Assembly: GCA_040878345.1 (NCBI GenBank)
Contig: JBBDML010000015.1
Coordinates: forward strand, 20,882 to 84,881
From: Acidimicrobiia bacterium
GTDB lineage: Bacteria > Actinomycetota > Acidimicrobiia > Spongiisociales > ZC4RG35
Direction: 5' to 3'
Length of the DNA: 64,000 nucleotides
Translations under genes and position numbers: made by a program
The notes under the pieces: generated by a model
The model's input: only the letters and a program-made list of their open reading frames with translations
Databases searched by the model: none
Told to the model about the DNA's origin: nothing
In this document: positions 1 to 64,000 of the stretch, piece after piece
How the letters are laid out: each line of letters opens with the position of its first letter
How positions within the stretch are numbered: position 1 is the stretch's first letter

Positions 1-67
1 TCCCGGCGCCACGTCTGGGCGGCGGAGCCGTTTCCCTTTGTCGAGATTCCGGGGGACGGAGGCGGGC

Positions 68-721
68 TCAGCCGATCAGACGGGCGGCGGTGGTGAAGAC
101 CCGGGGGTCGGGGTAATCGGCGCAGTAGTTGTAGACATAGGCAACCCGGATCATCCCGTCGGGTGCCACCACGTACTCGGCCGATTGCATCCAGGGATCG
201 TCGACCAACGGGCGGCCCTGGCTCCGACGATCCTCCTGAAAGCGGCGACCGGTGTCCTCACCGAGGTCACAGAACTCCTCCGGTGCGTCGTAGAGCGACT
301 GTTCCAGCGACCAGTGACCCAATCCGAACGCCTTGTGGGCCCGGTACCCCGGGTCGGCGAGGATGGGCGCCGGGATCTGATTGCGCTCCTGGTAGGCGCC
401 CACCCGATCGGGGTCTCCCGGCGCTACGATCACCGCCCCAAGCCCGGAGTCGAGGTACCCCTGGTACTCGTCCTGGAGACGCTGGGCACGCTCCATACCG
501 CAGCCGCAGCCGAGATGACGCCAGAGCAGGACGAGAGCAGGCCGTTCCTGCCACCAAGTCTCCAGGGCTATTGGCGCTCCCCCGACGTCCAGGACCTCGA
601 CACTCGGGGCCATGTCGCCTCGCCGCAATGGGCGTCCCTCGATCGTTGGCCCGGCCAGCCAGCCCTGCATCCAGCGGTTCTCGGCCGAGAGGGTGAGGGC
701 AAGCATGTCTCTGTCGGTCAT
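68..721 (-). CDS. Thioredoxin-fold redoxin (AhpC/TSA-like family) protein
   Basis: 217-aa ORF with a thioredoxin-like layout and a Cys-containing motif WRHLGCGCGM. Family assignment comes from general resemblance only. Confidence 0.45.
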   Translation of the reverse strand: MTDRDMLALTLSAENRWMQGWLAGPTIEGRPLRRGDMAPSVEVLDVGGAPIALETWWQERPALVLLWRHLGCGCGMERAQRLQDEYQGYLDSGLGAVIVAPGDPDRVGAYQERNQIPAPILADPGYRAHKAFGLGHWSLEQSLYDAPEEFCDLGEDTGRRFQEDRRSQGRPLVDDPWMQSAEYVVAPDGMIRVAYVYNYCADYPDPRVFTTAARLIG

Positions 722-762
722 GGGTCCTTCGGGTCGATAGGCGCCGACTCTACCGGCTGGGC

Positions 763-1869
763 TCAGCCGCTCCGGTTGTAGACATGGACCCCGTCCTCAC
801 CGATGTTCATGATCCATGTCATCGAGGTGCCGGGACGGACCCCGAGCCGTCCCCCGGTCCCCGGGTCGGATGGGCTGAACGGTTCTGAAACCGGTTCCAG
901 CCGACTAACGGCGCCGCTGGGGCTTATCGAGAGGTATCCCCCTATGCCAAGGGTCTCGTTCCCCTCCGGCGCCCCGGTGAAGAAGAAGAACAACGTCCCG
1001 TCGACCCCGGTCTCAACCTCTATCGAGCTGAAGGCCCCGACCTCAGGGTCCCCCGAGAACCGTAGGAGGAGGGTGCGGGTTATCCCCGAGTCGGGCATCT
1101 CGACCAGCACTTCGTGCTCGCTCTGGTCGAGGGTCACCCGGTAGCGGCTCCCGTCGCGGGCGATCAGCCACTCCAAGGGCTCGACGGTGCCGGTTTCGGG
1201 GTCCAGCCTTTGGGGGGTGCTGTCCTCGAAGGAGAGCCCATAGAGATGGGTCCCGTCGGTGTTGACCCAGGAGACGATGCCGCCCACGCCGATCTGGGAC
1301 AGCTCCCCATCGATGAGCCGGAGGATAGAGGTGGTCTCGTCACCGCGGAACCCGAACCCCGTGACCCAGCCGTTGTCCAATGCGATCGGCATCTGATACT
1401 GGAAGTAGATACCGCCGATCAGCAGGTCCTCCGGCATCGGTGCCTGGTCGAGATAGGCGCCGTCGGCGTCGAAGTGGGCGAGTCTGAGATTGGCGGCATC
1501 GAAGAACCACCACGTCCCGTCGGCGAGCTGGGTGCCGTACTCCGGTCCCCACATCACACTTCCTTCGCCACCTATCGAGGTGCTGAGATGCTGAGCGTCC
1601 TCTCCGTATGAGAAGAAAACCTCGGTCCACTCCGGGCCCATCTCGGTGTAGGGGGCGAGGAGGACCTCGACTGTGGCGTCGGCGGGCTGGGCCCCGCTGG
1701 TGGTGGCGACCACCGCCGACGTCGACGTGGTCGGGGCGCTGGGCGCAGTGGTGGGCGCAGCGGTGGTGGAGGAGGTGGCCAGGGAGGTGGTGGTTGCCGT
1801 CTCAGGCGAGCATGCGATGAGGATGACGACCAGGACGAGTGCTGGTGCCGATCTTCGAGGCATCAGCAC
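763..1869 (-). CDS. Hypothetical secreted lipoprotein (Ser/Thr-rich linker, beta-rich C-terminal domain)
   Basis: N-terminus MLMPRRSAPALVLVVILIACS is a signal peptide with a lipobox-like LIAC. A long T/S/A-rich low-complexity linker follows, then a globular domain. Confidence 0.5.
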   Translation of the reverse strand: MLMPRRSAPALVLVVILIACSPETATTTSLATSSTTAAPTTAPSAPTTSTSAVVATTSGAQPADATVEVLLAPYTEMGPEWTEVFFSYGEDAQHLSTSIGGEGSVMWGPEYGTQLADGTWWFFDAANLRLAHFDADGAYLDQAPMPEDLLIGGIYFQYQMPIALDNGWVTGFGFRGDETTSILRLIDGELSQIGVGGIVSWVNTDGTHLYGLSFEDSTPQRLDPETGTVEPLEWLIARDGSRYRVTLDQSEHEVLVEMPDSGITRTLLLRFSGDPEVGAFSSIEVETGVDGTLFFFFTGAPEGNETLGIGGYLSISPSGAVSRLEPVSEPFSPSDPGTGGRLGVRPGTSMTWIMNIGEDGVHVYNRSG

Positions 1870-1937
1870 AGTTTACGGTCGGCGCAGCGTCCGAAGTCCA
1901 GCAGGGAGCGGGTGGAGACAAACCTCTCCTGGTCTGC

Positions 1938-2231
1938 CTAACCCATACCTCCGAGCGCTGACCTGAACTCGTCTTCGGTGAGGGCAGCCAGGGTGGTGGT
2001 GCTCACATTCCCCTGGGCCCCCAGGGCGAGGAGCGCCTTTGCCGCAGTCATGTTGTCCGGTGCCTCGATGACGACGATGAGGTCCCACTGTCCCATGGTC
2101 AGATAAAAGTCCTTGATCTTCACTCCCATCGCGCCGAGTTGCTCCCGCGCCGCGTCGAGCCGTGCCGGGCTGTCCTTGATCCCACGCATCCCCTGGGCGG
2201 TGTAGTTACCGAGGGTTATGAATGTCGCCAT
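1938..2231 (-). CDS. GYD-domain protein
   Basis: 97 aa; MATFITLGNYTAQGMRGIKDSPARLDAA... matches the GYD-family pattern (LxxYTxQG). Confidence 0.55.
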   Translation of the reverse strand: MATFITLGNYTAQGMRGIKDSPARLDAAREQLGAMGVKIKDFYLTMGQWDLIVVIEAPDNMTAAKALLALGAQGNVSTTTLAALTEDEFRSALGGMG

Positions 2232-2296
2232 CGTGTCCTCCTTGATGGGTTGGGCGGCCCCAGAACCTACTCCCGTTCCCTGGGGGATGACCCCCG

Positions 2297-2563
2297 TCAG
2301 TCACGCGGGTAGCGGGTGACTCCTTCGGCGTGCTTGGTGGTGAACAGCTCCAGGACTTCTCCCGGTTCGGCGTGACGCCCGATTTGATGCTTGGAGAAAA
2401 GGGTCTCCCCGTCGACGGTCACGTCGAACACACCCTTGGCACCGGTGGTGAAGGTCAGGGACTCGATGATGTGCTGGTAGTTGACCAGCAGGTCACTGGC
2501 CGTGCCCACGGCACGGGCCGAATAGTCTCAAGGGACGCAGTAGGTGATGTCGATCACGTGCAT
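2297..2563 (-). CDS. SelW/Rdx-family selenoprotein (CxxU redox motif), in-frame UGA = Sec at codon 12
   Basis: The ORF track lists only 2297..2509 because of an in-frame TGA at 2528-2530. Reading the minus strand upstream of that TGA gives, in the same frame, ATG(2563) H V I D I T Y C V P UGA D Y S A R A V G T A S D L L V N Y Q H I I E S L... A GGAGGA Shine-Dalgarno sits 6 nt before the ATG. The motif ITYCVPU matches the Rdx/SelW hallmark (e.g. YCGAUGY). A hairpin (2498..2519) begins 8 nt after the UGA. Confidence 0.6.
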
Positions 2564-2664
2564 TGGATCCTCCGTTACCTGGTCCGGAGAGGATAGGGCA
2601 CCAATCGCCACCCCAGTCACCAGGGCACCTCTGTCGTTCGACCAGTTGGTGGAGGCGGTGACGA

Positions 2665-3420
2665 TCAGCCGGAGTCATGCAAGGAATCCGCCAGCTCCAG
2701 AGCGTCTTCGAGGGACTGGGTGGTCTCGATCCGATGGGTGACCCCACCCTCCTCCCAAGCCAGGACGTTGCCGGCGAGACGCGCCATGTCCTCGTGGAAC
2801 ATGCCCTCCGCATCGACATACACCAGGTAGTGAGGTCCGCCCTCCAGCCAGAACCCCGGGTTACCCCGCACCCTGATGTCCTGCACGATGACGTCGTGAT
2901 CGACGCTCTTCATGAACACCTCGGCGCCGGTGACCTCGAATTGGCTGTAGAGGATGCCCACATCGGTGTCCCCTGCGGCCGGGAGCTCCCGGTCCGATCG
3001 CCATACCATGTGAATCGCCCCACCGGCCGGTATCGCCGATCGGTACACGGCGTCGGGGGCGCCGAGCCTCGGGTCGTCGGGAGACAGCAATTGGAAGGAG
3101 ACGGTGTCGCCTGCATCGTCGAGCCCGACCATCTCACCCAGATCGAGATTGGCCCCGGCTGGAGAATCTGGCTCGGCCCAACTCACCCTGATCCCAGCCA
3201 CCTCGAGGATGTCGGCGACCGCCTGTCGGCCCCATGGTGTGGCGATCACCGTGGCCACGACGAGGAGGACCAGGGCCGCCATCTGGGCCCACCGTGGAAG
3301 GACGACCCGTGCCCACCGGACTGGTGTTGCGAGACGGCCCCTTACTGCCTTCCGCAGATCGGCTCGAGGCCAGTCGATCTGAGAGGCCACCGACGTGATG
3401 AGGCGCTCCAGGTCAGACAT
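2665..3420 (-). CDS. Anti-sigma factor-like membrane protein (downstream of ECF sigma)
   Basis: 251 aa. Cytoplasmic N-terminus, one TM segment (AALVLLVVATVIATPW), then an extracytoplasmic domain. Overlaps the sigma gene stop by 8 nt on the same strand. Confidence 0.5.
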   Translation of the reverse strand: MSDLERLITSVASQIDWPRADLRKAVRGRLATPVRWARVVLPRWAQMAALVLLVVATVIATPWGRQAVADILEVAGIRVSWAEPDSPAGANLDLGEMVGLDDAGDTVSFQLLSPDDPRLGAPDAVYRSAIPAGGAIHMVWRSDRELPAAGDTDVGILYSQFEVTGAEVFMKSVDHDVIVQDIRVRGNPGFWLEGGPHYLVYVDAEGMFHEDMARLAGNVLAWEEGGVTHRIETTQSLEDALELADSLHDSG

Positions 3421-3988
3421 CTGCCGCCTCCATGAGGTTCCGCAGTCTCCACAGCGCTCGTGAGGTCCTCGACTTCACGGTGCCGGTGGCGATCGCAAGG
3501 ACCGCGGCGGTCTCGGCCTCGGTGAGCCCCAACAGGTATCGAAGTGAGACCACCAGGCGGTATCGGTCGGGTAGCCCATCCACCGCTACCAGGACGGTCC
3601 GGGCCCTCTCCTCATCGATCACAACCGTCTCGGGGGATTGGGCCGCCTCCCCCGAAACGGGCTCCGCAGCCACACGAAGTGCCAGACGGCGTCGTCTCCC
3701 CCCGCTGCGTCGACGGTTGGCGGCTTCGTTGCGCACGATCGTCAGCAACCAGGGGCGAAAAGGGGACCCTTCACGAAAACGGTCGAGAGCCCGGAATGCC
3801 TTGACGAAGGCATCCTGGGCGACCTCTTCGGCCTCGCCATGATCCCTCACCAGGAGGTAGGCGAGTCGAATGGCAGTGCTCTGGTGTATCCGCACGAGTT
3901 CCTCAAATGCACCCAGATCACCTGACCTGGCGTCGGAAACGAGTTGTGTCTCGTCCAGTGGACGGCCCTCCACCGCAGTATCAGCCAT
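3413..3988 (-). CDS. ECF-type RNA polymerase sigma-70 factor
   Basis: Region 2 (FEELVRIHQSTAIRLAYLLVRDHGEAEEVAQDAFVKAFRAL) and region 4 (LRYLLGLTEAETAAVLAIATGTVKSRTSRAL) signatures. The start was chosen at the internal Met (MADTAVEG); the ORF track begins at 4024. Confidence 0.75.
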   Translation of the reverse strand: MADTAVEGRPLDETQLVSDARSGDLGAFEELVRIHQSTAIRLAYLLVRDHGEAEEVAQDAFVKAFRALDRFREGSPFRPWLLTIVRNEAANRRRSGGRRRRLALRVAAEPVSGEAAQSPETVVIDEERARTVLVAVDGLPDRYRLVVSLRYLLGLTEAETAAVLAIATGTVKSRTSRALWRLRNLMEAADV

Positions 3989-4128
3989 CCATACACCGCA
4001 AGGGCGATCGAGGTTCCGTCGCAATTGGAGGGAACCCGGGCGGTGAGTGCGGTGTATTGCAGTGTGATCGGGGCCAAGCCCGAGGGCGATGGCGCCTCGC
4101 TCGGAGAGATTCCGTTGATAGGAGAGAC

Positions 4129-4641
4129 ATGAGGAAGGTATTCACCATTCTGGCCGTGGCCGGTTTCGTTGCGGCGATGATGCCCAGTGCCCTCGCTGGG
4201 GGCATGGCGATAACCGCCTTCGACTCGCTGCCGGACGAGTTCGAGGCCGGCCGGACCTACACCTTGAGCTACACGATCCTCCAACACGGCGTGACCCCGG
4301 TCGACAACGCCAACTCGATGCTTGCCTTCACCAGCGTCGATAGCGGTCAGACCATCACCTTCCAAGCAACCGCCACCGGGGACCCGGGTCGTTACACGGT
4401 CGACGTGACGGTGCCCGCCGAGGGAGCCTGGGAGATGCAGGTCACCCAGGGGCCTTTCGAGGCACACGACTTCGGTGTCATCGAGATCTCACCAGCTGCT
4501 GACAATCCGGTGGCGGGCCTGTCGTGGGCCAATGTCCTCATGGTGGTCCTGCCCCTGGCCGCGGTGGCCGCCGCCTGGTACACGGTGCGGGAGCTGAGGC
4601 GGGTTCGCCAGGTTGGCGAGGTACCCACCGAGATCGGCTGA
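4129..4641 (+). CDS. Hypothetical exported protein with C-terminal membrane anchor
   Basis: ATG at 4129 gives MRKVFTILAVAGFVAAMMPSALAGG, a signal peptide. A C-terminal TM segment (LMVVLPLAAVAAAWY) follows. The first 74 codons of ORF 3907..4641 look noncoding. Confidence 0.45.
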   Translation: MRKVFTILAVAGFVAAMMPSALAGGMAITAFDSLPDEFEAGRTYTLSYTILQHGVTPVDNANSMLAFTSVDSGQTITFQATATGDPGRYTVDVTVPAEGAWEMQVTQGPFEAHDFGVIEISPAADNPVAGLSWANVLMVVLPLAAVAAAWYTVRELRRVRQVGEVPTEIG

Positions 4642-4645
4642 GTCG

Positions 4646-5023
4646 ATGAGAGTGGTCATCGAGGCGGTCTTGACGGTCGCCCTCACCCTCGCCTCGGTGG
4701 CACTCTTCCTCACCTCGAGAGATGGGGAGAGTCCGGTCGAGCCCCCGACAGGGCAGATGGTCTTCCTCTCCAGCGGATGCAACGGCTGTCACACCCTGAA
4801 TCAGACGCCGGGCAATGTCCAGATCGGCCCTGACCTGACTCATGTCGACGCCCTCGCAGGTTCTCGGGTCGACGGATTGAGTGCGGAGGAGTACATCCGC
4901 CAGTCATTGAGGGAGCCCCAAGCCTTCGTGGTCCTCGGGTATGGCCCCCAGATGCCGACCCTGGCACTCAGCGACGAGGAAGTCGACGCGCTGGTCGAGT
5001 TGCTCCTGGAGTCCCCGCCGTGA
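4646..5023 (+). CDS. Membrane-anchored class I cytochrome c
   Basis: CNGCH heme-binding motif (CxxCH). N-terminal TM helix. Internal Met at 4646 follows the upstream stop by 5 nt. Confidence 0.6.
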   Translation: MRVVIEAVLTVALTLASVALFLTSRDGESPVEPPTGQMVFLSSGCNGCHTLNQTPGNVQIGPDLTHVDALAGSRVDGLSAEEYIRQSLREPQAFVVLGYGPQMPTLALSDEEVDALVELLLESPP

Positions 5024-5252
5024 GGGCGGGGAATCCTTCCAGGACGTGGTGGTTATGGTCCGCTGACCATCGGTTGGGCTTGGCTCGATGGAGAGCGAGT
5101 AAGGACCTGATTCTCCCAGGCCACCGCCAACGGGTCGTCGTCGATCACCGCACACAGATCGTCGTCTACATCTGCTCCGAACTGTGACTCCGGCCGGGCT
5201 GGGCACCTGGCCTACGGGTAAGTGACCAAGGCGAGCCGAGAATGAATCGCGC

Positions 5253-5663
5253 TCAGCCGAAGGTGAGCCAGCCGGCCAGGGAGGCCCCGAACACGGTGAT
5301 GGGCAGGAAAGTGAATCGCTCCCACCTGGTTCCCTGGAACAGGTTGTAGATGGCGGCGATGGAGAGGAAGGCGGTAACCACCCAGCCCGTCGACCTGGAC
5401 CAGGCCGCGGGGACCGGGGAGACATCGACCGTCCCGCCGAAAGCGGCCACCACCCAGGCGGAGAGGAGCAGAAGGATGGCATATCCCAAGCTGCGCCTCC
5501 GGTACGAGGGGTGGAGCCGTCGCGGGTATCGGCCCGACCACACCAGTTCGCCCATCCGCAGACCGCCCGCCATGAGCAGGTGGACCAGCGCCATCCAGAG
5601 GAAAAGTCCGGCGGCGAGAAGGGAGAGCCACTCGGCGTCCACTTCCATCAGGATACCGCTCAC
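5253..5663 (-). CDS. Hypothetical multi-pass membrane protein
   Basis: 136 aa with 4 predicted hydrophobic helices; no recognisable motif. Confidence 0.35.
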   Translation of the reverse strand: MSGILMEVDAEWLSLLAAGLFLWMALVHLLMAGGLRMGELVWSGRYPRRLHPSYRRRSLGYAILLLLSAWVVAAFGGTVDVSPVPAAWSRSTGWVVTAFLSIAAIYNLFQGTRWERFTFLPITVFGASLAGWLTFG

Positions 5664-5773
5664 TCAACGAAGGCGTCGTAGCGCGACACGATGCACTAGG
5701 TCGGCCGGGGGTTCTCCTCTTGGTCCGCTTCATGATCCCAACGGTGAGTCGATTCCCCGCGTCGGGTGTCATC

Positions 5774-5817
5774 GGTGGGTCCCGTGGGAATCGAACCCAC
5801 AACCTTCGGGTTAAAAG
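5774..5817 (-). repeat. Partial tRNA-Lys copy (3' half: anticodon loop to 3' end); 44-bp direct repeat of 7841..7884
   Basis: Exact 44/44 match to the 3' portion of the intact tRNA-Lys at 7843..7915. Identity stops inside the anticodon loop. There is no matching 5' half, so this is not a tRNA gene. Confidence 0.8.
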
Positions 5818-6290
5818 TGTGCCGAACGTTGTTTCCTTCCGTGTCCACGGGTCGCGTTCTGCGAGGCAGTGTCGGCATTTTGGTATCGATATAGCACCCA
5901 TTCGCCTCCTCCGGTGCGGTTCTGTTTCCTCTACGGCGTTTGCAGATCGGTTTGCACATCATGAGCCAAGCTCCCGCAGGCGTTGGAGTTCACATCGACT
6001 GCCGCGCCTCGACCGGAGTCACGTCAGACGCAGACAAAATGAACCAGTCCCATTCTGCGGTCAGCAAAGCGGGGTGACCTCTCAGCGGTCTGGTCATCAC
6101 CGGGATGGGGCTGTTCTGGCGTGAGATCCTGGGGCTCATCGGCAGCCTGTTCCGCAAGTACGCGGACGAGGCAGCACAACTCAGCGCCAGCATGGTCTGC
6201 GCCGGATCGCGTAATGTCTCCGAGCTGGAAAGGAGGGGATCCGACCCGTGGTCGGCCCCCTCGGCGCGCGACGCTAAGGATCGGTTACCG

Positions 6291-7715
6291 ATGTCCCACA
6301 TGATGGTGAATTCCGAGGCGCAGCCGGTGCTCCTCCTGCTAGTCGACATCAGTGGCTACACCCGCTTCATGGTGTCGCATGAGAGGGAGCTGCGACACAG
6401 CCAGATGATCATTGGCGAGCTGCTGGAGAGCCTGATACGCCAAGTGGATGTCCCGCTGCGCATCTCCAATATCGAAGGCGACGCCCTGTTGCTCTATGCG
6501 GTGAAGAGCGGCGAGGAGGAGGTGTGGCGTCGCCGCAGCGGGAACCTGGTGGAGCGGCTGATTGTCATGTTCCGGGTCTTTGCCGAGCGTCTGTTGGAGA
6601 TCGGCGCGTACAGCGTGTGCAAGTGCGGCGCTTGCGCCACGGTAGGCAACCTCGAGCTGAAGGTCATAGCCCACTCCGGGGAAGCCCTTCTCACTCAGGT
6701 GGGGGAGTACCCGAGCTTGTCGGGGCCTGACGTCATCACCGTCCACCGCCTCGCCAAGAATTCGGTGCCGGAGGACGAGTACATCTTGATGACGGAGGCC
6801 GCCTATCTCGACCTCCAGCTTCCTGAGGGCGCAACCGTGCGGGAGAGTGTTGAGACTTACGACACCGGGACGTTCAAGACCTACATCCACCTCCCTGAGT
6901 ACGATGTCGACTACGACGAGGAAGCCATTAGGGCACATTTCTCCGACGACAACGCCGCGGTGATGATCCTGCGCGATGAGATCGCCCGCGAGTACACCGA
7001 CGTGGCGACCGTCCCAGACCGGGGCTACCACTTCAATACCGGCCGGGCAGCCCTGGCGATCAACGGCTATGAGGAGCAGTGGCTGGAGGGGATCCCAGAG
7101 TCGGCCATCGCCTCGTTCTCCGGAATGGGGAATCCGTTCTCGATGGGTATGCCGGTCGAAGGGGAGTATGTGGTGGACGTCGGATCCGGAGCCGGCCTGG
7201 ACGCCATGATCGCGGCCCGGGCGGTGGGGCGGGCCGGTTATGTAATTGGAGTGGACATGACCGAGGCGATGCTGGAGAAGGCCAACGCCGGAAAAGCCGA
7301 GTTCGGTCTCGACCAGGTGGAGTTCCGTCACGGCTACGTCGAGTCACTCCCAATACCGGATGGTTGGGCCGATCTGGTGATATCCAACGGAGTCATCAAC
7401 CTCTCCCCCCAGAAGGACAGGGCCTTCAAGGAGATCTCTCGGGGACTGCGACCGGGGGGTCGGCTCCAGATCGCCGACATCACTGTGGAGAAGGAGATCC
7501 CCGAGGGGGCCAGGCGCGACATCGACTTGTGGACGAACTGAATAGCCGGGGCGCTGCTGGAAGCAGCGCTCGAGGCCACGGTCGTGGCCGCCGGATTTGA
7601 GGGATTCGAGATCACTTCGAAAGAGGACGTGTTCAAAGGTGCCCCCCGGCCCAGCAAGGAGGTGGCCTATTTCGGCACACAAGGCATCAACTTCCGCGCC
7701 TACAAGCCCGGATAG
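6291..7715 (+). CDS. Putative selenoprotein: unknown N-terminal domain fused to ArsM-like SAM-dependent methyltransferase; in-frame UGA (7539..7541) read as Sec
   Basis: The ORF track stops at TGA 7539-7541 (...ADITVEKEIPEGARRDIDLWTN*). The same frame continues for 57 more codons (IAGALLEAALEATVVAAGFEGFEITSKEDVFKGAPRPSKEVAYFGTQGINFRAYKPG) to TAG 7713-7715. The motif LWTN-U-IAGAL aligns with ArsM LW(A/T)GCIAGAL, so the UGA sits at the conserved As(III)-binding Cys. The upstream MTase core GEYVVDVGSGAGLDA...VISNGVINLSPQKDRAFKEISRGLRPGGRLQIADI matches ArsM (VVSNCVINLSPDK). A hairpin GCGCUGCUGGAAGCAGCGC at 7551..7569 begins 9 nt after the UGA. The start was chosen at ATG 6291 (MSHMMVNSEAQPVLLLLVDISGYTRF), which has an AAGGA 11 nt upstream. 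The ORF could begin as early as 6105. Confidence 0.55.
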
Positions 7716-7842
7716 CGGGGAAGTGTGTTTGCGGCGTGGGCGGCACTCACGGGAGTTAATTCTCAGACGGATAAGCGCGGACAAGAGCAACGATGACGAA
7801 GACGCCCACCACAAGGTCGAGCCACATTTGACTTTCCTGAGG

Positions 7843-7915
7843 TGGGTCCCGTGGGAATCGAACCCACAACCTTCGGGTTAAAAGCCCGCTGCTCTACCAA
7901 TTGAGCTAGAGACCC
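7843..7915 (-). tRNA. tRNA-Lys (anticodon UUU)
   Basis: Minus-strand sequence GGGTCTCTAGCTCAATTGGTAGAGCAGCGGGCTTTTAACCCGAAGGTTGTGGGTTCGATTCCCACGGGACCCA folds as a cloverleaf. The acceptor stem is GGGTCTC/GGGACCC, with a D-arm and a T-arm GTGGG-TTCGATT-CCCAC. The anticodon loop is CTTTTAA. A genomic CC follows the discriminator base. Confidence 0.85.
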
Positions 7916-7991
7916 GGGAGATGCGCGGCCGGTTCTCGGTCACGCGCCTGCCAAGGATACAGGGCGCCGGAAACGCAGAGGACCTCGAGCA

Positions 7992-8954
7992 TTACCCAAC
8001 GTGTCGAGGCGGGAGGCCCATTCGTTCGCTGAGGGCCTCCTGGCGATGGCGGACGATGCGGTCGGCGATGCTCTCGGCCGCGTGTTTGAGCCACATGGCG
8101 GTGTGCGACCCGTCCGAGTAGTCCGCTTCTCCAAATGCATCGACCCGGCTTTGCTCCAAGAGCCGGTTGGCCTGCTCGAACTCTCGCTCCGAACCGGGGC
8201 GATACACCGCATAGGTGCGCCCGCCGTTCTCATCGACGATCGAGAACACCGGGACATCAGAGGGGCCGTCGGCGATATAGATCATGTTCTGGAACGGGAT
8301 CCTCCGGTCCTCCCGGGCGATCTTGGCGTTGACGTCGATGGTGGGGTTCTTGTTGGTCCCCTTGTTGATCTCGAAGAGGGCCCGGGTCTTCGAGGTGTTG
8401 TCGATGGTGTAGATCAGCTGCTGGATCTCGCCTTCGGGCGAGAAGAGGCGGTCCTGTCGGTCGGCGTAGCCGGGTGGGGCCACCAACTCGGTGAACTCAC
8501 AGGCCCAGACATCCTCGATCTGGGGAGCGATGGCCGACCCCAGGATCATCTGGCGGAGCCCGGTGGACACCACATAGTGCTCGACCCGGATCTGGTGCTC
8601 GGCGAAACGGGGCACCGCCTCGACCGACTTCCTCACCAACTCCAAGAAGTCGGGCATCCCGGTGTAGAACTCGATCTCGGCGCCCAACTGACGGAGCAGG
8701 GCATTGCCCAGCCCTGGCATCCGACCCGCCTTCACATAGGTGAGGATGTGGTTGAGATACAGGTGATCGCGCTGGATGAGAGACGAGCCGTGACTGCGGT
8801 AGAAGCCTTGAAGCCCTTCGACCTCGGCCCAGAACCCGGCCTCGTCGATGTCATAGTGGCGGAACAGGGGCGCCTGCATGTTCCCCGGGATCAGGGTCTT
8901 GTCGAAGTCCCAGATCATGGCGATCACGTTTTGGGGGAAAAGCTGGCGGGCCAT
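7992..8954 (-). CDS. HAD-superfamily hydrolase/phosphatase
   Basis: DFDKTL (HAD motif I) near the N-terminus and YIADGPSDVP (motif IV). Only the C-terminal 321 codons of the 632-aa ORF look like protein; the rest is antisense to the next gene. Confidence 0.55.
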   Translation of the reverse strand: MARQLFPQNVIAMIWDFDKTLIPGNMQAPLFRHYDIDEAGFWAEVEGLQGFYRSHGSSLIQRDHLYLNHILTYVKAGRMPGLGNALLRQLGAEIEFYTGMPDFLELVRKSVEAVPRFAEHQIRVEHYVVSTGLRQMILGSAIAPQIEDVWACEFTELVAPPGYADRQDRLFSPEGEIQQLIYTIDNTSKTRALFEINKGTNKNPTIDVNAKIAREDRRIPFQNMIYIADGPSDVPVFSIVDENGGRTYAVYRPGSEREFEQANRLLEQSRVDAFGEADYSDGSHTAMWLKHAAESIADRIVRHRQEALSERMGLPPRHVG

Positions 8955-8993
8955 GTTCGATCTGAGGCTATCCGCCAATCCCGTGACGACAAC

Positions 8994-9863
8994 ATGCGTT
9001 GGTACGGTTCGACGATGTTCGATCCCTATCTGGGCTGCCGGGTGGTCAACTGCGGGGAGTGCAATGTGACTGTGACCGATCATGGGACCACCGAAGGGTT
9101 TCCCGTGCTCCTGGTGCATGGTTTTCCCGACTCGGCCCGGCTCTGGCGTCATCAGATCCCGGTCCTGGCAGATGCCGGGTATCGGGTGATCGCCCCCGAT
9201 CTCAGGGGTTATGGCCGCTCGGACAAGCCCCAGGGCGTCGAGGCCTACCAGATGTCGAAACTCGCCTCCGACCTGGTAGCCGTGCTCGACGAGGCCGGTG
9301 TCGAACGGGCCCATCTGGTGGGCCACGACTGGGGCGCCGCCCTCGGCTGGTACTTCGCCGCCACTCATCCAGACCGTCTCAAGACCCTCACTGCCTTGTC
9401 CGCGGGGCACGCAGGTGGCTTCGCCGCAGCCGGCGTGGCACAACGGGAGAAGAGCTGGTACATGCTGTACTTCCTGATCGAGGGTCTCGCCGAATCGAGA
9501 CTCCCCGCCGACGATTGGTATTGGTTCCGCTCCTGGATCGGGCGTCATCCCGAGGTCGAGACCTGGATTGCAGACCTGAGCAGGCCCGGGGCCCTCACCG
9601 CAGCCCTGAATGTCTACCGGGCCAACATCAACCCCGAGACCTGGATCACACCACCCCGGGCTCTCCCCAAGGTCGAGGTTCCCACCATGGGAGTCTGGTC
9701 GGCCCGCGACCTTGCCCTGACCGAGACCCAGATGACCGCTTCCGGGGAGTTCGTGTCGGGGGAGTGGAGATACGAGAGGATCGAGGGGGCTTCCCACTGG
9801 ATCCCGCTCGACACTCCCAATGAGCTCAACCGGCTCCTCCTCGATTGGTTGGGGACGCACTGA
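8994..9863 (+). CDS. Alpha/beta-fold hydrolase (epoxide hydrolase/haloalkane dehalogenase-like)
   Basis: VLLVHGFPDSARLWRHQIPVLADAGYRVIAPDLRGYGRSD and nucleophile elbow HLVGHDWGAA. The start is ATG 8994 or 9015; the ORF upstream of that is antisense noise. Confidence 0.7.
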   Translation: MRWYGSTMFDPYLGCRVVNCGECNVTVTDHGTTEGFPVLLVHGFPDSARLWRHQIPVLADAGYRVIAPDLRGYGRSDKPQGVEAYQMSKLASDLVAVLDEAGVERAHLVGHDWGAALGWYFAATHPDRLKTLTALSAGHAGGFAAAGVAQREKSWYMLYFLIEGLAESRLPADDWYWFRSWIGRHPEVETWIADLSRPGALTAALNVYRANINPETWITPPRALPKVEVPTMGVWSARDLALTETQMTASGEFVSGEWRYERIEGASHWIPLDTPNELNRLLLDWLGTH

Positions 9864-9867
9864 TCCG

Positions 9868-11673
9868 GTGAGCGGCATCCGCTTCGGCATCTCCGACCTG
9901 CCGCCCGAAGGGTCAGACCCGGCGCTGTTCCTCGACGGGTTGGTGGAACAGGGTCATCGCGCCCTGGAACTGCCCTTCACCAAGGACTTCCCCTGGAAGG
10001 AGAAGCAATGCCAGGCGTTCGGGGTACTGGCCGCGGAGAGGGACATACGTCTCTCGGTGCATGCCCCCTACTTCGCCGGGCTGACCCTTCCCGAAGAGGA
10101 TCGGGGCAAGCAGTCCCTGGCCGCAATCGAGCACACCATGAAGCTGGGAAGGTGGCTGGGAGCACCGGTGATCGTTGCCCACTTCGGCTCCAATTACGAC
10201 GAGGACCCCGAGGTCCTGATGGATCGGATCAGGAAACGTCTCGACGCGGTGGCACCCAAGGTGGAGACGATCGGGGTGGGGTTGGGGCTGGAGACCGCCG
10301 GGAACCGAAGCTCCTTCGGGAGCCTGGGTGACATCGCCCAGCTCGTCTCGGAGTACAGCTTCGTCCGGCCGGTTGTCGACTGGGCTCACATCCACGCCAT
10401 GACCGGAGGCGGGCTCACCTCCAAGGCGGCCTTCCTCTCGGTCCTGGCCTTCATCAGAGACAGCTTCCCGGGGTGGATGATCTCGCCCCTCCAGGTGCAG
10501 TTCTCCGACAATCAGTTCGGCAGTGCTGGGGAGATTCGCCACGTGGCCTATGGGGAGGGGACTCTCAGGGTGGGGCCACTGGTCGATGCGGTCCTCGAGT
10601 CGGGGATGTCGATGGTCCTGATCTCCGAGGCACGCGACGCAGCTAGCCATGAGCTGATCTGGGAGGAGGCGAGAGCCCATCTCGAGGATCGGAGGGAGGG
10701 CGAGGGCCGGCTGGTCGCCCGGGCCCAGATCGACTTCCCAACGCCGGTGAGGGTGCGCAAGGATGGTGACAGGTTCGTCCCCGCCGACGTCGACAGGCCG
10801 ATCACCTTCACCAACATCGACAAGGTGTTCTTCCCCGAGGAGGGCTACACCAAGGGTGACCTGATCCAGTATTACGGCTCGGTGGCGCCGGCCCTGCTGC
10901 CCCATATCACCGATCGGCCCCTCTCGATGTCCCGCTATCCCGACGGGATCACCGGGCCATCGTTCTACGAGAAGAGGGCGCCGGGTCATCAGCCCGACTG
11001 GATGCGGACCACCCCGGTCCCATCCGACAGCCAAGGCGGGGAGCTCGACTTCCTCCTCGCCGACTCGAAGGAGGCTGTGATGTGGTTTGCCAACATGGGC
11101 TGCATCGAGTTTCACCCTTTCCACTCGAAGGCCGCCGCACTCGACAACCCGACCTACGCGATCTTCGATTTCGACCCTTCGGAGGGCTCGACCTGGGATC
11201 AGGTGGTTGCCGGCTCCAAGCTGCTCCGGGTGGCCCTTGGCCAGCTGGGGCTCAGCGGGTATCCCAAGTTGAGCGGTTCGCGGGGGCTCCACGTCTACGT
11301 GCCCCTGGAGCCGGTGCACGACTTCGGCCGGGTCCGCCGCTTCGTCGGGGAGGTCGGCGAGTACATGGCGGCGGCCAACCCCGAGGACATCACCATGGAG
11401 TGGGACAAGCCGAAGCGGAAGGGCAAGGTGTTCATCGATCACAACCGGAACGCATTCGGGCAAACCGTTGCCTCCGCCTACTCGGTGCGTCCCCGTCCCG
11501 GGGCGCCGGTGTCGGCCCCCCTCTCCTGGGACGAGGTCGACACGGTGGTCAACGGTGACCTCACCATCGTCACCATCTGGGAGCGATTGGTCAGGTACGG
11601 CGATCTGTTCGCCCCGGTGCTCGCCGGCGGTCAGACCTTGGACGCCGCCGAGTCGGCCTTGGGGATCGCCTGA
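9868..11673 (+). CDS. Fusion protein: endonuclease-IV-like (AP endonuclease family 2, xylose-isomerase-like TIM barrel) N-domain + LigD-type NHEJ polymerase (PolDom/PrimPol) C-domain
   Basis: The N-terminal half resembles Nfo-family metal-site segments: IRFGIS..., HAPYFAGL, LETAGNRSSFGSLGDIAQLV, VDWAHIHAMTGG, HVAYGEGTLRVGPLVDAVLESGMSMVLISEA. The C-terminal half matches mycobacterial LigD PolDom blocks: ITFTNIDKVFFPEEGYTKGDLIQYY, SRYPDGITGPSFYEKRAPGHQPDW, YAIFDFDPSEG, YPKLSGSRGLHVYVPLEP, KRKGKVFIDHNRNAFGQTVASAYSVRPRPGAPVSAPLSWDEV. The start was chosen at the in-frame GTG 9868, just after the upstream stop. The ORF track starts at ATG 9820, which overlaps the hydrolase. Confidence 0.6.
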   Translation: MSGIRFGISDLPPEGSDPALFLDGLVEQGHRALELPFTKDFPWKEKQCQAFGVLAAERDIRLSVHAPYFAGLTLPEEDRGKQSLAAIEHTMKLGRWLGAPVIVAHFGSNYDEDPEVLMDRIRKRLDAVAPKVETIGVGLGLETAGNRSSFGSLGDIAQLVSEYSFVRPVVDWAHIHAMTGGGLTSKAAFLSVLAFIRDSFPGWMISPLQVQFSDNQFGSAGEIRHVAYGEGTLRVGPLVDAVLESGMSMVLISEARDAASHELIWEEARAHLEDRREGEGRLVARAQIDFPTPVRVRKDGDRFVPADVDRPITFTNIDKVFFPEEGYTKGDLIQYYGSVAPALLPHITDRPLSMSRYPDGITGPSFYEKRAPGHQPDWMRTTPVPSDSQGGELDFLLADSKEAVMWFANMGCIEFHPFHSKAAALDNPTYAIFDFDPSEGSTWDQVVAGSKLLRVALGQLGLSGYPKLSGSRGLHVYVPLEPVHDFGRVRRFVGEVGEYMAAANPEDITMEWDKPKRKGKVFIDHNRNAFGQTVASAYSVRPRPGAPVSAPLSWDEVDTVVNGDLTIVTIWERLVRYGDLFAPVLAGGQTLDAAESALGIA

Positions 11674-11691
11674 AGGCGTCTCCCCGGATCG

Positions 11692-11800
11692 TTCTGTGCG
11701 GATCTGTGACGGAGGGGTTCGCGCGAATCCGCACAGAACGGTCCCGCGATTCATTCTGTGCGGATCTGTGACGGAGGGGTTCGCGCGAATCCGCACAGAA
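11692..11800. repeat. Two tandem copies (period 62 bp) of a 47-nt perfect hairpin: TTCTGTGCGGAT-N23-ATCCGCACAGAA
   Basis: Units at 11692..11738 and 11754..11800 are identical over 50 nt, including the 23-nt loop CTGTGACGGAGGGGTTCGCGCGA. They lie between the Nfo-PolDom gene stop and the HisA-like gene start. Confidence 0.8.
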
Positions 11801-11859
11801 CGGGTCTGGGAGGGCCTTCTCCGGGATCGGGCGCTCGGCGTGTTCATTAGTGTTCCGGG

Positions 11860-12936
11860 ATGGACCTCTATGCCCGTGTCAACATCCTGGGAGGGCTCTC
11901 GGTCCGCCTGCCCCACGGCCAGCTCGATGAGGCCATCGCCCTGGACAACGATCCTGTGGGCCGAGCCCACAACTGGGCCCAACAGGGTGTCGACTACCTC
12001 CACGTCGTCGACCTCGACGCCGCCGCCTACGGCGATTACCGGAATCGTGACCTCATCGGCCGTCTCATCGAGGTGGCCGGGGTCCCGGTCCAGGTGGCTG
12101 GTGGGGTCCGCTCCGAGGCCGAGGCGGAACGACTGGTGGGCTTGGGGGCCTGGCGGATCGTGATGGGCACTGCCGCCATCGAGAACCAGATCATGGTGTG
12201 GGAGACGTGCCGTGACTACCCGGACAAGATCGTGGTGTCCCTCGACGTGAGAAAGAACGAGGAGGTGGCCACTCGGGGCTGGACCCAGAACAGCGGGAGG
12301 TTCCTCGAGGAGGTCCTCATCGAGATGTCGTCGGCGGGCGCGGTCGCCTTCCTCGTCTCCGAAGCGGGGAGGGACGCCCTCAACGAGGCGCCGAACTACG
12401 CGATCCTCGCCGAGGCCCTGGCCACGGTGGAGGAGCCGGTGATCGCAGCCGGAGGAGTCAGGGATGTCGAAGACCTGCGTCAACTGATCCAGCTCGAGGC
12501 CTCAGGTCGCCGGCTGGATGGGGTGATCGTCGGCAGGGAGGTGACTGCCGGCCGCTTCACCATCGCCGAGGCCAAGGAGATCCTGGCGGGTCGGGGCCCG
12601 ATGCGAGCCCCGGGCGGGATCAGCTCCACCAGGACTTCGGTGGGTGTCAGCTCCCTGGCCGCATCGGTCGACTTCTATGGAGACACTCTTGGCTTTCAGC
12701 GGGTCCGCACCCCATCTCAAGGGGTTGTGGCGGCCGTGGTCCAGGCCGCGCCCGGGCAGGAGATCGAACTGGTGGAAGGTGGCAGCGGCCGCCCCGAGAC
12801 CCTGGTGTTCCATGTCGACGATCTCCAACGATGGAAAGACCACTTGGCCAAGATGGGGGTTGCAGCCACCGCCACCGCCGGTGGGCTGGAGATCGTCGAC
12901 CCCGATGGGCTCCGAATCAGGCTCGAGCCGAGCTGA
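11860..12936 (+). CDS. HisA/PriA-like (beta/alpha)8 isomerase domain fused to C-terminal VOC (glyoxalase/bleomycin-resistance) domain
   Basis: The N-terminus MDLYARVNILGGLSVRLPHGQLDEAIALDNDPVGRAHNWAQQGVDYLHVVDLDAA resembles the HisA start (ILPAIDL..G..VRL). A second phosphate-binding half (VIAAGGVRDVEDLRQL) follows. The C-terminal 100 aa (VDFYGDTLGFQRV...LVFHVDDL) is VOC-like. Confidence 0.5.
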   Translation: MDLYARVNILGGLSVRLPHGQLDEAIALDNDPVGRAHNWAQQGVDYLHVVDLDAAAYGDYRNRDLIGRLIEVAGVPVQVAGGVRSEAEAERLVGLGAWRIVMGTAAIENQIMVWETCRDYPDKIVVSLDVRKNEEVATRGWTQNSGRFLEEVLIEMSSAGAVAFLVSEAGRDALNEAPNYAILAEALATVEEPVIAAGGVRDVEDLRQLIQLEASGRRLDGVIVGREVTAGRFTIAEAKEILAGRGPMRAPGGISSTRTSVGVSSLAASVDFYGDTLGFQRVRTPSQGVVAAVVQAAPGQEIELVEGGSGRPETLVFHVDDLQRWKDHLAKMGVAATATAGGLEIVDPDGLRIRLEPS

Positions 12937-13116
12937 GCCGGCCTAGTGACCACTAGTGGCCCGTCGCCCAAATAGCTACGCGGTCTCGCCGGCCCTCGAC
13001 GCCACTGGACTGCGTCCTCGTCCTCAACGCACCCACAGGTGCGCCTTCGTCCTGCGTCCTTGCCAGCGACCCCGAATGGCTCGGCGACACCGCGGCATCA
13101 ATTGAGCGACAGACCA

Positions 13117-14673
13117 CTAGCGGACCAAGGTCCGCGACTGTTCCCTGAGGTACTGGCGGAGATACCAGGGCCCACCGCCACCGGTGCCCGACGTGCCCGA
13201 CGACTTCCACCCCCCGAAGGCCTGTATGTCGGGCCAGGCTCCGGTGGTGGCGCCGGCGGCCCGGTTGACGTAGGTGACACCCGCTTCGATCCCCTGGAAC
13301 CACCGATCGATCTCGTCATGGTCGCCGGAGAACAGCCCGGCGGTCAACCCGTAGACGGTGTCGTTGGAGCGTCTAAGACCCTCCTCGAGATCTGAGACCT
13401 GACCTACGGCCACCACCGGGAGGAACAGCTCCTCGGTCCAGACCCAGGAGTCATACGGTGCGGTGATCACGGTGGGCTCGACGTAGTTGCCCCGGGCCAT
13501 GTCCCCCTCCTCGATCACGTCACCCCCGGCGAGGACCTGTCCGCCACTGTCGATGGTCTCACTGATCGCCTTCTTGAACCGGGCCACCGCCCCACGGTCG
13601 ATCACCGGCCCCATGAACACCCCAGGCCGGGTGGGATCGCCGACTTTCAGAGCCTCGGCCTTCTCCACCAGCCTGGCGACGAACTCGTCGTAGACCGGGG
13701 TCTCGACGAAGACCCGGGCCGTGGCTGAGCACTTCTGGCCGCTGAGGCCGAATGCTCCCCTCATCACCCCTTCTGCTGCGATGTCGAGATCGGCGCTCCT
13801 GGTGATCATCACCGGGTTCTTGCCCCCCATCTCGGCCACCACCGGCTTGGGGCGCTTCTCGTTGGCGGTGCGATAGAGCTGCATGCCAACCTCGTAGGAC
13901 CCGGTGAAGGTGATCCCGTCGACGCCCTCATGGTGGGTCAGATGATCCCCGACCTCGCTTCCCCGTCCCGTGATCACGTGGAGTGCGCCTTTGGGGATGC
14001 CTGCCTCGGCCATCACCCGATAGAACTCGAGGGCCATGAGGGCGCCGGTATTGGATGGCTTGATCACCACGGTGTTGCCGGTGAGCAGTGCCCCGATCGA
14101 GGGCCCGGCGGCCAGGGCCATCGGGAAGTTGAAGGGCGAGACCACCACCCACACCCCCCACGGGCGGAGGACCGAGACATTGTGCTCCCTGCCCTGGGGC
14201 TTAAGTGGGGTGACGAACCCGTCATGCTCGGTCATCTGGCGGGAGTAGTACCGGAAGAACTCCACCGTCTCGGCGATGTCGCCCAGTGCCTCCAACCGGT
14301 TCTTGCCCACCTCGAAGGACAGCACGGCGGCGATGTCATAGATCTGGTCGTCCATGATGTCGGCGGCCTCGAGCATCAGGTCCCGGCGGCGCTCCCACCC
14401 CCATGCCTCCCACTCCGGGAAGAAGGCCCTGGCGGCCGCGATGGCATCGTCCACGTCCTGGTTGGTGGCCTGGCTGTATCGAGCGACGACGATCTCGGAG
14501 TCGATCGGGGACCGCTCCTCGTAGATCGGCCGGTCGGTCCGATGCTCACCATCGACGATCACGCCGTGGGTCTGGCCAAGTCGCGACCCTGCCTTCACCA
14601 CCGCCGTCTCGTAGGCGGCGTTCAACTCGTCGTTGTCGGCTGACATCGTGGCGTAGGTGATCTGAAGCGGCAT
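13117..14673 (-). CDS. pruA: Aldehyde dehydrogenase, likely L-glutamate gamma-semialdehyde (1-pyrroline-5-carboxylate) dehydrogenase
   Basis: ALDH motifs VAEMGGKNP and catalytic GQKCSA. Length about 518 aa, typical of actinobacterial P5CDH. Confidence 0.65.
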   Translation of the reverse strand: MPLQITYATMSADNDELNAAYETAVVKAGSRLGQTHGVIVDGEHRTDRPIYEERSPIDSEIVVARYSQATNQDVDDAIAAARAFFPEWEAWGWERRRDLMLEAADIMDDQIYDIAAVLSFEVGKNRLEALGDIAETVEFFRYYSRQMTEHDGFVTPLKPQGREHNVSVLRPWGVWVVVSPFNFPMALAAGPSIGALLTGNTVVIKPSNTGALMALEFYRVMAEAGIPKGALHVITGRGSEVGDHLTHHEGVDGITFTGSYEVGMQLYRTANEKRPKPVVAEMGGKNPVMITRSADLDIAAEGVMRGAFGLSGQKCSATARVFVETPVYDEFVARLVEKAEALKVGDPTRPGVFMGPVIDRGAVARFKKAISETIDSGGQVLAGGDVIEEGDMARGNYVEPTVITAPYDSWVWTEELFLPVVAVGQVSDLEEGLRRSNDTVYGLTAGLFSGDHDEIDRWFQGIEAGVTYVNRAAGATTGAWPDIQAFGGWKSSGTSGTGGGGPWYLRQYLREQSRTLVR

Positions 14674-14811
14674 TGGCGGCGTCCTCTCGATGATGTCCTT
14701 AGGCCGTGACGATACCCGGTGGAGCGCAGGGCCCCGATGGCGCCGGCAGACCGCATGCGCCCGATTGGGCCTGGCGGCCTATTGGAGCCAATGGGTCGTT
14801 AGACCGGTGCC

Positions 14812-16533
14812 GTGACCGGCAGTTCCGGCCGATGTAAAGGCGTGGCAACCCGTACTTCCGAGTCGGTCCTCGGTGCCAGCTCCGACCTCTCCCAGCTCCA
14901 TCGTCGGGTGGTGCGGGTCGGGGCGGCTTCTGCGTGGTTCGCCGCATCGCTCCTGTTGGTGGCCGGGGTGCTCAGCGATAATCAAGACCTCTTCGTCGAG
15001 GCGATCGCGCCTGCCCTCGCCGCCGGCCTGATGACCGCCCAGATCGTTCTCAAGACCGAGAGCGGGGGGGTGGCCCTCTTCGGATCGGCCATCGTGGTGA
15101 TGGTGATGCACATCGTCGTCGGCAATCCGAACACACTTCTCCCCGCCGCTCTGGCCCTGGTGGTGATCTGTGCGATAGCCATCCTCCTCATCGATTCGCA
15201 CCATATGCAGACGATCTCGGTGCTGGCGGTGATGCTCGTCCTCGCACCGCAGCTCTGGGAAGTCTCCTTCACGGAAGCCTTGATCCTCGGTGTGGTGATG
15301 AGCCTCTCCTTCGTGATGACCTCGATCATCTTTCTCAGCATCCGCAGCGCCGCCACCACACTCAATGCCCGTTTCCAGACCCTCTTCGAGGACTCGCCCA
15401 CGGCGGTCATGGAGGAGGACTGGTCGGAGGCTCTCGCCTACCTGCGATCCGAGTACACCGGTCGGCCCGATCGGATCCGGCCTTTCCTGATGGCCTACCC
15501 GGCGGTGGTGCGCCGTGCGGTCAATCGGTCCCGGATACTCAGGGTCAACCAGGCGGCGGTCGACCTGCTCGAGGCGGAGAGCGCCACCGACATCCAGGGC
15601 AACCGGGACGGCTCCAAGCTGACCGACGAGAACATCGGGGCTTTCGCCAATGCCCTGGCTGCCCTCTACGAGGGCATGACCACTTTCGAGCAGGACGTCC
15701 CGGTGATGACCCTGAAAGGGCGTAGGATCTGGCTCCAGGCCAGAGGTGTCGACACCTCGACTGGGGACCCGGCGACCACGATCTTGGTCGGCCTGGCCGA
15801 TGTCACCCACATCAAAGCTCGCCAGGAGGCGATGGCTGAGTTGGTGAGGGCCAAGGACGAGTTCATCGCCAAGGTGAGCCACGAGCTGCGGACCCCCCTG
15901 ACCGCCGTCCTGGGGCTCGCCACTGAGATGACCGCCATGGAGCCCATGGGCGACGAAGAGCGCTCCGAGCTGCTTCAGCTGGTGGCGGGCCAGGCTCAGG
16001 AGATGTCGTACATAGTCGAGGACCTGCTGGTGGCCTCGAGGACTGAGATGGGGACGGTTTCGATCGACTCGAGGGTGGTTGACCTCGAGGTCGAGCTGCA
16101 GTCGGTCATCGACGGCCTGGGCCTGGATATCGCCGAGATACCCGAAACCATCCAGGAGGCGATGGCGGACCCTGGGCGGGTTCGTCAGGTTCTGAGGAAT
16201 CTGCTCACCAATGCAACCCGGTACGGGGGGCCGCGCATACGAGTCATGGCCGGAGCCCTGTTCGATGCGGTATGGCTCGAAGTGCGGGACAACGGGGATG
16301 GTGTGCCACGCGAACTGGTCAGCAGGATCTTCGAGCCGTATGGGACCGCCCACACCGGTGTGAACGGCTCGGTGGGCTTAGGGCTTTCGGTTTCACGCCA
16401 GCTAGCCGAGCTGATGAAAGGCTCGCTGACCTACAGGCGAGATGGCACAGAGAGCGTGTTCCGTCTCGAGCTCCCTCTCGTCGTCAAGTCCAGCCAGGCC
16501 CTCCCGCTTCACAGATCGCAGCCGGTTAGCTAG
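14812..16533 (+). CDS. Sensor histidine kinase (multi-TM sensor, PAS-like, HisKA, HATPase_c)
   Basis: H-box FIAKVSHELRTPLTAVLG. N and G boxes (RNLLTNATRYG, DNGDGVP..., GLGLSVSRQLAE). About 6 N-terminal TM helices. No response regulator is adjacent. Confidence 0.7.
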   Translation: MTGSSGRCKGVATRTSESVLGASSDLSQLHRRVVRVGAASAWFAASLLLVAGVLSDNQDLFVEAIAPALAAGLMTAQIVLKTESGGVALFGSAIVVMVMHIVVGNPNTLLPAALALVVICAIAILLIDSHHMQTISVLAVMLVLAPQLWEVSFTEALILGVVMSLSFVMTSIIFLSIRSAATTLNARFQTLFEDSPTAVMEEDWSEALAYLRSEYTGRPDRIRPFLMAYPAVVRRAVNRSRILRVNQAAVDLLEAESATDIQGNRDGSKLTDENIGAFANALAALYEGMTTFEQDVPVMTLKGRRIWLQARGVDTSTGDPATTILVGLADVTHIKARQEAMAELVRAKDEFIAKVSHELRTPLTAVLGLATEMTAMEPMGDEERSELLQLVAGQAQEMSYIVEDLLVASRTEMGTVSIDSRVVDLEVELQSVIDGLGLDIAEIPETIQEAMADPGRVRQVLRNLLTNATRYGGPRIRVMAGALFDAVWLEVRDNGDGVPRELVSRIFEPYGTAHTGVNGSVGLGLSVSRQLAELMKGSLTYRRDGTESVFRLELPLVVKSSQALPLHRSQPVS

Positions 16534-16545
16534 CTTCAGGGGCGC

Positions 16546-17211
16546 ATGCCCGATCAGTCGCTCTCCCTGGCCTATTGGCCGTTGATGTTGCTGTCCGCCT
16601 ACGTGCTGGGCTCCATCCCATTCGCCCAGGTGGTGGCCAAAGCCAAGAAGGTCGACTTGCGTCGAGTCGGGACCGGGAACGTCGGTGCCGGCAACCTCAC
16701 CCAGGAGATCGGAAGAGGATGGGGCGCCGTCGCGGGCCTCCTCGACGGCTTCAAGGGTGTGATCCCGGTGCTCATCGCCCGCAAAGCCGGTCTCGGCGCC
16801 GGCTCCGCCGGGATGGTGGGCCTGGCCGCCGTGATCGGCCACAACTGGTCGATCTGGTTGCGGGGGCGGTCGGGAAGAGGTCTGGCCACCTCTGCGGGTG
16901 TGATGCTTGCACTCGACCCGGTGCTGCTGGTGTGGACCTCCGGATGGGCGGTCGCCGGCTGGAAGATCGGTGGCGGTCTCGCCGGCTTCCTGGGCTGGGG
17001 GCTGCTCCCCATCGTCTCGATCTCCCTGGGACGCCCGCCTACGGAAAGCGTCTTCCTGCTGCTCCTGGCAGTCGTGCTGATCGGTCGCCGCATGCAGGGC
17101 AACCACGACAGCTCCAAGGATCCTGCGGCGGTGTGGCGTCGGGCGGTGTACGACAACGATCTCGGCGTCCATGACTTCCCCGACACGATTGAACACCCGC
17201 TGACACCGTGA
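16546..17211 (+). CDS. plsY: Glycerol-3-phosphate acyltransferase PlsY
   Basis: SGNxGATN-type motif (GTGNVGAGN), conserved HNWS, and multi-TM topology. Confidence 0.65.
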   Translation: MPDQSLSLAYWPLMLLSAYVLGSIPFAQVVAKAKKVDLRRVGTGNVGAGNLTQEIGRGWGAVAGLLDGFKGVIPVLIARKAGLGAGSAGMVGLAAVIGHNWSIWLRGRSGRGLATSAGVMLALDPVLLVWTSGWAVAGWKIGGGLAGFLGWGLLPIVSISLGRPPTESVFLLLLAVVLIGRRMQGNHDSSKDPAAVWRRAVYDNDLGVHDFPDTIEHPLTP

Positions 17212-18143
17212 GCCCAAGACGGGTGATTCTCATCGCGGTGATCGCCGCGGTGATCTATGCCGGGGTCGCCATCTGGGTCCTGAACAACTTCGAGGTCCCG
17301 CCGATCAACCGCGCCGCCTGGACCTTCATCTTCCTGGCTGCCGTATCGCAGATCTCGGCGAAATGGTTCTTCGGGCTCCTGTTCCGTGAGTCGGTCCAGG
17401 AGGTGTCGGGCAACCTCCGGCCATGGTCGGCGTTCAAGGCGGCCCTGGTCGGCGCGGGGGTGGCCCGTCTCATCCCGGCCGGTGGGGCGATCACCCCGGT
17501 TGCCATGGCATGGACCGTGCGCGAAGAGACCGCGGTCGCCGCCGGGCCGGCCCTTCGGACCGTCCTTCTCAACTACGCCGGGTTGTTGATGATGGCCGGT
17601 GGCGGGCTGCTGCTCGCCCGCCCTCGGGAGTCGGCCCAAATCGCCTCTGTGAGCCTGGTGGTGTTGGCCCCATTCGTGTTGTTCGTCGGTCTGCTTCTCA
17701 TGTTCGGGTCGGGTCAGCTCCAGACGCTCAACAAATACCTGCCACGGTTCATCAGGACCCGGTTGGAAAGCTCGGTCGCCAACCACGCCCCGAAGCTGGA
17801 GTCGCAGGCCTACATCTGGGCCCGGCTCACGCTCGAGGCCGGTGCACTCTGGCTGGTGCTCGAAGCCTTCGGGATAGGGGTCAGCGGGTTCCAAGTGATG
17901 GCAGCCTTCGCCGTCGCCTCCCTGGCCGGGGGTCTCCCGGGGACTCCTGGAGGTCTGGGGATCACCGAGGTCGGTCTGGCTCTGATCCTTGCCGCCTATG
18001 GGATCCCGGCCGCGATCACCGCAGTGCCCATCCTCGTCTTTCGGATCATCTCCTACTGGTTGCCGGCCGCCCTCAGCTTCCTCGCCGGCGGGACCACCTT
18101 CCTCCGCTCGGACGAGGCCCAGGCGGCGGACGTCTCCGGCTGA
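17208..18143 (+). CDS. UPF0104/MprF-type flippase-like membrane protein
   Basis: 311 aa, about 8 TM segments, Gly-rich conserved C-terminal segment (GGLPGTPGGLGITEVGL). Overlaps plsY by 4 nt. Confidence 0.5.
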   Translation: MSPRRVILIAVIAAVIYAGVAIWVLNNFEVPPINRAAWTFIFLAAVSQISAKWFFGLLFRESVQEVSGNLRPWSAFKAALVGAGVARLIPAGGAITPVAMAWTVREETAVAAGPALRTVLLNYAGLLMMAGGGLLLARPRESAQIASVSLVVLAPFVLFVGLLLMFGSGQLQTLNKYLPRFIRTRLESSVANHAPKLESQAYIWARLTLEAGALWLVLEAFGIGVSGFQVMAAFAVASLAGGLPGTPGGLGITEVGLALILAAYGIPAAITAVPILVFRIISYWLPAALSFLAGGTTFLRSDEAQAADVSG

Positions 18144-18163
18144 GGAGGTAGCCTCGGTCACCG

Positions 18164-18610
18164 ATGGCCGACAAGGTGGATTTCAATCTGAGGAACCAGG
18201 ACGGTGACCCTGTCACCGATGCTGATTTCGCCGGGAAGAAATACGTGATGTTCTTCTACCCCAGGGCGATGACCCCGGGGTGCACCACCGAGTCATGCGA
18301 CTTCAGGGACAGCTATCAGGAGTTCGCCGCCGCCGGCTACGAGGTGGTCGGGGTCAGCCCCGATCCGCCGTCGCGGAACCGAAGGTTCAAGGAGAAGGAG
18401 GGGCTCAACTTCGATCTCCTCTCCGATGAGGACCATGAGCTGGCAGATACCCTCGGCGCCTGGGGGGAGAAGACCCTCTATGGGAAGCTGAGCCAGGGGC
18501 TGCTCCGATCGACATTCGTCGTCGATGAGCGGGGACGGGTAGTCAAGGCCTATCGCAACGTCAGGGCCACCGGTCACGTCGCCCGGGTCAAAGCCGACCT
18601 GCTCGGCTGA
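18164..18610 (+). CDS. bcp: Peroxiredoxin Bcp (thiol peroxidase)
   Basis: FYPRAMTPGCTTESCDF matches the Bcp active site (FYP.D.TPGCT.E.C). Confidence 0.75.
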   Translation: MADKVDFNLRNQDGDPVTDADFAGKKYVMFFYPRAMTPGCTTESCDFRDSYQEFAAAGYEVVGVSPDPPSRNRRFKEKEGLNFDLLSDEDHELADTLGAWGEKTLYGKLSQGLLRSTFVVDERGRVVKAYRNVRATGHVARVKADLLG

Positions 18611-18661
18611 CGGTTCCTCTGCCCGATTGCCTGCATGCGATCTGGGGTGCACACGCTGCGC

Positions 18662-19546
18662 TCAGGGTGCCCCGAGCCGTCGTCCCGAGAGGTTCTCCAG
18701 GGCCTTGACCAGGGCATGGTTGCCTTCCCCGCCCAGCCCGCGTTCCTGGAGGGAGCGATACAGCTGGAACACCAGCGCCACTCCCGGCATCGGGACTCCG
18801 AGATGGTCGGCTGCCTGGAGCACCAGGCGGAGGTCCTTCTGCTGGAGGTCGATGGTGAATCCCGGCGACCAGTCACCGTCGATCATCTGCGGGCCGCGGT
18901 TGGACAGCATCCATGACCCGGCGGAGCCGTTCTCGACCGCGCTCAGGGTGCGTCGGAGGTCGAGACCGGCGGCGTCGGCAAGCATCAGGGCCTCCGACAC
19001 CGCAAGCTGGTTGATGACGACCAAGACCTGGTTGACGGCCTTGGCCATCTGACCCGAGCCGGGCGCCTCACCGACATGGACGATCGAGCGTGAATAGGCC
19101 TCCATGAACGGTGTGGCCCGCTCAACGGCGGCGGTGGGCCCGCCGGCCATCACCGCCAGGGTGCCTCTGGTCGCACCCTCCGAGCCCCCGGACACCGGTG
19201 CGTCGACCCAATCGATGCCTTGGACGGCTGCCCGCTCGGCGAACTCGGCGGTGGCGGTGGGGGAGATGGTGGAGTGGTCGACGATCGACCCACCGGCGGC
19301 GATACCGTGGATGACGCCCCGCTCCCCGAAGACCACCACCTCGACGTCAGGGGTATCGGAGACGCAGACGAAGACGATGTCACTCTGTTTCCCGACCTCG
19401 GCAGGGGTCAGTGCCAGGGCGGCGTCGAGGCCCTCGGCCTTGGCCGGTGTCCGGTTCCAAACCGTTAGCCGGTGCCCGGTTGCCACCAGGTTGGCGGCCA
19501 TGCCCCGGCCCATGGTCCCGAGGCCGATGAATCCCACTCTCGTCAT
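18662..19546 (-). CDS. NAD(P)-dependent beta-hydroxyacid dehydrogenase (3-hydroxyisobutyrate dehydrogenase / GarR family)
   Basis: MTRVGFIGLGTMGRGMAANL Rossmann start. Family blocks DAPVSGG and GSGQMAKAVNQ. Only the C-terminal 294 codons of the 534-aa ORF. Confidence 0.7.
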   Translation of the reverse strand: MTRVGFIGLGTMGRGMAANLVATGHRLTVWNRTPAKAEGLDAALALTPAEVGKQSDIVFVCVSDTPDVEVVVFGERGVIHGIAAGGSIVDHSTISPTATAEFAERAAVQGIDWVDAPVSGGSEGATRGTLAVMAGGPTAAVERATPFMEAYSRSIVHVGEAPGSGQMAKAVNQVLVVINQLAVSEALMLADAAGLDLRRTLSAVENGSAGSWMLSNRGPQMIDGDWSPGFTIDLQQKDLRLVLQAADHLGVPMPGVALVFQLYRSLQERGLGGEGNHALVKALENLSGRRLGAP

Positions 19547-19582
19547 GACCGCCCAGGTTATCGACCTGCTAAACCCTCGACC

Positions 19583-20803
19583 ATGGCACATGATCGTCTC
19601 GTGGAAGTCCTCGCCGGTGAGGTCGAGGACCTGCGGGCAGCGGGGACCGCCAAGGGCGAGGAGAAAGTGATCACCGACGTGGTCCCACCCCATGGCGGCA
19701 TGGGTCGCCGTTATCGGCTGGAGGGGTCGGACGGCGACTTCCTCAAGATGAACTCCAACAGCTATCTGGGCCTGTCCCATCACCCCGCAGTGATCGAGGC
19801 CGGGGAGCGGGCCACGGCCCGTTTCGGCGCCGGGCCGGGTGCGGTGCGGTTCATCTCGGGGACCTATCGCGCCCATCAGGACCTGGAGACCCGGCTCGCC
19901 GACTTCCACACCAGGGCGGCATCGGTGGTGTACTCCTCGGCATATGCCGCGGTGTTGTCGACCTTGGTCTCGCTGACCACAGCCGCGACTGCGGTGCTCA
20001 GCGACGAGCTCAACCACAACTGCATCATCAACGGTCTTCGGATGACCCGACCGGCGAGTCGTGACGTCTACCCCCATCTCGATCTCGACACCCTCGACTC
20101 CAAGCTGTCGGGCCTCGCCGGACAGGTCGAGCGAGTGCTGGTGGTGACCGACGGGGTGTTCTCGATGCGGGGTGACTTCGCCGATCTCTCCGCTCTCGGC
20201 GAGGTCGCCATGCGTCACGACCAGGAGTTCTCCGAGAACGTGGTGGTGGTGGTCGACGACTCCCACGGGGTTGGCGCCTTCGGGCCGGGCGGAAGGGGCA
20301 CTGAAGCCCTCACCGCCGGCGCCGCCGATGTGTTGATCGGGACCCTGGGAAAGGCGTTCGGTGTCAACGGCGGGTATGTCGCCGTGTCGCGTCTGCTGGC
20401 CACCTACCTGAGGGAGCGGGGGCCGATGTACGTCTACTCCAACCCGATCACCCCTGGGGAGGCATCTGCGGCCGACACCGCAGTGGGGATCGTCGACTCA
20501 CAGGAGGGGGAGGAGCTGTTGGGCCACTTGGCGGAGATGACCGAGTGGTTCGAGGCCGGGCTGACCAGGATGGGGTTCGAGACCATCCCCGGCCCTCACC
20601 CCGTAGTGCCGCTGATGATCCGGGACACCGATCGGACTGCGGCCATCGTCGCCCATCTCTTCAATCACGGTGTGCTGGCGACCGGTCTCAACTTCCCCGT
20701 GGTGCCGAGAGGGGACGAAGAGATCAGGTTCCAGGTGAATGCGGACCACACCGAGGCCGACATCGACCATGTGTTGGAGACCCTCAGGGTCTTCGCCGGC
20801 TAA
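19583..20803 (+). CDS. kbl: 2-amino-3-ketobutyrate CoA ligase (glycine C-acetyltransferase) / AONS-family PLP enzyme
   Basis: MNSNSYLGL, DDSHGVGAFGPGGRG and GTLGKAFG (PLP-Lys) motifs. The start was chosen at the internal Met (MAHDRLVEVLAGE). Confidence 0.7.
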   Translation: MAHDRLVEVLAGEVEDLRAAGTAKGEEKVITDVVPPHGGMGRRYRLEGSDGDFLKMNSNSYLGLSHHPAVIEAGERATARFGAGPGAVRFISGTYRAHQDLETRLADFHTRAASVVYSSAYAAVLSTLVSLTTAATAVLSDELNHNCIINGLRMTRPASRDVYPHLDLDTLDSKLSGLAGQVERVLVVTDGVFSMRGDFADLSALGEVAMRHDQEFSENVVVVVDDSHGVGAFGPGGRGTEALTAGAADVLIGTLGKAFGVNGGYVAVSRLLATYLRERGPMYVYSNPITPGEASAADTAVGIVDSQEGEELLGHLAEMTEWFEAGLTRMGFETIPGPHPVVPLMIRDTDRTAAIVAHLFNHGVLATGLNFPVVPRGDEEIRFQVNADHTEADIDHVLETLRVFAG

Positions 20804-21369
20804 CAGTCCTCGCCGATGGATGCCAGGTCTGACTGGTTCTCGATCATGATCACCCAGTGGGCATCACCCCCAGGCCCTGAGGTCATGACCTGCACCTGAT
20901 ACGTCCCGGCAGGCCCCAGCGTGTCGAGGACCACGTCGGGCACCACCCCATACTCGGTAGTGGAGAAGCCGCATGCCCCGTCGGTGGGTGCCATCTCGAC
21001 GGTGACACTCCAATCCATGCTGAAGGCCAGTTGGACCGGCTGTTCGGCAGTGGAGATGAAGGAAGGCTCTTCTCCGGCGATCAGGATCCCATCGGCGCAC
21101 ACCGCGACACCGTCGCCCTCGAAGCAATAACTGATTGGGCTGAGGGCCGTCTTGCCGTTGACGTCGACCACCACCATCTCGATCAGGGGAAGGTTGGCCT
21201 CGCCGCCATCGTCTTTAGGCAGTGGTGGCGGCGCCGGCACTGGCGGGACACCACCGCCATCGATGACCTCACGAGGGCCGACCGCCACGCCTTGGAAGCC
21301 GAGCCCGAAGAGCAGGGCAATGGCGGCCACCAACATGACGATCACATACCCGGCGGCGTACTTGGCCAT
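20800..21369 (-). CDS. Hypothetical membrane-anchored protein (Pro-rich linker)
   Basis: N-terminal TM helix and a PPVPAPPPLP linker. Overlaps the end of the carboxylase alpha gene. Confidence 0.35.
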   Translation of the reverse strand: MAKYAAGYVIVMLVAAIALLFGLGFQGVAVGPREVIDGGGVPPVPAPPPLPKDDGGEANLPLIEMVVVDVNGKTALSPISYCFEGDGVAVCADGILIAGEEPSFISTAEQPVQLAFSMDWSVTVEMAPTDGACGFSTTEYGVVPDVVLDTLGPAGTYQVQVMTSGPGGDAHWVIMIENQSDLASIGEDC

Positions 21370-23309
21370 TGACCCTCCTCGATCATCACTAGGACGGCGC
21401 CGGCCTCGACTTGGTTCCCGGCCTGATAGCGGACCTCGGTCACCCGCCCGGCGTGCGGGGCCCGCAGGGTGTGCTCCATCTTCATGGCCTCCATCACCAC
21501 CATGACCTGGCCCTCGGTGACGAGATCGTCGACGCCGACCGCCACCCGGAGCACCTTTCCCGGCATCGGCGCATGCAGCGACCCCGTGTCCTCCTCCACT
21601 TCCGGCGACGGGAACCGATCGATCTCGACAAGTCGCCCTGGCCCGGCCATGGAGTCGACGTATCGCAACCCTCCGTGTCTGGAGACGGTGAGGACCAGCT
21701 CTTCGCCGTCGGCGGTCACGGTCACCGAGTCGGGGGTGATACCGACAACGGTGGGGCCCAACCCCTCGACCTGGGTGCCGTCGGCACCCATCCGATACCG
21801 GATCTCGTGACGCCCATACTCACCCTGGTACACACGCTGCTGGGCCTGGCTGGCCGAGTTGCGCCAACCGGGGGGGATCGAGGCAAGCACCGACGCCACC
21901 GAAAGGGCCTGGGCCTGGTCGGACAGAGCGGCGGCCACCGCCGCCAACCACTCATCATCGGGGCCGAGTAGGGGGCGGGCAAGCTCGGCGACATGGTGAC
22001 GGTCGAGGAACCCGGTGTACGTCTCACCGGCGATGAACTCGGGGTGCTCGAGCACCCGGACCAGGAGGGCCCGGTTGGTGGTGGGGCCGTGAATCCTCGC
22101 CTGACGCAACGAGGTGGCCAGCAGTGAGGCAGCGGCTTCCCGGGTTGGTGCGTGAGCGATCACCTTGGCGATCATCGGGTCGTAATGGATCGAGATCGAC
22201 GAACCGGACTCGACACCGGAGTCGAGCCGAAGACCGGGCGCCGGGTCGAACTCGAACCGGTCGATTCTCCCGGTGACAGGGAGGAAATCGTTGATCGGGT
22301 CCTCGGCATAGAGCCTGGCTTCGATGGCATGGCCCGAGTGTCGATCCGGGGCCCGGACAAACCCTCCGTCGGCCACCTCGATCTGGAGTCGGACCAGGTC
22401 GAGCCCGGTGACCATCTCCGTGACCGGATGCTCGACCTGGAGGCGGGTGTTCATCTCGAGGAAGTAGAAGCGGTCGGCTTCCAAGAGGAACTCGACAGTC
22501 CCTGCCCCCACATACTCGACGGCCCGGGCCGCCACCACTGCGGCCTCACTGATGAGACGCCGGGTGGCGGCGTCGACTCCAGGGCTCGGCGACTCCTCGA
22601 TGATCTTCTGGTGGCGTCTCTGGATCGAGCACTCACGCTCGGGAAGTGACACCAGATTCCCGTGCTGGTCGCCGAACACCTGGACCTCGACGTGTCGCGG
22701 CCCATCGAGGTACTTCTCGAGGAACACGGTGTCGTCGTCGAAGGCGCCGGCTGCTTCCCGGGCCCCGGCGGCAATGGCCTCCTCCAGATCGTCGGGATGA
22801 GTGACGACCCGCATTCCCTTGCCACCGCCACCGGCGGACGCCTTGACCAGAACCGGGAAACCCAGAGACAGGGCGGCATGGGACACATCGGACCGCCCGG
22901 ATACCTCGACAGTGGGGAGGATGGCGACACCCAGACGCTCCATGAGCCGTTTGGAAGCCAGCTTCGATCCCATCACCTCGATCGCCTCAGGGCTGGGGCC
23001 GATCCAGATGATGCCGCCGTGCACTACGGCCCTGGCGAAATCGGCATTCTCGGACAGGAACCCATAGCCCGGGTGGATGGCGTCGGCGCCGGTGGTCTTG
23101 GCCGCGGCCAGCACGGCGTCGGCGTCGAGGTAGGACTCGATTGGTGTCGAGCCGGGCAGCTCCACCGACTCGTCGGCTTCCCGGGCGTGGGGCTCACCCC
23201 GGTCGGCCGGTGAGTAGATGGCAACGGTGGCGATCCCCATCTCCCTACAGGTCCGCAGCACCCGACGGGCGATCTCGCCACGGTTGGCGACGAGGATCTT
23301 GGAGATCAT
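21342..23309 (-). CDS. Biotin-dependent acyl-CoA carboxylase alpha subunit (biotin carboxylase + BCCP)
   Basis: MISKILVANRGEIARRV start, ATP-grasp blocks, and a C-terminal biotinyl motif EAMKMEH. Confidence 0.8.
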   Translation of the reverse strand: MISKILVANRGEIARRVLRTCREMGIATVAIYSPADRGEPHAREADESVELPGSTPIESYLDADAVLAAAKTTGADAIHPGYGFLSENADFARAVVHGGIIWIGPSPEAIEVMGSKLASKRLMERLGVAILPTVEVSGRSDVSHAALSLGFPVLVKASAGGGGKGMRVVTHPDDLEEAIAAGAREAAGAFDDDTVFLEKYLDGPRHVEVQVFGDQHGNLVSLPERECSIQRRHQKIIEESPSPGVDAATRRLISEAAVVAARAVEYVGAGTVEFLLEADRFYFLEMNTRLQVEHPVTEMVTGLDLVRLQIEVADGGFVRAPDRHSGHAIEARLYAEDPINDFLPVTGRIDRFEFDPAPGLRLDSGVESGSSISIHYDPMIAKVIAHAPTREAAASLLATSLRQARIHGPTTNRALLVRVLEHPEFIAGETYTGFLDRHHVAELARPLLGPDDEWLAAVAAALSDQAQALSVASVLASIPPGWRNSASQAQQRVYQGEYGRHEIRYRMGADGTQVEGLGPTVVGITPDSVTVTADGEELVLTVSRHGGLRYVDSMAGPGRLVEIDRFPSPEVEEDTGSLHAPMPGKVLRVAVGVDDLVTEGQVMVVMEAMKMEHTLRAPHAGRVTEVRYQAGNQVEAGAVLVMIEEGQWPSTPPGM

Positions 23310-23369
23310 GGATCGCGGAGGGTAACGATCCGTTCCAGATAGCCGCCAGGCCCGGATACGCTTTCAACC

Positions 23370-24017
23370 GTGGACGCAGAGACCAAGTCTCAACCGTCGT
23401 CGCGTCTCCTCCTGGCCCTACTCATCTTCCTCGGCCTCTCCGCCGCGGTGTGGTGGGGGATCCAGCAGGTGGTCTCGGCCATCCCATCGCCAAGCGATCT
23501 GGTGAAGGCAATCGAGCCGGAGCCCTACGAGGAGATCGGCCCTGTGGTGGTCACCGCCATACGTGACCTGGCGGCGCTGACGACTGTGGAGACAGTTCAA
23601 TACACCATCGTGGAGAAGGGCACCGACCGCGGTTGGCTGGCGTGGGCCCGGGGTGACAACCTGACGCTGTTCGCCGTTGCCAGGATCGGCGCCGGGGTCG
23701 ACCTGAGCAAGATCTCGGTCAGGGACATCCAGGTCGACGAGACCGGGGTGGTCGAGGTGAGTCTCCCGGCGGCGGAGATCCAATACGTGGCTCCCGACAA
23801 CGACGCCACCCAGATCCTCGACCGAGACACCGGTGTGTTCACCAAGGGTGACCCTCAGCTCGAGTCAGAGGCCCGAAGAGTGGCCGACGAGGTGTTGGTC
23901 CAGGGCGCCCTTGATGGCGGCATCCTGGCCGAGGCCGAGGACAATGCCCGAGCAGTGCTCACCAACTTTCTGATGAGCCTTGGTTATCGCGACGTGATCG
24001 TCGAGTTCGAGACCTGA
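23370..24017 (+). CDS. DUF4230-like membrane-anchored protein
   Basis: N-terminal TM helix followed by a repeated-beta segment domain. The family call is tentative. Confidence 0.4.
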   Translation: MDAETKSQPSSRLLLALLIFLGLSAAVWWGIQQVVSAIPSPSDLVKAIEPEPYEEIGPVVVTAIRDLAALTTVETVQYTIVEKGTDRGWLAWARGDNLTLFAVARIGAGVDLSKISVRDIQVDETGVVEVSLPAAEIQYVAPDNDATQILDRDTGVFTKGDPQLESEARRVADEVLVQGALDGGILAEAEDNARAVLTNFLMSLGYRDVIVEFET

Positions 24018-24091
24018 ACCGATCACCGGCTCCGGCGCTCAAGACCAGGCGTCTCGAGCTGAGACCGCTAGAGGTCACCGATGCCGCCGAG

Positions 24092-24523
24092 ATGCTCACC
24101 GTCCTATCCGACCCGAGTCTCTACGACTTCACCGGTGGCATCCCCCCGACCAGGGCCGGGCTCGAAGCCCGATACCGGGCCCAGGTGGCCGGGCCCCCTG
24201 ACGGTGACCAGCAGTGGCACAACTGGATCATCCGTCTCGCCGACACCCATGCCGCGGTGGGCTTCGTCCAGGCCACCGTCACGGATCAGACCGCCGACAT
24301 CGCCTGGGTGGTGGGAGTGAAGTGGCAGGGCCGTGGCATTGCCACCGAGTCGGCCTCGGCGATGTGCCATTGGCTGGCGGGGGTCGGAGTGAAGCGGCTG
24401 GTCGCCCACATCCATCCCGACAACCGGGCATCGGCGCGAGTGGCGGCATCGCTGGGACTGCGGATCAGCGGTGAGGTTGATGACGACGGCGAGATGATTT
24501 GGGACAAACGGGTCGAAGCGTGA
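24092..24523 (+). CDS. GNAT-family N-acetyltransferase
   Basis: WQGRGIATES acetyl-CoA-binding motif. The upstream in-frame sequence RLELRPLEVTDAAE looks like part of the protein, so the start may be non-canonical or the gene N-truncated. Confidence 0.5.
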   Translation: MLTVLSDPSLYDFTGGIPPTRAGLEARYRAQVAGPPDGDQQWHNWIIRLADTHAAVGFVQATVTDQTADIAWVVGVKWQGRGIATESASAMCHWLAGVGVKRLVAHIHPDNRASARVAASLGLRISGEVDDDGEMIWDKRVEA

Positions 24524-24563
24524 GTAGATCAGGTCGTTGTACGACGTCACCTACTCACGCTCA
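24515..24563. repeat. REP-like intergenic hairpin, family member A (GCGTGAGTAG...CTACTCACGC)
   Basis: Imperfect long hairpin between the convergent GNAT and carboxyltransferase genes. It shares the GAGCGTGAGTAGAT/ATCTACTCACGCTC arms with copies B-E. Confidence 0.6.
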
Positions 24564-24571
24564 GGTCTCGG

Positions 24572-26173
24572 TCACATCCTGAAGACGCCGAACCGATCGG
24601 TGCCCACCACCGGGGCGGAGTGGATGGCGGAGAGGGCGATGCCGAGGACGGTCCTGGTGTCCCGTGGGTCGATCAAACCATCGTCCCGGACCCTGCCGGT
24701 CGAGTAGTAGGCCTGCTCGGTGTGCTCCATCATGGTTGTCAGCTCGGCGTTGCGAGCCGCGTCGGCTTCCTCGTCGAACCGCTCACCACGGGACGCGGCC
24801 GACTGACGAGCCACGATCGACATCACCCCGGCGAGCTGTCGGGCGCCCATCACCGCCACCTTGTGATTGGGGTATCCAAAGACGAACCGGGGGTCGTATG
24901 CCCGGCCCGACATGCCGTAATTGCCCGCACCGTACGAGACCCCGGCCATCAGCGAGATATGGGGCACCTCGGAGTTGGCAACGGCATTGATCATCTTGGC
25001 GCCGTCCTTGATGATCCCCCGCTGCTCGTACTCCTTGCCGACCATGTAGCCCGTGGTGTTGTGGATGAAGATGATCGGGGTGTCGTAGCGGTTGCACAGC
25101 TGGATGAACTCGGTGGTCTTCTGGGCCTCCTCAGAGAAGATGACACCCTGTTGGTTGGCGATGATGCCGACCGGGAAACCATGGATCGAGCCCCACCCGT
25201 TGAGGATCGAGGTCCCATACACCGCCTTGTACTCCTCGCACCGTGATCCGTCGACCACCCTGGCCAGGATCTCGCGCATGTCGAAAGGGACTCTCAGGTC
25301 AGCGGGTATCACCCCGAGGATCTCATCGATGTCGTGAACCGGCTCGTCGGGGCTTCTGGTGGCCCCATAGCCCTGCTTCCGCCAATTGACGTGGGCGATG
25401 ATCTCACGCCCGATCCTGATGGCGTCGTGCTCGGTGTCGGCGAAGTAGTCGGAGAGCCCCGAGACCCGGGAGTGCATCTCGGCCCCGCCCAGCTCTTCGT
25501 CGGTCGACTCCTCGCCGGTGGCCATCTTGACCAGGGGCGGCCCGCCCAGGAAGACCTTGGCCTGCTCCTTGACCATCACCGCGTAGTCGCACATCGCCGG
25601 GAAGTAGGCCCCGCCCGCGGTGGAGCTGCCGAAGACGAGGGAGACGGTGGGGATGCCGGCCTTGGAGAGACGGGTCAGATTCCGGAACCACTTTCCGCCG
25701 ACGACGAACACCTCGGCCTGGTCGGGGAGGTCGGCGCCACCCGACTCGACCAGGTTGATCAGGGGGAGCCGGTTCTCCATGGCGATGTCCATGATCCGCA
25801 GCGACTTGGCCAGGGTGTAGCGGTTGAAGACACCCGCCTGGCTGGTGGGGTCGTTGGCGAGGATGGCGCATTCGACACCGCTGACCACACCTATCCCGGT
25901 GACCACGTTGGCACCTATCGGCTTGTCGGTCCCCCAGGCGGCGAGGGTGGAGAGCTCGAGAAAAGGGGTGTCCCGATCGACCAGGAGCTCGATGCGCTCG
26001 CGGGCGAGCAGCTTGCCCCGGTCACGATGGCGCTGCACATAGGTAGGGCCGCCACCCTGGCGAGCCTGCTCCTGGAGGGCTTCGAACTCGGCGAGTCTCT
26101 CGAGCATCGCCGCCCGGTTGGCCTGGTATTCCTCGGAGCGGGTGTCGAGCCGGGTGCGAATGGCCTGCATCAC
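24572..26173 (-). CDS. Acyl-CoA carboxylase carboxyltransferase (beta) subunit, methylcrotonyl-/propionyl-CoA carboxylase type
   Basis: 533 aa with characteristic carboxyltransferase N- and C-domain blocks (GGARIQEGV-type region VVSGVECAILANDPT; GGAYFPAM). Confidence 0.8.
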   Translation of the reverse strand: MMQAIRTRLDTRSEEYQANRAAMLERLAEFEALQEQARQGGGPTYVQRHRDRGKLLARERIELLVDRDTPFLELSTLAAWGTDKPIGANVVTGIGVVSGVECAILANDPTSQAGVFNRYTLAKSLRIMDIAMENRLPLINLVESGGADLPDQAEVFVVGGKWFRNLTRLSKAGIPTVSLVFGSSTAGGAYFPAMCDYAVMVKEQAKVFLGGPPLVKMATGEESTDEELGGAEMHSRVSGLSDYFADTEHDAIRIGREIIAHVNWRKQGYGATRSPDEPVHDIDEILGVIPADLRVPFDMREILARVVDGSRCEEYKAVYGTSILNGWGSIHGFPVGIIANQQGVIFSEEAQKTTEFIQLCNRYDTPIIFIHNTTGYMVGKEYEQRGIIKDGAKMINAVANSEVPHISLMAGVSYGAGNYGMSGRAYDPRFVFGYPNHKVAVMGARQLAGVMSIVARQSAASRGERFDEEADAARNAELTTMMEHTEQAYYSTGRVRDDGLIDPRDTRTVLGIALSAIHSAPVVGTDRFGVFRM

Positions 26174-26196
26174 CGCGGAGGCTAGTTAGGCCCCGA

Positions 26197-26502
26197 TTAG
26201 CCGTTGTAGACGGCCGAGTCCTGATAGGGCTCGATCATGATGCACTCGCCGGGGCACTCCTCGGCGGACTCGATGACGTCCTCGATCAGGGTGTCCGGGA
26301 CTCGGGCAAGGCCCCGCGCCCCTTCCGGGGCCTGGGTGCCATTGAAGAGGACAGTGCGCCCGAAGTGCTTCGACTCCTCTTTCACCACCCAGAGACCGTC
26401 GTCGCGCCCGACGAACACATCGGGGGTGATCTCCTCGCAGATGCCGTCTCCGGTGCACAGATCCTGATCGATCCAAACCATCAGCTTGGTGGCTTCGGCC
26501 AT
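26197..26502 (-). CDS. Ferredoxin (single [3Fe-4S]/[4Fe-4S] cluster, actinobacterial Fdx type)
   Basis: CTGDGIC ... CPGEC cysteine spacing. Confidence 0.6.
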   Translation of the reverse strand: MAEATKLMVWIDQDLCTGDGICEEITPDVFVGRDDGLWVVKEESKHFGRTVLFNGTQAPEGARGLARVPDTLIEDVIESAEECPGECIMIEPYQDSAVYNG

Positions 26503-26555
26503 AACCCCAACATAGTCGGTCCCGGAGTTATCCCGACTTCTGTAACAATCGTGGC

Positions 26556-27005
26556 ATGGAGGAAGTGCTCGAACGACTGAAGTCGATGGCCGGCTCGGAA
26601 GTAGGGGTCAGTGAATGGATGCTGATCACCCAGGAGCGGGTCAACGCCTTCGCAGACGCGACCGGTGACCACCAATACATCCATGTCGACCCGGATCTGG
26701 CCAGTCAGACCCTGTTCGGAGGCACCATCGCTCACGGCTTCCTGACGCTCTCTTTGATCATCCCACTGGTGGCCTCGATTCCGCTCGATGTTGGGGCACC
26801 TGTGATGGGGGTCAACTATGGGCTCGACAGGGTTCGGTTTCCGGCGCCGGTGCCGGTCGGGTCGAAGATCAGGGCGCGGCTCACCATCGACTCTGTGGAC
26901 GAGGTCATGGGGGGGCTGCAGCTCAACCGGACCGTCACCGTCGAAGTGGATGGGAATGACAAGCCGGCGATGGTGGCCCAGACCATCGTTCGGCTCTACT
27001 ACTGA
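26556..27005 (+). CDS. MaoC-like (R)-specific enoyl-CoA hydratase/dehydratase
   Basis: Hot-dog fold motif GDHQYIHVDPDLASQTLFGGTIAHG. Confidence 0.7.
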   Translation: MEEVLERLKSMAGSEVGVSEWMLITQERVNAFADATGDHQYIHVDPDLASQTLFGGTIAHGFLTLSLIIPLVASIPLDVGAPVMGVNYGLDRVRFPAPVPVGSKIRARLTIDSVDEVMGGLQLNRTVTVEVDGNDKPAMVAQTIVRLYY

Positions 27006-27038
27006 GACGTGCGTATAAGGCTTCGGCCTGCTTCAGGC

Positions 27039-27800
27039 TCAGTGGTTGGTGTACACGTGGAAGTCGGCGACGGTCCGGTAGCCGATTCGCTCGTACGTCT
27101 TGTAGCCCATCGGCTCAGCTTGCAATGAGGAGATCCTCGCTCCTTGCTCGAAACCGTGGATGGTCAGAGCGGTGGTGACCGCCCGGCCGTAACCCCTCCG
27201 ACGGAACGACGAGTGAGTGCCGACATGGAGCACCTCGATCACATCCCCGCTCCGGTAGTACATCCCTGCGGCAGCCGGCCAATCATCCTCGTAAGCCACC
27301 GTGGCAACGGAGTCGGGGTTGGAGAGCGACTCGACCGTTGGGTAGCAAAGTGCCCAGGTCTCACGCGCTTCGCCCAGGGTCTCGAACGCCTCGCCCACCA
27401 CGGCGATGAAGGCATCCCTCGACTCTTCCGAGACGACCCGGCCGATCCTGGCCCCGATCGGCAACTCGACCCGGTTCGGCGCCGAGTCGATGACCATCTC
27501 CGGTGAGATCTCACCGGGCCCGAGGGTCTCAATCAGGTCGTCGTCAAGACCGGTCATTGCAACGAGCGAGTAGGCGTGGCCCAGTCTCCCGAAGTAGCTC
27601 GACGCCCGCTCCACGATCCGATCGGTTGGGACACCAGGAGTGGTGCGCACCGCACCATTCCAAGGGAAAGCACTCGGGGAGGGGGTTGCGTACATGAGGA
27701 TCCCGTCTTGCTCCTCGACGGTTCCTCCGCAATATCGAACCATCGTCTTCATCGACCCGGCAAAGGCTCGATGGACGACGCCCAACAACTCCGACGACAT
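27039..27800 (-). CDS. GNAT-like acetyltransferase family protein
   Basis: C-terminal HVGTHSSFRRRGYGRAVT, an acetyl-CoA-binding motif. The N-terminal half is unassigned. Confidence 0.45.
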   Translation of the reverse strand: MSSELLGVVHRAFAGSMKTMVRYCGGTVEEQDGILMYATPSPSAFPWNGAVRTTPGVPTDRIVERASSYFGRLGHAYSLVAMTGLDDDLIETLGPGEISPEMVIDSAPNRVELPIGARIGRVVSEESRDAFIAVVGEAFETLGEARETWALCYPTVESLSNPDSVATVAYEDDWPAAAGMYYRSGDVIEVLHVGTHSSFRRRGYGRAVTTALTIHGFEQGARISSLQAEPMGYKTYERIGYRTVADFHVYTNH

Positions 27801-27813
27801 CGTCCCAAGCTAC

Positions 27814-27925
27814 TCAGCTGAGCGAGCGTCCTCCTCCAACGACGATCACCTCGCCGGTGACGTAGGAGGACAGCGGGGTGAGGAGGAACCAGGCCACATC
27901 GGCGATTTCGCCAGGCGTGCTGAAT
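27814..27925 (-). pseudogene. Duplicated 3' fragment (last ~35 codons) of the SDR gene at 29440..30141
   Basis: About 80 nt (27841..27920) match 29463..29547. The encoded C-terminus MGTPGEIADVAWFLLTPLSSYVTGEVIVVGGGRSLS matches the SDR C-terminus and ends at a stop. It is bounded upstream by a REP hairpin. Confidence 0.5.
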
Positions 27926-27926
27926 C

Positions 27927-27973
27927 GAGCGTGAGTAGATGGGGTCGTTTTTCGACTCCATCTACTCACGCTC
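27927..27973. repeat. REP-like hairpin, copy B (GAGCGTGAGTAGATGG-N15-CCATCTACTCACGCTC)
   Basis: 47 nt with a 16-bp perfect stem. The inner stem is GTCG/CGAC with a TTTTT loop. Confidence 0.7.
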
Positions 27974-27996
27974 AGTGCACGAGATAGGTTTGGGGG

Positions 27997-29391
27997 ATGG
28001 AAAGCAGTACCCACCGTTCCCTGAAGCGGGTCGCCGACGTGGTCACCGAATACCGGACCAGCCTGGCGACCGCCCGGGTGACGTCGGCCATGACCCGGGA
28101 CCAGGTGAGATCCCAACTCGATCAGGAGTTGCCGCAGGTCGGGGAGAGCACGGACGTGGTGCTCGACAAGCTGGTGGCCGGAGCTACACCAGGTCTTATG
28201 GCCTCCGCCGGCCCCCGATATTTCGGGTTTGTCATTGGTGGTGCGCTAGACGCCGCATTGGTGGCGGATTTGGTTGCCGCGGGATGGGACCAGAACGCAT
28301 TCAATGAGGTGACCTCCCCGGCCAGCATCGCCTTCGAGGACCTCGCCGGCACCTGGCTCAAGGATCTGCTCGGGATCCCCTCCACCGCCTCGGTCGGGTT
28401 CGTCACCGGCGCCCAGGGTGCCAACACGGTCGGCCTGGCTGCGGGGAGATGGAAGGTGCTCCACGATCGCGGCTGGGACGTAGGGATCGACGGGCTGTTC
28501 GGTGCCCCCCGGGTCCGGGTGGTGGTTGGAGAGGAGCGGCACGCCACCATCGACCGGTCCCTTCGCCTCCTCGGGTTGGGGGAGCGGTCGGTGGTAGTGG
28601 TCCCGGTCACTTCCGACGGGGCGATGGACGCTGAGGCGTTGCGGGCAACCCTCGCCTCGGACCCCGATGCGCCGACAATCGTCTCCGCCCAGGCAGGGAA
28701 CGTGAACACTGGGGCTTTCGACGATCTGCCCTCCATCGGGACCGCGGTGAGAGAGCTTGGGGGGTGGCTCCATGTCGACGGAGCCTTCGGCCTCTGGGCC
28801 GGGGCATCACCGGCGACCCGGCATCTCGTCGATGGGATCGAGCTGGCCCACTCCTGGGGTTGCGACGGCCACAAGTGGCTCAACGTCCCCTACGACTCGG
28901 GTTACGCCTTCTGCTCGGACCCCGATGTCCATGCCACCTCGATGGCCTACACCGCGGCCTATCTGACCGGTCAGGAAGCGGGGAGGCAGTTCGGTGGCGG
29001 GGACTTCGTTGCCGAGTCGTCCCGGAGAGCGAGGGGATTCGCCACCTGGGCGGCCCTCCGATCGCTCGGGCGCGAGGGTGTCTCCGGCCTGATCGACAGG
29101 TGCTGTTCGCTGGCCCGGCGATTAGCCGAAGGCATCGACGAGATACCGGGAGCCGAGGTGGTGAACGAGGTGGTGCTCAATCAGGTCCTGGTCAGGGTGG
29201 GGGGCGACGCCCTCACGCGTGCGGTGGAGCGCCTGATCCAGGAGGAAGGTGTCTGCTGGCTGGGGTCGACGGTGTGGCGCGGCGAACAGTTGCTCAGGGT
29301 CTCGGTCTCGAACTGGGCCACCACGGAGGAAGACATCGATCTCAGCGTGGGGTCGATGGCAAGGGCATTGGAGAGGGCCACGGCAAGCTGA
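27997..29391 (+). CDS. PLP-dependent group II amino-acid decarboxylase
   Basis: PLP-lysine block SWGCDGHKWLNVPYDSGYAF. Length and layout are typical of the family. Confidence 0.7.
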   Translation: MESSTHRSLKRVADVVTEYRTSLATARVTSAMTRDQVRSQLDQELPQVGESTDVVLDKLVAGATPGLMASAGPRYFGFVIGGALDAALVADLVAAGWDQNAFNEVTSPASIAFEDLAGTWLKDLLGIPSTASVGFVTGAQGANTVGLAAGRWKVLHDRGWDVGIDGLFGAPRVRVVVGEERHATIDRSLRLLGLGERSVVVVPVTSDGAMDAEALRATLASDPDAPTIVSAQAGNVNTGAFDDLPSIGTAVRELGGWLHVDGAFGLWAGASPATRHLVDGIELAHSWGCDGHKWLNVPYDSGYAFCSDPDVHATSMAYTAAYLTGQEAGRQFGGGDFVAESSRRARGFATWAALRSLGREGVSGLIDRCCSLARRLAEGIDEIPGAEVVNEVVLNQVLVRVGGDALTRAVERLIQEEGVCWLGSTVWRGEQLLRVSVSNWATTEEDIDLSVGSMARALERATAS

Positions 29392-29394
29392 ACC

Positions 29395-29441
29395 GAGCGT
29401 GAGTAGATGGGGTGGTTATTCGACGCCATCTACTCACGCTC
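29395..29441. repeat. REP-like hairpin, copy C
   Basis: Same 16-bp arms as copy B; the loop differs by a few nucleotides. It sits exactly between the convergent decarboxylase and SDR stops. Confidence 0.7.
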
Positions 29442-30141
29442 AGGAAAGGGACCTGCCCCCGCCGACCACGATCACCTCACCGGTGATGTAGGAAGACAGC
29501 GGGGTGAGAAGGAACCAGGCCACATCGGCGATTTCGCCAGGCGTGCCCATTCGATCCAGAGGTATGGCGGAGACCATTTTGGTGAGGACGTCTTCGGGGA
29601 TGGCCATGGCCATCTCTGTCCCGATCAGACCTGGGGCGATGGCGTTCACCCGAAGATGGGGCGCCAACGACAAGGCCATTGACCGGGTGAGCCCGACAAC
29701 TCCGCCTTTCGACATCGAGTAGTTGAACTGGCCGAAGTTGCCCAGATACGCCCTGGACGCGATGTTGACTATCGACCCGCCGTCCGACATGAGTGGGGCC
29801 AACTCTTTGCTGAGGCGATAGGAGACTCCCAGATTCACGTCAAGGACGCTCTTGAAGTCCTTGACGGACATGTTCACCAGACGCGAGTCCCGAGTGATCC
29901 CGGCATTGTTGACAAGGCCGATCAGCTCGGACCCGGTCCCCACGACCGCCTCGACCAGAGAGGCCAGCCCTGCTTCGGTGGTGAGGTCGGTCTCGACCTG
30001 GACCACATTGCCTTCGATCGAGGCGAGCTCCGGGGAGATGTCTGCTGCGACGACCGTGAAAGGGCCGCCGGTGGTCAGCCGTTCGGTGATGGCGCGCCCG
30101 ATACCGCGTGCTGCCCCGGTCACGACGATGGTTCCCTTCAC
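29440..30141 (-). CDS. Short-chain dehydrogenase/reductase (3-oxoacyl reductase-like)
   Basis: TGAARGIGRAI Rossmann motif, NNAG, and catalytic S...Y..K region. The start was chosen at GTG 30141, which overlaps the upstream stop as GTGA. The ORF track starts at 30297. Confidence 0.7.
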   Translation of the reverse strand: MKGTIVVTGAARGIGRAITERLTTGGPFTVVAADISPELASIEGNVVQVETDLTTEAGLASLVEAVVGTGSELIGLVNNAGITRDSRLVNMSVKDFKSVLDVNLGVSYRLSKELAPLMSDGGSIVNIASRAYLGNFGQFNYSMSKGGVVGLTRSMALSLAPHLRVNAIAPGLIGTEMAMAIPEDVLTKMVSAIPLDRMGTPGEIADVAWFLLTPLSSYITGEVIVVGGGRSLS

Positions 30142-30512
30142 GGCAGGGCCTTGCCGATATGGCCCGATCCGACTCGGATCAGCTCCCCGGTGACACCGCC
30201 CGAGTCGAGCATCCTCTCGGCCCATGTGGCGGCCAGGTCCCGCTGCCCCTCCTCCCCGTCCCAGGCGATGACATTGACGGTCCACCCTTTGGCCCACCCC
30301 TCGAGGGCTGCGGTCCTGGCAGCTGACAGGAGCCCGGTGGCGACCATCGCATCCCCGACCCCGCCACGACCGAGCAGGTCGTTGGTGTTGACCACGTAGA
30401 CGAAGGACTCACCCCTTTGGGCTGCGGCCCGGCTCATCTCGAAACCGCGCTCCAGCTCGGCGCGGACCTCGGGCCAGTCGTCGGAGACCCGGTCGGCCCA
30501 ATGGATGTTCAT
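30138..30512 (-). CDS. Hypothetical protein (operon member between CoA-transferase and SDR)
   Basis: 124 aa. Its start overlaps the CoA-transferase stop (ATGA) and its stop overlaps the SDR start (GTGA). No motif recognised. Confidence 0.35.
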   Translation of the reverse strand: MNIHWADRVSDDWPEVRAELERGFEMSRAAAQRGESFVYVVNTNDLLGRGGVGDAMVATGLLSAARTAALEGWAKGWTVNVIAWDGEEGQRDLAATWAERMLDSGGVTGELIRVGSGHIGKALP

Positions 30513-31690
30513 GACGACACCGCCCTTCCCTCAGCCACCATCTTCTGGATGCTGGCGAGGTCGACCCCCATCTCACGGAGGACGGCGATTGTGTGTTGAC
30601 CGAGGGTTGGAGGCAGTTCATCTGATCGGGCAGCCCGATCGTCCACCCGAATCGGGGATCCGGTCGTCCGGACATGGCCGGCGATGGGATGCTCGAACTC
30701 GACCAACATCGCATGATGACGGGCCTGGGGGTCATCGAACGCCTCGGCCAGGCTGAGGACCCGCCCAACAGGGAGCCCGGCCTGGCCCAACAGCGTGATC
30801 CAGTGCTCGGCGTCCCTGGTGCGGAACACCTTGTCCAATTTCCTGATCAGTGACGGGCGGTTGGCGGTCCGGTCCTCGTTGGTCGGGTAGTCCTCGACCA
30901 GGTCGGGCCGCTCCAGTGCGTCGGCGAGCAGCTCGAAGTGACGGTCGGAGACGATGGCAAGGGTGAAGGGCCCCTCCGACGCCGAGAACACCTGGTTGGG
31001 GGTGAGGAAGGGGCTGGCGGTCCCGGTTCGGTCAGGTTGGGCGTGGCCGGTGAACCCGAGGGCGTTCCAACCCGACTGGACCGCCATCAAACCGTCCCGC
31101 AAAGAGACGTCGATCCGGCGCCAACGCCGGGGATGCTCGGCGAGGGCGGCGCTGATCGCAAGGGCGGCGTTGGTGCCCGCCACATAGTCCCCAATGGTGG
31201 TGGCGGTCTTGCGAGGCCCGTCATTGGGCTCACCGGTGATCGAGATCATCCCCGACTCGCCCTGGAAGATGAGGTCCACCCCAGTCCGCTGCGCATAGGG
31301 GCCATTGGCACCGAAGGCGTTGATCGAGGCGTAGACCAGGGTCGGGTTCAGCTCACGGCAGCGGGTCTCACCCAGCCCGAGTCGCTCCATGGCGCCGTGT
31401 CGGAGGTTGTTGACCAACACGTCTGCCTTGCGGACCAGGTTGTCGAGGACCCGTTTCGACAGCCAGTCATCGGTGTCGACTGCCACCGACTCCTTGCCAC
31501 GGTTGACCACCATGAAGAACACCGACTCATCGTTCTGAAAGGGGCCGAACCTCCGTGCCAGGTCACCGTCCACCGGTTCGACCTTGATCACCCGGGCACC
31601 GAGATCGGCGAGGAGCATCCCGGCATATGGGCCGGCGATCAGGTTCCCCAGCTCGACCACGAGGGTCCCGCGCAGGGGCCCGTCAGACAC
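30509..31690 (-). CDS. Family III CoA-transferase (CaiB/BaiF type)
   Basis: GPLRGTLVVELGNLIAGPYAGMLLADLGARVIKVEP N-terminal signature. Confidence 0.75.
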   Translation of the reverse strand: MSDGPLRGTLVVELGNLIAGPYAGMLLADLGARVIKVEPVDGDLARRFGPFQNDESVFFMVVNRGKESVAVDTDDWLSKRVLDNLVRKADVLVNNLRHGAMERLGLGETRCRELNPTLVYASINAFGANGPYAQRTGVDLIFQGESGMISITGEPNDGPRKTATTIGDYVAGTNAALAISAALAEHPRRWRRIDVSLRDGLMAVQSGWNALGFTGHAQPDRTGTASPFLTPNQVFSASEGPFTLAIVSDRHFELLADALERPDLVEDYPTNEDRTANRPSLIRKLDKVFRTRDAEHWITLLGQAGLPVGRVLSLAEAFDDPQARHHAMLVEFEHPIAGHVRTTGSPIRVDDRAARSDELPPTLGQHTIAVLREMGVDLASIQKMVAEGRAVSS

Positions 31691-32891
31691 TCTCGATGAC
31701 CGTGGAGATCCCTTGGCCCACCCCGATGCACATGGTGGCCAGCCCGTATCGGCCCCCGCGCCGGCGGAGCTCGTGGCTCAATGTGACCAGGAGCCGGGCG
31801 CCCGAGGCTCCCAGAGGATGGCCGAGGGCGATGGCGCCCCCGTTGACGTTGACCCGCTCCTCGTCCAACTCGAGGAGTCTGATACCCGCCACGGCCTGAG
31901 AGGCGAAGGCCTCGTTGAGCTCGATCAGGTCGAGCTGTCCGGTGTCGATCCCGGCTCGGCCCAGGGCCTTCTCCGAGGCGGGCACCGGCCCGATGCCCAT
32001 GATGTCGGGGTGGACCCCGGCGGCCCCGGTGGAGACGATCCTCGCCATTGGCATCAGACCATGACGGTCCAGCCCTTCCTTGGTGGCGAGGAGGAGCCCT
32101 GCCGCCCCATCGTTCATCGGCGAGGAGTTCCCCGCCGTGACCGATCCGCCCTCCTTGAACACCGGCGGCAGCTTTGCCAGCTTCTCCACAGAGGTATCCG
32201 CTCGCGGCCCCTCGTCGTCGTGAATCAGACGGGTCTCCCGTCCTCTGGCGTCGGTCGGGGCATCGATGGGCTCGATCTCGGAGTCGAATCGCCCGGCCGC
32301 CGCTGCGGCGATGGCCTTCTGATGGGAGGCCAGGGCGAAGCGGTCCTGGTCGTCCCGGGTGACGTCGTACTTGTCGGCCACCACCTCCGCCGTCATCCCC
32401 AGGCTGATCGGCGGGTAGAGCCTCTCCATCCTGGGGTTGACCAATCTCCAGCCGAGCACGGTGTCCACCGATTCGGGGGCGCCGGTGGGAAAGGCTCTCT
32501 CGGCCTTCATGGTGACGTAGGGAGCCCGGGTCATCGATTCCGATCCCCCGGCGATCATCACATCGCCCCAGCCATCCTTCAAGGCGTGGGTGGCCGACAC
32601 CACCGCCTGCATCCCCGACCCGCATAGGCGGTTCACGGTGGCTCCCGGGACCTCGATGGGGAGCCCGGCGAGGAGGCTCGCCATCCGGGCCAGGTTGCGG
32701 TTGTCTTCGCCGGCCTGGTTGGCCGCCCCCCATTGCACGTCTTCGATGGCCATCGGGTCCAGGTCGGGATGACGCGCCAGCAGACGGCCGACGACGTGAG
32801 CCGCCAGGTCGTCGGGTCTCACAAAGGCGAGTTGTCCCCCGATCTTGCCCATCGGGGTTCGGCAACCGTCGACGATGAAGACCTCGGCCAT
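31683..32891 (-). CDS. Acetyl-CoA C-acetyltransferase / 3-ketoacyl-CoA thiolase
   Basis: VNRLCGSGMQAV (active-site Cys) and C-terminal GHPLGASGARL, CIGVGQG. The start was chosen at the internal Met MAEVFIVDG. Confidence 0.8.
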   Translation of the reverse strand: MAEVFIVDGCRTPMGKIGGQLAFVRPDDLAAHVVGRLLARHPDLDPMAIEDVQWGAANQAGEDNRNLARMASLLAGLPIEVPGATVNRLCGSGMQAVVSATHALKDGWGDVMIAGGSESMTRAPYVTMKAERAFPTGAPESVDTVLGWRLVNPRMERLYPPISLGMTAEVVADKYDVTRDDQDRFALASHQKAIAAAAAGRFDSEIEPIDAPTDARGRETRLIHDDEGPRADTSVEKLAKLPPVFKEGGSVTAGNSSPMNDGAAGLLLATKEGLDRHGLMPMARIVSTGAAGVHPDIMGIGPVPASEKALGRAGIDTGQLDLIELNEAFASQAVAGIRLLELDEERVNVNGGAIALGHPLGASGARLLVTLSHELRRRGGRYGLATMCIGVGQGISTVIESV

Positions 32892-32954
32892 GCCGCAATG
32901 ATGGTCGAAGTCCGTTGGCGATGAGAGCCACGACGGCAACTACGGTTCCAGGCG

Positions 32955-33515
32955 ATGACACCACCCGACTTCCTTCCCTTCACCGAGTCGGAGGAGGCCA
33001 ACCGTCTTCTGGCCCAGGACGGCTTGGCGCTCCTCATCGGGATGCTCCTCGACCAGCAGTTCCCCATGGAGCGTGCCTTCTACGGGCCCTATCTGCTCCA
33101 GCAGCGTCTCGGGGAGAGCCTCGATGCTGCCCGCATCGCGGAATGGGACCCGGCGCATCTGGAGGAGGTGTTCAGAGGACCGCCGGCGATACACCGATAC
33201 CCCGCCTCGATGGCCGGAAGGACCCAGGAGCTCTGCCGGGCATTGACCGACGAGTACGGGGGTGCCGCCGAGGCCCTCTGGGAGACCGCAGAGAGCGGTG
33301 ACGACCTTCTCCGGCGGCTCCAGGCGCTCCCCGGCTTCGGCGTGGCCAAGTCACGCATCTTCGTCGGTGTCCTGGGCAGGCGCCTGGGTGTTCGCCCTCC
33401 CGGTTGGGAGGAGAGGGCCGCCGACTGGCCCAGCATCGCCGATGTGGGCAGTTTCGACGACGTCGCCGCCCTTCGTGAGAGGAAGAGGGAGATGAGAGCG
33501 GCCAGAAAAGGCTGA
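32955..33515 (+). CDS. HhH-GPD-type base-excision repair family protein
   Basis: 186 aa helical protein with an HhH-like LPGFGVAKSRIFV segment. Weak assignment. Confidence 0.4.
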   Translation: MTPPDFLPFTESEEANRLLAQDGLALLIGMLLDQQFPMERAFYGPYLLQQRLGESLDAARIAEWDPAHLEEVFRGPPAIHRYPASMAGRTQELCRALTDEYGGAAEALWETAESGDDLLRRLQALPGFGVAKSRIFVGVLGRRLGVRPPGWEERAADWPSIADVGSFDDVAALRERKREMRAARKG

Positions 33516-33575
33516 AGTCCCCTCAACTAAAAGTCGATCCCTGCCGATACCCAGAATCGCGGGGAGGAACTGAAG

Positions 33576-34412
33576 GTGGAAGGACAAATGCATCTCTCGG
33601 GCCAGCTCACCGACTGGAGCATCCACGACTTGCTCCAGATCATGCAGGTCACCAAGAAGACGGGCTCGCTGGACATCGAGGGAGAACGCCGGGGTCGCAT
33701 CCACTTTCGCAACGGGGGAGTCACCGGTGCCGAGCTGACCGGGACCAAGGGCACCTATGTGGGCAACGACCGCGGTGCCGTCGCCGACATCCTCTACGTC
33801 CTTTCCACCTTGTCCGCCGGGTCGTTCTCAGTAGGCCCCGCCGACGGCCCCGAGACCGGCGGCTGGGGAGTGGAGGACGTGCTCAACGACGTCGAGGCGC
33901 TGAAGCTCCTCGAGGGCGAGGTGATCGACGCCGGTCTGTTCGAGGCCGCCGGGGTCAGGCTCACCGGCAATGTGAGCGAGGCCGTCACCATCGATCCCTA
34001 TGACTGGGCTGTCCTGGTCTCACTGGTCCAGCCGTTCACCTTCGGCTATCTCGAGGCCAAGATGGGTCGTGGCGGTGCGGTCAGGGTGTTCCACACCCTG
34101 CATCGCCTCGGGATCGCCGAGCCGATCCTGAGCCGGGACGACGAGTCGGAATGGCTCGATCGTGTCGCCGACGGCATCGCGTCGGAGAGCCCCGAGCCCA
34201 CCTGGCTGGAGCAAAAGGCCATCGAGTCGGAGCCCGCCAGGGTGACCGAGCCCGACCCCGAACCGCTTGGCCAGGTCGAGGACGAGCCCAAGCCGACACC
34301 GGTGGCGGCACATGAGCCGGTGCGTGGGGTCTCCGCCCCGGCATCGACGACGCTCACCGACGGCGTCTATGACGAGATCCGTCGTCTCCGCAGCAAAGTC
34401 GCCGAACGCTGA
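33576..34412 (+). CDS. DUF4388-like domain protein
   Basis: N-terminal segment LSGQLTDWSIHDLLQIMQVTKKTGSLDIE resembles the DUF4388/PATAN-type fold signature. The remainder is acidic low-complexity sequence. Confidence 0.4.
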   Translation: MEGQMHLSGQLTDWSIHDLLQIMQVTKKTGSLDIEGERRGRIHFRNGGVTGAELTGTKGTYVGNDRGAVADILYVLSTLSAGSFSVGPADGPETGGWGVEDVLNDVEALKLLEGEVIDAGLFEAAGVRLTGNVSEAVTIDPYDWAVLVSLVQPFTFGYLEAKMGRGGAVRVFHTLHRLGIAEPILSRDDESEWLDRVADGIASESPEPTWLEQKAIESEPARVTEPDPEPLGQVEDEPKPTPVAAHEPVRGVSAPASTTLTDGVYDEIRRLRSKVAER

Positions 34413-34431
34413 TCGGTAACGTCGCCGGGCG

Positions 34432-35070
34432 ATGCCCGAGCGCAGCCCCTGGAGATCCGACCGCCCATTGTTCATAGGGATCGCCGGCGGCTCCGGCTCC
34501 GGAAAGACCACCATCGCCGCCGCGGTCGTCGAAATGCTGGATGGCAAGGTGTCTCTGGTCCAGCACGACGCCTACTACCGCCATCAGCCCGATCTCTCGT
34601 TCCAGGAGCGGACCAGGGTCAACTACGACCACCCTTCCTCGCTCGAGACCGAGCTCTTGGTCGAGCACCTGCAGACCCTGAGATCCGGGGTGGGGATCGA
34701 TCGCCCGGTCTATGACTTCGCCCTGCACCTCAGATCGGGGGAGACGGTGTGGGTGGAGCCGGCGCAGGTGGTGATCATCGAGGGGATCCTGGTCCTCGCC
34801 GAGCCCGGGCTCAGGTCGGAGCTCGAGCTCAAGATCTTTGTCGACACCGATCCCGACCTGCGACTCGCCCGACGTCTGCAACGCGACATCGAGAAGCGGG
34901 GCAGGACCGTGGATTCGGTGATCGCCCAGTACTTCGCCACCGTGCGCCCCATGCACATCGAGTTCGTTCAGCCTTCGATGCGCCATGCCGATCTCATCAT
35001 CCCGGAGGGTTTCAACCCGGCGGCGGTGGCCACCGTCGTCGAGCTGATCCGGTCCCGGCTCCAGTCATAG
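34432..35070 (+). CDS. udk: Uridine kinase
   Basis: P-loop IGIAGGSGSGKTT plus HDAYY and DFALH, typical Udk blocks. Confidence 0.75.
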   Translation: MPERSPWRSDRPLFIGIAGGSGSGKTTIAAAVVEMLDGKVSLVQHDAYYRHQPDLSFQERTRVNYDHPSSLETELLVEHLQTLRSGVGIDRPVYDFALHLRSGETVWVEPAQVVIIEGILVLAEPGLRSELELKIFVDTDPDLRLARRLQRDIEKRGRTVDSVIAQYFATVRPMHIEFVQPSMRHADLIIPEGFNPAAVATVVELIRSRLQS

Positions 35071-35079
35071 AATCCTGTC

Positions 35080-35919
35080 ATGTCTGATCGCGTTTCTGTT
35101 GGCATCATCGGCGTGGGCGCCATGGGAGAAGCCCTGGCTTCGGGGCTCCTCGCTGCCGGTTGGGCACCATCGGAGATCGCCCTCTGCGTGCGCCGCCCCG
35201 AGCGAGGAGACGACCTGGCCAACCGCACCGGGTGCCCGGTCACCCTCGATGCGGTGGAGGCGATCAGGGGAAGGGACCTGGTGGTGGTGGCGGTCAAGCC
35301 CCGTGACGTTGGTGTGATCGTCGAGACCCTTGCCGGGCATCTCGAACCTGGTCAGACAGTCCTAACCCTAGCCGCGGGGGTCACCACGGCCACCTACGAG
35401 CAAGGCCTCGGGGTCGTGCCCGTGGTGAGGGCGATGCCCAACACCCCGGCCCTGGTGCGTCAGGGTGTCACCGGGATCGCGGCCGGGCGTCACGCCGGCG
35501 AGGAGCATCTCGCGGTGGCCCGTCAGGTCCTCGACGCAGTGGGCTCGGTCCGGGTGATGGAAGAGTCACTCCTCGATGCGGTGACCGCGGTGTCAGGCAC
35601 CGGACCGGCGTACGTGTTCCTGATGGCCGAGGCGCTGACCGAGGCGGCGATGAGGGAGGGGCTTCCCAGGGACATTGCCGAGAGCTTCGTCAACCAGACG
35701 ATCCGGGGAGCCGGCCACCTCCTCACCGACACCTCGAAGAGCCCGGCACAACTCCGCTACGAGGTCACCTCCCCGGGCGGCACCACCGCGGCCGCCATGC
35801 ACATCCTCGAGGAGAGGGGGTTTCGGGCATTGGTGGAGGATGCGGTGCGTGCCGCCGCGGTGCGGGCGGCCGAGCTTGGTGAGAGCCAGAAGCCGGAACC
35901 GGGCGGGGTGGATACCTGA
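35080..35919 (+). CDS. proC: Pyrroline-5-carboxylate reductase
   Basis: VGIIGVGAMGEAL NAD site and the conserved C-terminal block SPGGTTAAAMHILEE. Confidence 0.75.
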   Translation: MSDRVSVGIIGVGAMGEALASGLLAAGWAPSEIALCVRRPERGDDLANRTGCPVTLDAVEAIRGRDLVVVAVKPRDVGVIVETLAGHLEPGQTVLTLAAGVTTATYEQGLGVVPVVRAMPNTPALVRQGVTGIAAGRHAGEEHLAVARQVLDAVGSVRVMEESLLDAVTAVSGTGPAYVFLMAEALTEAAMREGLPRDIAESFVNQTIRGAGHLLTDTSKSPAQLRYEVTSPGGTTAAAMHILEERGFRALVEDAVRAAAVRAAELGESQKPEPGGVDT

Positions 35920-35972
35920 GTCTGTTCTCACGTCTGACGGCGGCGGTCACCCAGGCGGCCCCTATCGAGAAG

Positions 35973-36827
35973 ATGGTCACCTCCACTCGGCCGGGGCGGG
36001 CGCTTGCCGGCAGGTTCGTCGCCGGCGACACCCTCGATGACGCCGTTGAGGCCGCCCATCGCCTCAACCGGGAGGGTCTCCTGGTCTCCCTCGACCTGCT
36101 CGGCGAGGAGGTGGGCGATCGAGACTCGGCGGTCCGCGCCACCGCAGAGTACCTAGCGTCGATCGACCGGATTTGGTCCGAGGGCCTCGATGCCAACATC
36201 TCGGTGAAGCCGACCCAACTCGGACTGGCCATCGACGTCGGGCTGGCAGCCGAGAACATCGAGAGGCTGGCTGGCGCCGCCGCCCGGCTGGGCACGACCG
36301 TGACCATCGACATGGAGGACTCCAGGTACACCGCCTCGACCGTCGACCTCTACGAGGAGGCCCAGGCACGCCATCGGAACCTGGGGATCGCCATCCAGGC
36401 CTATATGCGACGGACCCCCGAGGATCTCGCCCGTCTCATCCCCCTCGGGGGGCACATCCGGCTGTGCAAGGGCGCCTATGTCGAGCCGGAAGAGGTGGCT
36501 CTGACCTCGAAGGGGGAGGTCGATGAGGCCTTCGCCGATCAGCTGAGGACCCTGATGGCGTCCTCCGGGGCAAAGCCGGCGATCGCCACTCACGACCCGG
36601 ATCTGGTCGACCTGACCCGGGCCCTGGCCAGTGAGCGGACCACACCCTTCGAGTTCCAGATGCTCTATGGAGTCCGCCCCGAACTGCAGAGGTCGTTGAT
36701 CGCCGAGGGATTCCCATTGCGGGTGTACCTGCCCTTCGGCTCGGAGTGGTATCCGTACTTGACCCGCCGCCTGGCGGAGCGCCCGGCCAACGCCTGGTTC
36801 TTCGCCAGGTCGATGTTCACCCGTTGA
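35973..36827 (+). CDS. Proline dehydrogenase
   Basis: PRODH TIM-barrel blocks (RFVAGDTLDDAV, ISVKPTQLG, QAYMRRT, LCKGAY, QMLYGVRPEL). The in-frame upstream peptide LFSRLTAAVTQAAPIEK suggests a non-ATG start near 35922. Confidence 0.7.
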   Translation: MVTSTRPGRALAGRFVAGDTLDDAVEAAHRLNREGLLVSLDLLGEEVGDRDSAVRATAEYLASIDRIWSEGLDANISVKPTQLGLAIDVGLAAENIERLAGAAARLGTTVTIDMEDSRYTASTVDLYEEAQARHRNLGIAIQAYMRRTPEDLARLIPLGGHIRLCKGAYVEPEEVALTSKGEVDEAFADQLRTLMASSGAKPAIATHDPDLVDLTRALASERTTPFEFQMLYGVRPELQRSLIAEGFPLRVYLPFGSEWYPYLTRRLAERPANAWFFARSMFTR

Positions 36828-36872
36828 CCGTGAGCAGATGAGGTAGCCAGGCCACGTCATTCACTCACGCTT
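36828..36872. repeat. REP-like hairpin, degenerate copy D
   Basis: CGTGAGCAGATGA...TCATTCACTCACGC. Immediately after the proline dehydrogenase stop. Confidence 0.45.
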
Positions 36873-36898
36873 GACCGGTTGAGTCGTAACTTGAGCCA

Positions 36899-37255
36899 AT
36901 GGCCATCACCCCTGAGCTGACGGAGAAGCTGGCATCGATGCGGACCATCGACCTGACCACTTATGGGAGGAAGACCGGACGGCCACGTCGGATCGAGATC
37001 TGGTGGTTCCACGTCGACGGTCGGTTCATCATCTCCGGCACACCAGGACGACGAGACTGGCTGGCGAACATAAGGGCCAATCCGAATGTGATCGTGCATG
37101 CCGGCGGGCACGATCTCGATGGGGTTGCGGCCGAGATCGTCGACCCAAGCTTCCGGCGGCACGTCTTCAAGTCGCCCCACACCCGTTGGTACTCCACCCA
37201 GGCCCAGTTGGAGCGGCTGGTCGAGACCGCCCCGATGATCGAGATCGCCCTCTGA
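36899..37255 (+). CDS. Deazaflavin(F420)-dependent nitroreductase / PNPOx-like split-barrel family protein
   Basis: 118 aa; TYGRKTGRPRRIEIWWFHVDGRFIISGT is typical of the DUF385/Ddn-like family. Confidence 0.45.
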   Translation: MAITPELTEKLASMRTIDLTTYGRKTGRPRRIEIWWFHVDGRFIISGTPGRRDWLANIRANPNVIVHAGGHDLDGVAAEIVDPSFRRHVFKSPHTRWYSTQAQLERLVETAPMIEIAL

Positions 37256-37273
37256 CGGTACGGCCAGGCCTTC

Positions 37274-37321
37274 GAGCGTGAGCAGTTGGCGTAGTTGTGC
37301 GACGTCAATTACTCACGCTTC
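37274..37321. repeat. REP-like hairpin, degenerate copy E
   Basis: GAGCGTGAGCAGTTG...CAATTACTCACGCT. Immediately after the stop of the F420-type reductase gene. Confidence 0.45.
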
Positions 37322-37378
37322 GTCGATCAAATACAGGAAACGGACCGGACGACCTGGCCCTCCTACACTCGCCGGGCC

Positions 37379-39565
37379 ATGGCGTTGACCGAGGAGCGGC
37401 AAGAGACGCCGCCACAGACTGTCAGGCCAAACGCCTCCCGGGTCCTGGAGGGGTTGGGCGCCCTGCTGGCGGCGGGGACCATCCTCCTCGGCATCGCCGG
37501 GACCCTCCCTGAGCATGTGGTGTTCGACGTCGGGCGTGAGGTGTTCGGGAACATCCCCACCGCCATGGTCGTGGTGTTCTACGTCACCGTGGCCGTCTTC
37601 ATCTGGTTGATGTTCCATCTCCTGGCACGGCGGGCATCGATCTGGCAACTGGGCCGCCCCGACCGGAGGGTTGGCCAATGGGCAGAGCGGACCCGTCGCC
37701 TGATGGATGGCTTGCGGATGAAGACCTTGATGCGTGATCCGAAGTACGGAGTCATGCACTCGATGATCTACTACGGGTTCCTGGTCCTCTTCCTGGGCAC
37801 GGTGACCCTCGAGATCGACCACCTCATGCCGGCCGGTCTCAAGTTCCTGCAGGGCCCGGTGTATCTCGGCTACTCGGCGATCCTCGACCTGGCCTCGCTG
37901 GTCTACCTCGGAGGGTTGGCGCTGGCCGGGTTCGGCCGGTACGTCATCCCGACTTGGCGAATCCGATCGAAGACCAAGCCGGAGGACGCCCTGATCCTGG
38001 CCACCTTGGCGGCGATCGGGGTCACCGGCCTCCTCACCGAGGCGGCCCGGATCTCCCTTGCGGGCAGGCCCGACCACGAGGTCTGGTCCTTTGTCGGTTA
38101 CCCCCTCTCCCTGCTGTTCGATGCGGGCACGGCAGCCACATGGCACCGGGGGTTGTGGGTGGTGCATGTCGGAGCCTTCTTGGTCTTCCTGGTGGCCCTG
38201 CCGGTCACCAAGCTGCGTCACATGCTGACCTCGCCGGCCAATCTCTACCTGTCGCCGAGGGACAGGCCCAAGGGCGCCATGCGCGAGATGCCCAACCTCC
38301 TCGAAGCCGAGGACATCGAGACCATCGGGGCCATGATCGCCACCGATCTCACCTGGAAGCAGATCTTCGACACCGACGCCTGCACCATCTGCGGGCGATG
38401 CACCTCGGTTTGCCCGGCCAACATCACCGGCAAGCCCCTCGACCCCAGGGAGATGGTGATCAAGTCCGGTGAGGTGGCGGCCTCGATCGTCGGGCTGGGC
38501 GGCCCGGTCTCATCCAACGCATTGCTGGAAGGCGCCGGCACCCTGTTCGAGAGGATCGGCTCGGACGAGGTGTTCGCCTGCACGACCTGCCGGGCGTGTG
38601 ACGAGATCTGCCCGGTGGGGATCGAGATCGTGGATCGGATCCTCGACATGCGTCGTTATCTCACCCTCATGGAATCCGACTTCCCCAGCGAGCTGGGCAA
38701 GGCTTTCATCGCCATGGAGAACCAGTCGAACCCATGGGGGATGAGCCCCCAGTCCAGGGCGGCGTGGACCGAGGAGCTCGACTTCGAGATCCCGACGTTG
38801 GGCGGCGACGGGAAGACCAGCGCCGAGTATCTCTGGTTCGTGGGCTGTGCCGGGTCATATGACGATCGAAACACCGCGGTCTCCGTTGCCCTCGCCCGGC
38901 TCCTCCACCGGGCAGGGATCGACTTCGCCATCCTCGGGATGAGAGAGGTGTGCACCGGCGACCCGGCCAGACGGTCCGGCAACGAGCTCGTCTTCCAGCA
39001 GCTGGCTTTGCAGAACATCGCCACCTTCGAGGAGATGGGGGTGAAGAAGGTGATCACCCAATGCGCCCACTGCTTCAACACCATCGCCAACGAGTACCCC
39101 CAGCTCGGCGGCAACTACGAAGTGGTGCACCACAGCCAGCTCCTCGCTGAGCTGCTCAACCAGGGGCGGATCGACCAGCCGATCCGGGACGATGGTCAGC
39201 CCAAGAAGATCGCCTATCACGACGCCTGCTATCTGGGGAGGCACAACGACGTCTACCTCGCACCGCGTCAGGTGGTGGGGGCCACCGGTGCCGACCTGAT
39301 CGAGATGCCGCGACACGGGACGAGGGCATTGTGCTGCGGGGCGGGTGGGGCTCGCTTCTGGATGGAGGAGAAGATCGGCAAGAAGGTGAACATCGAGCGT
39401 GCCGAGGAGGCCCTGGCCACCGAGGCCGACGAGATCGCGGTCGCCTGCCCCTTCTGCTTAGTGATGCTCGATGACGGGGTCAAGGAGTTGGGGCGGGACG
39501 ACGTGAGGGTCCGCGACATCGCCATGATCCTCGCCGATGGGCTCCCCCCCGGCGAGGGCGCTTGA
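37379..39565 (+). CDS. Membrane-bound Fe-S oxidoreductase: NarI-like multi-TM N-domain fused to HdrD-like domain (2x 4Fe-4S ferredoxin motifs + two CCG Cys-rich motifs)
   Basis: 5-6 TM helices. CTICGRCTSVCP and CTTCRACDEICP ferredoxin motifs. CCG domains (CAHCFNTIANEY; LCCGAGGARFWMEE). The start was chosen at ATG 37379. Confidence 0.65.
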   Translation: MALTEERQETPPQTVRPNASRVLEGLGALLAAGTILLGIAGTLPEHVVFDVGREVFGNIPTAMVVVFYVTVAVFIWLMFHLLARRASIWQLGRPDRRVGQWAERTRRLMDGLRMKTLMRDPKYGVMHSMIYYGFLVLFLGTVTLEIDHLMPAGLKFLQGPVYLGYSAILDLASLVYLGGLALAGFGRYVIPTWRIRSKTKPEDALILATLAAIGVTGLLTEAARISLAGRPDHEVWSFVGYPLSLLFDAGTAATWHRGLWVVHVGAFLVFLVALPVTKLRHMLTSPANLYLSPRDRPKGAMREMPNLLEAEDIETIGAMIATDLTWKQIFDTDACTICGRCTSVCPANITGKPLDPREMVIKSGEVAASIVGLGGPVSSNALLEGAGTLFERIGSDEVFACTTCRACDEICPVGIEIVDRILDMRRYLTLMESDFPSELGKAFIAMENQSNPWGMSPQSRAAWTEELDFEIPTLGGDGKTSAEYLWFVGCAGSYDDRNTAVSVALARLLHRAGIDFAILGMREVCTGDPARRSGNELVFQQLALQNIATFEEMGVKKVITQCAHCFNTIANEYPQLGGNYEVVHHSQLLAELLNQGRIDQPIRDDGQPKKIAYHDACYLGRHNDVYLAPRQVVGATGADLIEMPRHGTRALCCGAGGARFWMEEKIGKKVNIERAEEALATEADEIAVACPFCLVMLDDGVKELGRDDVRVRDIAMILADGLPPGEGA

Positions 39566-40104
39566 AGCGACGGCTCGGGCTCGTCGCACTGGCCGCCTTG
39601 CTCGTCACGAGCTGTGTGGCCCTCCCTGAAGGGCCTTCTCCCACCGACCCTCCGGCGGTGGAGTCGACCACCAGCGCGCCACTCAACACCGTGACCACCA
39701 TCAGCCCGGAGGAGGGTGCCGGTCGTTTCCGGGACTGCCTCGGGGACGAGGGCATCGACATCGAGCCCATCCCCTTCGACGCCCAGGGCCGGCCGCGGCT
39801 CGACCTGGTATTGCGGGATGTCGATTTCACCCTTCCCGGCAACGCCGCCGTCCTCGACAGCTGTTCGCTTCATCTCATCACCGGCGCCCTCGACCTCACA
39901 GGCTCCCCGTTGATCGACAAGGTCCTCTCCCAGCTCGCCGAATTTGGCCAGTGCATGAGGGACCGGGGGGTGCCGGGTTTCCCCCAGACCGTCAGGGGCT
40001 TCAACGGGGTGGGGTCCCCCTTCCCGGTCGATGAGATCCCCTACGATGATCCGGACCTGGCCACGGCGGCCGAGGTCTGCCGCCAGAGGTTGGCCGGAGG
40101 CTGA
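39562..40104 (+). CDS. Hypothetical lipoprotein
   Basis: MKRRLGLVALAALLVTSC is a signal peptide with a lipobox; 4 further Cys. Confidence 0.45.
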   Translation: MKRRLGLVALAALLVTSCVALPEGPSPTDPPAVESTTSAPLNTVTTISPEEGAGRFRDCLGDEGIDIEPIPFDAQGRPRLDLVLRDVDFTLPGNAAVLDSCSLHLITGALDLTGSPLIDKVLSQLAEFGQCMRDRGVPGFPQTVRGFNGVGSPFPVDEIPYDDPDLATAAEVCRQRLAGG

Positions 40105-40164
40105 TGGCCTGCTACCTGGCAAACCGCCTCCTCTGAGCCGACCCGCCACACGTACCATGACGCC

Positions 40165-40449
40165 ATGGCCACCATGCCCGCCCCCGTCATCGTCCCGGGG
40201 ACCGACGAGGAGATCGAGATCGATCGTCCCTGGCAGGTGGTGGTGTGGAACGACCCGGTCAACACCATGTCATATGTGGTCTATGTGCTCCGCAAGCTGT
40301 TCGGCTACGACGAGACCAAGGCGACCCGGCTCATGCTCCAGGTCCATTACGAGGGTCGGGCAATAGTCTCCGACGGTCCCAGGGAGCAGGCCGAGATCGA
40401 CTGTTTCCGTCTCCATGGCCACGGGCTATGGGCGACCATCGAGCGATGA
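40165..40449 (+). CDS. clpS: ATP-dependent Clp protease adaptor ClpS
   Basis: [46 protein letters not shown] matches the ClpS core. Confidence 0.8.
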
Positions 40450-40901
40450 GTCACTTCAAGACCACGCGGAAGGGGATCGTGGCCAGCTTCAGCCCCGATG
40501 AGCAGACGTTCCTCGGCGACGTGCTTCCCCTGCTCGCCGGGATCGGCGCCGTAGGAGTCGACCCCGCAGCGACCAGGCTCAATGTCCCGGTGTACCTCGA
40601 CGACCCGGATTCGAATGAGGAGTGGTGGCGGCTGATGGGCCCGGAGCTGGGCGAGGGCCGCAAGGCCGACCGTCATCTCTTCTCCAAGGTGGTGGCGTCG
40701 AAGGCGCCTGTGACCCTGAGCGACGACGAGGCCGACTCCATTCTCAGGGTGCTCAACGAGGCCCGACTGGCCTTGGGGGCCCGCATCGGGATCGAGGTCG
40801 AGGAGGACCATGACCGGGTGTCCGTTGAGGGTCGCCAGGCCCTCGACTTCCTCGGGTGGATCCAAGAGGAGCTGACGGTGGAGCTGACCCGGGTGCTGTG
40901 A
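40446..40901 (+). CDS. DUF2017-type protein (conserved ClpS neighbour in actinobacteria)
   Basis: The start [10 protein letters not shown] overlaps the clpS stop (ATGA). Acidic helical protein. Confidence 0.5.
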
Positions 40902-40944
40902 CATCCGCCCACTCCGAGGTGTAGCGTCGGGTGGCCCACCAGGA

Positions 40945-42078
40945 TTGGCCGGAGTCACGGAGCGTGAGGTGATCGCCGACCCGATAGCGGATCTGAGAAG
41001 CACCACCGGTTCACTGATCTCGGTTTATGCCCAGCGCCCCGGCCCTGGCGGGTTCAGCGCACTCCTCGCCGACCTGCTCCGGCCCATCCGGGACAGGGCC
41101 GATCACATGGACCGGAACGTCGCCAAGGCGGTCAGGTTCGATGCCGACCGCATCCATCGGCTCGGTGACCGTTTCGAGATGGGCTCGGCCCCCGGGTACG
41201 CGGTCTTCGCCTCGGAGAGCGACGGCATATTCGTGATCGAGCAGCTCGCCCATGAGGTAGCCAGCGTGGCGATGATCGGGCCCAGGCCCTACATGCGCCC
41301 GTTGCGCGCTGCCCCGAGGGGTCTGAGGTCCGGGGTTCTAGTCGCCGACCACAGCCTGGCCCGGGCTTTCATCGCTTCCGGTGGTGTCATCGCCGAGATC
41401 GGCGAGCCGCTCCGGGCCGATGTCGGCAAGCCCAACTATGGGGGTTTCGCCGGCTACGACGAGCACGTGGTGCGCTCACGGGCCGGCGAGGCCTCTGCCC
41501 GGATCTGGAAGATGGCCGGCCGGTTCCTCCTCGACGCCCACCAGGCCCGGCACCTCGACTACGTCGCCCTTGGTGGCCAGGGCGAGACCATCGACGAGCT
41601 GGCCCGCTCCCTCCATCCCTACCTGGCCAGGCTCCCCAGGGTCGACTTCCCGGCCAACCCGGGAGGGGTCAGTCTTCAGGCGATCCGGGCCGAGCTGACC
41701 GCATACGACGAGGAGATCCGTCGCAGCCGTCAGGGCGACCTGGCCGGAAGGTTGTGTGACGTGGCGAGGAGCGGGGGCAACGCGGTTCTCGGTCTGGGTG
41801 CCACTCTGGACGCGGCCAACACCCAGGCCATAGACACCCTGGTGGTGGCGGGCGACTTCGCAAGGAGTGGCTCGATGTGCCAGGTCTGCTCACGTCTCAC
41901 CCGTGCCGGCGGCCCATGCCAGGTGTGCGGGTCGCCGATGTTCGAGATCGACGACGTGGTGGCGGCGACGATGGAGGTGACCATCAACTCGGGCGGCAAC
42001 GTCCACCAGATCGAGGTCGCCTCCCCCCTCGACATCGATGGGATCGGGGCCCTGACCCGCTTCCCGGTGGCTCTCTAG
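40945..42078 (+). CDS. eRF1-domain (bacterial archaeo-eukaryotic release factor-like, Rv2629-type) protein with C-terminal zinc ribbon
   Basis: Overall layout resembles the Rv2629/baeRF family. C-terminal CQVCS...CQVCGS zinc-ribbon. From memory only, not checked. Confidence 0.4.
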   Translation: MAGVTEREVIADPIADLRSTTGSLISVYAQRPGPGGFSALLADLLRPIRDRADHMDRNVAKAVRFDADRIHRLGDRFEMGSAPGYAVFASESDGIFVIEQLAHEVASVAMIGPRPYMRPLRAAPRGLRSGVLVADHSLARAFIASGGVIAEIGEPLRADVGKPNYGGFAGYDEHVVRSRAGEASARIWKMAGRFLLDAHQARHLDYVALGGQGETIDELARSLHPYLARLPRVDFPANPGGVSLQAIRAELTAYDEEIRRSRQGDLAGRLCDVARSGGNAVLGLGATLDAANTQAIDTLVVAGDFARSGSMCQVCSRLTRAGGPCQVCGSPMFEIDDVVAATMEVTINSGGNVHQIEVASPLDIDGIGALTRFPVAL

Positions 42079-42097
42079 CGCCCACTAGATTCGTCAG

Positions 42098-42694
42098 GTG
42101 ACCACCGCCGCAGTGATCCTCGCCGCTGGAAGCTCCACGAGACTCGGTAGACCCAAACAGCTCGAGCCCTGGGGTGACACCAACCTGTTGGGCCACGTGG
42201 TGGCTCGAACTCGTGAGTTCCCAGTCGACGAGATCTGGGTGGTGCTGGGCCACGACTCGGAGAGGATCCTCGAGGAGACCGATCTCGGCGATGCCGGTGT
42301 CATCGAGAACCCGGAGTGGGAGGAAGGCATCGCCTCGTCGCTCCGCGTCGGCCTCGACGCCCTCACTCGGCTGTCCCGGTGCGAGAGGGCGCTGATCGTC
42401 ATCGGCGACCAACCGGAGGCTTCTCCCGAGGTGGTGGCCGAGCTCATCGAGTCCCATCTCCGCTCGGGGAGACCGGTCAGCATCCCGAAGTACCGCTACA
42501 GCCTGGGCAACCCGGTGGTGGTCGACCGCTCACACTGGTCGCGTCTGATGTCGCTGGAGGGTGACGAGGGAGCCATGCGCCTGTGGCTGACCCATCCCGA
42601 CTGGGTCAACGAGGTCTGGGTGTCCGATGCCCCACCCCGTGACGTCGACACCGAGCGTGACGTCGACGAGCTCAGACCACGTCATTCGGCCTGA
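42098..42694 (+). CDS. MobA/MocA-like nucleotidyltransferase (molybdenum cofactor cytidylyl/guanylyltransferase family)
   Basis: AAVILAAGSSTRLGRPKQL N-terminal NTP-transferase signature. Confidence 0.6.
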   Translation: MTTAAVILAAGSSTRLGRPKQLEPWGDTNLLGHVVARTREFPVDEIWVVLGHDSERILEETDLGDAGVIENPEWEEGIASSLRVGLDALTRLSRCERALIVIGDQPEASPEVVAELIESHLRSGRPVSIPKYRYSLGNPVVVDRSHWSRLMSLEGDEGAMRLWLTHPDWVNEVWVSDAPPRDVDTERDVDELRPRHSA

Positions 42695-42705
42695 TCCCTG
42701 CCCGG

Positions 42706-43155
42706 ATGCATTTGTCTAGAGTCACAGGCCCGGAGTCAGCGGAGAAAGGTCAGATGTCTCGCATCGATCAGGTCGCCGGAATCGATCAGAGGAAGGCGAC
42801 CAAGTTGCGCAAGGCCGGAGTCCGGACCAGCAAGGCATTGATCGAATCGGCCTCGACACGGCGAGGGCGCACCGAGCTGGCCAGGTCGAGCGGGGTCACT
42901 CCCAAAGACCTTCAGGTCTGGGTGCACCACGCCGACCTGCTCAGGGTGAGAGGGGTTGGCGCCGAATACGCCGAGCTCCTAGTGGCGGCGGGCGTCGACA
43001 CCCTGCGAGACCTGCGCCGGCGAAATCCCACGGCCCTGGTGGCCAAGATCATCGGGCTCAACGGGTCGAGCCGGGTGGTCAGCCGACTCCCCACCGAGTC
43101 GATGGTGGAGGCTTGGATCACGGCCGCCGGCGAGTTGGAGCCGTCGATCAACTAG
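42706..43155 (+). CDS. DUF4332-like HhH-containing protein
   Basis: Helix-hairpin-helix-like LLRVRGVGAEYAELLVAAGVDTLRDL. The start may be the internal Met at 42754. Confidence 0.4.
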   Translation: MHLSRVTGPESAEKGQMSRIDQVAGIDQRKATKLRKAGVRTSKALIESASTRRGRTELARSSGVTPKDLQVWVHHADLLRVRGVGAEYAELLVAAGVDTLRDLRRRNPTALVAKIIGLNGSSRVVSRLPTESMVEAWITAAGELEPSIN

Positions 43156-43180
43156 AGGTCGCCTCGATTGGCCCGGCTCC

Positions 43181-43205
43181 GTACCAGGTACTTGGTACCT
43201 GGTAC
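43181..43205. terminator. Perfect palindrome GTACCAGGTAC-TTG-GTACCTGGTAC between convergent genes
   Basis: 11-bp arms seen directly. Located between stops at 43155 (+) and 43242 (-). Confidence 0.35.
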
Positions 43206-43241
43206 TGGGTGCCTGCCACGTTGTGTGAGGAGAAGGTGAGC

Positions 43242-43766
43242 TCAGGAAGCCTTGGCGGCGTTGGCCGTCGGGGTCTTCGCCGTGCTCGCCTTCGCAGCCG
43301 TGGCCGACTTGGTCGTCTTGGCGGCAGAAGCCTTGGCAGCCGGCTTCTTGGCGACCGGTTTCTTGGCAGCCGTGGTGGCCTTGGCGGCCGGCTTCTTGGC
43401 GGCGGGGGTGGAGGCCGGTGTCACCGGGGCCTTCTCGGAGGCCTTCTCGGGCCGGAATGAGGTCCTCCAGGTGGCGAGCATGTCCTCGAGCTGATCCCGC
43501 AGCTTGGTCACCTGCACCTTGGCCTGGTCGAGGTCGACCTTCGAGGAGATCTCCTCGACGACCTTGCCCTCACTGATCTTGTTGACCACCTTCTCGCCTT
43601 CGGCGGCCCAGGCCTTGATGGCCTTCTCGGCCGCTTTGCCGTAGTTGGCGGTCTCCTTGTCGAGCTTGCCCTTGAGGGTGCTCATCTGGTCACCCACCTT
43701 GCGGACGGCCACCACGGGGGCACCGACAGCGGCGTACATGACGCTCTTTGCTTGCATTTCAATCAC
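43242..43766 (-). CDS. HbhA-like (heparin-binding hemagglutinin family) protein with Lys/Ala/Pro-rich C-terminal tail
   Basis: Helical coiled-coil N-region and a C-terminal repeat tail AAKKPAAKATTAAKKPVAKKPAAKASAAKTTK, as in mycobacterial HbhA and histone-like tails. Confidence 0.5.
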   Translation of the reverse strand: MIEMQAKSVMYAAVGAPVVAVRKVGDQMSTLKGKLDKETANYGKAAEKAIKAWAAEGEKVVNKISEGKVVEEISSKVDLDQAKVQVTKLRDQLEDMLATWRTSFRPEKASEKAPVTPASTPAAKKPAAKATTAAKKPVAKKPAAKASAAKTTKSATAAKASTAKTPTANAAKAS

Positions 43767-44128
43767 TCCTGTTGTTGGTCCGCCATCGACCCGTTTGACC
43801 GGACCAATGCGCGGTACATGTCGAGAAGCACTTTCTTCTGGTCGGCCCCGAGCCGGTCATCGGCCCCGATCGCCTCGAACACCGTCGCCGGGGGCAACTC
43901 CTCGTCTATCAGGCCGGCCTTGCTGTAGAGCGAGTTGGCCGATATCTCGAGGGCCCGAGACAGGCTCTTCAGGATCTCGGCGGACGGCCTCCGTATCCCC
44001 CGCTCGATCTGGCTGAGGTACGGATTGGAGATCTCCGCCTTCTCGGCCAGCCGGCGAAGCGACAAGTTGGCCCGTTCCCGCTGTTGGCGGATGAACTCGC
44101 CCAGGTCGCTGTGCTTGCTCTCGTTCAC
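43763..44128 (-). CDS. XRE-family helix-turn-helix transcriptional regulator
   Basis: LSLRRLAEKAEISNPYLSQIERG is a canonical XRE HTH. The stop overlaps the start of the HbhA-like gene by 4 nt. Confidence 0.65.
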   Translation of the reverse strand: MNESKHSDLGEFIRQQRERANLSLRRLAEKAEISNPYLSQIERGIRRPSAEILKSLSRALEISANSLYSKAGLIDEELPPATVFEAIGADDRLGADQKKVLLDMYRALVRSNGSMADQQQE

Positions 44129-44175
44129 TTGATGGAAGCATAGAGCAAGCTGCTAACTATTGCAAGCAGACGGGG

Positions 44176-44898
44176 TCAGGCCAGGCTGGTCCCGATCACC
44201 CCGCCCACCCACCAGGCGGCCAGACCACCCAGCCCGGCGATGACCAGGTTCTCCAACCCAGACTTGATCCGATTGCTCCGGGTCACGGTCGCCTTTACCC
44301 AACCCACCACGAACAGCCCGATCAGGGTGAGGACGGTGGCGGTGATCGCCGCGGTCCCGAGGTCGTCGATGAAGGCGAAGGGGGCCACCGAGGGAATCGA
44401 CCCGAGGAGGAAGAGAAGACCGGAGGCGCTCATTGCTCGATATGGGGACCTCCGCTCCGAGTCGACGAAGCCGAACTCGAGGGCGGCCATGGCGTTGAGG
44501 ATGGCCTGGTCATTGTGGTTGAAGGCGGCCATCACGCCTTCGAGGTCGGTCTCCCTGACCCCCATGTCGGTGAAGAAGCCTTCGAGCTGCTCGAGCTCCT
44601 GGGCGCGGAACCGGTCGATGTGGGTGATCTCCAGCGCCAGCTCGGCCGCCAGGACCTCATCCTGTGACTTGGTGGCCAGGTACTCCCCGGCGGCCATCGA
44701 CACCGCACCGGCCAAAGCGCCAGCGATCCCGGTCAGCAGCACCTGACCCGGGTCGAGACCCCCACCGACCACCCCCACGACCAGCAGGAACATCGATACC
44801 AGGCCGTCGTTGACCCCGAGGATGATGTCCCTCCAGTACTGGCGGGACTCGCCGATATGAGGCTCGTAGCCTTCGAGTTCGATTGGGCTGGTGGCCAC
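44176..44898 (-). CDS. VIT1/CCC1-family iron/manganese transporter
   Basis: WRDIILGVNDGLVS N-terminal signature; 5 TM. Confidence 0.65.
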   Translation of the reverse strand: MATSPIELEGYEPHIGESRQYWRDIILGVNDGLVSMFLLVVGVVGGGLDPGQVLLTGIAGALAGAVSMAAGEYLATKSQDEVLAAELALEITHIDRFRAQELEQLEGFFTDMGVRETDLEGVMAAFNHNDQAILNAMAALEFGFVDSERRSPYRAMSASGLLFLLGSIPSVAPFAFIDDLGTAAITATVLTLIGLFVVGWVKATVTRSNRIKSGLENLVIAGLGGLAAWWVGGVIGTSLA

Positions 44899-44978
44899 CC
44901 GGCAATGGTAACGGCCTGCCGATACTGGCCCGACGGCTACCGTTGACCCTCTCCAGGAGCTCTCCCTTGATCATCGTC

Positions 44979-45980
44979 ATGCATGCCGACGCCACCAGCG
45001 AAGAGGTGGCAGGAATAGTCGAGAAACTGAAGTCCCTAGGTGCCGATGTCCAGGTGACCACCGAAGGGGGACGAGCCGTGGTCAACGGGACCACCGAGTC
45101 GAGATTGCAGGACGAGGCGCCATGGGAAGCACTCCCGGGTGTGGAGCGGGTGGTGCCCGTGGTGCGGGGTGGCCGCCGGGTCGGGCGTCTGTTCAGGCCC
45201 GAACCGACAGTTGTCCAGGTCGGAGAGGTCTCGATCGGCGCCGGTGCGCTCACCGTCATCGCCGGGCCATGCGCCGTCGAGAGCCGGGAACAGTTGTTGC
45301 GGACCGCCGAGGCGGTCAAGGCCTCGGGGGCATCGATCCTGCGGGGGGATGCCTTCAAGCCGAGGACCTCCCCCTATACCTTCCAGGGGCTGGGAAAGGC
45401 CGGGCTCGAGCTTCTGGCGGAGGCCAGGGAGATCACGGGTCTTCCATTCGTGGCCGAGGTCCTCGACCCCAGGGACGTCGAGCTGGTCTCGAGCTACGCC
45501 GACATGGTCCGCATCGGGACCAGGAACATGTCGAATCACTCCCTGCTCAGGGAGGTGGGGAGACAACCAAAGCCGGTCCAGCTCAAACGGGGGATGGCGG
45601 CAACCGTCGATGAGTGGATCGATGCCGCCGAGCACGTCCTGACAGAGGGCAATGGCCGGATCGTCCTGGTCGAGCGAGGGGTGAGGGGAATCGACAACTC
45701 GGCGAGGAACACCCTCGACCTCACCGCGGTCCCGGTGGCCAAGAACCGCACCCATCTCCCGGTGATGGTCGATCCATCACACGCCTGCGGTCGCAGCGAC
45801 CTGGTTGCCCCCTTGGCCCGGGCGGCCATCGCCGCCGGGGCAGATGGGGTGATGATCGACGTCCACCCCTCACCGAGCGAGGCCTTGGTGGACGGTGATC
45901 AGGCGCTCCGCCTCGAGGAGTTCGACGTGCTGATGGGTGAGCTTCGGGCGGTCGCCGTGGCCGTTGGCCTCTCCGTCTGA
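44979..45980 (+). CDS. aroF: 3-deoxy-7-phosphoheptulonate (DAHP) synthase, class I-beta with N-terminal regulatory domain
   Basis: AGPCAVES, KPRTSPYTFQGLG and GADGVMIDVHP motifs. The start was chosen at ATG 44979. Confidence 0.8.
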   Translation: MHADATSEEVAGIVEKLKSLGADVQVTTEGGRAVVNGTTESRLQDEAPWEALPGVERVVPVVRGGRRVGRLFRPEPTVVQVGEVSIGAGALTVIAGPCAVESREQLLRTAEAVKASGASILRGDAFKPRTSPYTFQGLGKAGLELLAEAREITGLPFVAEVLDPRDVELVSSYADMVRIGTRNMSNHSLLREVGRQPKPVQLKRGMAATVDEWIDAAEHVLTEGNGRIVLVERGVRGIDNSARNTLDLTAVPVAKNRTHLPVMVDPSHACGRSDLVAPLARAAIAAGADGVMIDVHPSPSEALVDGDQALRLEEFDVLMGELRAVAVAVGLSV

Positions 45981-46000
45981 TCAGATCGAGTCACAGACCG

Positions 46001-48736
46001 CTAGGGGAAGAAGAGGGCTTCGAAGGCCCGTCTCGCCTTGCGGGTGTGGCGCCGGTACTCCTCGTGTAGCTCGCTGTGCCGGTCGAAGCCCAGCGAGGCC
46101 GCAAGTCGCGCCAACTGATCGGTGTTGGTGGGGAACCAGTCGGTGGCCTGGCCCCGCTGGAGATGGAGTCGGAGCCGGGCCCGGGTGAGGAACAGATAGG
46201 CATCGTGGAGCGCCTTGAAGTCATCGCTCCCCAGGACCTCGGTCTGCTCCATCATCCTCAGGGCAGGAAGGGTCCCCGTCACCCGGAGCTCGGGGAAAGC
46301 GCTCCCATGCTGGAGCTGGAGGAGTTGGGTGAGGAATTCGACGTCCGACAGCCCGCCGGGGCCCAGCTTGAGGTGATAGGCGGGGTCCTCACCGGTGGGA
46401 ATCCGCTCGGCCTCCACTCGGGCCTTGATCGAGCGTATCTCCCGGGCGATCACGGGATCGAGCCGGTCTCGCCACACCACCGGCTCGATCAGGTCGGTAA
46501 ACCCGGCCAGCACACCGGGGTCGCCCACGGCCGGTCTTGCCTTCACCAGCGCCAACAGCTCCCAGGGCTGGGCCCACTCCTGGTAGTAGCGGCGAAAGCT
46601 GTCCATGGAGCGGGCAAGGGGCCCTCTCCGCCCCTCGGGTCTCAACTCGGAGTCCAGCAGATACCCGTCACCGTGACGACCCGGCTCGGAGACCACCCGC
46701 TCCAGGTCGGTCGCCAGCCTGGAGACCCCTCCACGTTCTGCATCGTCGGCATAGACGTACATCAGGTCGACGTCGGACCCGTAGGAGAGCTCTCTCCCGC
46801 CCCACTTGCCCATGGCGATGACCCCCAGCCCGTGCCCGGCGTCGGGGCGGAGGGCGTGGAGCCCCCCGGCGATGGTGGCGTCGGCGCTGTCGGAGAGGGC
46901 CCCCAGCGTCATCTCGATCGAGGCGTCTCCCAGCACGTCACGGGCGGCGATTCGCAGCTTGCGGCGTCTGACGAACCTGCGGATGGTCCCGATCTTGGCG
47001 TCGGGATCGGGTCGCGAGTCGAGGAGCCCGACGAGCCGGTCGGTGGCCCCGGTCGCGTCGCTTATGTCCCAGATCAGGTCTTCGTCGGCGAGACGGGGGA
47101 TGAACTCGGGGATACGGTCGATGAGGTCTCCGAGCAGACGACCGGTGCCAAGCAGCAGGCAGAGACGCTCCCCGGCCACCGGGTTGCCCTGGAGCAGGGT
47201 GACCAGGGCGCCGTGATCGGTGGTGTTGGCTAGCAGGAGGCGCATCTGTCCGAGACCCAGGTCAGGGTCGGGGGACTGGGACAGCCAGTCCAGTATCAGG
47301 GGGAGGACCTGCTGCATCACCCGGGAGCGACGGCTCAGGCCACTGGTCATGTCCTCGAAGGCCCTGGTCGCGGCGGGGACGTCCTTGAACCCGAGGGCGG
47401 CGAGTCGAAGCCCGGCGTCTTCTGGCTCGAGCCGGGCATGCTCCAGCCCGGCCAGGGAGTCGAGGATGGGTCGGAAATAGAGACGCTCGTGGAGGTCGCG
47501 GACCTCGCGTCGGACCTCGGCGAGTCGGCTGTCGAGCTCGGCGGCGGGGTTCCCTGTCAGCCCCAGGCTGCGCCCGATCCGTTCCCTGTCGCCGAGCCCC
47601 TCCGGGGTGGTGTGGGTCTGGGTGAGGTCCCAGAGCTGGAGCCGGTGCTCCAGGTTGCGGAGGAACCGGTAGTCATCGGCGAGACGCTCGGCTTCGGTCT
47701 GCTCGATGTATCCATGGGTGCCGAGGCCGGAGATGGCGTCGAGGGTCCCGGTGACCCGTAGGTCAGGGTCGAAGCGCCCATGAACCAGTTGGAGGATCTG
47801 GACGGCGAACTCGATGTCCCTGATCCCACCGGGTGACCTCTTGATGTCACGGGCCGGGGCCTCTTCCTCGGCGCGTCCCTTGAGCAGCCTGATGCTGCGA
47901 AGTGACTCGACGTCGAGGCCCACCTCCCAGACCACGTGGTCGGCCATCTCCCGAAACCGACGCCCCAGGGCGAGGTCGCCGGCGACGGGGCGGGCCTTGA
48001 GAAGCGCTTGGAGCTCCCAGGCCTCTCCCCAACGCTGGTAATAGGCCCGATAGCTGTCGAGGCTCCGACTCAGGGGCCCGATGGTCCCCTCGGGTCTGAG
48101 GTCGACGTCGACGTTGAGGGCGGTCCCCTCGAAGGTAGGTGAGGAGAGGTCTGTCATCAACCGGCTGGCCAGGGCGATGGCGGTGTTCCGGGCCCCGGTC
48201 TCTTTCCCCTCCTCCGATTCGTGGACGAAGACCAGGTCGATGTCCGAGTAGTAGTTGATCTCCCGGGCTCCCCACTTGCCCATGGCGATCACCGCGAAGG
48301 CGAGGTCGGGGGCTGCAGGGTGTCTGGCCGAGATCGCCTGACGAGAGCCTTCCAGTGTGTCGACGACCATGGAGTCGATCGCCTCCGAGAGGCGAGTAGT
48401 GGCCTCACCAACGTCGATCACCCCGAGCAGCTCGTCACCGGCGATCGACACCAGCATCGATCGGATTCGTAGCGGGACCGAGCCCCAGTTGGCCGGGTCC
48501 TCAGTCAGCAACTCGGGATGAGTGGCGAGTGACGCGCTCAGCGCCCGACTGGCACCGGTGATGACGGCGACTCTGTGCAGCATCTCGGTGTCGGCCACGA
48601 TCGACGGGTCGGCATCGATGATGGGAAGGATGCGGGTAAAAGCGCCTTCGGGGTCGGCCACCCCAGAGGTGGCGGCGCGGACCAGGTCCATGGTTGCCTC
48701 ATCGAGCGCTGATCGAGGCTGGACGCTGTCGGTCAC
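46001..48736 (-). CDS. glnE: Bifunctional glutamine synthetase adenylyltransferase/adenylyl-removing enzyme
   Basis: 911 aa with two nucleotidyltransferase repeats (GKWGAREINYYSDIDLVFV; GKWGGRELSYGSDVDLMYV). Confidence 0.85.
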   Translation of the reverse strand: MTDSVQPRSALDEATMDLVRAATSGVADPEGAFTRILPIIDADPSIVADTEMLHRVAVITGASRALSASLATHPELLTEDPANWGSVPLRIRSMLVSIAGDELLGVIDVGEATTRLSEAIDSMVVDTLEGSRQAISARHPAAPDLAFAVIAMGKWGAREINYYSDIDLVFVHESEEGKETGARNTAIALASRLMTDLSSPTFEGTALNVDVDLRPEGTIGPLSRSLDSYRAYYQRWGEAWELQALLKARPVAGDLALGRRFREMADHVVWEVGLDVESLRSIRLLKGRAEEEAPARDIKRSPGGIRDIEFAVQILQLVHGRFDPDLRVTGTLDAISGLGTHGYIEQTEAERLADDYRFLRNLEHRLQLWDLTQTHTTPEGLGDRERIGRSLGLTGNPAAELDSRLAEVRREVRDLHERLYFRPILDSLAGLEHARLEPEDAGLRLAALGFKDVPAATRAFEDMTSGLSRRSRVMQQVLPLILDWLSQSPDPDLGLGQMRLLLANTTDHGALVTLLQGNPVAGERLCLLLGTGRLLGDLIDRIPEFIPRLADEDLIWDISDATGATDRLVGLLDSRPDPDAKIGTIRRFVRRRKLRIAARDVLGDASIEMTLGALSDSADATIAGGLHALRPDAGHGLGVIAMGKWGGRELSYGSDVDLMYVYADDAERGGVSRLATDLERVVSEPGRHGDGYLLDSELRPEGRRGPLARSMDSFRRYYQEWAQPWELLALVKARPAVGDPGVLAGFTDLIEPVVWRDRLDPVIAREIRSIKARVEAERIPTGEDPAYHLKLGPGGLSDVEFLTQLLQLQHGSAFPELRVTGTLPALRMMEQTEVLGSDDFKALHDAYLFLTRARLRLHLQRGQATDWFPTNTDQLARLAASLGFDRHSELHEEYRRHTRKARRAFEALFFP

Positions 48737-48789
48737 CCCGCCAGGCTATGACGCCTGGCCAGGAACCGACCACCGCGTAACCTCTGGGT

Positions 48790-50451
48790 ATGACGCTTCG
48801 AGTCGCCGGGGCCCAGCTCAATCTGAGAGTGGGGGACATCAGAGGTAACGAGCAGCTGATCGCCGCCGCCATAAGGAGGGCGGAAGCAGAGGACGCCGAC
48901 ATCCTCCTCACCCCGGAGCTGGCCCTCACCGGGTATCCACCGGAAGACCTGGTACACCGCGAGGATTTCGTCCGGGCCAACAAGGCCGCCCTGGGGAGGC
49001 TGGCCGGGCTCACCGGCGAGACCACGGTGGTGGTGGGGTTCGTCGACGAGGCCGCTGGTGGCCATGCCGCCGCCAACGACGCCTTCACCCGTGAGGTGGC
49101 CAACGCCGCGGCGGTGCTCCGCGATGGGAGCGTGCTCGGGGTCTATCACAAGGTGCTGCTCCCCAACTACGGGGTGTTCGACGAGGACCGCAACTTCGCC
49201 CCTGGCTCCGACCCGGCCAGGGTGTGGGAGCTCGCCGGCCACACGGTCGGGGTCTCCGTCTGTGAGGACATCTGGATCCCCGACGGGCCGCCGGCGGCCC
49301 AGGCCGCGGCCGGGGCGGAGATCCTGCTCAACATCAACGCCTCCCCCTATCACCGGGGCAAGGCCGCCGAGCGGGAGCAGATGCTCGCGGAGCGAGCCAT
49401 CGCCTCGAGAGCCTCTTTGGTCTATCTCAACCTGGTCGGTGGCCAGGACGAGTTGGTTTTCGATGGCGCCTCACTGGTGATGGATTCGAAGGGGAACCTC
49501 CTCCACCGGTCTCCGCAGTTCGAGGAGGACTTCTTCGTCGTGGAGGTCCCGTCACACCAAGCCGAGCCGACCGAGCCGGCGAGGCCGACACCGCTTCTCG
49601 ACCCCACCGAGGAGGTCTATCGGGCGCTGACGATGGGTCTCGGCGATTACGTCCGCAAGAACGGGTTCGCCGGAGTGGTGGTAGGTCTGTCCGGGGGGGT
49701 CGACTCCGCACTCACCGCAGCCGTCGCCACCGACGCCCTGGGCGCCGAGGCGGTGTGGGGGGTGGCGATGCCGTCGCGATTCTCGTCGCCCCACTCCATC
49801 ACCGATGCTCGGGAGCTGGCCTCCAACCTGGGGATCAGGTTCGATCTGCTCCCCATCGACGATGTTTTCAGTTCCTTCCTGGACGAGTTGGCCCCGGTCC
49901 TCGAAGGATCGGAGTTCGGGGTCACCGAGGAGAATCTCCAGGCCAGGATCAGAGGCGTCACCCTGATGGCCCTTTCCAACAAGTTTGGCAATCTGGTGGT
50001 GGCCACCGGCAACAAGTCGGAGATAGCCGTCGGGTACGCCACCCTGTACGGGGACATGGTCGGCGGCTACGCCGTCCTCAAGGACGTGTTCAAGACGCTG
50101 GTCTATGACCTGGCGAGATGGCGGAACAAGGACGCTGAGGTGATCCCCCAGAGCTCGATCGACAAGGCTCCGTCGGCTGAGCTGCGCCCCGACCAGAAGG
50201 ACTCCGACAGCCTGCCCCCTTATGAGCTGCTCGATGCCATCCTCGAGCGGTACGTGGAGAGGGACATGGGAGTCGAGGAGATCGTGGCCGACGGCTACGA
50301 CCACAAACTGGTCGAGAAGGTGACAAGGATGGTGGACCGCAGCGAGTACAAGAGGCGTCAGGCCGCCCCAGGGGTCAAGATCACCACCAAGGCGTTTGGC
50401 AAGGATCGCCGCCTCCCCATCACCAACGGCTACCGACCCGGTGGGTCATGA
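48790..50451 (+). CDS. nadE: Glutamine-dependent NAD+ synthetase (CN-hydrolase + NAD synthetase domains)
   Basis: N-terminal nitrilase-like domain and C-terminal SGGVDSAL PP-loop. Confidence 0.85.
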   Translation: MTLRVAGAQLNLRVGDIRGNEQLIAAAIRRAEAEDADILLTPELALTGYPPEDLVHREDFVRANKAALGRLAGLTGETTVVVGFVDEAAGGHAAANDAFTREVANAAAVLRDGSVLGVYHKVLLPNYGVFDEDRNFAPGSDPARVWELAGHTVGVSVCEDIWIPDGPPAAQAAAGAEILLNINASPYHRGKAAEREQMLAERAIASRASLVYLNLVGGQDELVFDGASLVMDSKGNLLHRSPQFEEDFFVVEVPSHQAEPTEPARPTPLLDPTEEVYRALTMGLGDYVRKNGFAGVVVGLSGGVDSALTAAVATDALGAEAVWGVAMPSRFSSPHSITDARELASNLGIRFDLLPIDDVFSSFLDELAPVLEGSEFGVTEENLQARIRGVTLMALSNKFGNLVVATGNKSEIAVGYATLYGDMVGGYAVLKDVFKTLVYDLARWRNKDAEVIPQSSIDKAPSAELRPDQKDSDSLPPYELLDAILERYVERDMGVEEIVADGYDHKLVEKVTRMVDRSEYKRRQAAPGVKITTKAFGKDRRLPITNGYRPGGS

Positions 50452-51284
50452 CCATCTCGAAGGTCCTGATCAACGGGGAGCCTTCGGACGGCAAGGTGCC
50501 GGTGACCGACTCCTCGGTGCTCCGGGGGGACGGTTGCTTCGAGGTGATCAGGTCATACCAGGGCGTGCCATTCCGTCTCGAGGATCATCTCGACCGATTG
50601 GAGCGCAGTGCGGGCGACCTCGACATCGAGCTACCCCCGTTCGACGACCTGGCGAGATGGGTCACGGACACCGCAACGTCGGTGGGGGACGGCGCAGTCA
50701 GGGTGGTGGTCACCAGGGGGTCGAGTGTCCCCGGCGTCGAAGGCGAGTCCCTAGTGATCGTGTTCAGCCACCCATGGAAGAGTGTCGATGGGCCGGCTCG
50801 CCTGCTTCCGGTGACGGCTCCATGGCATGCCGCCGGGGTCGACTGGGACCTGGCCGGGGCCAAGGTGATCTCCTACGCCCCCAACATGGCTGCGTCGAGA
50901 AGCGCCCATCGGCGAGGCTTCGATGACGCCCTGCTCATCACCACCGACGGGATCATCCTGGAGGGGCCCACCTTCTCGGTGGGTTGGGTGGTCGACGGTG
51001 TGATCGAGACCCCGGGGCTCGATCTCGGCATCCTCGACTCGATAACCAGACGGGTGGTATTCGAGATGGCCACCGACCTCAGCATCCCCTGGATCGAGAC
51101 CAAGTCCTCGCTCTCACGACTCGAGGACGCCGAAGAGGTGTTCGCCTTCTCCACCATCAGGGAGGTCCAGCCGGTCATCGCGGTCGGCGACCTCGAAGCG
51201 CCCGCCCGGTCCGCTGGCGAGCCGTCTTCACCAGGCCTTCGGCGATCTGGTGGGGAGAGCCGGGAACCGATCCGGCTCTCGTGA
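50448..51284 (+). CDS. Class IV aminotransferase (BCAT/ADC-lyase/D-aa aminotransferase family)
   Basis: Fold-type IV blocks (RGDGCFEVIRSY; VVTRGSS; EVFAFSTIREVQPV). The C-terminus is atypical and may contain a frameshift. Confidence 0.55.
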   Translation: MTISKVLINGEPSDGKVPVTDSSVLRGDGCFEVIRSYQGVPFRLEDHLDRLERSAGDLDIELPPFDDLARWVTDTATSVGDGAVRVVVTRGSSVPGVEGESLVIVFSHPWKSVDGPARLLPVTAPWHAAGVDWDLAGAKVISYAPNMAASRSAHRRGFDDALLITTDGIILEGPTFSVGWVVDGVIETPGLDLGILDSITRRVVFEMATDLSIPWIETKSSLSRLEDAEEVFAFSTIREVQPVIAVGDLEAPARSAGEPSSPGLRRSGGESREPIRLS

Positions 51285-51296
51285 CGTTGGCTGGGC

Positions 51297-51800
51297 ATGA
51301 CCAGCCGAAGAGTCGTCCTGTTGGGGCTCGTCCTGGCCACCGCGGTGGTCGCCTGTGACCGCGTTGAGACGGTGCTCTCGACACCCACCAGTCTGGTCGT
51401 CGGTGGCACCTCCACCACCGCCGCCCCGGGTACCACCACGGTGGCTGATGACACCAGCACCACCCTCAGGGGACAGAGCGTCTCCGAGTTCGAGACCGTG
51501 GCCCGCCTGTCTACCGCCAACGGCGAGGTTCTCCACATCGTGATCCCCGCCGGGGGCTATACCGACGTCGACCTGGAGAACTTCATTCGGGAGCTGAAGG
51601 ACGCCGACCCCGAGCTGTGGGGTGTCGAGGTCTTCGACGACCCCACCGCCCCGGAGGCCTTCTCGGTCGAGGAGGCTTCGCGGACCCAGGAGCAGAGCGA
51701 TCTGCTGGATCGTCATCACCTGGTCAGCCTGGTGAATGGGGACACCCTCCGATTCCAGGGCCCGTTCAAGTCGTTTGGCGAGTCGATCCTCGGTTCCTAG
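51297..51800 (+). CDS. Hypothetical lipoprotein
   Basis: MTSRRVVLLGLVLATAVVAC is a signal peptide with a lipobox; T/S-rich linker. Confidence 0.4.
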   Translation: MTSRRVVLLGLVLATAVVACDRVETVLSTPTSLVVGGTSTTAAPGTTTVADDTSTTLRGQSVSEFETVARLSTANGEVLHIVIPAGGYTDVDLENFIRELKDADPELWGVEVFDDPTAPEAFSVEEASRTQEQSDLLDRHHLVSLVNGDTLRFQGPFKSFGESILGS

Positions 51801-52651
51801 CCCAGGAGCCCGGTCTCCCCGACCCGGTTGGCGACGACGATGGCGAACAAGGCGATGAGGGCGGCGATCACCACCAGCATGCCGATCACGACGAGCATGA
51901 TGATCTTCCCGACGCTCCGCGCGGATCGGGCAACAGACTCGGGGAAGGCGCTGGGATCGGTACGGGTGGCCCCAGTCCATCTGGCGCCGTCCCACCATGC
52001 CTGATGGCTGGATCGGCCCGCCGGGTCGTAGTACCACCCCGGCGTGGTGGGCATAACACCGACACCGGAGACCACCACCGGAAGCTCGGGGCCAGGCATC
52101 TCCGGCACGGTGAGCAGGTCGAGCAGCATCGAGGCCTTGACCGCGGCCACGAACCCGAGCAAGAGCGTCAGCACCGAGAGCCCGAACAGGTACCACTCGC
52201 CGCCCGGGACGAGCAGGAGCAATGCTGAGACGGCGAAGACGATGAGCCAGCCCCACCATTGGTCGACCACGGAGAGGTTGCGATCGGCATCCTCGGGGTG
52301 GGCCTTTTCCACCACCTCCGCATAGACCCGACGTGGCATCCAGAACCAGGCGACCGGCACCAGCCACCACAGCCAGACCCCCTCGGGCCGGTGGTCCCAA
52401 TCGGCCCCGGCCACTCGATTCCGCAACGCCACCACGCTGGATGACAGCACGATCCAGGTCACAACCAGCAACAGGCCGATGGCCACGTCTCCGACCAGGG
52501 TCAAGGCCATGCCGAACTGGGCAGGAGAGTCCGAACGCGGGAAGAACTCCCCGGAGAAGTCGTAACCGTCGATGGCCATGATCAAGAACCCACCGGCGCG
52601 CCCCATGAGGGCGACGACCACCACCCAGATCAGGGCTTTGGCGGCCCTCAA
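51797..52651 (-). CDS. Hypothetical membrane protein (DUF2510-like GWYxDP motif)
   Basis: GWYYDPAGRSSHQAWWDGARWT segment and 5-6 TM helices. Confidence 0.4.
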   Translation of the reverse strand: MRAAKALIWVVVVALMGRAGGFLIMAIDGYDFSGEFFPRSDSPAQFGMALTLVGDVAIGLLLVVTWIVLSSSVVALRNRVAGADWDHRPEGVWLWWLVPVAWFWMPRRVYAEVVEKAHPEDADRNLSVVDQWWGWLIVFAVSALLLLVPGGEWYLFGLSVLTLLLGFVAAVKASMLLDLLTVPEMPGPELPVVVSGVGVMPTTPGWYYDPAGRSSHQAWWDGARWTGATRTDPSAFPESVARSARSVGKIIMLVVIGMLVVIAALIALFAIVVANRVGETGLLG

Positions 52652-52672
52652 GTCAGTCCTTCCAGGGTGCGA

Positions 52673-54076
52673 TCACAGCAACAGCACCGCCACCACCAGG
52701 AACCCTCCGAAGCCGACCATATCGGTCACAAGGGTGAGAAAGATCGAGGATGCCAGGGCCGGGTCCTTTCCGAATCGACGCAGCAGGAGGGGGATCCCGG
52801 AGCCGCAGACCGAGCCGATCACGAGGTTGAGCATGGTGGCTATCGCCACCACTCCGGCCACCACTGCCGGTTCGGACGAGGTGTCGAAGATGCGCAGGGC
52901 CAATAGGAGATAGGTCAGCGCGCTGGCCGCTCCGGCCAGCACCAACCCGTTGAGCGCACCGACACCGGCCTGTCTCGCCAGGATCCCGCCCACCTGGGCC
53001 CCGGGGACATCGTCGGAGGCGAGCGACCTGATCATCACCGCCAGGCTCTGGTTCCCCCCGTTCCCACCGAGGAGGGCGATGAGTGGCATCAGGGCCGCCA
53101 GCACCGGCTCCCGGCTGATGAGCCCGGTTTGGGTCTCGATGACGAATGTGGTGATGAGGGCGAGGACGAGGTTGAGCAAGAGCCATGGCGCCCTCATCCG
53201 AAAGGACTCACTGATCGCGGTATACACCGTCTCGCCGACGCCGGCCCCGACTGCGGCGGCGAAGTCTTCGCTGGCCTCGTCCTGGATGGCCTCGATCACG
53301 GCGTCGGTGGTCACCATGCCCAGCAGCAGGCCGGACTCGTCGGTGACCGGCACTCCGAAGAAGTGGTAGCGCTGGCACAGCTCGGCGACTTCCTCCCGGT
53401 CGGCGAAGGCATCCACCGACACCGGGTCGGCGACCATGACCTCGGCAAGGGGCGAACCTGGGCGGCGGAACACCAGGTCACGGAAGGAGATGACCCCGGC
53501 GAGCCGATCGTGGTCGTCGACCACGTACACATAGGAGAGGTCCTCGTACTCATCGTGGAGCTGACGGATGCGCTCGATCGCCTCCCCGGTAGTCAGGCCA
53601 AGGGGGAGCTTGGCGATGTCGGTGGTCATCAGACCTCCGGCGCTGTCGGGCGGGTAGGCCATGAGACCCCGCACCTCGATCTCGGCCTCGTCGGTCATCG
53701 CAGCCAGGAGGTCCTCCTGGACCTCCTCATCGAGCTCGGCCAACAGGTCGGCAGCGGCGTCGCCGGTCATCTCGCTGAGTGCGGCGGCGAGGTTTGAGAT
53801 CGGGATGTCCTCGACCAGCTCTGCAGCCAGCTCGGGTGCTATCTCCTCCAGGACCTCGGCGGCCTCGGGTGCGGCGAGCCCGGCGAGCAGCCCGGCGGCA
53901 TCTTCCTCATCGAGCTGCTCGAGCACGTCGGCTGCGTCACCGGGGGTGGCCCCGGCCAGCGCCTCCCACTCCTCACGGTTGGCCTCGAGATAGTCGGCAA
54001 CATCCTCGGGCTCGCGGCGGGCGAGGTCGAGCAGCGTGCTTGCGAGTTGGCGCGGGCTTCTGAGTCGAAGTCTCAA
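52673..54076 (-). CDS. mgtE: Magnesium transporter MgtE (MgtE-N, tandem CBS, TM domain)
   Basis: CBS pair region and the C-terminal MgtE TM signature (TDMVGFGGFL). Confidence 0.8.
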   Translation of the reverse strand: MRLRLRSPRQLASTLLDLARREPEDVADYLEANREEWEALAGATPGDAADVLEQLDEEDAAGLLAGLAAPEAAEVLEEIAPELAAELVEDIPISNLAAALSEMTGDAAADLLAELDEEVQEDLLAAMTDEAEIEVRGLMAYPPDSAGGLMTTDIAKLPLGLTTGEAIERIRQLHDEYEDLSYVYVVDDHDRLAGVISFRDLVFRRPGSPLAEVMVADPVSVDAFADREEVAELCQRYHFFGVPVTDESGLLLGMVTTDAVIEAIQDEASEDFAAAVGAGVGETVYTAISESFRMRAPWLLLNLVLALITTFVIETQTGLISREPVLAALMPLIALLGGNGGNQSLAVMIRSLASDDVPGAQVGGILARQAGVGALNGLVLAGAASALTYLLLALRIFDTSSEPAVVAGVVAIATMLNLVIGSVCGSGIPLLLRRFGKDPALASSIFLTLVTDMVGFGGFLVVAVLLL

Positions 54077-54175
54077 ATCGGCCCCCGGTGGACGGTTCGG
54101 CGGCCGTCAGGCTACTGCTGTGCTCGCTGTCCTCGCTGTACCGGCTCGCTTCGCTCCCGGTACTGGGTACAGCCC

Positions 54176-54652
54176 CTATCCCTCGAACGGGCGCACCGAG
54201 GTGATCTTCAGACTGAAGACCCCGGCTGGCGCCTGATAGGAGACCTCTTCGCCGACCGAGGCGCCGAGGAGCGCCGATCCCACCGGGCTCGATGGGGAGG
54301 CGAGGATCATCCCTGGCACCTTGTTCTCGGCAGGAGCGAGGAAGTAGTCGATCTCGTCACCGTCGGAGTCGACCACCGTGACCACGCACCCGACCTCGAC
54401 GACTGTGGTCGATGACACCACCCTCACCTCGGAGGTCTGGATCACGTGCTCCAGCCTGCGGATCCGGGCCTCCATCATGCCCTGTGCGTTCTTGGCGGCG
54501 TCGTAATCGGCGTTCTCCCGGAGATCACCGTGGGACCGCGCCTCGGCGATCCGCTCCTCCAGCTCCAGACGGCCATGGGTTTTGAGCCGCTCCAGCTCGT
54601 CGACCAGTTTCTCCAGGGCGGCCGGGGTCAGGAAGCTTCGCTCGTCCGTCAT
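54176..54652 (-). CDS. greA: Transcription elongation factor GreA
   Basis: GDLRENADYDAAK and C-terminal FKBP-like domain. Confidence 0.8.
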   Translation of the reverse strand: MTDERSFLTPAALEKLVDELERLKTHGRLELEERIAEARSHGDLRENADYDAAKNAQGMMEARIRRLEHVIQTSEVRVVSSTTVVEVGCVVTVVDSDGDEIDYFLAPAENKVPGMILASPSSPVGSALLGASVGEEVSYQAPAGVFSLKITSVRPFEG

Positions 54653-54696
54653 CTCCGGGGCGAGGTTATTCAGTCGATCCGTCTAACACGCTGTGG

Positions 54697-55743
54697 TTGA
54701 ATCCGCCGGTGTTCATCCCCCTCCACACCCGGCGCTTGCTGCTGCGCCCGTTCACCCTCGATGACGTACCTGCGTTCCTGGAGCGCCGCAACGATCCCGA
54801 GGTGGCTCGGTACCAGGACTGGGAGCTGCCCTACCCGCAGGACCGGGCGGCGGATGTGGTGGCAAGAGTCATCGACCTGGGCCAGCCGACCGACGGCGAG
54901 TGGTGGATGGCTGTGGTGTGCGACCGGGCCAACGGGGAGGTCTTTGGCGACGTGGGCTGTGACATGAGCTGGAGTGGGAGGACCGCCGAGCTCGGGTACA
55001 CCTTCGCCAGGGAGCACTGGGGGAATGGCTATGCGGTCGAGGCGGTGGAGGCGCTGGTCCGCTATCTCTTCGAGGAACTGGGAGTCACCCGGGTCTGTGG
55101 GTCGCTCCACCCCGACAACCCGGCCTCGGCAATGGTGCTGGAGCGGGCAGGCCTCCTCTTCGAGGGGCACACCAGGTCGTCGTACTGGGTGGGATGCGAG
55201 GTCTCCGACGACTGGATCTACGGGATGACCCGATCGGACTGGGATACATGGCGTGACCGGCCCCGCCATCCGCCCGGGGAGGTCCATCTGGTGGAGATCG
55301 GCCAGGCAAATGTGTGGGACGTCCACGAGCTGAGGACCCACAAGACCCAGGAGGAGTTCGTGGCCACCATGGCCCAGTCCTACACCGACGCCCTGTTCCC
55401 CGAGATGGTCGACGGGGCCCCGCTCGTCCCATGGATGCGGGCGGTGGTCACTGACGGGGAGATGGTCGGCTTCGTGATGCTGGCCCTTCGCACCGAGCAC
55501 CACCCCGAGCCCTACCTGTGGCGTCTCCTCATCGATCGTCGGCATCAGCGGCGGGGGATCGGGGCCCGGGTGCTGGATCTGGTCGCCGAGGAGTGCCGCC
55601 GGAGCGGAAGTGACACCCTCCTGACGAGTTGGGCTGAGGGGAAGGGGTCCCCGCGCCAGTTCTACCTGAGAAACGGTTTCGAGCCCACCGGCCGGATCGT
55701 CGACGAGGAGACGGAGGGGCGCAGGCGCCTCACCCCGGCCTGA
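54697..55743 (+). CDS. Tandem GNAT N-acetyltransferase
   Basis: Two GNAT units (REHWGNGYAVEA; RRHQRRGIGARVL). Confidence 0.6.
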   Translation: MNPPVFIPLHTRRLLLRPFTLDDVPAFLERRNDPEVARYQDWELPYPQDRAADVVARVIDLGQPTDGEWWMAVVCDRANGEVFGDVGCDMSWSGRTAELGYTFAREHWGNGYAVEAVEALVRYLFEELGVTRVCGSLHPDNPASAMVLERAGLLFEGHTRSSYWVGCEVSDDWIYGMTRSDWDTWRDRPRHPPGEVHLVEIGQANVWDVHELRTHKTQEEFVATMAQSYTDALFPEMVDGAPLVPWMRAVVTDGEMVGFVMLALRTEHHPEPYLWRLLIDRRHQRRGIGARVLDLVAEECRRSGSDTLLTSWAEGKGSPRQFYLRNGFEPTGRIVDEETEGRRRLTPA

Positions 55744-55777
55744 CTTGTTGGATCCAGCCAGTCTTTAACCTGCAGGG

Positions 55778-56800
55778 GTGTCCGAAGTCACCCTCACCCA
55801 GTTCAGCCATGGTGCCGGCTGCGGCTGCAAGCTGGGCCCCGCCGAGCTCAACGAGGTGCTGGGCCCGATAAAAGGGCATCCGGCGACCATCCACCCGGAC
55901 CTCCTTGTGGGGTTGGGGACCAGCGACGATGCCGGTGTCTACTCATTGGGCGATGGCCGGGCCCTGGTCCAGACAGTCGATATCTTCACCCCAGTGGTCA
56001 ACTCACCACACGATTGGGGCCGGATCGCCGCAGCCAACGCCCTCTCCGACATCTACGCCATGGGGGCCACCCCATTGACCGCCCTCCAGTACCTGGCATG
56101 GCCCCGTGACCTGCTCCCCTTTGGGACCGCAACCGAGGTGGTGTCCGGAGGGCTTGGCGTGATGCAGAGCGCCGGGTGCACGGTGGTGGGGGGTCATTCC
56201 ATCGACTCGCCGGAGCCCACCTACGGGTTCGCCGTCACGGGGATCTCTGAGACCGGGAAGATCCTCACCAACGCCGGTGCCCGGCCCGGAGACGCCCTGG
56301 TCCTGACCAAGCCGCTGGGGACCGGGATCATCACCACCGCCATCAAGCGCGGGAAGTGCCCGCCGGAGGTCGAGCGGGCGGCGATCGAGACCATGACCAC
56401 CCTCAATGCCGTGGCGGCTTCCCATCTCCATGAGCACGCGGCGTCGGCGGTCACCGACGTCACCGGGTTCGGTTTGCTGGGGCATCTCCACGAGATGTGC
56501 GTCGCTTCGGGAGTGGGTGCGGAGATCGATCTGGCCTCGGTCCCGATGCTGAAGGGGGCCATCGAGCTCCTGGCTCTAGGGATGTGGGCCGGTGGGTCAC
56601 AGAGGAACCTCGAATCGACCCTTCCCCACGTCGACAGCAGCCACGAGTTGGGGTCTCTCCAGCCACTCTTCGACGCCCAGACCTCTGGGGGCCTGCTGGT
56701 GGCCCTCCCGGCGGAGTCGGCCGCTGGATATGCCGCATCGGTGGCTGGGGCGGTGATGATCGGGAGGCTCACTGCCGACCACAGGATGAGGGTGGTGTGA
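55778..56800 (+). CDS. selD: Selenide, water dikinase (selenophosphate synthetase), Cys-type
   Basis: The N-terminus LTQFSHGAGCGCKLGP matches SelD LTQYSHGAGCGCKI. AIR-synthase-related domains are present throughout. The catalytic position is Cys, not Sec. Confidence 0.85.
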   Translation: MSEVTLTQFSHGAGCGCKLGPAELNEVLGPIKGHPATIHPDLLVGLGTSDDAGVYSLGDGRALVQTVDIFTPVVNSPHDWGRIAAANALSDIYAMGATPLTALQYLAWPRDLLPFGTATEVVSGGLGVMQSAGCTVVGGHSIDSPEPTYGFAVTGISETGKILTNAGARPGDALVLTKPLGTGIITTAIKRGKCPPEVERAAIETMTTLNAVAASHLHEHAASAVTDVTGFGLLGHLHEMCVASGVGAEIDLASVPMLKGAIELLALGMWAGGSQRNLESTLPHVDSSHELGSLQPLFDAQTSGGLLVALPAESAAGYAASVAGAVMIGRLTADHRMRVV

Positions 56801-57226
56801 GTGGGACCCGAAGAGCGGCTGGAGGCCATTGCCGGCGCCTTGTCAATCCCGACGGCGAGACGGCACATCTTCCTGTGCGCAGACCAGACCAACCCGAAAT
56901 GCGCCCCTCGCGAGAAGACCCACGAGTTGTGGGCCCACTTGAAGAGTCGTCTCAAGCTGCTCGAGGTGACCACCGCGCCGCCGGCGTGGCAGGGAGACAT
57001 GTCGGTGAACCCCGACCCGGTCGCAGTGGGGGATGGCACCGTGCTCCGGTCAAAGGTGGACTGTCTCCGCATCTGCGAGCAGGGCTGCATCGCGGTCGTC
57101 TACCCCGAAGGCACCTGGTATGCGGGACTCGACCGCGAGAAGCTGGACCGGATCATCGATGAGCATCTGATCGGCGGGGTGCCGGTTGGCGAACTGGTCT
57201 TTGCCCGGGGAGACTTGTCGCCATGA
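56801..57226 (+). CDS. Thioredoxin-like [2Fe-2S] ferredoxin-family protein
   Basis: Cys pattern C26, C34, CLRIC, C95. The GTG start directly abuts the selD stop (GTGA). Confidence 0.45.
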   Translation: MGPEERLEAIAGALSIPTARRHIFLCADQTNPKCAPREKTHELWAHLKSRLKLLEVTTAPPAWQGDMSVNPDPVAVGDGTVLRSKVDCLRICEQGCIAVVYPEGTWYAGLDREKLDRIIDEHLIGGVPVGELVFARGDLSP

Positions 57227-58122
57227 AATGGTTGAGACGCCTCGTCGGTGGTCTCGTCCTTTGGCGGCTCTTCGCCCCGCCTCTCCACCCCGCGTTCCGG
57301 CCACCGCAGGAGCATCCCTGGCGCCTCGGGGGGCGGACCGTGTTCGTCGCCGACCAGGAGTTCCTGGTCAGGGAGACCGGACCGGTCGACGGCCGGCCCC
57401 TGGTCCTGATCCACGGTCTCGGGGGCTCCTCGTTGAGCGAGTGGTACCAGATCGCCCCCGAACTGGCGGCGGAGCGGCGGGTGATCATGATCGACCACCG
57501 GAGCCACGGTCTATCCCCCGCTGCCAGCAGCCGTTACGAGGTGGAGGACGTCGCCGATGACATCGCCGGGATACTCGACGAGTTGGGTCTCGGTGTGGTC
57601 GACGTGGCCGGATTCTCGATGGGGGGCACCATCGCCCAGGCCCTGGCCCACCGGCACCCCGCCCGGGTGCGCCGACTTGCCCTGATCGCCACCTTCGCCG
57701 TTTACCCGGTGGAGCGTCGGGTCGCCTCACTGGTGGGGGCGGTGGTCACCCGGGCATGGGAACGGCTCACCGGGCTGGGCACTCCTGAAGTTCGCACCGC
57801 CTATCTCCTGGCCACCGGCGCCGTGGAGCGCAAGCACGCCCGCTGGCTCTGGGAGGAGACCCATCGCCGCAACCCCGACGCCGGGGCCCAGGCCACCTTG
57901 GCCCTCCTCCGCTTCGACTCGAGACCCTGGGTGGGCCGGCTCGAGGCAGAGACCCTGGTGGTCATCCCCGGGCGGGACCAGCTGATCCCCCCGTCATGGC
58001 AGTACGGCATGGCCGGGTTGATCCCGAGGGTCAAGGTGGCGGAGCTTCCGTGGGCCCACCACGAGGTGGTGTGGACCCACCCCGAGCGCCTGACCGACGA
58101 GCTGACCGCCTTCCTGGCCTGA
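57223..58122 (+). CDS. Alpha/beta-fold hydrolase
   Basis: LVLIHGLGGS and GFSMGG nucleophile elbow. Overlaps the upstream stop (ATGA). Confidence 0.65.
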   Translation: MKWLRRLVGGLVLWRLFAPPLHPAFRPPQEHPWRLGGRTVFVADQEFLVRETGPVDGRPLVLIHGLGGSSLSEWYQIAPELAAERRVIMIDHRSHGLSPAASSRYEVEDVADDIAGILDELGLGVVDVAGFSMGGTIAQALAHRHPARVRRLALIATFAVYPVERRVASLVGAVVTRAWERLTGLGTPEVRTAYLLATGAVERKHARWLWEETHRRNPDAGAQATLALLRFDSRPWVGRLEAETLVVIPGRDQLIPPSWQYGMAGLIPRVKVAELPWAHHEVVWTHPERLTDELTAFLA

Positions 58123-58133
58123 GCGATAAGGGC

Positions 58134-58940
58134 ATGGAGACCAGGGAGCTGGGCAACGGTGGCCCTTCAGTGCCGGTGGTCGGGCTCGGGACCTGGCGGA
58201 CCCTCGACGTACGGGGCCGACGGGCCGAGGCCCGGGCCCATCAGGTGGTTGAGACCGCCCTGAACAACGGGTCGACTCTCATCGACTCCTCGCCGATGTA
58301 TGGGGAGAGCGAGCGCGTCGTCGCCGGAGGCCTAGGTGATCGACGGAGCGAGGCTTTCGTAGCCACCAAGGTCTGGAGCTCCGATCCAGCCCGGGCCCGG
58401 GCCCAGACCGAATACGCCCTCTCCCTCTACGGCCACATCGACCTGTATCAAGTCCACAACCTGGTGGCCACGGACCAGATCCTCGACCTGCTGGAAGGTC
58501 TCCGTGAGATGGGCAAGGTGAGATGGATCGGGGCCACCCACCACAGCCCGTCGGCCTTTGCCGAGCTGGCCGGGGTGATGCGAGGTGGGAGGGTCTCGGC
58601 GGTACAGGTGCCCTACAACCCACGGCAGCGGGATGTGGAGCAGATGATCCTCCCTCTGGCCGCCGAGCTCGGGCTCGGAGTGGTGGTGATGAGACCGTTT
58701 GGGGAAGGCGCATTGGTCCGGCGCCGGCCCTTACCGGGGGAGCTCGGCCCATTGAGGTCATTTGGCGTGGAGACCTGGCCCCAAGCACTTCTCAAATGGG
58801 TGCTCAGCGACCCGAGATGCACCGTGGCCATACCGGCAACATCGCGACCGGAGCGGGTTACCGAGAATGCCGCCGCCGGCTCGCCACCCTGGTTCGGGGC
58901 CGATGAGCGGGCCCTCGTCTCGCGGCTCGCCGGCGCCTAG
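58134..58940 (+). CDS. Aldo/keto reductase
   Basis: LGLGTW..., IDSSPMYGESE and VQVPYNP blocks. The start was chosen at the internal Met METRELG. Confidence 0.7.
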   Translation: METRELGNGGPSVPVVGLGTWRTLDVRGRRAEARAHQVVETALNNGSTLIDSSPMYGESERVVAGGLGDRRSEAFVATKVWSSDPARARAQTEYALSLYGHIDLYQVHNLVATDQILDLLEGLREMGKVRWIGATHHSPSAFAELAGVMRGGRVSAVQVPYNPRQRDVEQMILPLAAELGLGVVVMRPFGEGALVRRRPLPGELGPLRSFGVETWPQALLKWVLSDPRCTVAIPATSRPERVTENAAAGSPPWFGADERALVSRLAGA

Positions 58941-58963
58941 CGACAGCCCACTAGCTTGTCGCC

Positions 58964-60259
58964 ATGGTGACGGCCCATGCCATCGGCGGCCGCGCCGACC
59001 TCTCGGTGCCCCTCGAGTACTTCGTGGTGGGTGCGGTGCTGGTGCTCCTCATCTCCTTCGGCGCCCTGGCGGTGCTCTGGCCCGAGCCGCGGCTCCAGGG
59101 TGGTCCCGACTACTCCGGCTCCAGTGGTCCGAGGGCGCGCCCCTGGCCACTGGGGGTCATCGGGGTGCTCGGTCTGATCCTGGTGATCGGTCAGCTGTGG
59201 GTGCCGTTAATGGGGCTGGAGCCCGATCCCACCCGTCCCACCATCGCACCGGTCCTGGTCTGGGTCGGGCTCTGGTTGTTCGTCCCGTTCATGTCGGTGT
59301 TCCTCGGCAACTGGTACGCCGATCTCAACCCCTGGCGGGCCCTGGCCCGGGTCTACCGCCTGGGGGGTGTCGAACGGCCCCACCTCCTCGACCGGTGGGG
59401 TCTGTGGCCGGCATCGGTGGGCCTGCTCGGGCTGACCTGGTTCGAGCTGATCAGCGCCTCCCCCGGATCACCGGCCACATTGGGACTGGTGGCCCTGGCC
59501 TACACCTTGTTCCTGCTCGGGGCGATTGCCTTTGCCGGGAAGGAGACCGCTCTGATCACCTTCGACCTGTTCACCACCCAGAACCGCCTGTTCTCCGCCA
59601 TCTCCCCGCTGGGTCGCACCGACCGGGGGCGTCTGGTGTGGAGAGGGTGGCTGAGGGCCCTGACCGTCATCCCCGAATGGCGTGGTCTATGGGTCTTCGT
59701 GGTCGTAATGATCGGCACGGTCACCTACGACGGCGCGTCTGGTGCGGCATGGTTCGGAGATGTGACCGCCAGTTTGGGGAGAACCCAGACGGGAGAGACG
59801 TTGCTCCTGGTCCTCGCCGTGGTGGTGGTTGGGATCGCCTATCTCGGCGCCTGCTCGGTGGCGGCGAGGCTCAGCGACACCGGCACCAGTGTCGCCAGGG
59901 TCGCCCAGCGCTTCGCCCACACCCTGGTGCCCATCGCCCTCGCCTATGCCTTTGCCCACTACTTCACCCTTGTCCTCTTCGAGGGACAGCAGTTGATATC
60001 CGCCATCTCGGACCCACTTGGGCTCGGCTGGGACCTGTTCGGGACCGCGGGTCGTCGGACCGTGTTCTTCCTCACCTCCACCACCACGGTCTGGTACATC
60101 CAGGTGGCGTCTATCGTCGGTGGTCATGTCCTCGGTGTCGTCTTGGCCCATGACCGGGCGCTCGCCGATTTTGGTCCTGGCGCCATCCGCTCCCAGTACG
60201 CCATGCTGAGCCTGATGGCCGCCCTGACATCGCTGGGTCTATGGGTCCTGGCCGGATGA
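58964..60259 (+). CDS. Hypothetical polytopic membrane protein (upstream of ctaB)
   Basis: About 10 TM helices; no motif recognised. Confidence 0.4.
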   Translation: MVTAHAIGGRADLSVPLEYFVVGAVLVLLISFGALAVLWPEPRLQGGPDYSGSSGPRARPWPLGVIGVLGLILVIGQLWVPLMGLEPDPTRPTIAPVLVWVGLWLFVPFMSVFLGNWYADLNPWRALARVYRLGGVERPHLLDRWGLWPASVGLLGLTWFELISASPGSPATLGLVALAYTLFLLGAIAFAGKETALITFDLFTTQNRLFSAISPLGRTDRGRLVWRGWLRALTVIPEWRGLWVFVVVMIGTVTYDGASGAAWFGDVTASLGRTQTGETLLLVLAVVVVGIAYLGACSVAARLSDTGTSVARVAQRFAHTLVPIALAYAFAHYFTLVLFEGQQLISAISDPLGLGWDLFGTAGRRTVFFLTSTTTVWYIQVASIVGGHVLGVVLAHDRALADFGPGAIRSQYAMLSLMAALTSLGLWVLAG

Positions 60260-61164
60260 ATGACCAGATGTCGACCGAGCATCACCCGGTGATCGAGGCC
60301 CCTGCGGCCGCCAGGGGGCGGCTGGCGGCGTATGTCGCCTTGACAAAGCCGCGGATCATAGAACTCCTGCTGATAACGACCATCCCATCGATGGCTCTCG
60401 CCGCCGGCGCCTGGCCGGGGACCTGGCTGGTGGTGGCCACCTTGATCGGCGGGACCCTGTCGGCGGCAGGCGCCAACACGTTGAACAGCTACCTGGACCG
60501 TGACATCGACCAGGTGATGGGTCGCACCAGGCACCGCCCCCTCGCCCGGCACGAGGTCCCACCCCAAAAGGCCCTGTTCCTCGGTGTGGCCCTGGGCCTG
60601 GCCGGCCTGGTTTGGCTCGGTCTCACCACCAACTGGCTGGCGGCATCGATCTCCACCGCCGCCCTGCTCTTCTACGTCTTCGTCTACACCGTGGCCCTCA
60701 AGCGCCGGTCAGCCCAGAACATCGTCATTGGGGGGGCGGCGGGGGCGGCGCCTGCCCTGGTGGGATGGGCCGCGGTGACCGGGACGCTCGGTGTCCCGGC
60801 ATGGGCCCTCTTCCTCATCGTCTTCTATTGGACCCCACCCCACTTCTGGGCGCTGGCCCTGCGTTATCGGGATGACTACGCCAGGGCCGGGGTCCCCATG
60901 CTCCCGGTGGTCGCCGGAACCTTGGCCACCACCAGGAGGATGCTCCTCTACACCGTGCTGGTGGTCGGGGTCTCCCTGGTCCTGGTTCCCCTGGGAGGGA
61001 TGTCGTGGGTCTATCTGGTGGCTGCCACCGTCCTCGGCGCCTGGTTCCTCTGGGACACGTGGAGGGTTCATCGGGCCCCGGAGCGGGCGATGAAGCTGTT
61101 CACCACGTCCAATACCTACCTGGCGGCGCTGTTTGCCTCGGTGATGCTGGATGTCATGGTATGA
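60241..61164 (+). CDS. ctaB: Protoheme IX farnesyltransferase (heme O synthase)
   Basis: UbiA-family motifs (NxxxDxxID: NSYLDRDIDQVMGRTRHRP); 8-9 TM. Confidence 0.8.
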   Translation: MGPGRMNDQMSTEHHPVIEAPAAARGRLAAYVALTKPRIIELLLITTIPSMALAAGAWPGTWLVVATLIGGTLSAAGANTLNSYLDRDIDQVMGRTRHRPLARHEVPPQKALFLGVALGLAGLVWLGLTTNWLAASISTAALLFYVFVYTVALKRRSAQNIVIGGAAGAAPALVGWAAVTGTLGVPAWALFLIVFYWTPPHFWALALRYRDDYARAGVPMLPVVAGTLATTRRMLLYTVLVVGVSLVLVPLGGMSWVYLVAATVLGAWFLWDTWRVHRAPERAMKLFTTSNTYLAALFASVMLDVMV

Positions 61165-61979
61165 GACGTCTGGTGGTCCCCATCCTGCTGGTCCTCGCCG
61201 CCTGCGGGGGCTCTTCCTCGGTGAGCCCGATGATCGCCTCCAGCCCGGGAGGCATCGGGATCGGGGCCCAACGGGTCCTCATCGCCCTGGTCGACACCGC
61301 CACCAGCGAGCTGGTGGCGTCACCCGACCTGGAGGTGGTCGCCACCTTGAGAGACAGGATCGGGTCTCCGCTGGGCGAGTACCCCGGCGAGCTGGTGTGG
61401 ATCATCCCCGACGTGCGGGGGCTGTACGCCTTCGATTTCGAGATCCCCGGGGCGGGCACCTTCCAGGTGACCCTGGACGCCGGTGAGTACGGGGACCTGG
61501 GCCCGATCGGGCTGGTGACGGTGGAGGATCCGGCGGCTGTCGGCGTTGGCGACCTGGCACCCCTGTCAGAGACCCGGACAACTCCCGACTTCCCGATCGG
61601 GGACATCACCTCTGATCCTGATCCCGATCACCGCTTCTACGAGATGTCGGTGGCGGAGGCGGTGTCGTCGGGCCCTACGGTGATCGTGTTCGGAACCCCG
61701 GCTTGGTGCCAGTCGCAGGCTTGCGGCCCCATGCTCGAGCAGGTCAAGGCGATGTCCTCTGAGTTCCCCGATCTCAATTACGTGCATGTCGAGATCTACG
61801 AGAACATCCACGTCAGCAGTTTCGACGAGCTGGTCCTGGTCCCTGCCGTCGAGGAATGGCGGCTGCTGGCGGAGCCTTGGGTGTATGTCACCGACGGCGG
61901 CGGCCGGGTCAGCGGATCCTTCGAAGGTGCGGTGTCTGACGACGAGTTGAGGACCGCATTCAGGCAAGCGTCACCTTGA
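61161..61979 (+). CDS. Thioredoxin-fold lipoprotein (possible cytochrome oxidase biogenesis/thiol-disulfide protein)
   Basis: MRRLVVPILLVLAACGG is a signal peptide with a lipobox. C-terminal Trx-like segment VIVFGTPAWCQSQACGP. The start overlaps the ctaB stop (ATGA). Confidence 0.45.
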   Translation: MRRLVVPILLVLAACGGSSSVSPMIASSPGGIGIGAQRVLIALVDTATSELVASPDLEVVATLRDRIGSPLGEYPGELVWIIPDVRGLYAFDFEIPGAGTFQVTLDAGEYGDLGPIGLVTVEDPAAVGVGDLAPLSETRTTPDFPIGDITSDPDPDHRFYEMSVAEAVSSGPTVIVFGTPAWCQSQACGPMLEQVKAMSSEFPDLNYVHVEIYENIHVSSFDELVLVPAVEEWRLLAEPWVYVTDGGGRVSGSFEGAVSDDELRTAFRQASP

Positions 61980-62037
61980 AACCGCCTCAGACCCGAAGTT
62001 GGTCGGTGGTTCCCGTTCTCCGTATGATGCCGATCCG

Positions 62038-63102
62038 ATGGCCCAGCTCCGTCACCGTCTGACGCGTCTCACCGCCCTGGTCGCCACCACCCTGACTCTG
62101 GCGGCATGCGCATTCATCGAGCCGGAGAGCGCCCCTCTCACCACATTCGAGCCCGCCGGGCCCATTGCCGAGCGAATCGACGAGCTGTTCTGGATGGTGT
62201 TCTGGATCGCCACCGGGATCTTCGCCCTGGTCATTGGGGGCCTGGTCGTGATCCTGTTCTTCTTCCGCGACCGGGGCAAGGAGGGGGCCAAGGAGCCCAA
62301 GCAGCTCCACGGGAGCCCCAAGCTGGAGGTGCTGTGGACAGTCATCCCGGCTTTGATCCTGGCTGTCATCGCGGTGCCCACGGTCTCCTCGGTGTTCGAG
62401 TTGACCGGCTGTGACGACGACTCGATGCGTGTCGAGGTCATCGGGCATCAGTGGTGGTTCGAGTTCCACTATCCCGAGCAGGGACTCGACACCGCCAACG
62501 TGATGGTGATCCCTGCGGGGACCGAGGTCTGCGCCGAGATGACCTCCGTCGACGTACTGCACAGCTTCTGGGTCCCTGCCCTTCATGGCAAGCGATACCT
62601 GGTCCCGGGCCAGACCACGCTGCTCAGGCTCGAGGCCTCGGAGCCGGGTGAGTTCTGGGGCCATTGCGGCGAGTTCTGTGGGCTCTCCCACTCCTTGATG
62701 CGGACCAGGGTGCAGGCGGTGAGCCAGGCCGACTTCGACACCTGGGTCGCCGCCCAGCTCGAGCCGACGGCCCTCCCAGAGGAAGGCACCCCCGAGTTCG
62801 ATGGCTATCAGGTGTTCCTCAACAAGGGGTGCACCCAGTGCCACACCGTCCGGTTCGACGACGAGGAGTCTTCGAACATCGTGGCTCCCGACGCCTTCAA
62901 CGGCCCGGAGCTGACCCATTTCGCCTCACGGAACGTGTTTGCCGGGGCCACCCTCCCCGAGGAGGACGAGACCCGTGAGCAGGCGCTGAGACGCTGGCTG
63001 GCCGATCCCCCCTATGTCAAGCCGGGCAGTTACATGCCCAACCTCGCCCTCACCGCCCAGGAGATCGATTCCCTCATAGCCTTCCTGGAGAGCAACCAGT
63101 GA
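62038..63102 (+). CDS. ctaC: Cytochrome c oxidase subunit II with C-terminal cytochrome c domain (caa3-type)
   Basis: CuA site HSFWVPALHGK...HCGEFCGLSHSLM plus CTQCH heme c motif; 2 N-terminal TM. Confidence 0.8.
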   Translation: MAQLRHRLTRLTALVATTLTLAACAFIEPESAPLTTFEPAGPIAERIDELFWMVFWIATGIFALVIGGLVVILFFFRDRGKEGAKEPKQLHGSPKLEVLWTVIPALILAVIAVPTVSSVFELTGCDDDSMRVEVIGHQWWFEFHYPEQGLDTANVMVIPAGTEVCAEMTSVDVLHSFWVPALHGKRYLVPGQTTLLRLEASEPGEFWGHCGEFCGLSHSLMRTRVQAVSQADFDTWVAAQLEPTALPEEGTPEFDGYQVFLNKGCTQCHTVRFDDEESSNIVAPDAFNGPELTHFASRNVFAGATLPEEDETREQALRRWLADPPYVKPGSYMPNLALTAQEIDSLIAFLESNQ

Positions 63103-64000
63103 CCGCCACCGCCGAGCGCCCCCAGACCACCATCTTTCGACGGCCCCGGTCGACGACCGGGCTGTGGTCGTGGCTGACCACGGTCGACCACAAGCGGATC
63201 GGCATCATGTACGGGTACGCCGCCTTCACCTTCTTCATCCTCGGCGGCGTCGAGGCCCTGCTCCTCAGGATCCAGCTGACTCAGGCCAACTCGGAGTTCC
63301 TCACTGCCGGGGCCTACAACGCCCTGTTCACCATGCATGGCACCACGATGATCTTCCTGTTCGTGATGCCGGTGTCATCGGCTTTCATGAACTATCTCCT
63401 CCCCCTGCTGATCGGAGCCCGGGACGTGGCCTTCCCCCGGCTCAACGCCCTCTCGTGGTGGATCTTCGTCTTCGGCGGGATCTTCCTCTACAGCACCTTC
63501 TTCTTCGGCACCTCGCTCCCACCGGTCGGCGCCGACGGTGTCTCGGGCAACCTGGCCGCCGGCGGCGGCCCCGGCAGCTTCAATTTCCTCGCCTCCTCAC
63601 CAGACGGAGGCTGGTTCTCGTATCAACCGAATGCCGGCCCGCTCTACTCGCCGGGCACCGCGATGGACTACTGGGCTTTGGGGCTGCAGATGCTGGGCCT
63701 GGCCTCCCTGGTGTCGGCGATCAACTTCATCGTCACTGTGTTCAACATGCGAGCCCTCGGGATGCGACTCCTCCGCATGCCGGTCTTCGCCTGGATGACC
63801 ACAGTGGTGGCCTTCCTCCTGCTGTTCTCGCTGCCGATCATCGCGGTGGCCCTGTTCATGGTGGCCTTCGATCGGCAGTTCGGGACGGTGTTCTTCGCCC
63901 CGACTGGCGGCGGCGACCCCATCCTGTGGCAACACCTGTTCTGGCTGTTCGGCCATCCCGAGGTGTACATCCTGGTTCTCCCGGCGATGGGCATCGTCTC
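63099..64000 (+). CDS. ctaD: Cytochrome c oxidase subunit I (5' partial; continues past window end)
   Basis: GTG 63099 overlaps the ctaC stop. The translation ...GIMYGYAAFTFFILGG...LFTMHGTTMIFLFVMP...WQHLFWLFGHPEVYILVLPAMGIV is canonical COX1. Confidence 0.85.
   Translation, partial: MTATAERPQTTIFRRPRSTTGLWSWLTTVDHKRIGIMYGYAAFTFFILGGVEALLLRIQLTQANSEFLTAGAYNALFTMHGTTMIFLFVMPVSSAFMNYLLPLLIGARDVAFPRLNALSWWIFVFGGIFLYSTFFFGTSLPPVGADGVSGNLAAGGGPGSFNFLASSPDGGWFSYQPNAGPLYSPGTAMDYWALGLQMLGLASLVSAINFIVTVFNMRALGMRLLRMPVFAWMTTVVAFLLLFSLPIIAVALFMVAFDRQFGTVFFAPTGGGDPILWQHLFWLFGHPEVYILVLPAMGIV

What the first reader, a model, noticed from the sequence alone, without database searches (positions are those of the whole stretch)
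2297..2563. SelW/Rdx-like selenoprotein missed by ORF calling: ATG-...-C-V-P-UGA with a strong RBS and a downstream hairpin
On the minus strand, GGAGGA-N6-ATG (2563) opens a frame reading MHVIDITYCVP-UGA-DYSARAVGTASDLLVNYQ... This runs seamlessly into the annotated 70-aa ORF 2297..2509. The CxxU motif preceded by a hydrophobic beta strand and Tyr is the defining Rdx/SelW/SelT signature. A 9-bp stem with one bulge (GGCCCGUGCC-GUG-GGCACGGCC, forward 2498..2519) starts 8 nt after the UGA.
Basis: partly seen in the sequence, partly recalled or inferred. Interest (0 to 1): 0.6.

Follow-up and report, generated by a model that had tools for sequence, protein, structure and literature searches.

The report
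SelW-like selenoprotein gene, miscalled short
This is a small redox protein gene of the well-known SelW/Rdx family whose in-frame TGA very probably encodes selenocysteine, so gene callers cut off its first 18 codons; it is a correct catch, but the family and mechanism are already known.

Summary
On the minus strand, ATG (2563) opens MHVIDITYCVP-TGA-DYSARAV… and runs in frame into the 70-aa ORF, ending at 2297. The only error is the RBS spacing, which is GGAGGA-N4-ATG, not N6.

- **Family:** the read-through product scores 54.7 bits on Pfam Rdx, against 29.3 for the truncated ORF, and passes TIGR02174 (CXXU_selWTH).
- **Conservation:** the TGA sits at the same codon in all 67 non-Cys homologous sequences examined (window plus 66 public loci), and 14 Ktedonobacterales/Chloroflexia loci have Cys there. 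The 11 upstream codons evolve as coding sequence (pN/pS 0.44 upstream, 0.43 downstream).
- **Hairpin:** it occupies nt 15-31 after the U of UGA, as in the E. coli minimal SECIS. G22/U23 in the loop are invariant, 5 of 6 core pairs show compensatory changes, and synonymous variation is suppressed.
- **Fold:** a model of a natural Cys ortholog matches bacterial SelW-related crystal structures (TM about 0.8).
- **Machinery:** selD lies in the same window (55778-56800).

SelA, SelB and tRNA-Sec were not found in these 64 kb, so they remain unchecked. Bacterial CxxU SelW-like selenoproteins have been described since 2005, so this is a new member of a known kind. The practical point is that nearly all database orthologs are truncated, because the called GTG start is the SECIS apical loop.

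The parts
2297..2563 (-). Full coding sequence of an 88-residue SelW-like/Rdx selenoprotein (MHVIDITYCVP-U-DYSARAV…RYPRD), stop codon included
   Evidence: Translation. Pfam Rdx 54.7 bits against a cut-off of 22.6, and TIGR02174 44 bits against 34.2. Full-length tblastn matches in 80 loci.
2568..2573 (-). Shine-Dalgarno-like GGAGGA, 4 nt upstream of the ATG
   Evidence: Read directly from the sequence. Sequence conservation and codon periodicity are lost 5' of the start codon.
2561..2563 (-). ATG start codon
   Evidence: Orthologs start 9-13 codons before the Sec codon.
2537..2539 (-). TGC codon for Cys9, the resolving Cys of the CxxU motif
   Evidence: Cys is invariant in all 51 group-A sequences. 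It aligns with the first Cys of the CxxC motif in PDB Rdx proteins.
2528..2530 (-). In-frame TGA read as selenocysteine (residue 12)
   Evidence: TGA in 67 of 67 non-Cys homologous sequences (window plus 66 loci) and TGC/TGT in 14 Cys-form loci at the same codon. It aligns with the second Cys of the CxxC motif in 3DEX, 2FA8 and 2OKA.
2500..2516 (-). Core bSECIS stem-loop, nt 15-31 counted from the U of UGA. The family form is a 6-bp stem with a 5-nt loop; in this window it is 7 bp with a GUG loop.
   Evidence: Alignment A1 and pair counts: 5 of 6 core pairs carry compensatory changes, and 0 of 500 shuffles reach the observed covariation score. Synonymous diversity is 0.16 in the hairpin codons against 0.59 elsewhere. 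The geometry equals that of the E. coli minimal SECIS (PMC8659212).
2498..2519 (-).
   Evidence: Present in the window. The outer pairs are only 44% and 74% paired across orthologs.
2507..2509 (-). GUG in the apical loop (G22, U23, G24). This is also the false GTG start of the miscalled 70-aa ORF.
   Evidence: G22 and T23 are invariant and G24 is nearly invariant in A1. The ORF list gives the 70-aa ORF a GTG start at 2509.
55778..56800 (+). selD, selenophosphate synthetase (Cys type, SHGAGCGCK), the selenium donor enzyme for Sec synthesis
   Evidence: TIGR00476 389.4 bits against a cut-off of 125, and NF002098 352.4 bits against 299. Translation.

Best explanation
Window 2563-2297 (minus strand) encodes an 88-residue SelW-like/Rdx thioredoxin-fold protein whose active-site motif is Cys9-Val-Pro-Sec12.

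During translation, the hairpin at nt 15-31 after the UGA is bound through its apical loop (G22/U23) by the Sec-specific elongation factor SelB carrying Sec-tRNA(Sec). The UGA at 2530-2528 is therefore decoded as selenocysteine instead of stopping translation. Selenophosphate for Sec synthesis comes from the SelD encoded 53 kb away in the same window.

The product is most likely a small thiol/selenol oxidoreductase that cycles between a Cys9-Sec12 selenenylsulfide and the reduced form. Its physiological partner is unknown.

- Shown here: family membership, conservation of the UGA, coding status of the upstream peptide, conservation and covariation of the hairpin, and the presence of selD.
- Inferred: actual Sec insertion, SelB binding and redox function.
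For: 1. Profiles. Rdx scores 54.7 bits and covers profile positions 2-71 only with the N-terminal extension, and TIGR02174 CXXU_selWTH scores 44 bits against a cut-off of 34.2.
2. PDB sequence hits. All are Rdx/SelW-related proteins, and their CxxC aligns on CVP-U.
3. Conservation. TGA sits at the same codon in 67 of 67 non-Cys homologous sequences from Acidimicrobiia and at least seven other phyla, and Cys is there in 14 Ktedonobacterales/Chloroflexia loci and in P0042.
4. Coding signature. The upstream peptide has pN/pS 0.44 against 0.43 downstream, with third-position excess that is lost 5' of the ATG. Tyr and Cys at positions -4 and -3 are invariant.
5. Hairpin. 85% of cells are paired, against 55% or less in slid registers. 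Seven of 8 pairs have double changes. None of 500 shuffles reaches the observed score. G22/U23 are invariant.
6. Other phyla. An equivalent hairpin with an invariant G-U loop and strong covariation is present there too.
7. Synonymous sites. They are frozen in the hairpin: GCC in 47 of 48 sequences and GTG in 50 of 51.
8. Geometry. It matches the E. coli minimal SECIS: 17 nt, 11 nt from the UGA, G-U in the loop (PMC8659212).
9. Fold. The AF2 model of the Cys ortholog P0042 has pLDDT 87.9, with topology β1-CxxC-α1-β2-β3-β4-α2. The top Foldseek hits are 2FA8, 2OBK, 2OKA, 2P0G and 3DEX at TM 0.75-0.87, and mouse SelW at 0.71.
10. Machinery. selD is in the window.
11. Genetic code. TGA is the ordinary stop in 47 of 63 window genes.
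12. Literature. Bacterial CxxU SelW-like selenoproteins are documented (PMC1088965, PMC1794560), and Sec machinery is reported in the class Acidimicrobiia (bioRxiv 10.64898/2026.04.03.716425).
Against: - No SelA, SelB or tRNA-Sec was found in the 64-kb window or in the 81 related loci. SelD alone can also serve the selenouridine or Se-cofactor pathways.
- Folding energy alone does not separate the Sec forms from the Cys forms.
- The hairpin lacks the bulged U17 of the E. coli element, and its G-U sits one position earlier.
- Rfam has no match, although bacterial SECIS elements are poorly covered there.
- There is no experimental evidence of Sec insertion or of function.
- The fold was predicted for a 61%-identical Cys ortholog, not for the window protein itself.
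Confidence: 0.9

Rival explanations
1. The real gene is the 70-aa ORF that starts at GTG 2509, as gene callers annotate it. On this reading the upstream ATG…TGA stretch is a non-coding leader or an unrelated mini-ORF.
For: - ORF callers list it this way.
- About 229 of 231 database homologs are deposited as 69-74 aa proteins.
- The GTG is invariant across close orthologs.
Against: - The upstream 11 codons are conserved at the protein level with the same pN/pS as the body of the gene.
- The 70-aa product would lack β1 and the CxxU/CxxC motif that defines the fold.
- Its Rdx score falls by 25 bits.
- No RBS precedes the GTG.
- Homologs in other phyla have no GTG there but keep the TGA and the hairpin.
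- The invariance of the GTG is explained by its being the SECIS loop.
Confidence: 0.03
2. The gene is a pseudogene: a CxxC Rdx gene inactivated by a TGC-to-TGA nonsense mutation.
For: TGA is one base away from TGC. A TGC variant (P0042) and a GGA variant (P0067) exist in the clade.
Against: - TGA is present at this codon in all 67 non-Cys homologous sequences across several phyla.
- Purifying selection acts on both sides of the TGA.
- A hairpin is conserved immediately downstream.
- The Cys and Gly variants are singletons on short contigs and still carry the hairpin.
Confidence: 0.01
3. The UGA is read through without selenocysteine. This could be near-cognate Trp or Cys insertion stimulated by the hairpin, or a lineage-specific change in the meaning of UGA.
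For: SelA, SelB and tRNA-Sec were not found in the sequence available. Stable hairpins can stimulate read-through.
Against: - TGA terminates 47 of 63 genes in the window, including this gene itself.
- The recoded position is the catalytic Cys/Sec site of a family with documented Sec forms (PMC1088965).
- The hairpin has SelB-type geometry and a G-U loop.
- selD is present, and selenouridine use was not found in the Actinobacteria surveyed (PMC1794560).
Confidence: 0.05
4. The hairpin is not a recoding signal. On this reading it is a by-product of the conserved RAVSA peptide in GC-rich DNA, or a transcriptional or mRNA-stability element.
For: - The region is GC-rich.
- Cys-form genes also fold to similar energies.
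- The z-score of the window fold is only -2.2.
Against: - Synonymous sites inside the stem are frozen while those elsewhere vary.
- Compensatory double changes occur, including non-synonymous pairs (CGC…GCG to CAC…GUG).
- Other phyla with a different peptide and a different codon phase still have a hairpin with a G-U loop after the TGA.
- No U-tract follows the stem, and no terminator was predicted there.
Confidence: 0.02

Closest known systems
Bacterial SelW-like proteins (Rdx family, Pfam PF10262; NCBIfam TIGR02174 CXXU_selWTH), as described by Zhang and Gladyshev (PMC1088965, PMC1794560)
   Same: - About 80-90 residues with a thioredoxin-like β1-α1-β2-β3-β4-α2 fold.
- A CxxU motif between β1 and α1.
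- A bacterial SECIS inside the ORF just after the UGA, with a G in a small apical loop.
- Few Cys homologs within Sec-using lineages.
- Routinely misannotated.
   Different: Nothing fundamental differs.

- This clade (Acidimicrobiia-type, CVPU-DYSxRAV, conserved GRHAEPGEV) is a distinct sequence subgroup.
- It scores below the cut-off of the Campylobacter-type equivalog NF041051 (67 against 88 bits).
- Its SECIS core is minimal: 6 bp plus a CGUGA loop.
Solved Cys-form Rdx proteins: 3DEX (SAV_2001, Streptomyces avermitilis), 2FA8 (Atu0228), 2OBK, 2OKA, 2OJL, 2P0G
   Same: Sequence E-values run from 3e-6 to 4e-2, with the CxxC aligned on CVP-U. The ortholog model superposes at TM 0.75-0.87 and rmsd 1.6-2.1 Å.
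   Different: - They carry CxxC (CTQC), not CxxU.
- Sequence identity is 22-29%.
- They are about 100-108 residues long with extra termini.
- None has a defined biochemical function either.
Mammalian selenoprotein W (mouse SelW, 2NPB) and MIEN1 (2LJK)
   Same: Same fold (TM 0.71 to 2NPB) and the same position of the CxxU motif.
   Different: Eukaryotic SelW uses a 3'-UTR SECIS with SBP2/eEFSec, whereas here the signal is a coding-region hairpin of the bacterial type. Identity is about 20%.
E. coli fdhF SECIS, the reference bacterial Sec insertion element
   Same: The essential upper stem-loop is 17 nt, occupies nt 15-31, lies 11 nt after the UGA, and has a conserved G-U in the apical loop (PMC8659212). 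The window element occupies exactly nt 15-31 and has invariant G22/U23.
   Different: - There is no bulged U17.
- The G-U sits one nucleotide earlier.
- The loop is CGUGA (GUG in this window) rather than GGUC-type.
- Homologs in other phyla have the more classical GGUCU loop, 4 nt further downstream.

Membership tests
Rdx / SelW-SelT-SelH family (Pfam PF10262, NCBIfam TIGR02174) | Profile HMM score above the curated cut-off over the full domain | tested here: met
   PF10262 scores 54.7 bits against a cut-off of 22.6 and covers profile positions 2-71 of 74. TIGR02174 scores 44 bits against 34.2 (Sec entered as Cys).
Rdx / SelW-SelT-SelH family (Pfam PF10262, NCBIfam TIGR02174) | CxxC/CxxU redox motif directly after the first β-strand, at the start of helix α1 | tested here: met
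   YCVP-U at residues 8-12 aligns with the YCTQC of 3DEX, 2FA8 and 2OKA. In the model of ortholog P0042 the motif (residues 10-13) lies between strand E3-9 and helix H15-33.
Rdx / SelW-SelT-SelH family (Pfam PF10262, NCBIfam TIGR02174) | Thioredoxin-like β1-α1-β2-β3-β4-α2 fold | tested here: met
   The AF2 model of the 61%-identical Cys ortholog P0042 has pLDDT 87.9. The 21 best Foldseek PDB hits are all SelW-related proteins at TM 0.75-0.87. The test was done on the ortholog, not on the window sequence itself.
Rdx / SelW-SelT-SelH family (Pfam PF10262, NCBIfam TIGR02174) | Thiol/selenol oxidoreductase activity | not testable with these tools
   Inferred only, from the motif and the fold. The function of bacterial members is undefined in the literature read (PMC1088965).
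NCBIfam NF041051 SelTWH_Campy (equivalog) | Score above the equivalog cut-off of 88 bits | tested here: not met
   67.3 bits. The protein is related to this equivalog group but is not a member of it.
Bacterial selenoprotein (SelB/SECIS-dependent UGA recoding) | In-frame UGA aligned with Cys in homologs, with conserved flanks on both sides | tested here: met
   67 TGA, 9 TGC and 5 TGT at the same codon. The flanks are conserved and under purifying selection.
Bacterial selenoprotein (SelB/SECIS-dependent UGA recoding) | Stem-loop immediately downstream of the UGA with a small apical loop containing G (G-U), about 11 nt from the UGA | tested here: met
   The core stem-loop is at nt 15-31 and G22/U23 are invariant. 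The criteria come from PMC1088965 and PMC8659212.
Bacterial selenoprotein (SelB/SECIS-dependent UGA recoding) | Evolutionary support for the RNA structure (covariation, synonymous constraint) | tested here: met
   none of 500 shuffles reach the covariation score, and slid registers score far lower; synonymous diversity is 0.16 in the hairpin against 0.59 elsewhere.
Bacterial selenoprotein (SelB/SECIS-dependent UGA recoding) | Selenophosphate synthetase SelD in the genome | tested here: met
   Window 55778-56800, TIGR00476 389 bits.
Bacterial selenoprotein (SelB/SECIS-dependent UGA recoding) | SelA, SelB and tRNA-Sec (selC) in the genome | tested here: inconclusive
   None were found in the 64-kb window or in the related loci (ARAGORN; tblastn with E. 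coli SelA/SelB). The rest of the genome is not available. Sec machinery is reported in another order of the same class (bioRxiv 10.64898/2026.04.03.716425).
Bacterial selenoprotein (SelB/SECIS-dependent UGA recoding) | Physical incorporation of selenium at the UGA position | not testable with these tools
   This needs 75Se labelling or mass spectrometry.

The most novel reading that the evidence does not exclude
The SelW-like selenoprotein may be the dedicated reductant, or redox relay partner, of a peroxiredoxin or thioredoxin-type enzyme in these bacteria. That would assign a function to bacterial SelW-like proteins, which still have none.

The hints are all from gene neighbourhood:
- A Tpx-like Redoxin gene sits divergently about 0.54 kb upstream in 6 related Acidimicrobiia loci, and 3.1-3.3 kb away in 2 more.
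- An AhpC/TSA-like ORF lies 1.8 kb away in this window.
- A Thioredoxin_9 gene lies 66-327 nt upstream on the same strand in 11 of 14 Cys-form loci.

The linked loci are phylogenetically clustered, so this is only a lead.
Probability: 0.1. Interest if true: 0.45.

Novelty: new member of a known kind. Interest (0 to 1): 0.2.

Why it matters
Biologically it is a routine example. CxxU SelW-like proteins were already the most abundant selenoprotein family in the 2005 Sargasso Sea survey, and the recoding mechanism is textbook.

Its value is practical:
- It shows that this uncultured, Acidimicrobiia-like actinobacterium very probably uses selenocysteine.
- Essentially the whole ortholog set in public databases (about 229 of 231 hits) is deposited as a 69-74 aa fragment lacking the active site. 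The fragment starts at a GTG that is really the SECIS apical loop.
- The set of 67 aligned Sec-form genes gives a clean, covariation-supported minimal SECIS (6 bp plus a CGUGA loop at nt 15-31). This could be used to train or benchmark bacterial selenoprotein predictors.

Tried and rejected
1. Folding energy as a discriminator. The mean MFE of the 45 nt after the codon is -13.4 kcal/mol for Sec forms and -14.1 for Cys forms, with similar z-scores. This is uninformative in GC-rich DNA and was replaced by positional and covariation tests.
2. Rfam. There was no hit at gathering thresholds in the window. Only chance-level hits appeared in 2250-2650 at E ≤ 10 (ZMP-ZTP at 18.6 bits against 39).
3. 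Search for a second selenoprotein in the window. In-frame TGAs flanked by coding-like sequence gave only gene junctions and antisense artefacts. The filter was strict enough to miss the SelW-like gene itself, so this is a weak negative.
4. Search for SelA, SelB and tRNA-Sec.
   - ARAGORN on the window and on 60 loci found nothing.
   - A SelA PLP-motif scan found nothing.
   - tblastn with E. coli SelA and SelB found nothing below E = 0.06.
   - Pfam/NCBIfam annotation of 40 window ORFs found only SelD.
5. Walking out from the window. The exact SelD sequence is on record only on a 13.7-kb contig.
6. Synteny. Only L001 shares the ECF sigma / 251-aa ORF / SelW-like / GYD / DUF7485 order, so no conserved operon was found.
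7. The Actinomarina preprint's top family. I could not test whether its "78 aa uncharacterized" selenoprotein family is this family, because the text holds no sequences.

Full report
**Observation**

On the minus strand an ATG at 2563-2561 opens the frame MHVIDITYCVP. A TGA follows at 2530-2528, and the frame continues as DYSARAVGTASDLLVNYQ… to a TGA stop at 2299-2297. The mechanical ORF list gives only the 70-aa GTG ORF 2297..2509. The hairpin GGCCCGUGCC-GUG-GGCACGGCC lies at 2498-2519, starts 8 nt after the UGA, and has 9 bp with one bulged C. The local fold is -25.7 kcal/mol with z = -2.2. The description is therefore correct apart from the RBS spacing.

**Protein family**

With Sec entered as Cys, the 88-residue product scores 54.7 bits on Pfam Rdx (PF10262, cut-off 22.6) across profile positions 2-71. 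The 70-aa ORF alone scores 29.3 bits over positions 20-71. NCBIfam TIGR02174 (CXXU_selWTH, "SelT/SelW/SelH family protein") scores 44 bits against a cut-off of 34.2. The Campylobacter-type equivalog NF041051 scores 67.3 bits, below its cut-off of 88.

Against PDB sequences, the only hits are Rdx/SelW-related proteins: 3DEX, 2FA8, 2OKA, 2OBK, 2OJL, 2P0G and MIEN1 2LJK. Their YCTQC motif aligns exactly on YCVP-U.

An AlphaFold model was built for P0042, a natural full-length Cys ortholog with 61% identity. The tool would not accept an edited window sequence. The model has pLDDT 87.9 and the order β1(3-9) / CxxC(10-13) / α1(15-33) / β2 / β3 / β4 / α2. Its 21 best Foldseek matches in the PDB are all bacterial SelW-related structures (TM 0.75-0.87, rmsd 1.6-2.1 Å). 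MIEN1 and mouse SelW (TM 0.71) follow, and generic thioredoxins come only after those.

**Comparative evidence for recoding**

A protein search returned 231 homologs. Almost all were deposited as 69-74 aa proteins covering only 73-82% of the query. Their source names include "Rdx family protein", "selenoprotein W-related protein" and "predicted Rdx family selenoprotein". Two are full length: P0042 with CVPC and P0067 with CVPG.

A scan of one genome per species returned 80 loci, and the tblastn matches cross the TGA position. Translating them shows three groups:
- All 50 close loci, mostly Acidimicrobiia MAGs, have an in-frame TGA at the same codon within ITYCVP*DYSxRAV.
- Sixteen more distant loci have YCxx*NY (one *NF, one *GY). 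They come from Lentisphaerae, Gemmatimonadota, Desulfobulbus, Verrucomicrobia, Planctomycetota, Acidobacteriota and others.
- Fourteen Ktedonobacterales/Chloroflexia loci have CSEC or CAEC.

In total the codon is TGA in 67 sequences, TGC in 9 and TGT in 5.

Within the close group, the nine codons before the TGA have pN/pS 0.44, against 0.43 for the 24 codons after it. Diversity is concentrated at third positions (0.23, 0.17 and 0.40 for positions 1, 2 and 3). The 18 nt around and before the start show no periodicity (0.60, 0.63, 0.64). Tyr at -4 and Cys at -3 are invariant. The upstream peptide is therefore translated in this frame, and the TGA is maintained by selection. This excludes a pseudogene and excludes a real start at the downstream GTG.

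**The hairpin**

Raw folding energy does not distinguish Sec forms from Cys forms, so I tested a specific structure on gapless alignments anchored at the TGA.

In the close group (A1, 51 sequences) the conserved core is a 6-bp stem at columns 15-20 and 26-31, counting T of TGA as column 1. The loop is CGUGA, and G22 and T23 are invariant. In this window an extra C-G pair closes the loop down to GUG. Pair counts on the 8-pair version gave:
- 85% of cells paired, against 18-55% in slid registers.
- Seven of 8 pairs with changes on both sides.
- None of 500 shuffles reaching the covariation score.
- Five of the 6 core pairs showing compensatory types, such as C-G to U-A and G-C to A-U. Some involve paired non-synonymous changes (CGC…GCG to CAC…GUG).

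The distant Sec group (A2, 16 sequences) has an equivalent 6-bp stem 4 nt further downstream, so it sits in a different codon phase. Its loop is (A/G)GU(C/U/G)U with invariant G-T. It is 91% paired, 4 of 6 pairs carry double changes, and 0 of 500 shuffles reach the score.

Synonymous sites inside the stem are nearly frozen. Ala+6 is GCC in 47 of 48 sequences, Val+7 is GTG in 50 of 51, and Ala+9 is GCG in 35 of 41. The mean third-position diversity is 0.16, against 0.59 at comparably conserved codons elsewhere.

The geometry matches what a review states for E. coli: the essential upper stem-loop is 17 nt, spans nt 15-31, lies 11 nt from the UGA, and has G23/U24 in the apical loop (PMC8659212). 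[quoted passage not shown] The differences from E. coli are that there is no bulged U17 and that the G-U sits one position earlier.

The invariant loop GUG (2509-2507) is exactly the GTG that ORF callers take as the start codon. This explains the systematic truncation in the databases.

**Sec machinery and genetic code**

- TGA terminates 47 of 63 predicted genes in the window, including this gene itself, so the code is standard.
- The window encodes SelD at 55778-56800 (+). It scores 389 bits on TIGR00476 (cut-off 125) and 352 bits on NF002098 (cut-off 299). Its active site reads SHGAGCGCK, so it is a Cys-type SelD.
- The window has no tRNA-Sec; its only tRNA is tRNA-Lys at 7841-7915. None was found in 60 related loci either.
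- No SelA or SelB was found by family annotation of 40 window ORFs. tblastn with E. coli SelA and SelB against the window and all loci gave a best E of 0.06.
- SelD alone is not proof of the Sec trait. However, a 2006 survey found no selenouridine trait in any sequenced actinobacterium (PMC1794560). A 2026 preprint reports selA, selB, selC and selD in all 84 complete genomes of Actinomarina, which belongs to the class Acidimicrobiia.
- The rest of the source genome could not be reached. The exact SelD sequence is on record only on a 13.7-kb contig.

**Context**

On the minus strand the order is:
- ECF sigma factor (3413-4024).
- An unannotated 251-aa ORF in the anti-sigma position (2665-3420).
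- The SelW-like gene.
- A GYD-domain protein (1938-2231).
- DUF7485 (763-1869).
- An AhpC/TSA-like protein (68-721).

Only L001 shares this order, so there is no conserved operon. Redox neighbours do recur:
- A Tpx-like Redoxin gene lies divergently about 0.54 kb upstream in six closely related loci, and about 3.2 kb away in two more.
- A Thioredoxin_9 gene lies 66-327 nt upstream on the same strand in 11 of 14 Cys-form loci.

These fit a thiol-redox role, but the loci are phylogenetically clustered.

**Variants**

P0042 (TGC) and P0067 (GGA) each differ from TGA by one base. Both retain an intact hairpin, and both come from single short contigs. They are recent substitutions or read errors. 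This agrees with the published remark that SelW-like proteins have very few Cys homologs in Sec-using organisms (PMC1794560).

**Comparison with what is known, and verdict**

Bacterial SelW-like CxxU selenoproteins with in-ORF SECIS elements were described by 2005. They were then the most abundant selenoprotein family in the Sargasso Sea data, with 48 genes (PMC1088965). NCBIfam has a model named for exactly this motif.

The window gene meets every family feature that could be tested. It fails only the narrower Campylobacter-type equivalog. The one feature left open is genome-wide presence of selA, selB and selC.

It is therefore a new member of a known kind. The useful by-products are the annotation correction and a well-supported minimal SECIS alignment.

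Noticed in passing
window 55778-56800 (+): selD (selenophosphate synthetase), Cys type with SHGAGCGCK. It scores 389 bits on TIGR00476. It is flanked by a double-GNAT acetyltransferase and a small 2Fe-2S-ferredoxin-like ORF, not by selA, selB or selC.
   Followed up: yes
window 2507-2509 (-), and database homologs P0001-P0120: The GTG used as the start of the 70-aa ORF is the apical loop of the SECIS hairpin. About 229 of 231 database homologs are deposited as 69-74 aa fragments that lack β1 and the CxxU motif.
   Followed up: yes
L083 289-558 (P0042) and L084 76-348 (P0067): Two full-length variants of the same clade carry TGC (Cys) or GGA (Gly) instead of TGA. Both keep an intact SECIS hairpin and both sit on singleton contigs under 1.4 kb. 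They are recent point substitutions or sequencing errors.
   Followed up: partly
L051-L064, L066, L080 (alignment A2): Sec-form homologs in other phyla place the SECIS stem 4 nt further from the UGA, so it falls in a different codon phase. Their loop is the more classical (A/G)GU(C/U/G)U, with invariant G26/T27 and strong covariation.
   Followed up: yes
L033, L035, L036, L037, L041, L046 (about 0.54 kb upstream, divergent); L019, L022 (about 3.2 kb); window 68-721 (-): Peroxiredoxin-type genes recur near the SelW-like gene. The related loci have a Tpx-like Redoxin gene, and this window has an AhpC/TSA-like ORF with a CGCG motif. The linked loci are mostly one subclade, so independence is doubtful.
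   Followed up: partly
L065, L067-L073, L076, L077, L079: In Ktedonobacterales/Chloroflexia the Cys-form (CSEC/CAEC) Rdx gene lies 66-327 nt downstream of a Thioredoxin_9 (PF14595) gene on the same strand, in 11 of 14 loci. This is probably an operon.
   Followed up: partly
window 2665-4024 (-): An ECF sigma factor (3413-4024) is followed by a 251-aa ORF with no family hit, in the position of an anti-sigma factor. Both lie directly upstream of the SelW-like gene on the same strand, and the order is shared only with L001. Whether the selenoprotein gene belongs to this sigma factor's regulon was not tested.
   Followed up: no
L047 (Acidimicrobiales SAG AG-414-N20) and L048: Low-GC marine versions of the gene (82 aa, CLPU). 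They might correspond to the "most abundant, 78 aa, uncharacterized" selenoprotein family reported for Actinomarina (bioRxiv 10.64898/2026.04.03.716425). That text holds no sequences to compare.
   Followed up: partly
window 9820-11673 (+): A 617-aa ORF combines an AP_endonuc_2 / xylose-isomerase-like TIM barrel (residues 42-290) with a LigD primase-polymerase domain (residues 344-597).
   Followed up: no
window 58964-60259 (+) and 5253-5663 (-): Coding-like ORFs of 431 aa and 136 aa with high GC3. Neither has a Pfam hit, and the 431-aa ORF also has no NCBIfam hit.
   Followed up: no

What the first reader, a model, noticed from the sequence alone, without database searches (positions are those of the whole stretch)
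5774..7884. A ~2.1-kb islet bounded by a 44-bp duplication of the tRNA-Lys 3' half (att-like) whose only cargo is the Sec-MTase gene
The intact tRNA-Lys(UUU) lies at 7843..7915 on the minus strand. Its last 44 nt, from the anticodon loop through the 3' end (7841..7884), recur exactly at 5774..5817. Identity ends precisely inside the anticodon loop, which is the classic crossover point of tRNA-targeting tyrosine integrases. The ~2.0 kb between the repeats contains only the fusion methyltransferase and a ~470-bp upstream stretch. That stretch looks noticeably AT-richer (5820..6100) than the surrounding ~68% GC. No integrase gene is inside, so this looks like a decayed or minimal integrated element, or a site-specifically acquired cassette. 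The cargo is a UGA-recoded gene, which is unusual for horizontally transferred DNA.
Basis: seen in the sequence. Interest (0 to 1): 0.65.

Follow-up and report, generated by a model that had tools for sequence, protein, structure and literature searches.

The report
Decayed integrated element at tRNA-Lys
A 2-kb stretch next to a lysine tRNA gene is the worn-down remnant of a mobile element that once inserted there; it has lost its integrase but kept a selenium-containing methyltransferase gene. This is an ordinary, well-understood kind of genomic islet.

Summary
An exact 44-nt direct repeat (5774-5817 = 7841-7884) is the 3' part of the intact tRNA-Lys(UUU) at 7841-7915 (minus strand), running from the first base of the anticodon loop to the CC after the discriminator.

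The 2,023 bp between the repeats hold four things:
- a ~220-nt non-coding arm;
- a disrupted small ORF;
- the DUF2652 / ArsM-like methyltransferase gene with an in-frame UGA;

Related Acidimicrobiia genomes carry the same integrase family at the same tRNA. One has an intact 6.9-kb int/xis element with a perfect 46-nt repeat, at a locus syntenic with this window on the LigD side. Others show stages of decay: an N-terminally truncated int, a C-terminal int fragment next to a Kup gene, and an islet with no int at all. Each carries different cargo.

Close methyltransferase homologues sit in unrelated contexts elsewhere. No integrase is detectable in the 64-kb window.

This is a decayed tRNA-integrated element, CIME-like in anatomy. 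The UGA cargo is not paradoxical: selD lies in the same window, and the UGA is conserved across the gene family.

It is a new member of a known kind, of modest interest.

The parts
5774..5817 (-). Displaced 3' fragment of tRNA-Lys(UUU), positions 32-75. This is the attR-like core, adjacent to the host flank (membrane-protein gene 5253..5663).
   Evidence: Exact 44/44 copy of 7841-7884. Same orientation as the tRNA, lying on its 3' side.
5818..6038 (.). Distal arm of the islet. It appears non-coding and has the lowest GC of the region.
   Evidence: GC is 0.585 over 5818-6116. ORFs here have GC3 of 0.56-0.62, against 0.81 for real genes. There are no Rfam, promoter or terminator hits. It has no significant similarity to the distal arms of L177, L008, L027 or L010.
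6039..6214 (+). Disrupted copy of a small (61-69 aa) single-helix ORF that precedes the methyltransferase in its closest relatives. It has an in-frame TGA at 6075-6077 and a 1-nt deletion near 6183.
   Evidence: Nucleotide alignment to L168. Peptide matches lie in two frames, WREILGLIGSLFRKYADEAAQL and RQHGLRRIA. Intact homologues are P0241-P0243. The frameshift fuses its tail to the methyltransferase frame, which explains the 478-aa public gene model P0001 that starts at 6105.
6291..7715 (+). Cargo gene: a DUF2652 (nucleotide-cyclase-like) domain fused to an ArsM-like SAM methyltransferase. In-frame UGA (Sec) at 7539-7541.
   Evidence: Pfam finds DUF2652 at residues 41-164 and Methyltransf_31 at 291-418. 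NCBIfam's best matches are ArsM and ArsM-type selenoprotein families, all below their cut-offs. At the UGA column, 42 loci have TGA and 39 have Cys. The alignment to ArsM 5evj places U on the Cys of GECLAGAL, while the Cys of VISNCVINL is Gly here.
7546..7594 (+). SECIS-like stem-loops just 3' of the UGA.
   Evidence: Hairpin GCGCUGCUGGAAGCAGCGC; MFE -32 kcal/mol, z = -2.4. The stretch is almost invariant across 9 homologues whose genes are otherwise 75-92% identical to the window's, but shows no compensatory changes.
7758..7840 (+). Relic of the 3' end of a tyrosine-integrase gene, reading into the tRNA 3' half as in the intact elements. It encodes ..SQTDKR.. (stop) ..ATFDFPE.
   Evidence: blastn to the int 3' end of L016 gives 78/92 plus 22/25 matches. 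For the 125 nt beyond the tRNA, the local alignment score is 35, against 16.5 +/- 2.4 in shuffles (0 of 2000 reach it).
7841..7915 (-). Intact tRNA-Lys(UUU). Its 3' 44 nt (7841-7884) form the attL-like core.
   Evidence: ARAGORN and Rfam at 72.6 bits. It is 98.6-100% identical to the tRNA-Lys of L027, L177, L008 and L016.

Best explanation
The islet is the decayed remnant of a small integrative element. That element inserted into the tRNA-Lys(UUU) gene by tyrosine-integrase site-specific recombination.

Inferred from established knowledge of such elements: crossover occurred in or at the anticodon loop. The element's own copy of the tRNA 3' half regenerated the gene (7841-7915). The host's original 3' half was displaced to the far end (5774-5817).

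Shown here: later deletion removed the integrase gene except its last ~83 nt (7758-7840), together with the excisionase and backbone genes seen in intact relatives. What remains between two perfect 44-nt cores is a Sec-containing DUF2652/ArsM-like methyltransferase gene, a disrupted small upstream ORF and an unrelated ~220-nt arm.

Inferred: the islet is now non-autonomous and is most likely fixed. The methyltransferase reached this locus horizontally, probably from another Sec-using member of the Acidimicrobiia, either as cargo of the element or by later recombination into it.
For: 1. There is an exact 44-nt direct repeat of the tRNA 3' part, in the right orientation and on the tRNA's 3' side. 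It occurs only twice in 64 kb.

2. The islet end abutting the tRNA is homologous to the last codons of an integrase gene. In relatives that gene overlaps the same tRNA in the same arrangement.

3. L016 carries a full 411-aa integrase (Phage_integrase plus SAM-like and central domains) whose reading frame runs into the tRNA-Lys 3' half.

4. L177 carries an intact 6.9-kb element (int, an HTH_17 gene at the position of an excisionase, SEC-C, ECF sigma and others) bounded by a perfect 46-nt repeat of tRNA positions 29-74. Its tRNA flank (LigD, a HisA-like gene, an aldehyde dehydrogenase, a sensor kinase) is syntenic with window 9880-20071.

5. There is a decay series at the same tRNA:
- L041: int lacking its N-terminus.
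- L008: a 116-aa int C-terminal fragment plus Kup, with a 43-nt repeat.
- L027: PadR plus a membrane protein with no int, a 47-nt repeat and a ~14-24-nt int tail.
- L177: a further int-tail relic outside its distal repeat, indicating tandem accretion.

6. Close methyltransferase homologues (75-92% nt identity) lie in unrelated contexts without tRNA-Lys or this integrase.

7. The islet has the lowest GC of any equal-sized window in the 64 kb.

8. No integrase is detectable in the window by tblastn or by a profile built from 120 family members.
Against: No empty site (tRNA-Lys directly abutting the 5253..5663 gene) was found. The nearest genomes share only 88% amino-acid identity in the neighbouring HAD gene, and their flanks are rearranged.

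The distal arm shows no similarity to the distal arm of the intact element or to those of the other islets. Only one end is therefore tied to this element family.

The methyltransferase GC3 is host-like. Its foreign origin rests on context, not composition.

Whether the gene arrived with the element or entered the relic later cannot be told.

The perfect 44/44 identity could reflect either a recent event or gene conversion.

The chromosomal topology comes from a MAG contig. The k=31 unitig cannot distinguish an integrated copy from an empty site or an excised circle.
Confidence: 0.85

Rival explanations
1. The islet is still a mobile, non-autonomous cassette, like a CIME or satellite. An integrase and excisionase supplied by a related element elsewhere in the genome, or by one that integrates in tandem, would recombine the two intact 44-nt cores and move the methyltransferase gene.
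For: Both cores are perfect. At least two other integrase-less or nearly integrase-less islets with different cargo sit at the same tRNA in relatives. L177 shows an intact element accreted next to an older int-tail relic. The integrase family is abundant, with 1,427 hits at E <= 1e-30.
Against: No integrase is present in the 64 kb. The distal arm shares nothing with the arm of the intact element, so the arm-type binding sites needed by heterobivalent integrases are probably missing. This family has the N-terminal arm-binding domain PF26003. The decay series is explained more simply by erosion. No circular or empty form could be tested.
Confidence: 0.12
2. The methyltransferase was not cargo of the integrating element. 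It entered an already decayed relic later, or replaced the relic's interior, by recombination with chromosomal DNA carrying the small-ORF/methyltransferase pair.
For: The methyltransferase module (about 6039-7746) is collinear with L168, including the upstream small ORF and 30 nt beyond the stop. Homology stops about 12 nt before the int relic. GC3 is host-like. None of the intact or partly intact elements seen carries this gene.
Against: No mechanism-specific scar is seen, such as IS ends or target duplications. Intact elements of the family have variable middle cargo (L177 versus the P0124 contig), so carrying a methyltransferase would be unremarkable. This rival changes only the order of events, not the nature of the islet.
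Confidence: 0.25
3. Assembly artefact or population mixture. The 2-kb segment is bounded by a repeat and was threaded into the contig by the assembler. In the cells it may be an excised circle, or be present only in a subpopulation.
For: The Logan unitig ends in both repeat copies, so at k=31 the graph is ambiguous. The source is a MAG.
Against: Both junctions look biologically native. The int tail runs into the tRNA exactly as in L016, L177 and L041. A 44-nt repeat would be spanned by the larger k-mers that metagenome assemblers commonly use and by ordinary reads (inference; the MAG's assembly method was not seen). The same architecture occurs in independent assemblies of other genomes (L008, L027, L177).
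Confidence: 0.04
4. The partial tRNA copy arose without an integrase, through local segmental duplication or decay of a second tRNA-Lys gene, and the methyltransferase is native to the locus.
For: None specific. Partial tRNA pseudogenes do exist.
Against: The copy starts at the anticodon loop, at tRNA positions 29-34, in all five independent cases. There is an int relic inside the islet. Integrases sit at the same site in relatives. The methyltransferase is located elsewhere in other genomes.
Confidence: 0.02

Closest known systems
tDNA-integrated genomic islands as defined by Islander (Hudson, Lau & Williams 2015, PMC4383910) and the anticodon-loop sublocation class of Williams 2002 (recalled from my own knowledge; the paper is not held in the library)
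   Same: There is an intact tRNA gene plus a displaced 3' fragment in direct orientation marking both ends of the island. The regenerated tRNA adjoins the integrase end. The identity block runs from the anticodon loop to the 3' end.
   Different: Islander requires an integrase gene inside the island; here only ~83 nt of it survive. The island is very small (2.0 kb) and has one functional gene.
[quoted passage not shown]
   Same: It is bounded by intact att cores, lacks integrase and excisionase, and derives from an integrase-bearing element by deletion. A related genome (L177) shows tandem accretion of an intact element next to such a relic.
   Different: The parent elements seen here (L177, the P0124 contig) show int and an excisionase-like HTH_17 gene but no recognisable conjugation genes, so they are not demonstrably ICEs. 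Mobilisation was not tested. The distal arm is not conserved with the intact element. The host is Acidimicrobiia, not Firmicutes.
L177-type 6.9-kb int/xis element at tRNA-Lys(UUU) of Acidimicrobiia (ENA ERZ27256795 k141_829365; also L016, L041 and the P0124 contig)
   Same: It has the same target tRNA, the same crossover region, and the same int 3' tail running into the tRNA. Its chromosomal neighbourhood on the tRNA's 5' side is syntenic.
   Different: The window lacks int, the HTH_17 excisionase-like gene, the SEC-C gene, the ECF sigma module and the distal arm. It carries the methyltransferase instead, which none of those elements has.
ArsM-type methyltransferase selenoproteins (NCBIfam NF041537, NF041536, NF047649)
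   Same: The cargo's methyltransferase domain matches these families, and its UGA sits at a conserved ArsM cysteine (the Cys of GECLAGAL in 5evj).
   Different: It scores below all curated cut-offs. It is fused to an N-terminal DUF2652 cyclase-like domain instead of AhpD or DUF2284. The ArsM cysteine of VISNCVINL is Gly, so arsenite methylation is not established.

Membership tests
tDNA-integrated genomic island (Islander definition) | An intact tRNA gene plus a cognate 3' fragment in the same replicon, in direct orientation, on the 3' side of the tRNA | tested here: met
   tRNA at 7841-7915 (-); 44/44 fragment at 5774-5817 (-).
tDNA-integrated genomic island (Islander definition) | A tyrosine-integrase gene inside the island | tested here: not met
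   tblastn with the L016 and L177 integrases, and an HMM of 120 family members against all six frames of the window, gave no hit. Only an ~83-nt 3' relic is present.
tDNA-integrated genomic island (Islander definition) | The identity block starts at a canonical sublocation (anticodon loop, T loop or 3' end) | tested here: met
   The block starts at tRNA position 32, the first base of the anticodon loop. It starts at positions 29-34 in L177, L027, L008 and L010. The classification itself is from memory of Williams 2002.
CIME (cis-mobilizable element) | Intact attL and attR retained | tested here: inconclusive
   The core repeats are perfect. Arm-type sites cannot be identified, and the distal arm is unrelated to that of the intact element.
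CIME (cis-mobilizable element) | Integration and transfer genes lost by deletion from an autonomous element | tested here: met
   There is an int relic at 7758-7840. Intact and intermediate forms occur in relatives.
CIME (cis-mobilizable element) | The parent is an ICE, and the relic is mobilised in cis after accretion | not testable with these tools
   The L177 element shows no recognisable conjugation genes. Accretion next to a relic is seen in L177, but movement cannot be tested in silico.
L177/L016-type tRNA-Lys integrative element | Backbone genes: int, HTH_17 excisionase-like, SEC-C, g79/HTH_17 pair | tested here: not met
   tblastn of all L177 element proteins against the window gave only the tRNA-overlapping int tail, plus an unrelated ECF sigma at 3440-3907 outside the islet.
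Bacterial selenoprotein gene | An in-frame UGA aligned with Cys in homologues, with a conserved reading frame downstream | tested here: met
   At that column 42 loci have TGA and 39 have Cys; the downstream peptide IAGALLEAALEATVVAAGF is conserved.
Bacterial selenoprotein gene | A SECIS stem-loop immediately 3' of the UGA | tested here: inconclusive
   A stable hairpin is present and the nucleotides are almost invariant in 9 homologues. There are no compensatory changes, and no SECIS model was available for scoring.
Bacterial selenoprotein gene | The host encodes Sec machinery (selA, selB, selC, selD) | tested here: inconclusive
   selD is at 55769-56800 (TIGR00476, 389 bits against a cut-off of 125). 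No tRNA-Sec is in the window. selA and selB were not searched for; the rest of the genome is unavailable.
Arsenite methyltransferase ArsM | Scores above the curated family threshold and has the conserved As(III)-binding cysteines | tested here: not met
   NF008823 scores 212.9 against a cut-off of 263. The Cys of VISNCVINL is Gly, and the Cys of GECLAGAL is Sec.

The most novel reading that the evidence does not exclude
In this Acidimicrobiia clade, the tRNA-Lys(UUU) 3' end may act as a cassette dock. Small att-flanked islets of 1.6-2.6 kb with no integrase, or only an integrase fragment, sit there: methyltransferase here, Kup in L008, PadR plus a membrane protein in L027. Under this reading they are not dead relics. 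They are units that the abundant 6.9-kb int/xis elements pick up by tandem accretion and move in cis, so that single adaptive genes, including selenoprotein genes, spread between genomes.
Probability: 0.1. Interest if true: 0.5.

Novelty: new member of a known kind. Interest (0 to 1): 0.3.

Why it matters
It documents, in uncultured Acidimicrobiia, a tRNA-Lys integration hotspot with a full series of forms: intact element, accreted pair, truncated integrase, and integrase-less islet.

It also gives a concrete example of a selenoprotein gene that changed chromosomal location inside a site-specific integrative element. That is useful for annotating MAGs: the public gene model is truncated at the UGA and starts too early.

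It is also relevant to thinking about how Sec-dependent genes spread among Sec-competent relatives.

It does not reveal a new mechanism.

Tried and rejected
- **Empty site.** I scanned one genome per GTDB species with the neighbouring HAD protein, giving 80 loci. None shows tRNA-Lys abutting a homologue of the 5253..5663 gene. L041 keeps the left-flank synteny (cytochrome c, YtkA, sigma, anti-sigma, GYD) but has its tRNA-Lys elsewhere.
- **Exact-protein look-up** of the HAD neighbour failed.
- **attP in viral contigs.** A 40-nt core pattern gave 0 hits in IMG/VR.
- **Methyltransferase contexts.** Eighty metagenome loci with relatives of the methyltransferase domain, six of them full- or near-full-length fusions, showed no tRNA-Lys or family integrase nearby.
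- **Distal arm.** There is no significant similarity between the window's arm and the arms of L177, L008, L027 or L010. A shared AGGAAAC motif is too weak to count.
- **Regulatory features.** Rfam at a permissive threshold and the promoter/terminator scans found nothing in the islet apart from the tRNA.
- **Tandem accretion in the window.** There are no further partial tRNA copies.
- **Foreign codon usage.** Rejected: GC3 is host-like.
- **Literature.** Williams 2002 could not be read because it is not held.
- **Unresolved lead.** L005's methyltransferase lies about 5 kb from homologues of three L177 element genes, and an integrase of the family (P0163) has a longest contig of the same length (365,749 bp) as L005's contig_4.
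Full report
**Observation**

ARAGORN finds a single tRNA in the window, tRNA-Lys(UUU) at 7841..7915 on the minus strand. Rfam agrees, at 72.6 bits.

The repeat finder reports one outstanding direct repeat, 44 nt and 100% identical, at 5774-5817 and 7841-7884. A pattern search allowing three mismatches finds only these two copies in 64 kb, against none in 100 shuffles. A low-stringency blastn finds no further degenerate copies.

The repeat corresponds to tRNA positions 32-75. That is the entire anticodon loop, the 3' half of the tRNA, and the CC after the discriminator. Because the tRNA is on the minus strand, its 3' end faces the islet and the partial copy lies beyond it in the same orientation. 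This is the signature used to map islands integrated in tRNA genes: a regenerated target plus a displaced fragment (PMC4383910, read).

A Logan assembly of run SRR27977662 contains a 2,083-bp unitig identical to 5788-7870, ending 30 nt into each copy. The repeat is therefore real in the reads. A k=31 graph cannot, however, distinguish integrated, empty and circular forms.

**Anatomy of the 2,023 bp between the repeats**

- **5818 to about 6038.** This stretch shows no sign of coding. GC is 58.5% over 5818-6116, and its ORFs have GC3 of 0.56-0.62 against 0.81 for real genes. There are no Rfam, promoter or terminator hits.
- **6039-6214.** This is a disrupted copy of a small ORF, with an in-frame TGA and a 1-nt deletion. 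Intact 61-69-aa versions exist (P0241-P0243), and in L168 its 3' end lies just upstream of the closely related methyltransferase gene. The frameshift joins its tail to the methyltransferase frame, which explains the 478-aa public gene model.
- **6291-7715.** This encodes a DUF2652 domain fused to an ArsM-like SAM methyltransferase, with UGA at 7539-7541.
  - The UGA column is TGA in 42 related loci and Cys in 39 more distant ones, and the downstream peptide is conserved.
  - A stable hairpin follows the UGA. This stretch is nearly invariant among nine homologues whose genes are otherwise 75-92% identical to the window's.
  - Against solved ArsM (5evj), the Sec sits on the Cys of GECLAGAL, while the Cys of VISNCVINL is Gly. 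The substrate is therefore open.
- **7758-7840.** It is homologous to the last codons of a tyrosine-integrase gene. blastn to L016 gives 78/92 and 22/25 matches. For the 125 nt beyond the tRNA, the local score is 35 against 16.5 +/- 2.4 in 2,000 dinucleotide shuffles, none of which reaches it. The translated relic reads ..SQTDKR..*..ATFDFPE and runs into the tRNA, as in the intact genes.

**Relatives**

A scan of one genome per species with the neighbouring HAD-like protein returned 80 loci.

- **L016.** A full integrase (Phage_integrase, SAM-like and central domains; 412-aa open frame, called protein 411 aa) lies with its 3' end overlapping tRNA-Lys.
- **L041.** The same integrase is present but has lost its N-terminal ~190 residues.
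- **L008.** This is the closest genome, at 88% HAD identity. Its tRNA-Lys is followed by a 116-aa C-terminal integrase fragment and a Kup potassium transporter, then a 43-nt partial tRNA copy.
- **L027.** The tRNA, identical to the window's over 74 nt, is followed by ~14-24 nt of the int tail, a membrane protein and a PadR regulator, then a 47-nt partial copy. There is no integrase.
- **L177.** This locus was reached through integrase homologues and holds an intact element.
  - tRNA-Lys lies at 11174-11247, with a perfect 46-nt copy at 4248-4293.
  - The 6.9 kb between them carry int, an HTH_17 gene at the position of an excisionase, SEC-C, DUF433, a 701-aa protein, an ECF sigma factor and an HTH_17/MerR pair.
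  - Its flank on the tRNA's 5' side (LigD, HisA-like, aldehyde dehydrogenase, sensor kinase) is syntenic with window 9880-20071 at 68-76% nucleotide identity. This is therefore a homologous chromosomal neighbourhood, although L177 lacks the HAD and alpha/beta-hydrolase genes that lie between the tRNA and LigD in the window.
  - Just outside L177's distal copy lies another int-tail-like stretch. This means the intact element integrated next to an older relic, i.e. tandem accretion.
- **P0124 contig.** A second contig has the same backbone and LigD flank but different middle genes.

The family integrase is at most 35% identical to actinobacteriophage integrases.

**Where the cargo normally lives**

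Methyltransferase homologues of 75-92% nucleotide identity sit in several unrelated contexts:
- upstream of an rsmI-metG cluster in three lineages (L005, L170, L171);
- next to a pyridine-nucleotide oxidoreductase and near merB (L001, L002);
- next to arginase (L168);
- next to formamidase and DUF1059 (L175).

None of these is near tRNA-Lys or the family integrase.

In L172-L174 the same methyltransferase protein is followed by a 51-nt tRNA-Ile-like 3' fragment, and the three contigs diverge exactly at its end. One of them has a different integrase there. That is another tRNA hotspot, with the methyltransferase on the host side.

The location in the window is thus derived. Composition gives only weak support. 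The islet is the lowest-GC 2-kb window in the 64 kb, but the gene's GC3 equals the host mean. This fits a donor of similar composition.

**Autonomy**

No integrase is detectable anywhere in the window, by tblastn with two family members or by a profile of 120 members searched against all six frames.

The distal arm shows no significant similarity to the arm of the intact element or to those of the other islets. The family's integrase has an N-terminal arm-binding-type domain. Loss of the arm sites would therefore make excision unlikely even with integrase supplied in trans.

I therefore regard the islet as a fixed relic (confidence 0.85 for the relic origin). A CIME-like, still mobilisable state (definition from PMC6323972) remains a minority possibility, at about 0.1.

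**The 'unusual UGA cargo' point**

selD is present in the same window at 55769-56800 (TIGR00476, 389 bits). The UGA is conserved throughout a large Acidimicrobiia family. NCBIfam already models ArsM-type selenoproteins. A Sec gene moving between Sec-using relatives needs no special explanation.

**Limits**

- No empty site was found.
- The rest of the source genome could not be searched.
- It is open whether the methyltransferase arrived as element cargo or entered the relic later.
- The read-level topology is untested.

**Verdict**

This is a new member of a known kind, of modest interest (0.3).

Noticed in passing
window 55769-56800 (+), with 56801-57226 (+) next to it: This is selD (selenide, water dikinase; TIGR00476, 389 bits) with a Cys-type GCGCK motif, followed by a 2Fe-2S-ferredoxin-like ORF. 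The host therefore uses selenium. No tRNA-Sec is in the window; selA and selB were not searched for.
   Followed up: partly
window 6039-6214 and the public gene model starting at 6105: A conserved 61-69-aa small ORF (P0241-P0243), whose 3' end is seen just upstream of the methyltransferase in L168, is broken here by a TGA and a 1-nt deletion. The frameshift merges its tail with the methyltransferase frame. The deposited 478-aa protein (P0001) therefore starts too early, and it also stops at the Sec codon.
   Followed up: yes
L177 4217-4293: Outside the distal repeat of the intact 6.9-kb element lies a second int-3'-tail-like stretch. This indicates that the element integrated next to an older decayed element (tandem accretion).
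   Followed up: partly
L172 8536-8586, L173 7740-7790, L174 7706-7756: About 60 nt after the stop of an identical methyltransferase (P0014) lies a 51-nt tRNA-Ile(GAU)-like 3' fragment. The three contigs diverge exactly at its anticodon-stem end, and L173 has a different integrase there (7836..8882). This is a second tRNA integration hotspot, adjoining the same gene family.
   Followed up: partly
L005 3781-4893 and L006 (ERZ25069014 contig_4 and contig_6): The methyltransferase occurs twice in one assembly, each copy near a 465-aa HTH_38 protein. In L005 it lies about 5 kb from homologues of three L177 element genes (g79, HTH_17, ECF sigma; 52-77% identity). A family integrase (P0163) has a longest contig of the same length (365,749 bp) as contig_4, so it may lie on that contig, but its position could not be looked up.
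   Followed up: no
window 7536-7600 and homologous stretches in L001, L005, L168-L172, L175: The ~60 nt after the UGA are almost invariant at the nucleotide level in genes that are otherwise 75-92% identical to the window's. This is consistent with a SECIS element under selection, but there are no compensatory changes to prove the fold.
   Followed up: partly
window 6291-7715, residues aligned to ArsM 5evj: The methyltransferase has Gly where ArsM has the Cys of VISNCVINL, and Sec where ArsM has the Cys of GECLAGAL. It also scores below every NCBIfam ArsM cut-off. It is probably not a canonical arsenite methyltransferase. In L001 a merB gene and a pyridine-nucleotide oxidoreductase are nearby.
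   Followed up: partly
L008 11093-11560: In the closest genome, an HNH-endonuclease-domain ORF (155 aa) sits between the HAD gene and tRNA-Lys. It is absent from the window, where the spacer is 76 nt.
   Followed up: no

What the first reader, a model, noticed from the sequence alone, without database searches (positions are those of the whole stretch)
6291..7715. Candidate selenocysteine-containing ArsM-like methyltransferase: the UGA sits exactly at the conserved arsenic-binding Cys and a hairpin follows 9 nt later
The 478-aa ORF (6105..7541) ends at TGA. The same frame then encodes 57 more residues (IAGALLEAALEATVVAAGFEGFEITSKEDVFKGAPRPSKEVAYFGTQGINFRAYKPG) to a TAG at 7713-7715. Across the junction the protein reads DIDLWTN-[UGA]-IAGAL. 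ArsM arsenite methyltransferases read L(W/Y)(A/T)GCIAGAL at this point, so the stop codon occupies the conserved third As(III)-binding cysteine. A perfect 7-bp-stem hairpin GCGCUGC-UGGAA-GCAGCGC (7551..7569) starts 9 nt after the UGA, which is the geometry of a bacterial SECIS. The second ArsM cysteine (VVSNCVINL) is Gly here (VISNGVINL). This protein therefore has at most one chalcogen ligand where ArsM has three, which argues for a different chemistry than the classical three-Cys As(III) site. The MTase is fused to a ~270-aa N-terminal domain of unknown function that begins LLLLVDISGYTRF. I recall this as a DUF2652-like actinobacterial domain, but I have not verified that. selD and a second UGA-containing gene (SelW-like) lie in the same 64 kb, so the organism plausibly decodes UGA as Sec.
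Basis: partly seen in the sequence, partly recalled or inferred. Interest (0 to 1): 0.85.

Follow-up and report, generated by a model that had tools for sequence, protein, structure and literature searches.

The report
Selenocysteine methyltransferase fused to cyclase-like domain
This gene very probably encodes a 474-residue selenoprotein, a cyclase-like domain fused to an arsenic-methyltransferase-like enzyme whose one remaining active-site cysteine is replaced by selenocysteine; the enzyme family is a known selenoprotein family, but this fusion is cut short at the UGA in public annotation.

Summary
The frame starting at ATG 6291 runs to TGA 7539-7541 and stays open for 57 more codons to TAG 7713-7715.

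All 50 orthologous loci I recovered have TGA at this codon, never TAA, TAG or a Cys codon. All complete copies keep the extension, which is under purifying selection.

A 9-bp hairpin (7549-7571, loop UGGAA) lies 16 nt after the UGA. It meets the published bacterial SECIS constraints and keeps pairing through compensatory changes.

The UGA aligns with the third As(III)-binding Cys of ArsM (Cys224 of CmArsM). The other two Cys positions are Met279 and Gly367.

selD and a SelW-like CxxU gene with its own hairpin lie in the same window. selA, selB and tRNA-Sec are not in these 64 kb.

The N-terminal DUF2652 domain has a class III nucleotidyl-cyclase fold.

Sec-containing ArsM-like methyltransferases with this UxxG motif have been known since 2007. 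What looks new is the cyclase-like fusion, seen here only in Sec form and truncated in public annotation, and its place in a distinct single-Cys/Sec subfamily.

The substrate is unknown.

The parts
6275..6279 (+). Shine-Dalgarno-like AAGGA, 11 nt before the ATG at 6291
   Evidence: Read directly from the sequence. Orthologs start at this Met, and nucleotide homology with the closest relative L001 begins at 6277.
6291..7538 (+). Coding sequence before the Sec codon: residues 1-416
   Evidence: Translation. 120 database homologs of about 416 aa end at exactly this point.
6291..6905 (+). N-terminal DUF2652 / class III nucleotidyl-cyclase-fold domain, about residues 1-205
6618..6635 (+). Invariant CxCxxC motif (Cys110, Cys112, Cys115) inside the DUF2652 domain
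   Evidence: Invariant in fused and standalone DUF2652 proteins alike. Its role is unknown.
6963..7712 (+). ArsM-like class I SAM methyltransferase domain, about residues 225-474, including the Sec codon and the 57-residue extension
   Evidence: Pfam Methyltransf_31/25/11. NCBIfam arsenite methyltransferase PRK11873 scores 212.9 bits, below its 263 cutoff. PDB sequence matches to CrArsM and CmArsM at about E = 1e-26. Foldseek's best hits are ArsM and AS3MT structures.
7125..7127 (+). Met279 codon, at the position of the first As(III)-binding Cys of ArsM (CmArsM Cys72, YGCG)
   Evidence: Alignments.
7389..7391 (+). Gly367 codon, at the position of the second As(III)-binding Cys of ArsM (CmArsM Cys174, SNCV)
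   Evidence: Alignments. Invariant Gly in the orthologs.
7539..7541 (+). In-frame UGA, predicted to encode Sec417, at the position of the third As(III)-binding Cys (CmArsM Cys224; UxxG motif)
   Evidence: TGA in 50 of 50 orthologous loci and in distant fusions and standalone relatives. It aligns with Cys in the Cys-form relatives and in classical ArsM.
7542..7715 (+). Coding sequence after the Sec codon: 57 codons plus TAG stop at 7713-7715
   Evidence: Conserved in all complete loci. dN/dS is mostly 0.09-0.45. Nucleotide homology to relatives ends at 7708-7718.
7549..7571 (+). Predicted bacterial SECIS hairpin: 9-bp stem, apical loop UGGAA at 7558-7562, 16 nt after the UGA
   Evidence: Folds, covariation, conservation in distant and standalone relatives with compensatory changes, and the published constraints.
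7574..7589 (+). Second conserved 6-bp hairpin (GGCCAC/GUGGCC) just after the SECIS stem; its role is uncertain
   Evidence: 98% of cells are paired, but no pair changes on both sides, so it may only reflect the conserved coding sequence.

Best explanation
The gene at 6291-7715 (+) encodes one 474-residue selenoprotein.

**Recoding.** During translation the UGA at 7539-7541 is read as selenocysteine rather than stop. The mRNA hairpin at 7549-7571 acts as a bacterial SECIS element and would recruit SelB carrying Sec-tRNA(Sec) (inferred).

**Domains (shown).** There are two. The N-terminal DUF2652 domain has the fold of a class III nucleotidyl cyclase. The C-terminal domain is a SAM-dependent methyltransferase of the arsenite-methyltransferase (ArsM/AS3MT) lineage.

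**Active site.** Sec417 occupies the position of the ArsM cysteine that holds As(III) next to the SAM methyl group (shown). The other two ArsM cysteines are absent (shown). The enzyme therefore belongs to a distinct single-Cys/Sec subfamily marked by the motifs HFxTGR, FAGxGNPF, SNG and LWT-[C/U]-IAG.

**Most likely mechanism (inferred).** The selenolate is the single catalytic ligand or nucleophile. It captures a thiophilic substrate, either a metalloid or chalcogen species or an organo-arsenical-type compound, and presents it to SAM for methyl transfer.

**Role of the cyclase-like domain (speculative).** It probably dimerises the protein. It may also bind or convert a nucleotide as a regulatory or coupled activity.
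For: **In-frame UGA and the frame after it**
- TGA occurs at this codon in 50 of 50 loci, from Acidimicrobiia MAGs (GTDB) and unassigned metagenome contigs, down to 68% nucleotide identity.
- Fusions at 46% and 40% protein identity also carry it, one from a 48% GC organism.
- The extension is conserved at protein level, with dN/dS similar to the upstream codons. Homology to relatives ends at the TAG.
- The most conserved extension residues (IAGALLEA) follow the UGA directly, with no start codon available.

**TGA is a normal stop here.** It ends 30 of 37 confident long ORFs in the window, so the genetic code is not reassigned.

**SECIS fit.** The hairpin meets all four published bacterial SECIS constraints:
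- a 5-nt loop of the form N1-G-G-N-N2;
- a 9-bp upper stem;
- 16-nt spacing from the UGA;
- a free energy of -16.6 kcal/mol.

**Covariation**
- Pair 7553/7567 is G-C in 23 sequences, U-A in 14 and G-U in 1, and never unpaired. One side of this change is synonymous and the other changes Ala to Glu.
- Standalone relatives keep the hairpin although their peptide there differs (LPCAGWE instead of LLEAALE).

**Sec/Cys pair.** Cys-form relatives have Cys in this column.

**Selenium context.** selD and a SelW-like CxxU gene with its own hairpin are in the window.

**Thiophilic substrate.** Cys-form members of the subfamily are fused to TusA, to MerC plus a BufA2 metallophore, or to AhpD plus a classical ArsM.

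**Precedent.** Sec-ArsM with the UxxG motif is catalogued.
Against: - No selA, selB or tRNA-Sec is present in the 64 kb. The rest of the genome could not be read.
- No Rfam SECIS family matched, although Rfam may hold no suitable model for this hairpin.
- Much of the hairpin lies in a strongly conserved peptide. Part of its conservation is therefore coding constraint, and the main compensatory pair may reflect only one or a few evolutionary events.
- The substrate is unknown. Neighbouring genes are not conserved and no ars operon is nearby.
- The cyclase-like domain lacks the canonical purine-specifying Lys (Asn60 here). By motif alignment it also lacks the transition-state Asn, so cyclase activity is doubtful (inference).
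- The structural model lacks the last 58 residues, including Sec, and no coordinates were available to measure distances between the domains.
Confidence: 0.8

Rival explanations
1. The UGA is a real stop. The functional product is the 416-residue protein as annotated, and the downstream 57 codons are untranslated or made separately as a small peptide.
For: Public annotation calls the truncated ORF ('DUF2652 domain-containing protein'). No tRNA-Sec, selA or selB is seen in the window.
Against: - The downstream frame is open and under purifying selection in all complete loci.
- Its most conserved residues follow the UGA directly and have no start codon. The first in-frame start is GTG 7584, 14 codons in.
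- Only TGA is ever used, never TAA or TAG, in 50 of 50 loci.
- Truncation would remove the conserved catalytic Cys/Sec and the C-terminal strands that align with ArsM residues 225-279.
Confidence: 0.04
2. The UGA is read through, but not as selenocysteine. It would be read by near-cognate decoding (Trp, Cys or Gly) or by some other local recoding, with the hairpin acting only as a read-through stimulator.
For: Some gene callers translate the homologous codon as W (P0271 and P0285), though that is an artefact of the code table used. The Sec machinery cannot be shown for this genome.
Against: - The hairpin fits the bacterial SECIS geometry and loop pattern.
- The homologous column is Cys in the Cys forms, which is the classic Sec/Cys signature.
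- selD and a second CxxU UGA gene with a hairpin are present.
- The same position is an accepted Sec site in ArsM-type selenoproteins.
Confidence: 0.06
3. A rival for function only: the protein is a true arsenite methyltransferase. Sec417, helped by small-molecule thiols or by the CxCxxC cysteines of the fused domain, would rebuild an As(III) site, so the chemistry would be classical ArsM chemistry.
For: - ArsM and AS3MT are the closest solved structures and NCBIfam families.
- From memory: a two-Cys ArsM has been reported to be active, and CxCxxC has the spacing of the As(III) site of R773 ArsR.
- The AlphaFold pTM of 0.80 suggests a defined arrangement of the two domains.
Against: - Two of the three defining cysteines are missing.
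- The score is below the NCBIfam ArsM cutoff.
- CxCxxC is a general DUF2652 feature, also present in proteins with no methyltransferase.
- No ars genes lie nearby in any locus examined.
- A separate motif, HFxTGR, replaces the Cys-rich N-terminus of ArsM.
Confidence: 0.2

Closest known systems
Arsenite S-adenosylmethyltransferase selenoproteins (ArsM/AS3MT family, UxxG motif; Fomenko et al. 2007 as cited in PMC13188914; 41 genes counted in PMC5029168)
   Same: The same methyltransferase lineage, with Sec at the same column (the third As-binding Cys, U-I-A-G), and a SECIS hairpin directly after the UGA inside the coding sequence.
   Different: This protein lacks the other two ArsM cysteines (Met279 and Gly367). 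It has HFxTGR in place of the Cys-rich N-terminus, carries an N-terminal cyclase-fold domain, and scores below the NCBIfam ArsM cutoff (212.9 against 263).
NCBIfam fusion selenoproteins: ArsM/AhpD (NF041537), ArsM/DUF2284 (NF041536) and methyltransferase/UXPK-star (NF047649), from Haft and Tolstoy 2025 as listed in PMC13188914
   Same: An ArsM-type methyltransferase with Sec in UxxG, fused to a second domain. The models match the methyltransferase region at 192-211 bits.
   Different: All three scores are far below the model cutoffs of 460-575 bits. The partner domain here is DUF2652, not AhpD, DUF2284 or UXPK-star. There is one Sec rather than two or three. I could not read the primary paper.
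Standalone single-Cys/Sec methyltransferases of about 260 aa, called as about 200 aa when truncated at the Sec codon (for example P0137, P0301, P0308; loci L061, L062, L064)
   Same: The same subfamily motifs, the same TGA, the same extension and a hairpin at the same distance. They are 45-60% identical to the methyltransferase half of this protein.
   Different: They have no DUF2652 domain. Cys forms of the standalone type exist (P0163, P0180), whereas no Cys form of the fusion was seen.
DUF2652 (PF10851), predicted class III nucleotide-cyclase-like proteins (PMC4886424)
   Same: [quoted passage not shown] The fold is confirmed here.
   Different: The proteins described in that paper are single-domain, with one polyketide-cyclase fusion. 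A methyltransferase fusion is not mentioned there. The Lys four residues before the second Asp, present in standalone DUF2652 proteins, is variable in the Acidimicrobiia fusions (Asn60 here).

Membership tests
Bacterial selenoprotein gene (UGA recoded through a bacterial SECIS) | In-frame UGA with a conserved, selected reading frame on both sides | tested here: met
   TGA in 50 of 50 loci. The extension has dN/dS mostly 0.09-0.45, like the upstream codons.
Bacterial selenoprotein gene (UGA recoded through a bacterial SECIS) | Stem-loop after the UGA meeting the bacterial SECIS model: 3-9 nt loop with G in its first two positions, 4-16 bp stem, 16-37 nt spacing, free energy of -7.5 kcal/mol or lower | tested here: met
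   Loop UGGAA, 9-bp stem, 16-nt spacing, -16.6 kcal/mol. Pairing is kept with compensatory changes.
Bacterial selenoprotein gene (UGA recoded through a bacterial SECIS) | Cys-containing homologs with Cys aligned to the UGA | tested here: met
   P0163, P0180, P0161, P0170 and P0270, and classical ArsM proteins, have Cys in this column. No Cys form of the DUF2652 fusion itself was found.
Bacterial selenoprotein gene (UGA recoded through a bacterial SECIS) | The genome encodes selD, selA, selB and tRNA-Sec | tested here: inconclusive
   selD is present at 55778-56800. No selA, selB or tRNA-Sec is in the 64-kb window. The rest of the genome was not available.
Bacterial selenoprotein gene (UGA recoded through a bacterial SECIS) | Selenium is physically incorporated into the protein | not testable with these tools
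   This needs 75Se labelling or mass spectrometry.
Arsenite methyltransferase (ArsM/AS3MT) | Class I SAM-methyltransferase fold with the ArsM-type sequence | tested here: met
Arsenite methyltransferase (ArsM/AS3MT) | Three conserved As(III)-binding cysteines (CmArsM Cys72, Cys174, Cys224) | tested here: not met
   Only the third is kept, as Sec417. Met279 and Gly367 replace the other two.
Arsenite methyltransferase (ArsM/AS3MT) | Score above the curated family threshold (NCBIfam NF008823, 263 bits) | tested here: not met
   212.9 bits.
Arsenite methyltransferase (ArsM/AS3MT) | As(III) methylation activity or linkage to an ars operon | tested here: not met
   No ars genes were seen near the gene in the window or in the related loci examined. 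Enzyme activity cannot be tested here.
Class III nucleotidyl cyclase | Cyclase-homology-domain fold | tested here: met
Class III nucleotidyl cyclase | Two metal-binding aspartates | tested here: met
   Asp19 (DISGYT) and Asp64 (EGDA) are invariant or nearly so. They align with ADMAGYS and TGDGM of cyclase 3mr7.
Class III nucleotidyl cyclase | Substrate-specifying Lys (or Glu), plus the transition-state Asn and Arg | tested here: not met
   The Lys position is Asn60 here and varies among fusions (N, S, R, A, G), although it is Lys in most standalone DUF2652 proteins. By motif alignment the Asn position is Ile149, while Arg153 is kept. The Asn and Arg assignment was made by eye and is an inference.

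The most novel reading that the evidence does not exclude
The fusion would be a new kind of selenoenzyme rather than an ArsM variant. A single active-site selenol would carry out SAM-dependent methylation of a substrate other than arsenite, for example selenium or tellurium species, mercury or another soft metal, or a persulfide or perselenide. This activity would be physically coupled to a cyclase-fold domain whose invariant CxCxxC loop binds a metal or metalloid. The protein would then sense its substrate and either produce a nucleotide signal or gate its own methyltransferase. The recurrent neighbouring cyclase/STAND/LuxR regulators would belong to the same circuit.
Probability: 0.12. Interest if true: 0.7.

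Novelty: new variant of a known kind. Interest (0 to 1): 0.42.

Why it matters
**Annotation.** Every database copy of this protein family that I saw is truncated at the Sec codon. About 120 close homologs are called as 416 aa, and hundreds of standalone relatives are called as about 200 aa. The catalytic residue and the last 57 residues are therefore missing from public protein sets.

**Biology.** A large group of Acidimicrobiia and other sediment bacteria keep a selenol as the only Cys-type residue left at the three ArsM As(III)-binding positions of this arsenic-methyltransferase-like enzyme. In one lineage the enzyme is welded to a cyclase-fold domain of unknown function.

**What it opens.** This gives a concrete handle on two questions: what single-Cys/Sec 'ArsM-like' enzymes methylate, and what DUF2652 does.

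**Limit.** The family is already known as a selenoprotein family, so the find is not a surprise in kind.

Tried and rejected
- **Rfam.** At gathering thresholds only tRNA-Lys was found. A permissive scan of 7480-7680 gave only chance hits and no SECIS family.
- **Structure of the full read-through protein.** A 46-sequence alignment gave pLDDT 90.8. That model lacks residues 417-474, and no coordinates were available.
- **Conserved gene neighbourhood.** None was found in 24 loci, apart from a recurrent cyclase/STAND/LuxR regulator in about a quarter of them. Three standalone relatives also had no ars or selenium neighbours.
- **selA, selB and tRNA-Sec.** Not found in the window.
- **Gene as a repeat-flanked cassette in general.** Rejected. 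Only the window and L004/L028 have flanking repeats. None of the other 26 loci tested has an exact flanking repeat above the 14 nt reached by shuffled controls.
- **L013.** This Logan contig has overlapping ends, but that is explained by the 44-nt repeat being longer than the assembler's k-mer. It is not evidence for a circular form.
- **Cys form of the fusion.** Not found among the top 150 representatives at 50% identity. The best Cys candidate, P0270, is cut by a contig end.
- **CxCxxC replacing the lost ArsM cysteines.** Downgraded, because the motif is general to DUF2652.
- **Primary literature.** The paper on the ArsM fusion selenoproteins (Haft and Tolstoy 2025) is not held.
Full report
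**1. The observation**

- The frame that starts at ATG 6291 runs for 416 codons to TGA 7539-7541. It then continues for 57 more codons to TAG 7713-7715.
- ATG 6291 is preceded by AAGGA 11 nt upstream, and it is where all orthologs start.
- Across the junction the protein reads DIDLWTN-UGA-IAGALLEAALE.
- The stem GCGCUGC/GCAGCGC with loop UGGAA is at 7551-7569. It extends to a 9-bp stem at 7549-7571 with a free energy of -16.6 kcal/mol.

**2. Is the UGA a conserved recoding site?**

The 120 best database homologs (68-100% identity) are all about 416 aa long. All end at DLWT[N/G/S], the same point.

I recovered the DNA of orthologs from GTDB genomes, which are Acidimicrobiia and related actinobacterial MAGs, and from metagenome and Logan assemblies.
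- In 50 of 50 loci that reach this point the codon is TGA. It is never TAA, TAG, TGC or TGT.
- Every complete copy continues in frame with a conserved extension, IAGALLEA[A/E]LEATVVAAGF..FGT.G.NF.A.KP.
- Over 54 aligned extension codons, dN/dS against the window is mostly 0.09-0.45. The 57 codons before the UGA give mostly 0.03-0.32.
- Nucleotide homology to the closest relative (L001, 91.7%) covers only 6277-7711, which is the coding sequence including the extension. The flanks are unrelated.
- Two distant fusions have the same TGA, extension and hairpin. They are 46% and 40% identical in protein, and one comes from a 48% GC organism.

TGA is otherwise the normal stop in this genome. It ends 30 of 37 confident long ORFs in the window, so the genetic code is not reassigned.

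**3. The hairpin**

The published bacterial SECIS model requires four things (PMC13188914). The hairpin meets each of them.

| Constraint | Required | Observed |
|---|---|---|
| Upper stem | 4-16 bp | 9 bp |
| Spacing from UGA to loop | 16-37 nt | 16 nt |
| Free energy | -7.5 kcal/mol or lower | -16.6 kcal/mol |

On 38 distinct orthologous sequences, 94% of the cells in this helix are paired.
- Pair 7553/7567 is G-C in 23 sequences, U-A in 14 and G-U in 1, and is never unpaired.
- One side of that change is a synonymous third-position change. The other side changes Ala to Glu.
- Shuffle and slide controls are clearly lower.

There are caveats. The sequences are related, and the region encodes a conserved peptide.

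More telling, standalone relatives keep a hairpin at the same distance with different stem bases (GCCCUGC/GCAGGGU), although their peptide there is different (LPCAGWE). L060 shows two further compensatory pairs.

Rfam has no matching family.

**4. Selenium context**

- selD, in its Cys form with GAGCGCK, is at 55778-56800.
- A SelW-like gene lies on the minus strand from 2563 to 2297. It has the motif C-V-P-UGA (CxxU) and a GC-rich hairpin with a GUG loop 18 nt after the UGA.
- No selA, selB or tRNA-Sec lies in these 64 kb. The rest of the genome could not be read.
- This is the main gap in the case.

**5. What the protein is**

Pfam finds DUF2652 at residues 41-164 and class I methyltransferase domains at residues 291-418.

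The best NCBIfam matches are below their cutoffs:

| Model | Score (bits) | Cutoff (bits) |
|---|---|---|
| Arsenite methyltransferase PRK11873 | 212.9 | 263 |
| ArsM/AhpD selenoprotein (NF041537) | 210.7 | 510 |
| Methyltransferase/UXPK-star selenoprotein (NF047649) | 195.2 | 460 |
| ArsM/DUF2284 selenoprotein (NF041536) | 192.2 | 575 |

The closest solved structures by sequence are ArsM proteins at about E = 1e-26. In those alignments the UGA falls on Cys224 of CmArsM (GECLGGAL). Cys174 (SNCV) is Gly367 here, and Cys72 (YGCG) is Met279.

An AlphaFold model of residues 1-416, built from a 46-sequence alignment, is confident (pLDDT 90.8, pTM 0.80).
- Its C-terminal half matches ArsM and AS3MT best (Foldseek E = 1e-10, 33-38% identity).
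- This agrees with the published prediction for DUF2652 (PMC4886424).

**6. A distinct single-Cys/Sec subfamily**

I aligned four groups: the fusions, standalone Sec forms, Cys forms and classical ArsM proteins. The alignment separates two groups.

| Feature | Classical ArsM | This subfamily |
|---|---|---|
| N-terminus | Cys-rich | HFxTGR |
| First Cys motif | LGCGNP | FAG[V/T/M]GNPF |
| Second Cys motif | SNCV | SNG[V/A] |
| Third Cys motif | W[S/A]GC[I]xGAL | LWTx-[C/U]-IAG |

- The standalone Sec form is very common. About 100 of the best 120 hits to the C-terminal 118 residues stop at this codon. Three of them that I checked have TGA, the extension and the hairpin.
- Cys forms of the standalone type exist (P0163, P0180).
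- Some Cys forms are fused to TusA, to MerC plus a BufA2 metallophore, or to AhpD plus a classical ArsM. These partners point to sulfur, selenium or soft-metal chemistry.
- No Cys form of the DUF2652 fusion was seen.

**7. The cyclase-like domain**

- Both metal-binding aspartates are conserved: Asp19 in DISGYT and Asp64 in EGDA.
- The Lys four residues before the second Asp is present in most standalone DUF2652 proteins. It is Asn60 here and varies among the fusions.
- By motif alignment the transition-state Asn is Ile149. Canonical cyclase activity is therefore doubtful.
- An invariant CxCxxC (residues 110-115) occurs in all DUF2652 proteins examined, with or without a methyltransferase. It is a feature of the domain and not a replacement for the lost ArsM cysteines.

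**8. Genomic context**

- Neighbouring genes are not conserved, and none relate to arsenic or selenium.
- A large cyclase/STAND/TPR or LuxR-type regulator lies next to the gene in about a quarter of the contexts.
- In the window the gene sits alone in a 2,067-bp interval. The interval is bracketed by a 44-nt exact repeat of the 3' end of tRNA-Lys.

**9. Verdict**

This is very probably a real selenoprotein gene. I put the probability of Sec recoding at about 0.85-0.9.

It belongs to the known class of ArsM-type selenoproteins with Sec in UxxG (PMC13188914; PMC5029168). It is a variant absent from the selenoprotein catalogues I could read:
- it is fused to a cyclase-fold domain;
- it has a single Cys-type (S/Se) residue, Sec417, at the three ArsM As(III)-binding positions;
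- it is truncated in public annotation.

It fails two defining ArsM tests, so I do not file it as an arsenite methyltransferase. The most likely mechanism is SAM-dependent methylation of a thiophilic substrate held by the selenolate. That is an inference and needs biochemistry.

Noticed in passing
window 5774-5817 and 7841-7884; tRNA-Lys(UUU) at 7841-7915 (-): A 44-nt exact direct repeat of the 3' end of tRNA-Lys brackets a 2,067-bp interval that holds only the selenoprotein gene and no integrase. This looks like the att sites of an integrated element. In the closest relative (L001) only the coding sequence is shared and the flanks differ.
   Followed up: partly
L004 (= L028) 4288-4308 and 5920-5940; tRNA-Ala at 4178-4252: In another MAG the orthologous gene is bracketed by a 21-nt exact direct repeat that starts 36 nt after a tRNA-Ala gene. 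None of the other 26 loci tested has an exact flanking repeat above the 14 nt reached by shuffled controls, so this is not a general feature.
   Followed up: partly
window 2297-2563 (-); UGA at 2528-2530; hairpin at 2498-2519: A SelW-like (Rdx-type) gene with an in-frame UGA in the motif C-V-P-U. A GC-rich hairpin with a GUG loop follows 18 nt after the UGA. This is a second probable selenoprotein gene in the window.
   Followed up: partly
window 55778-56800 (+): selD (selenophosphate synthetase) in its Cys form, with the N-terminal motif GAGCGCK. The 141-aa ORF directly downstream (56801-57226) has no Pfam match.
   Followed up: partly
L001 7046-9934, L024 5927-8800, L037 179-2899, L006 3669-4787, L059 1-2763, L062 1-316 and 7451-10123: Large class III cyclase/STAND (NB-ARC or AAA_16)/TPR or LuxR-type regulators lie next to the fusion gene or its standalone Sec relatives in about a quarter of the contexts. 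This looks like more than chance, but I did not quantify it against a genome background.
   Followed up: partly
window 6618-6635 (Cys110, Cys112, Cys115): An invariant CxCxxC motif lies in a loop of the DUF2652 cyclase-fold domain. It is also present in standalone DUF2652 proteins and in DUF2652-membrane fusions. From memory, the spacing matches the As(III)-binding site of the R773 ArsR repressor. Its function is unknown.
   Followed up: partly
window 6105-6290: Public annotation starts the gene at ATG 6105, giving 478 aa. Orthologs, the AAGGA at 6275-6279 and the limit of nucleotide homology all point to ATG 6291, so the annotated N-terminal 62 residues are probably not translated.
   Followed up: yes
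window 40945-42078 (+): An ORF with a weak Pfam match to a bacterial archaeo-eukaryotic release-factor-like family (baeRF family 10, 28.5 bits). I saw no link to the UGA recoding.
   Followed up: no
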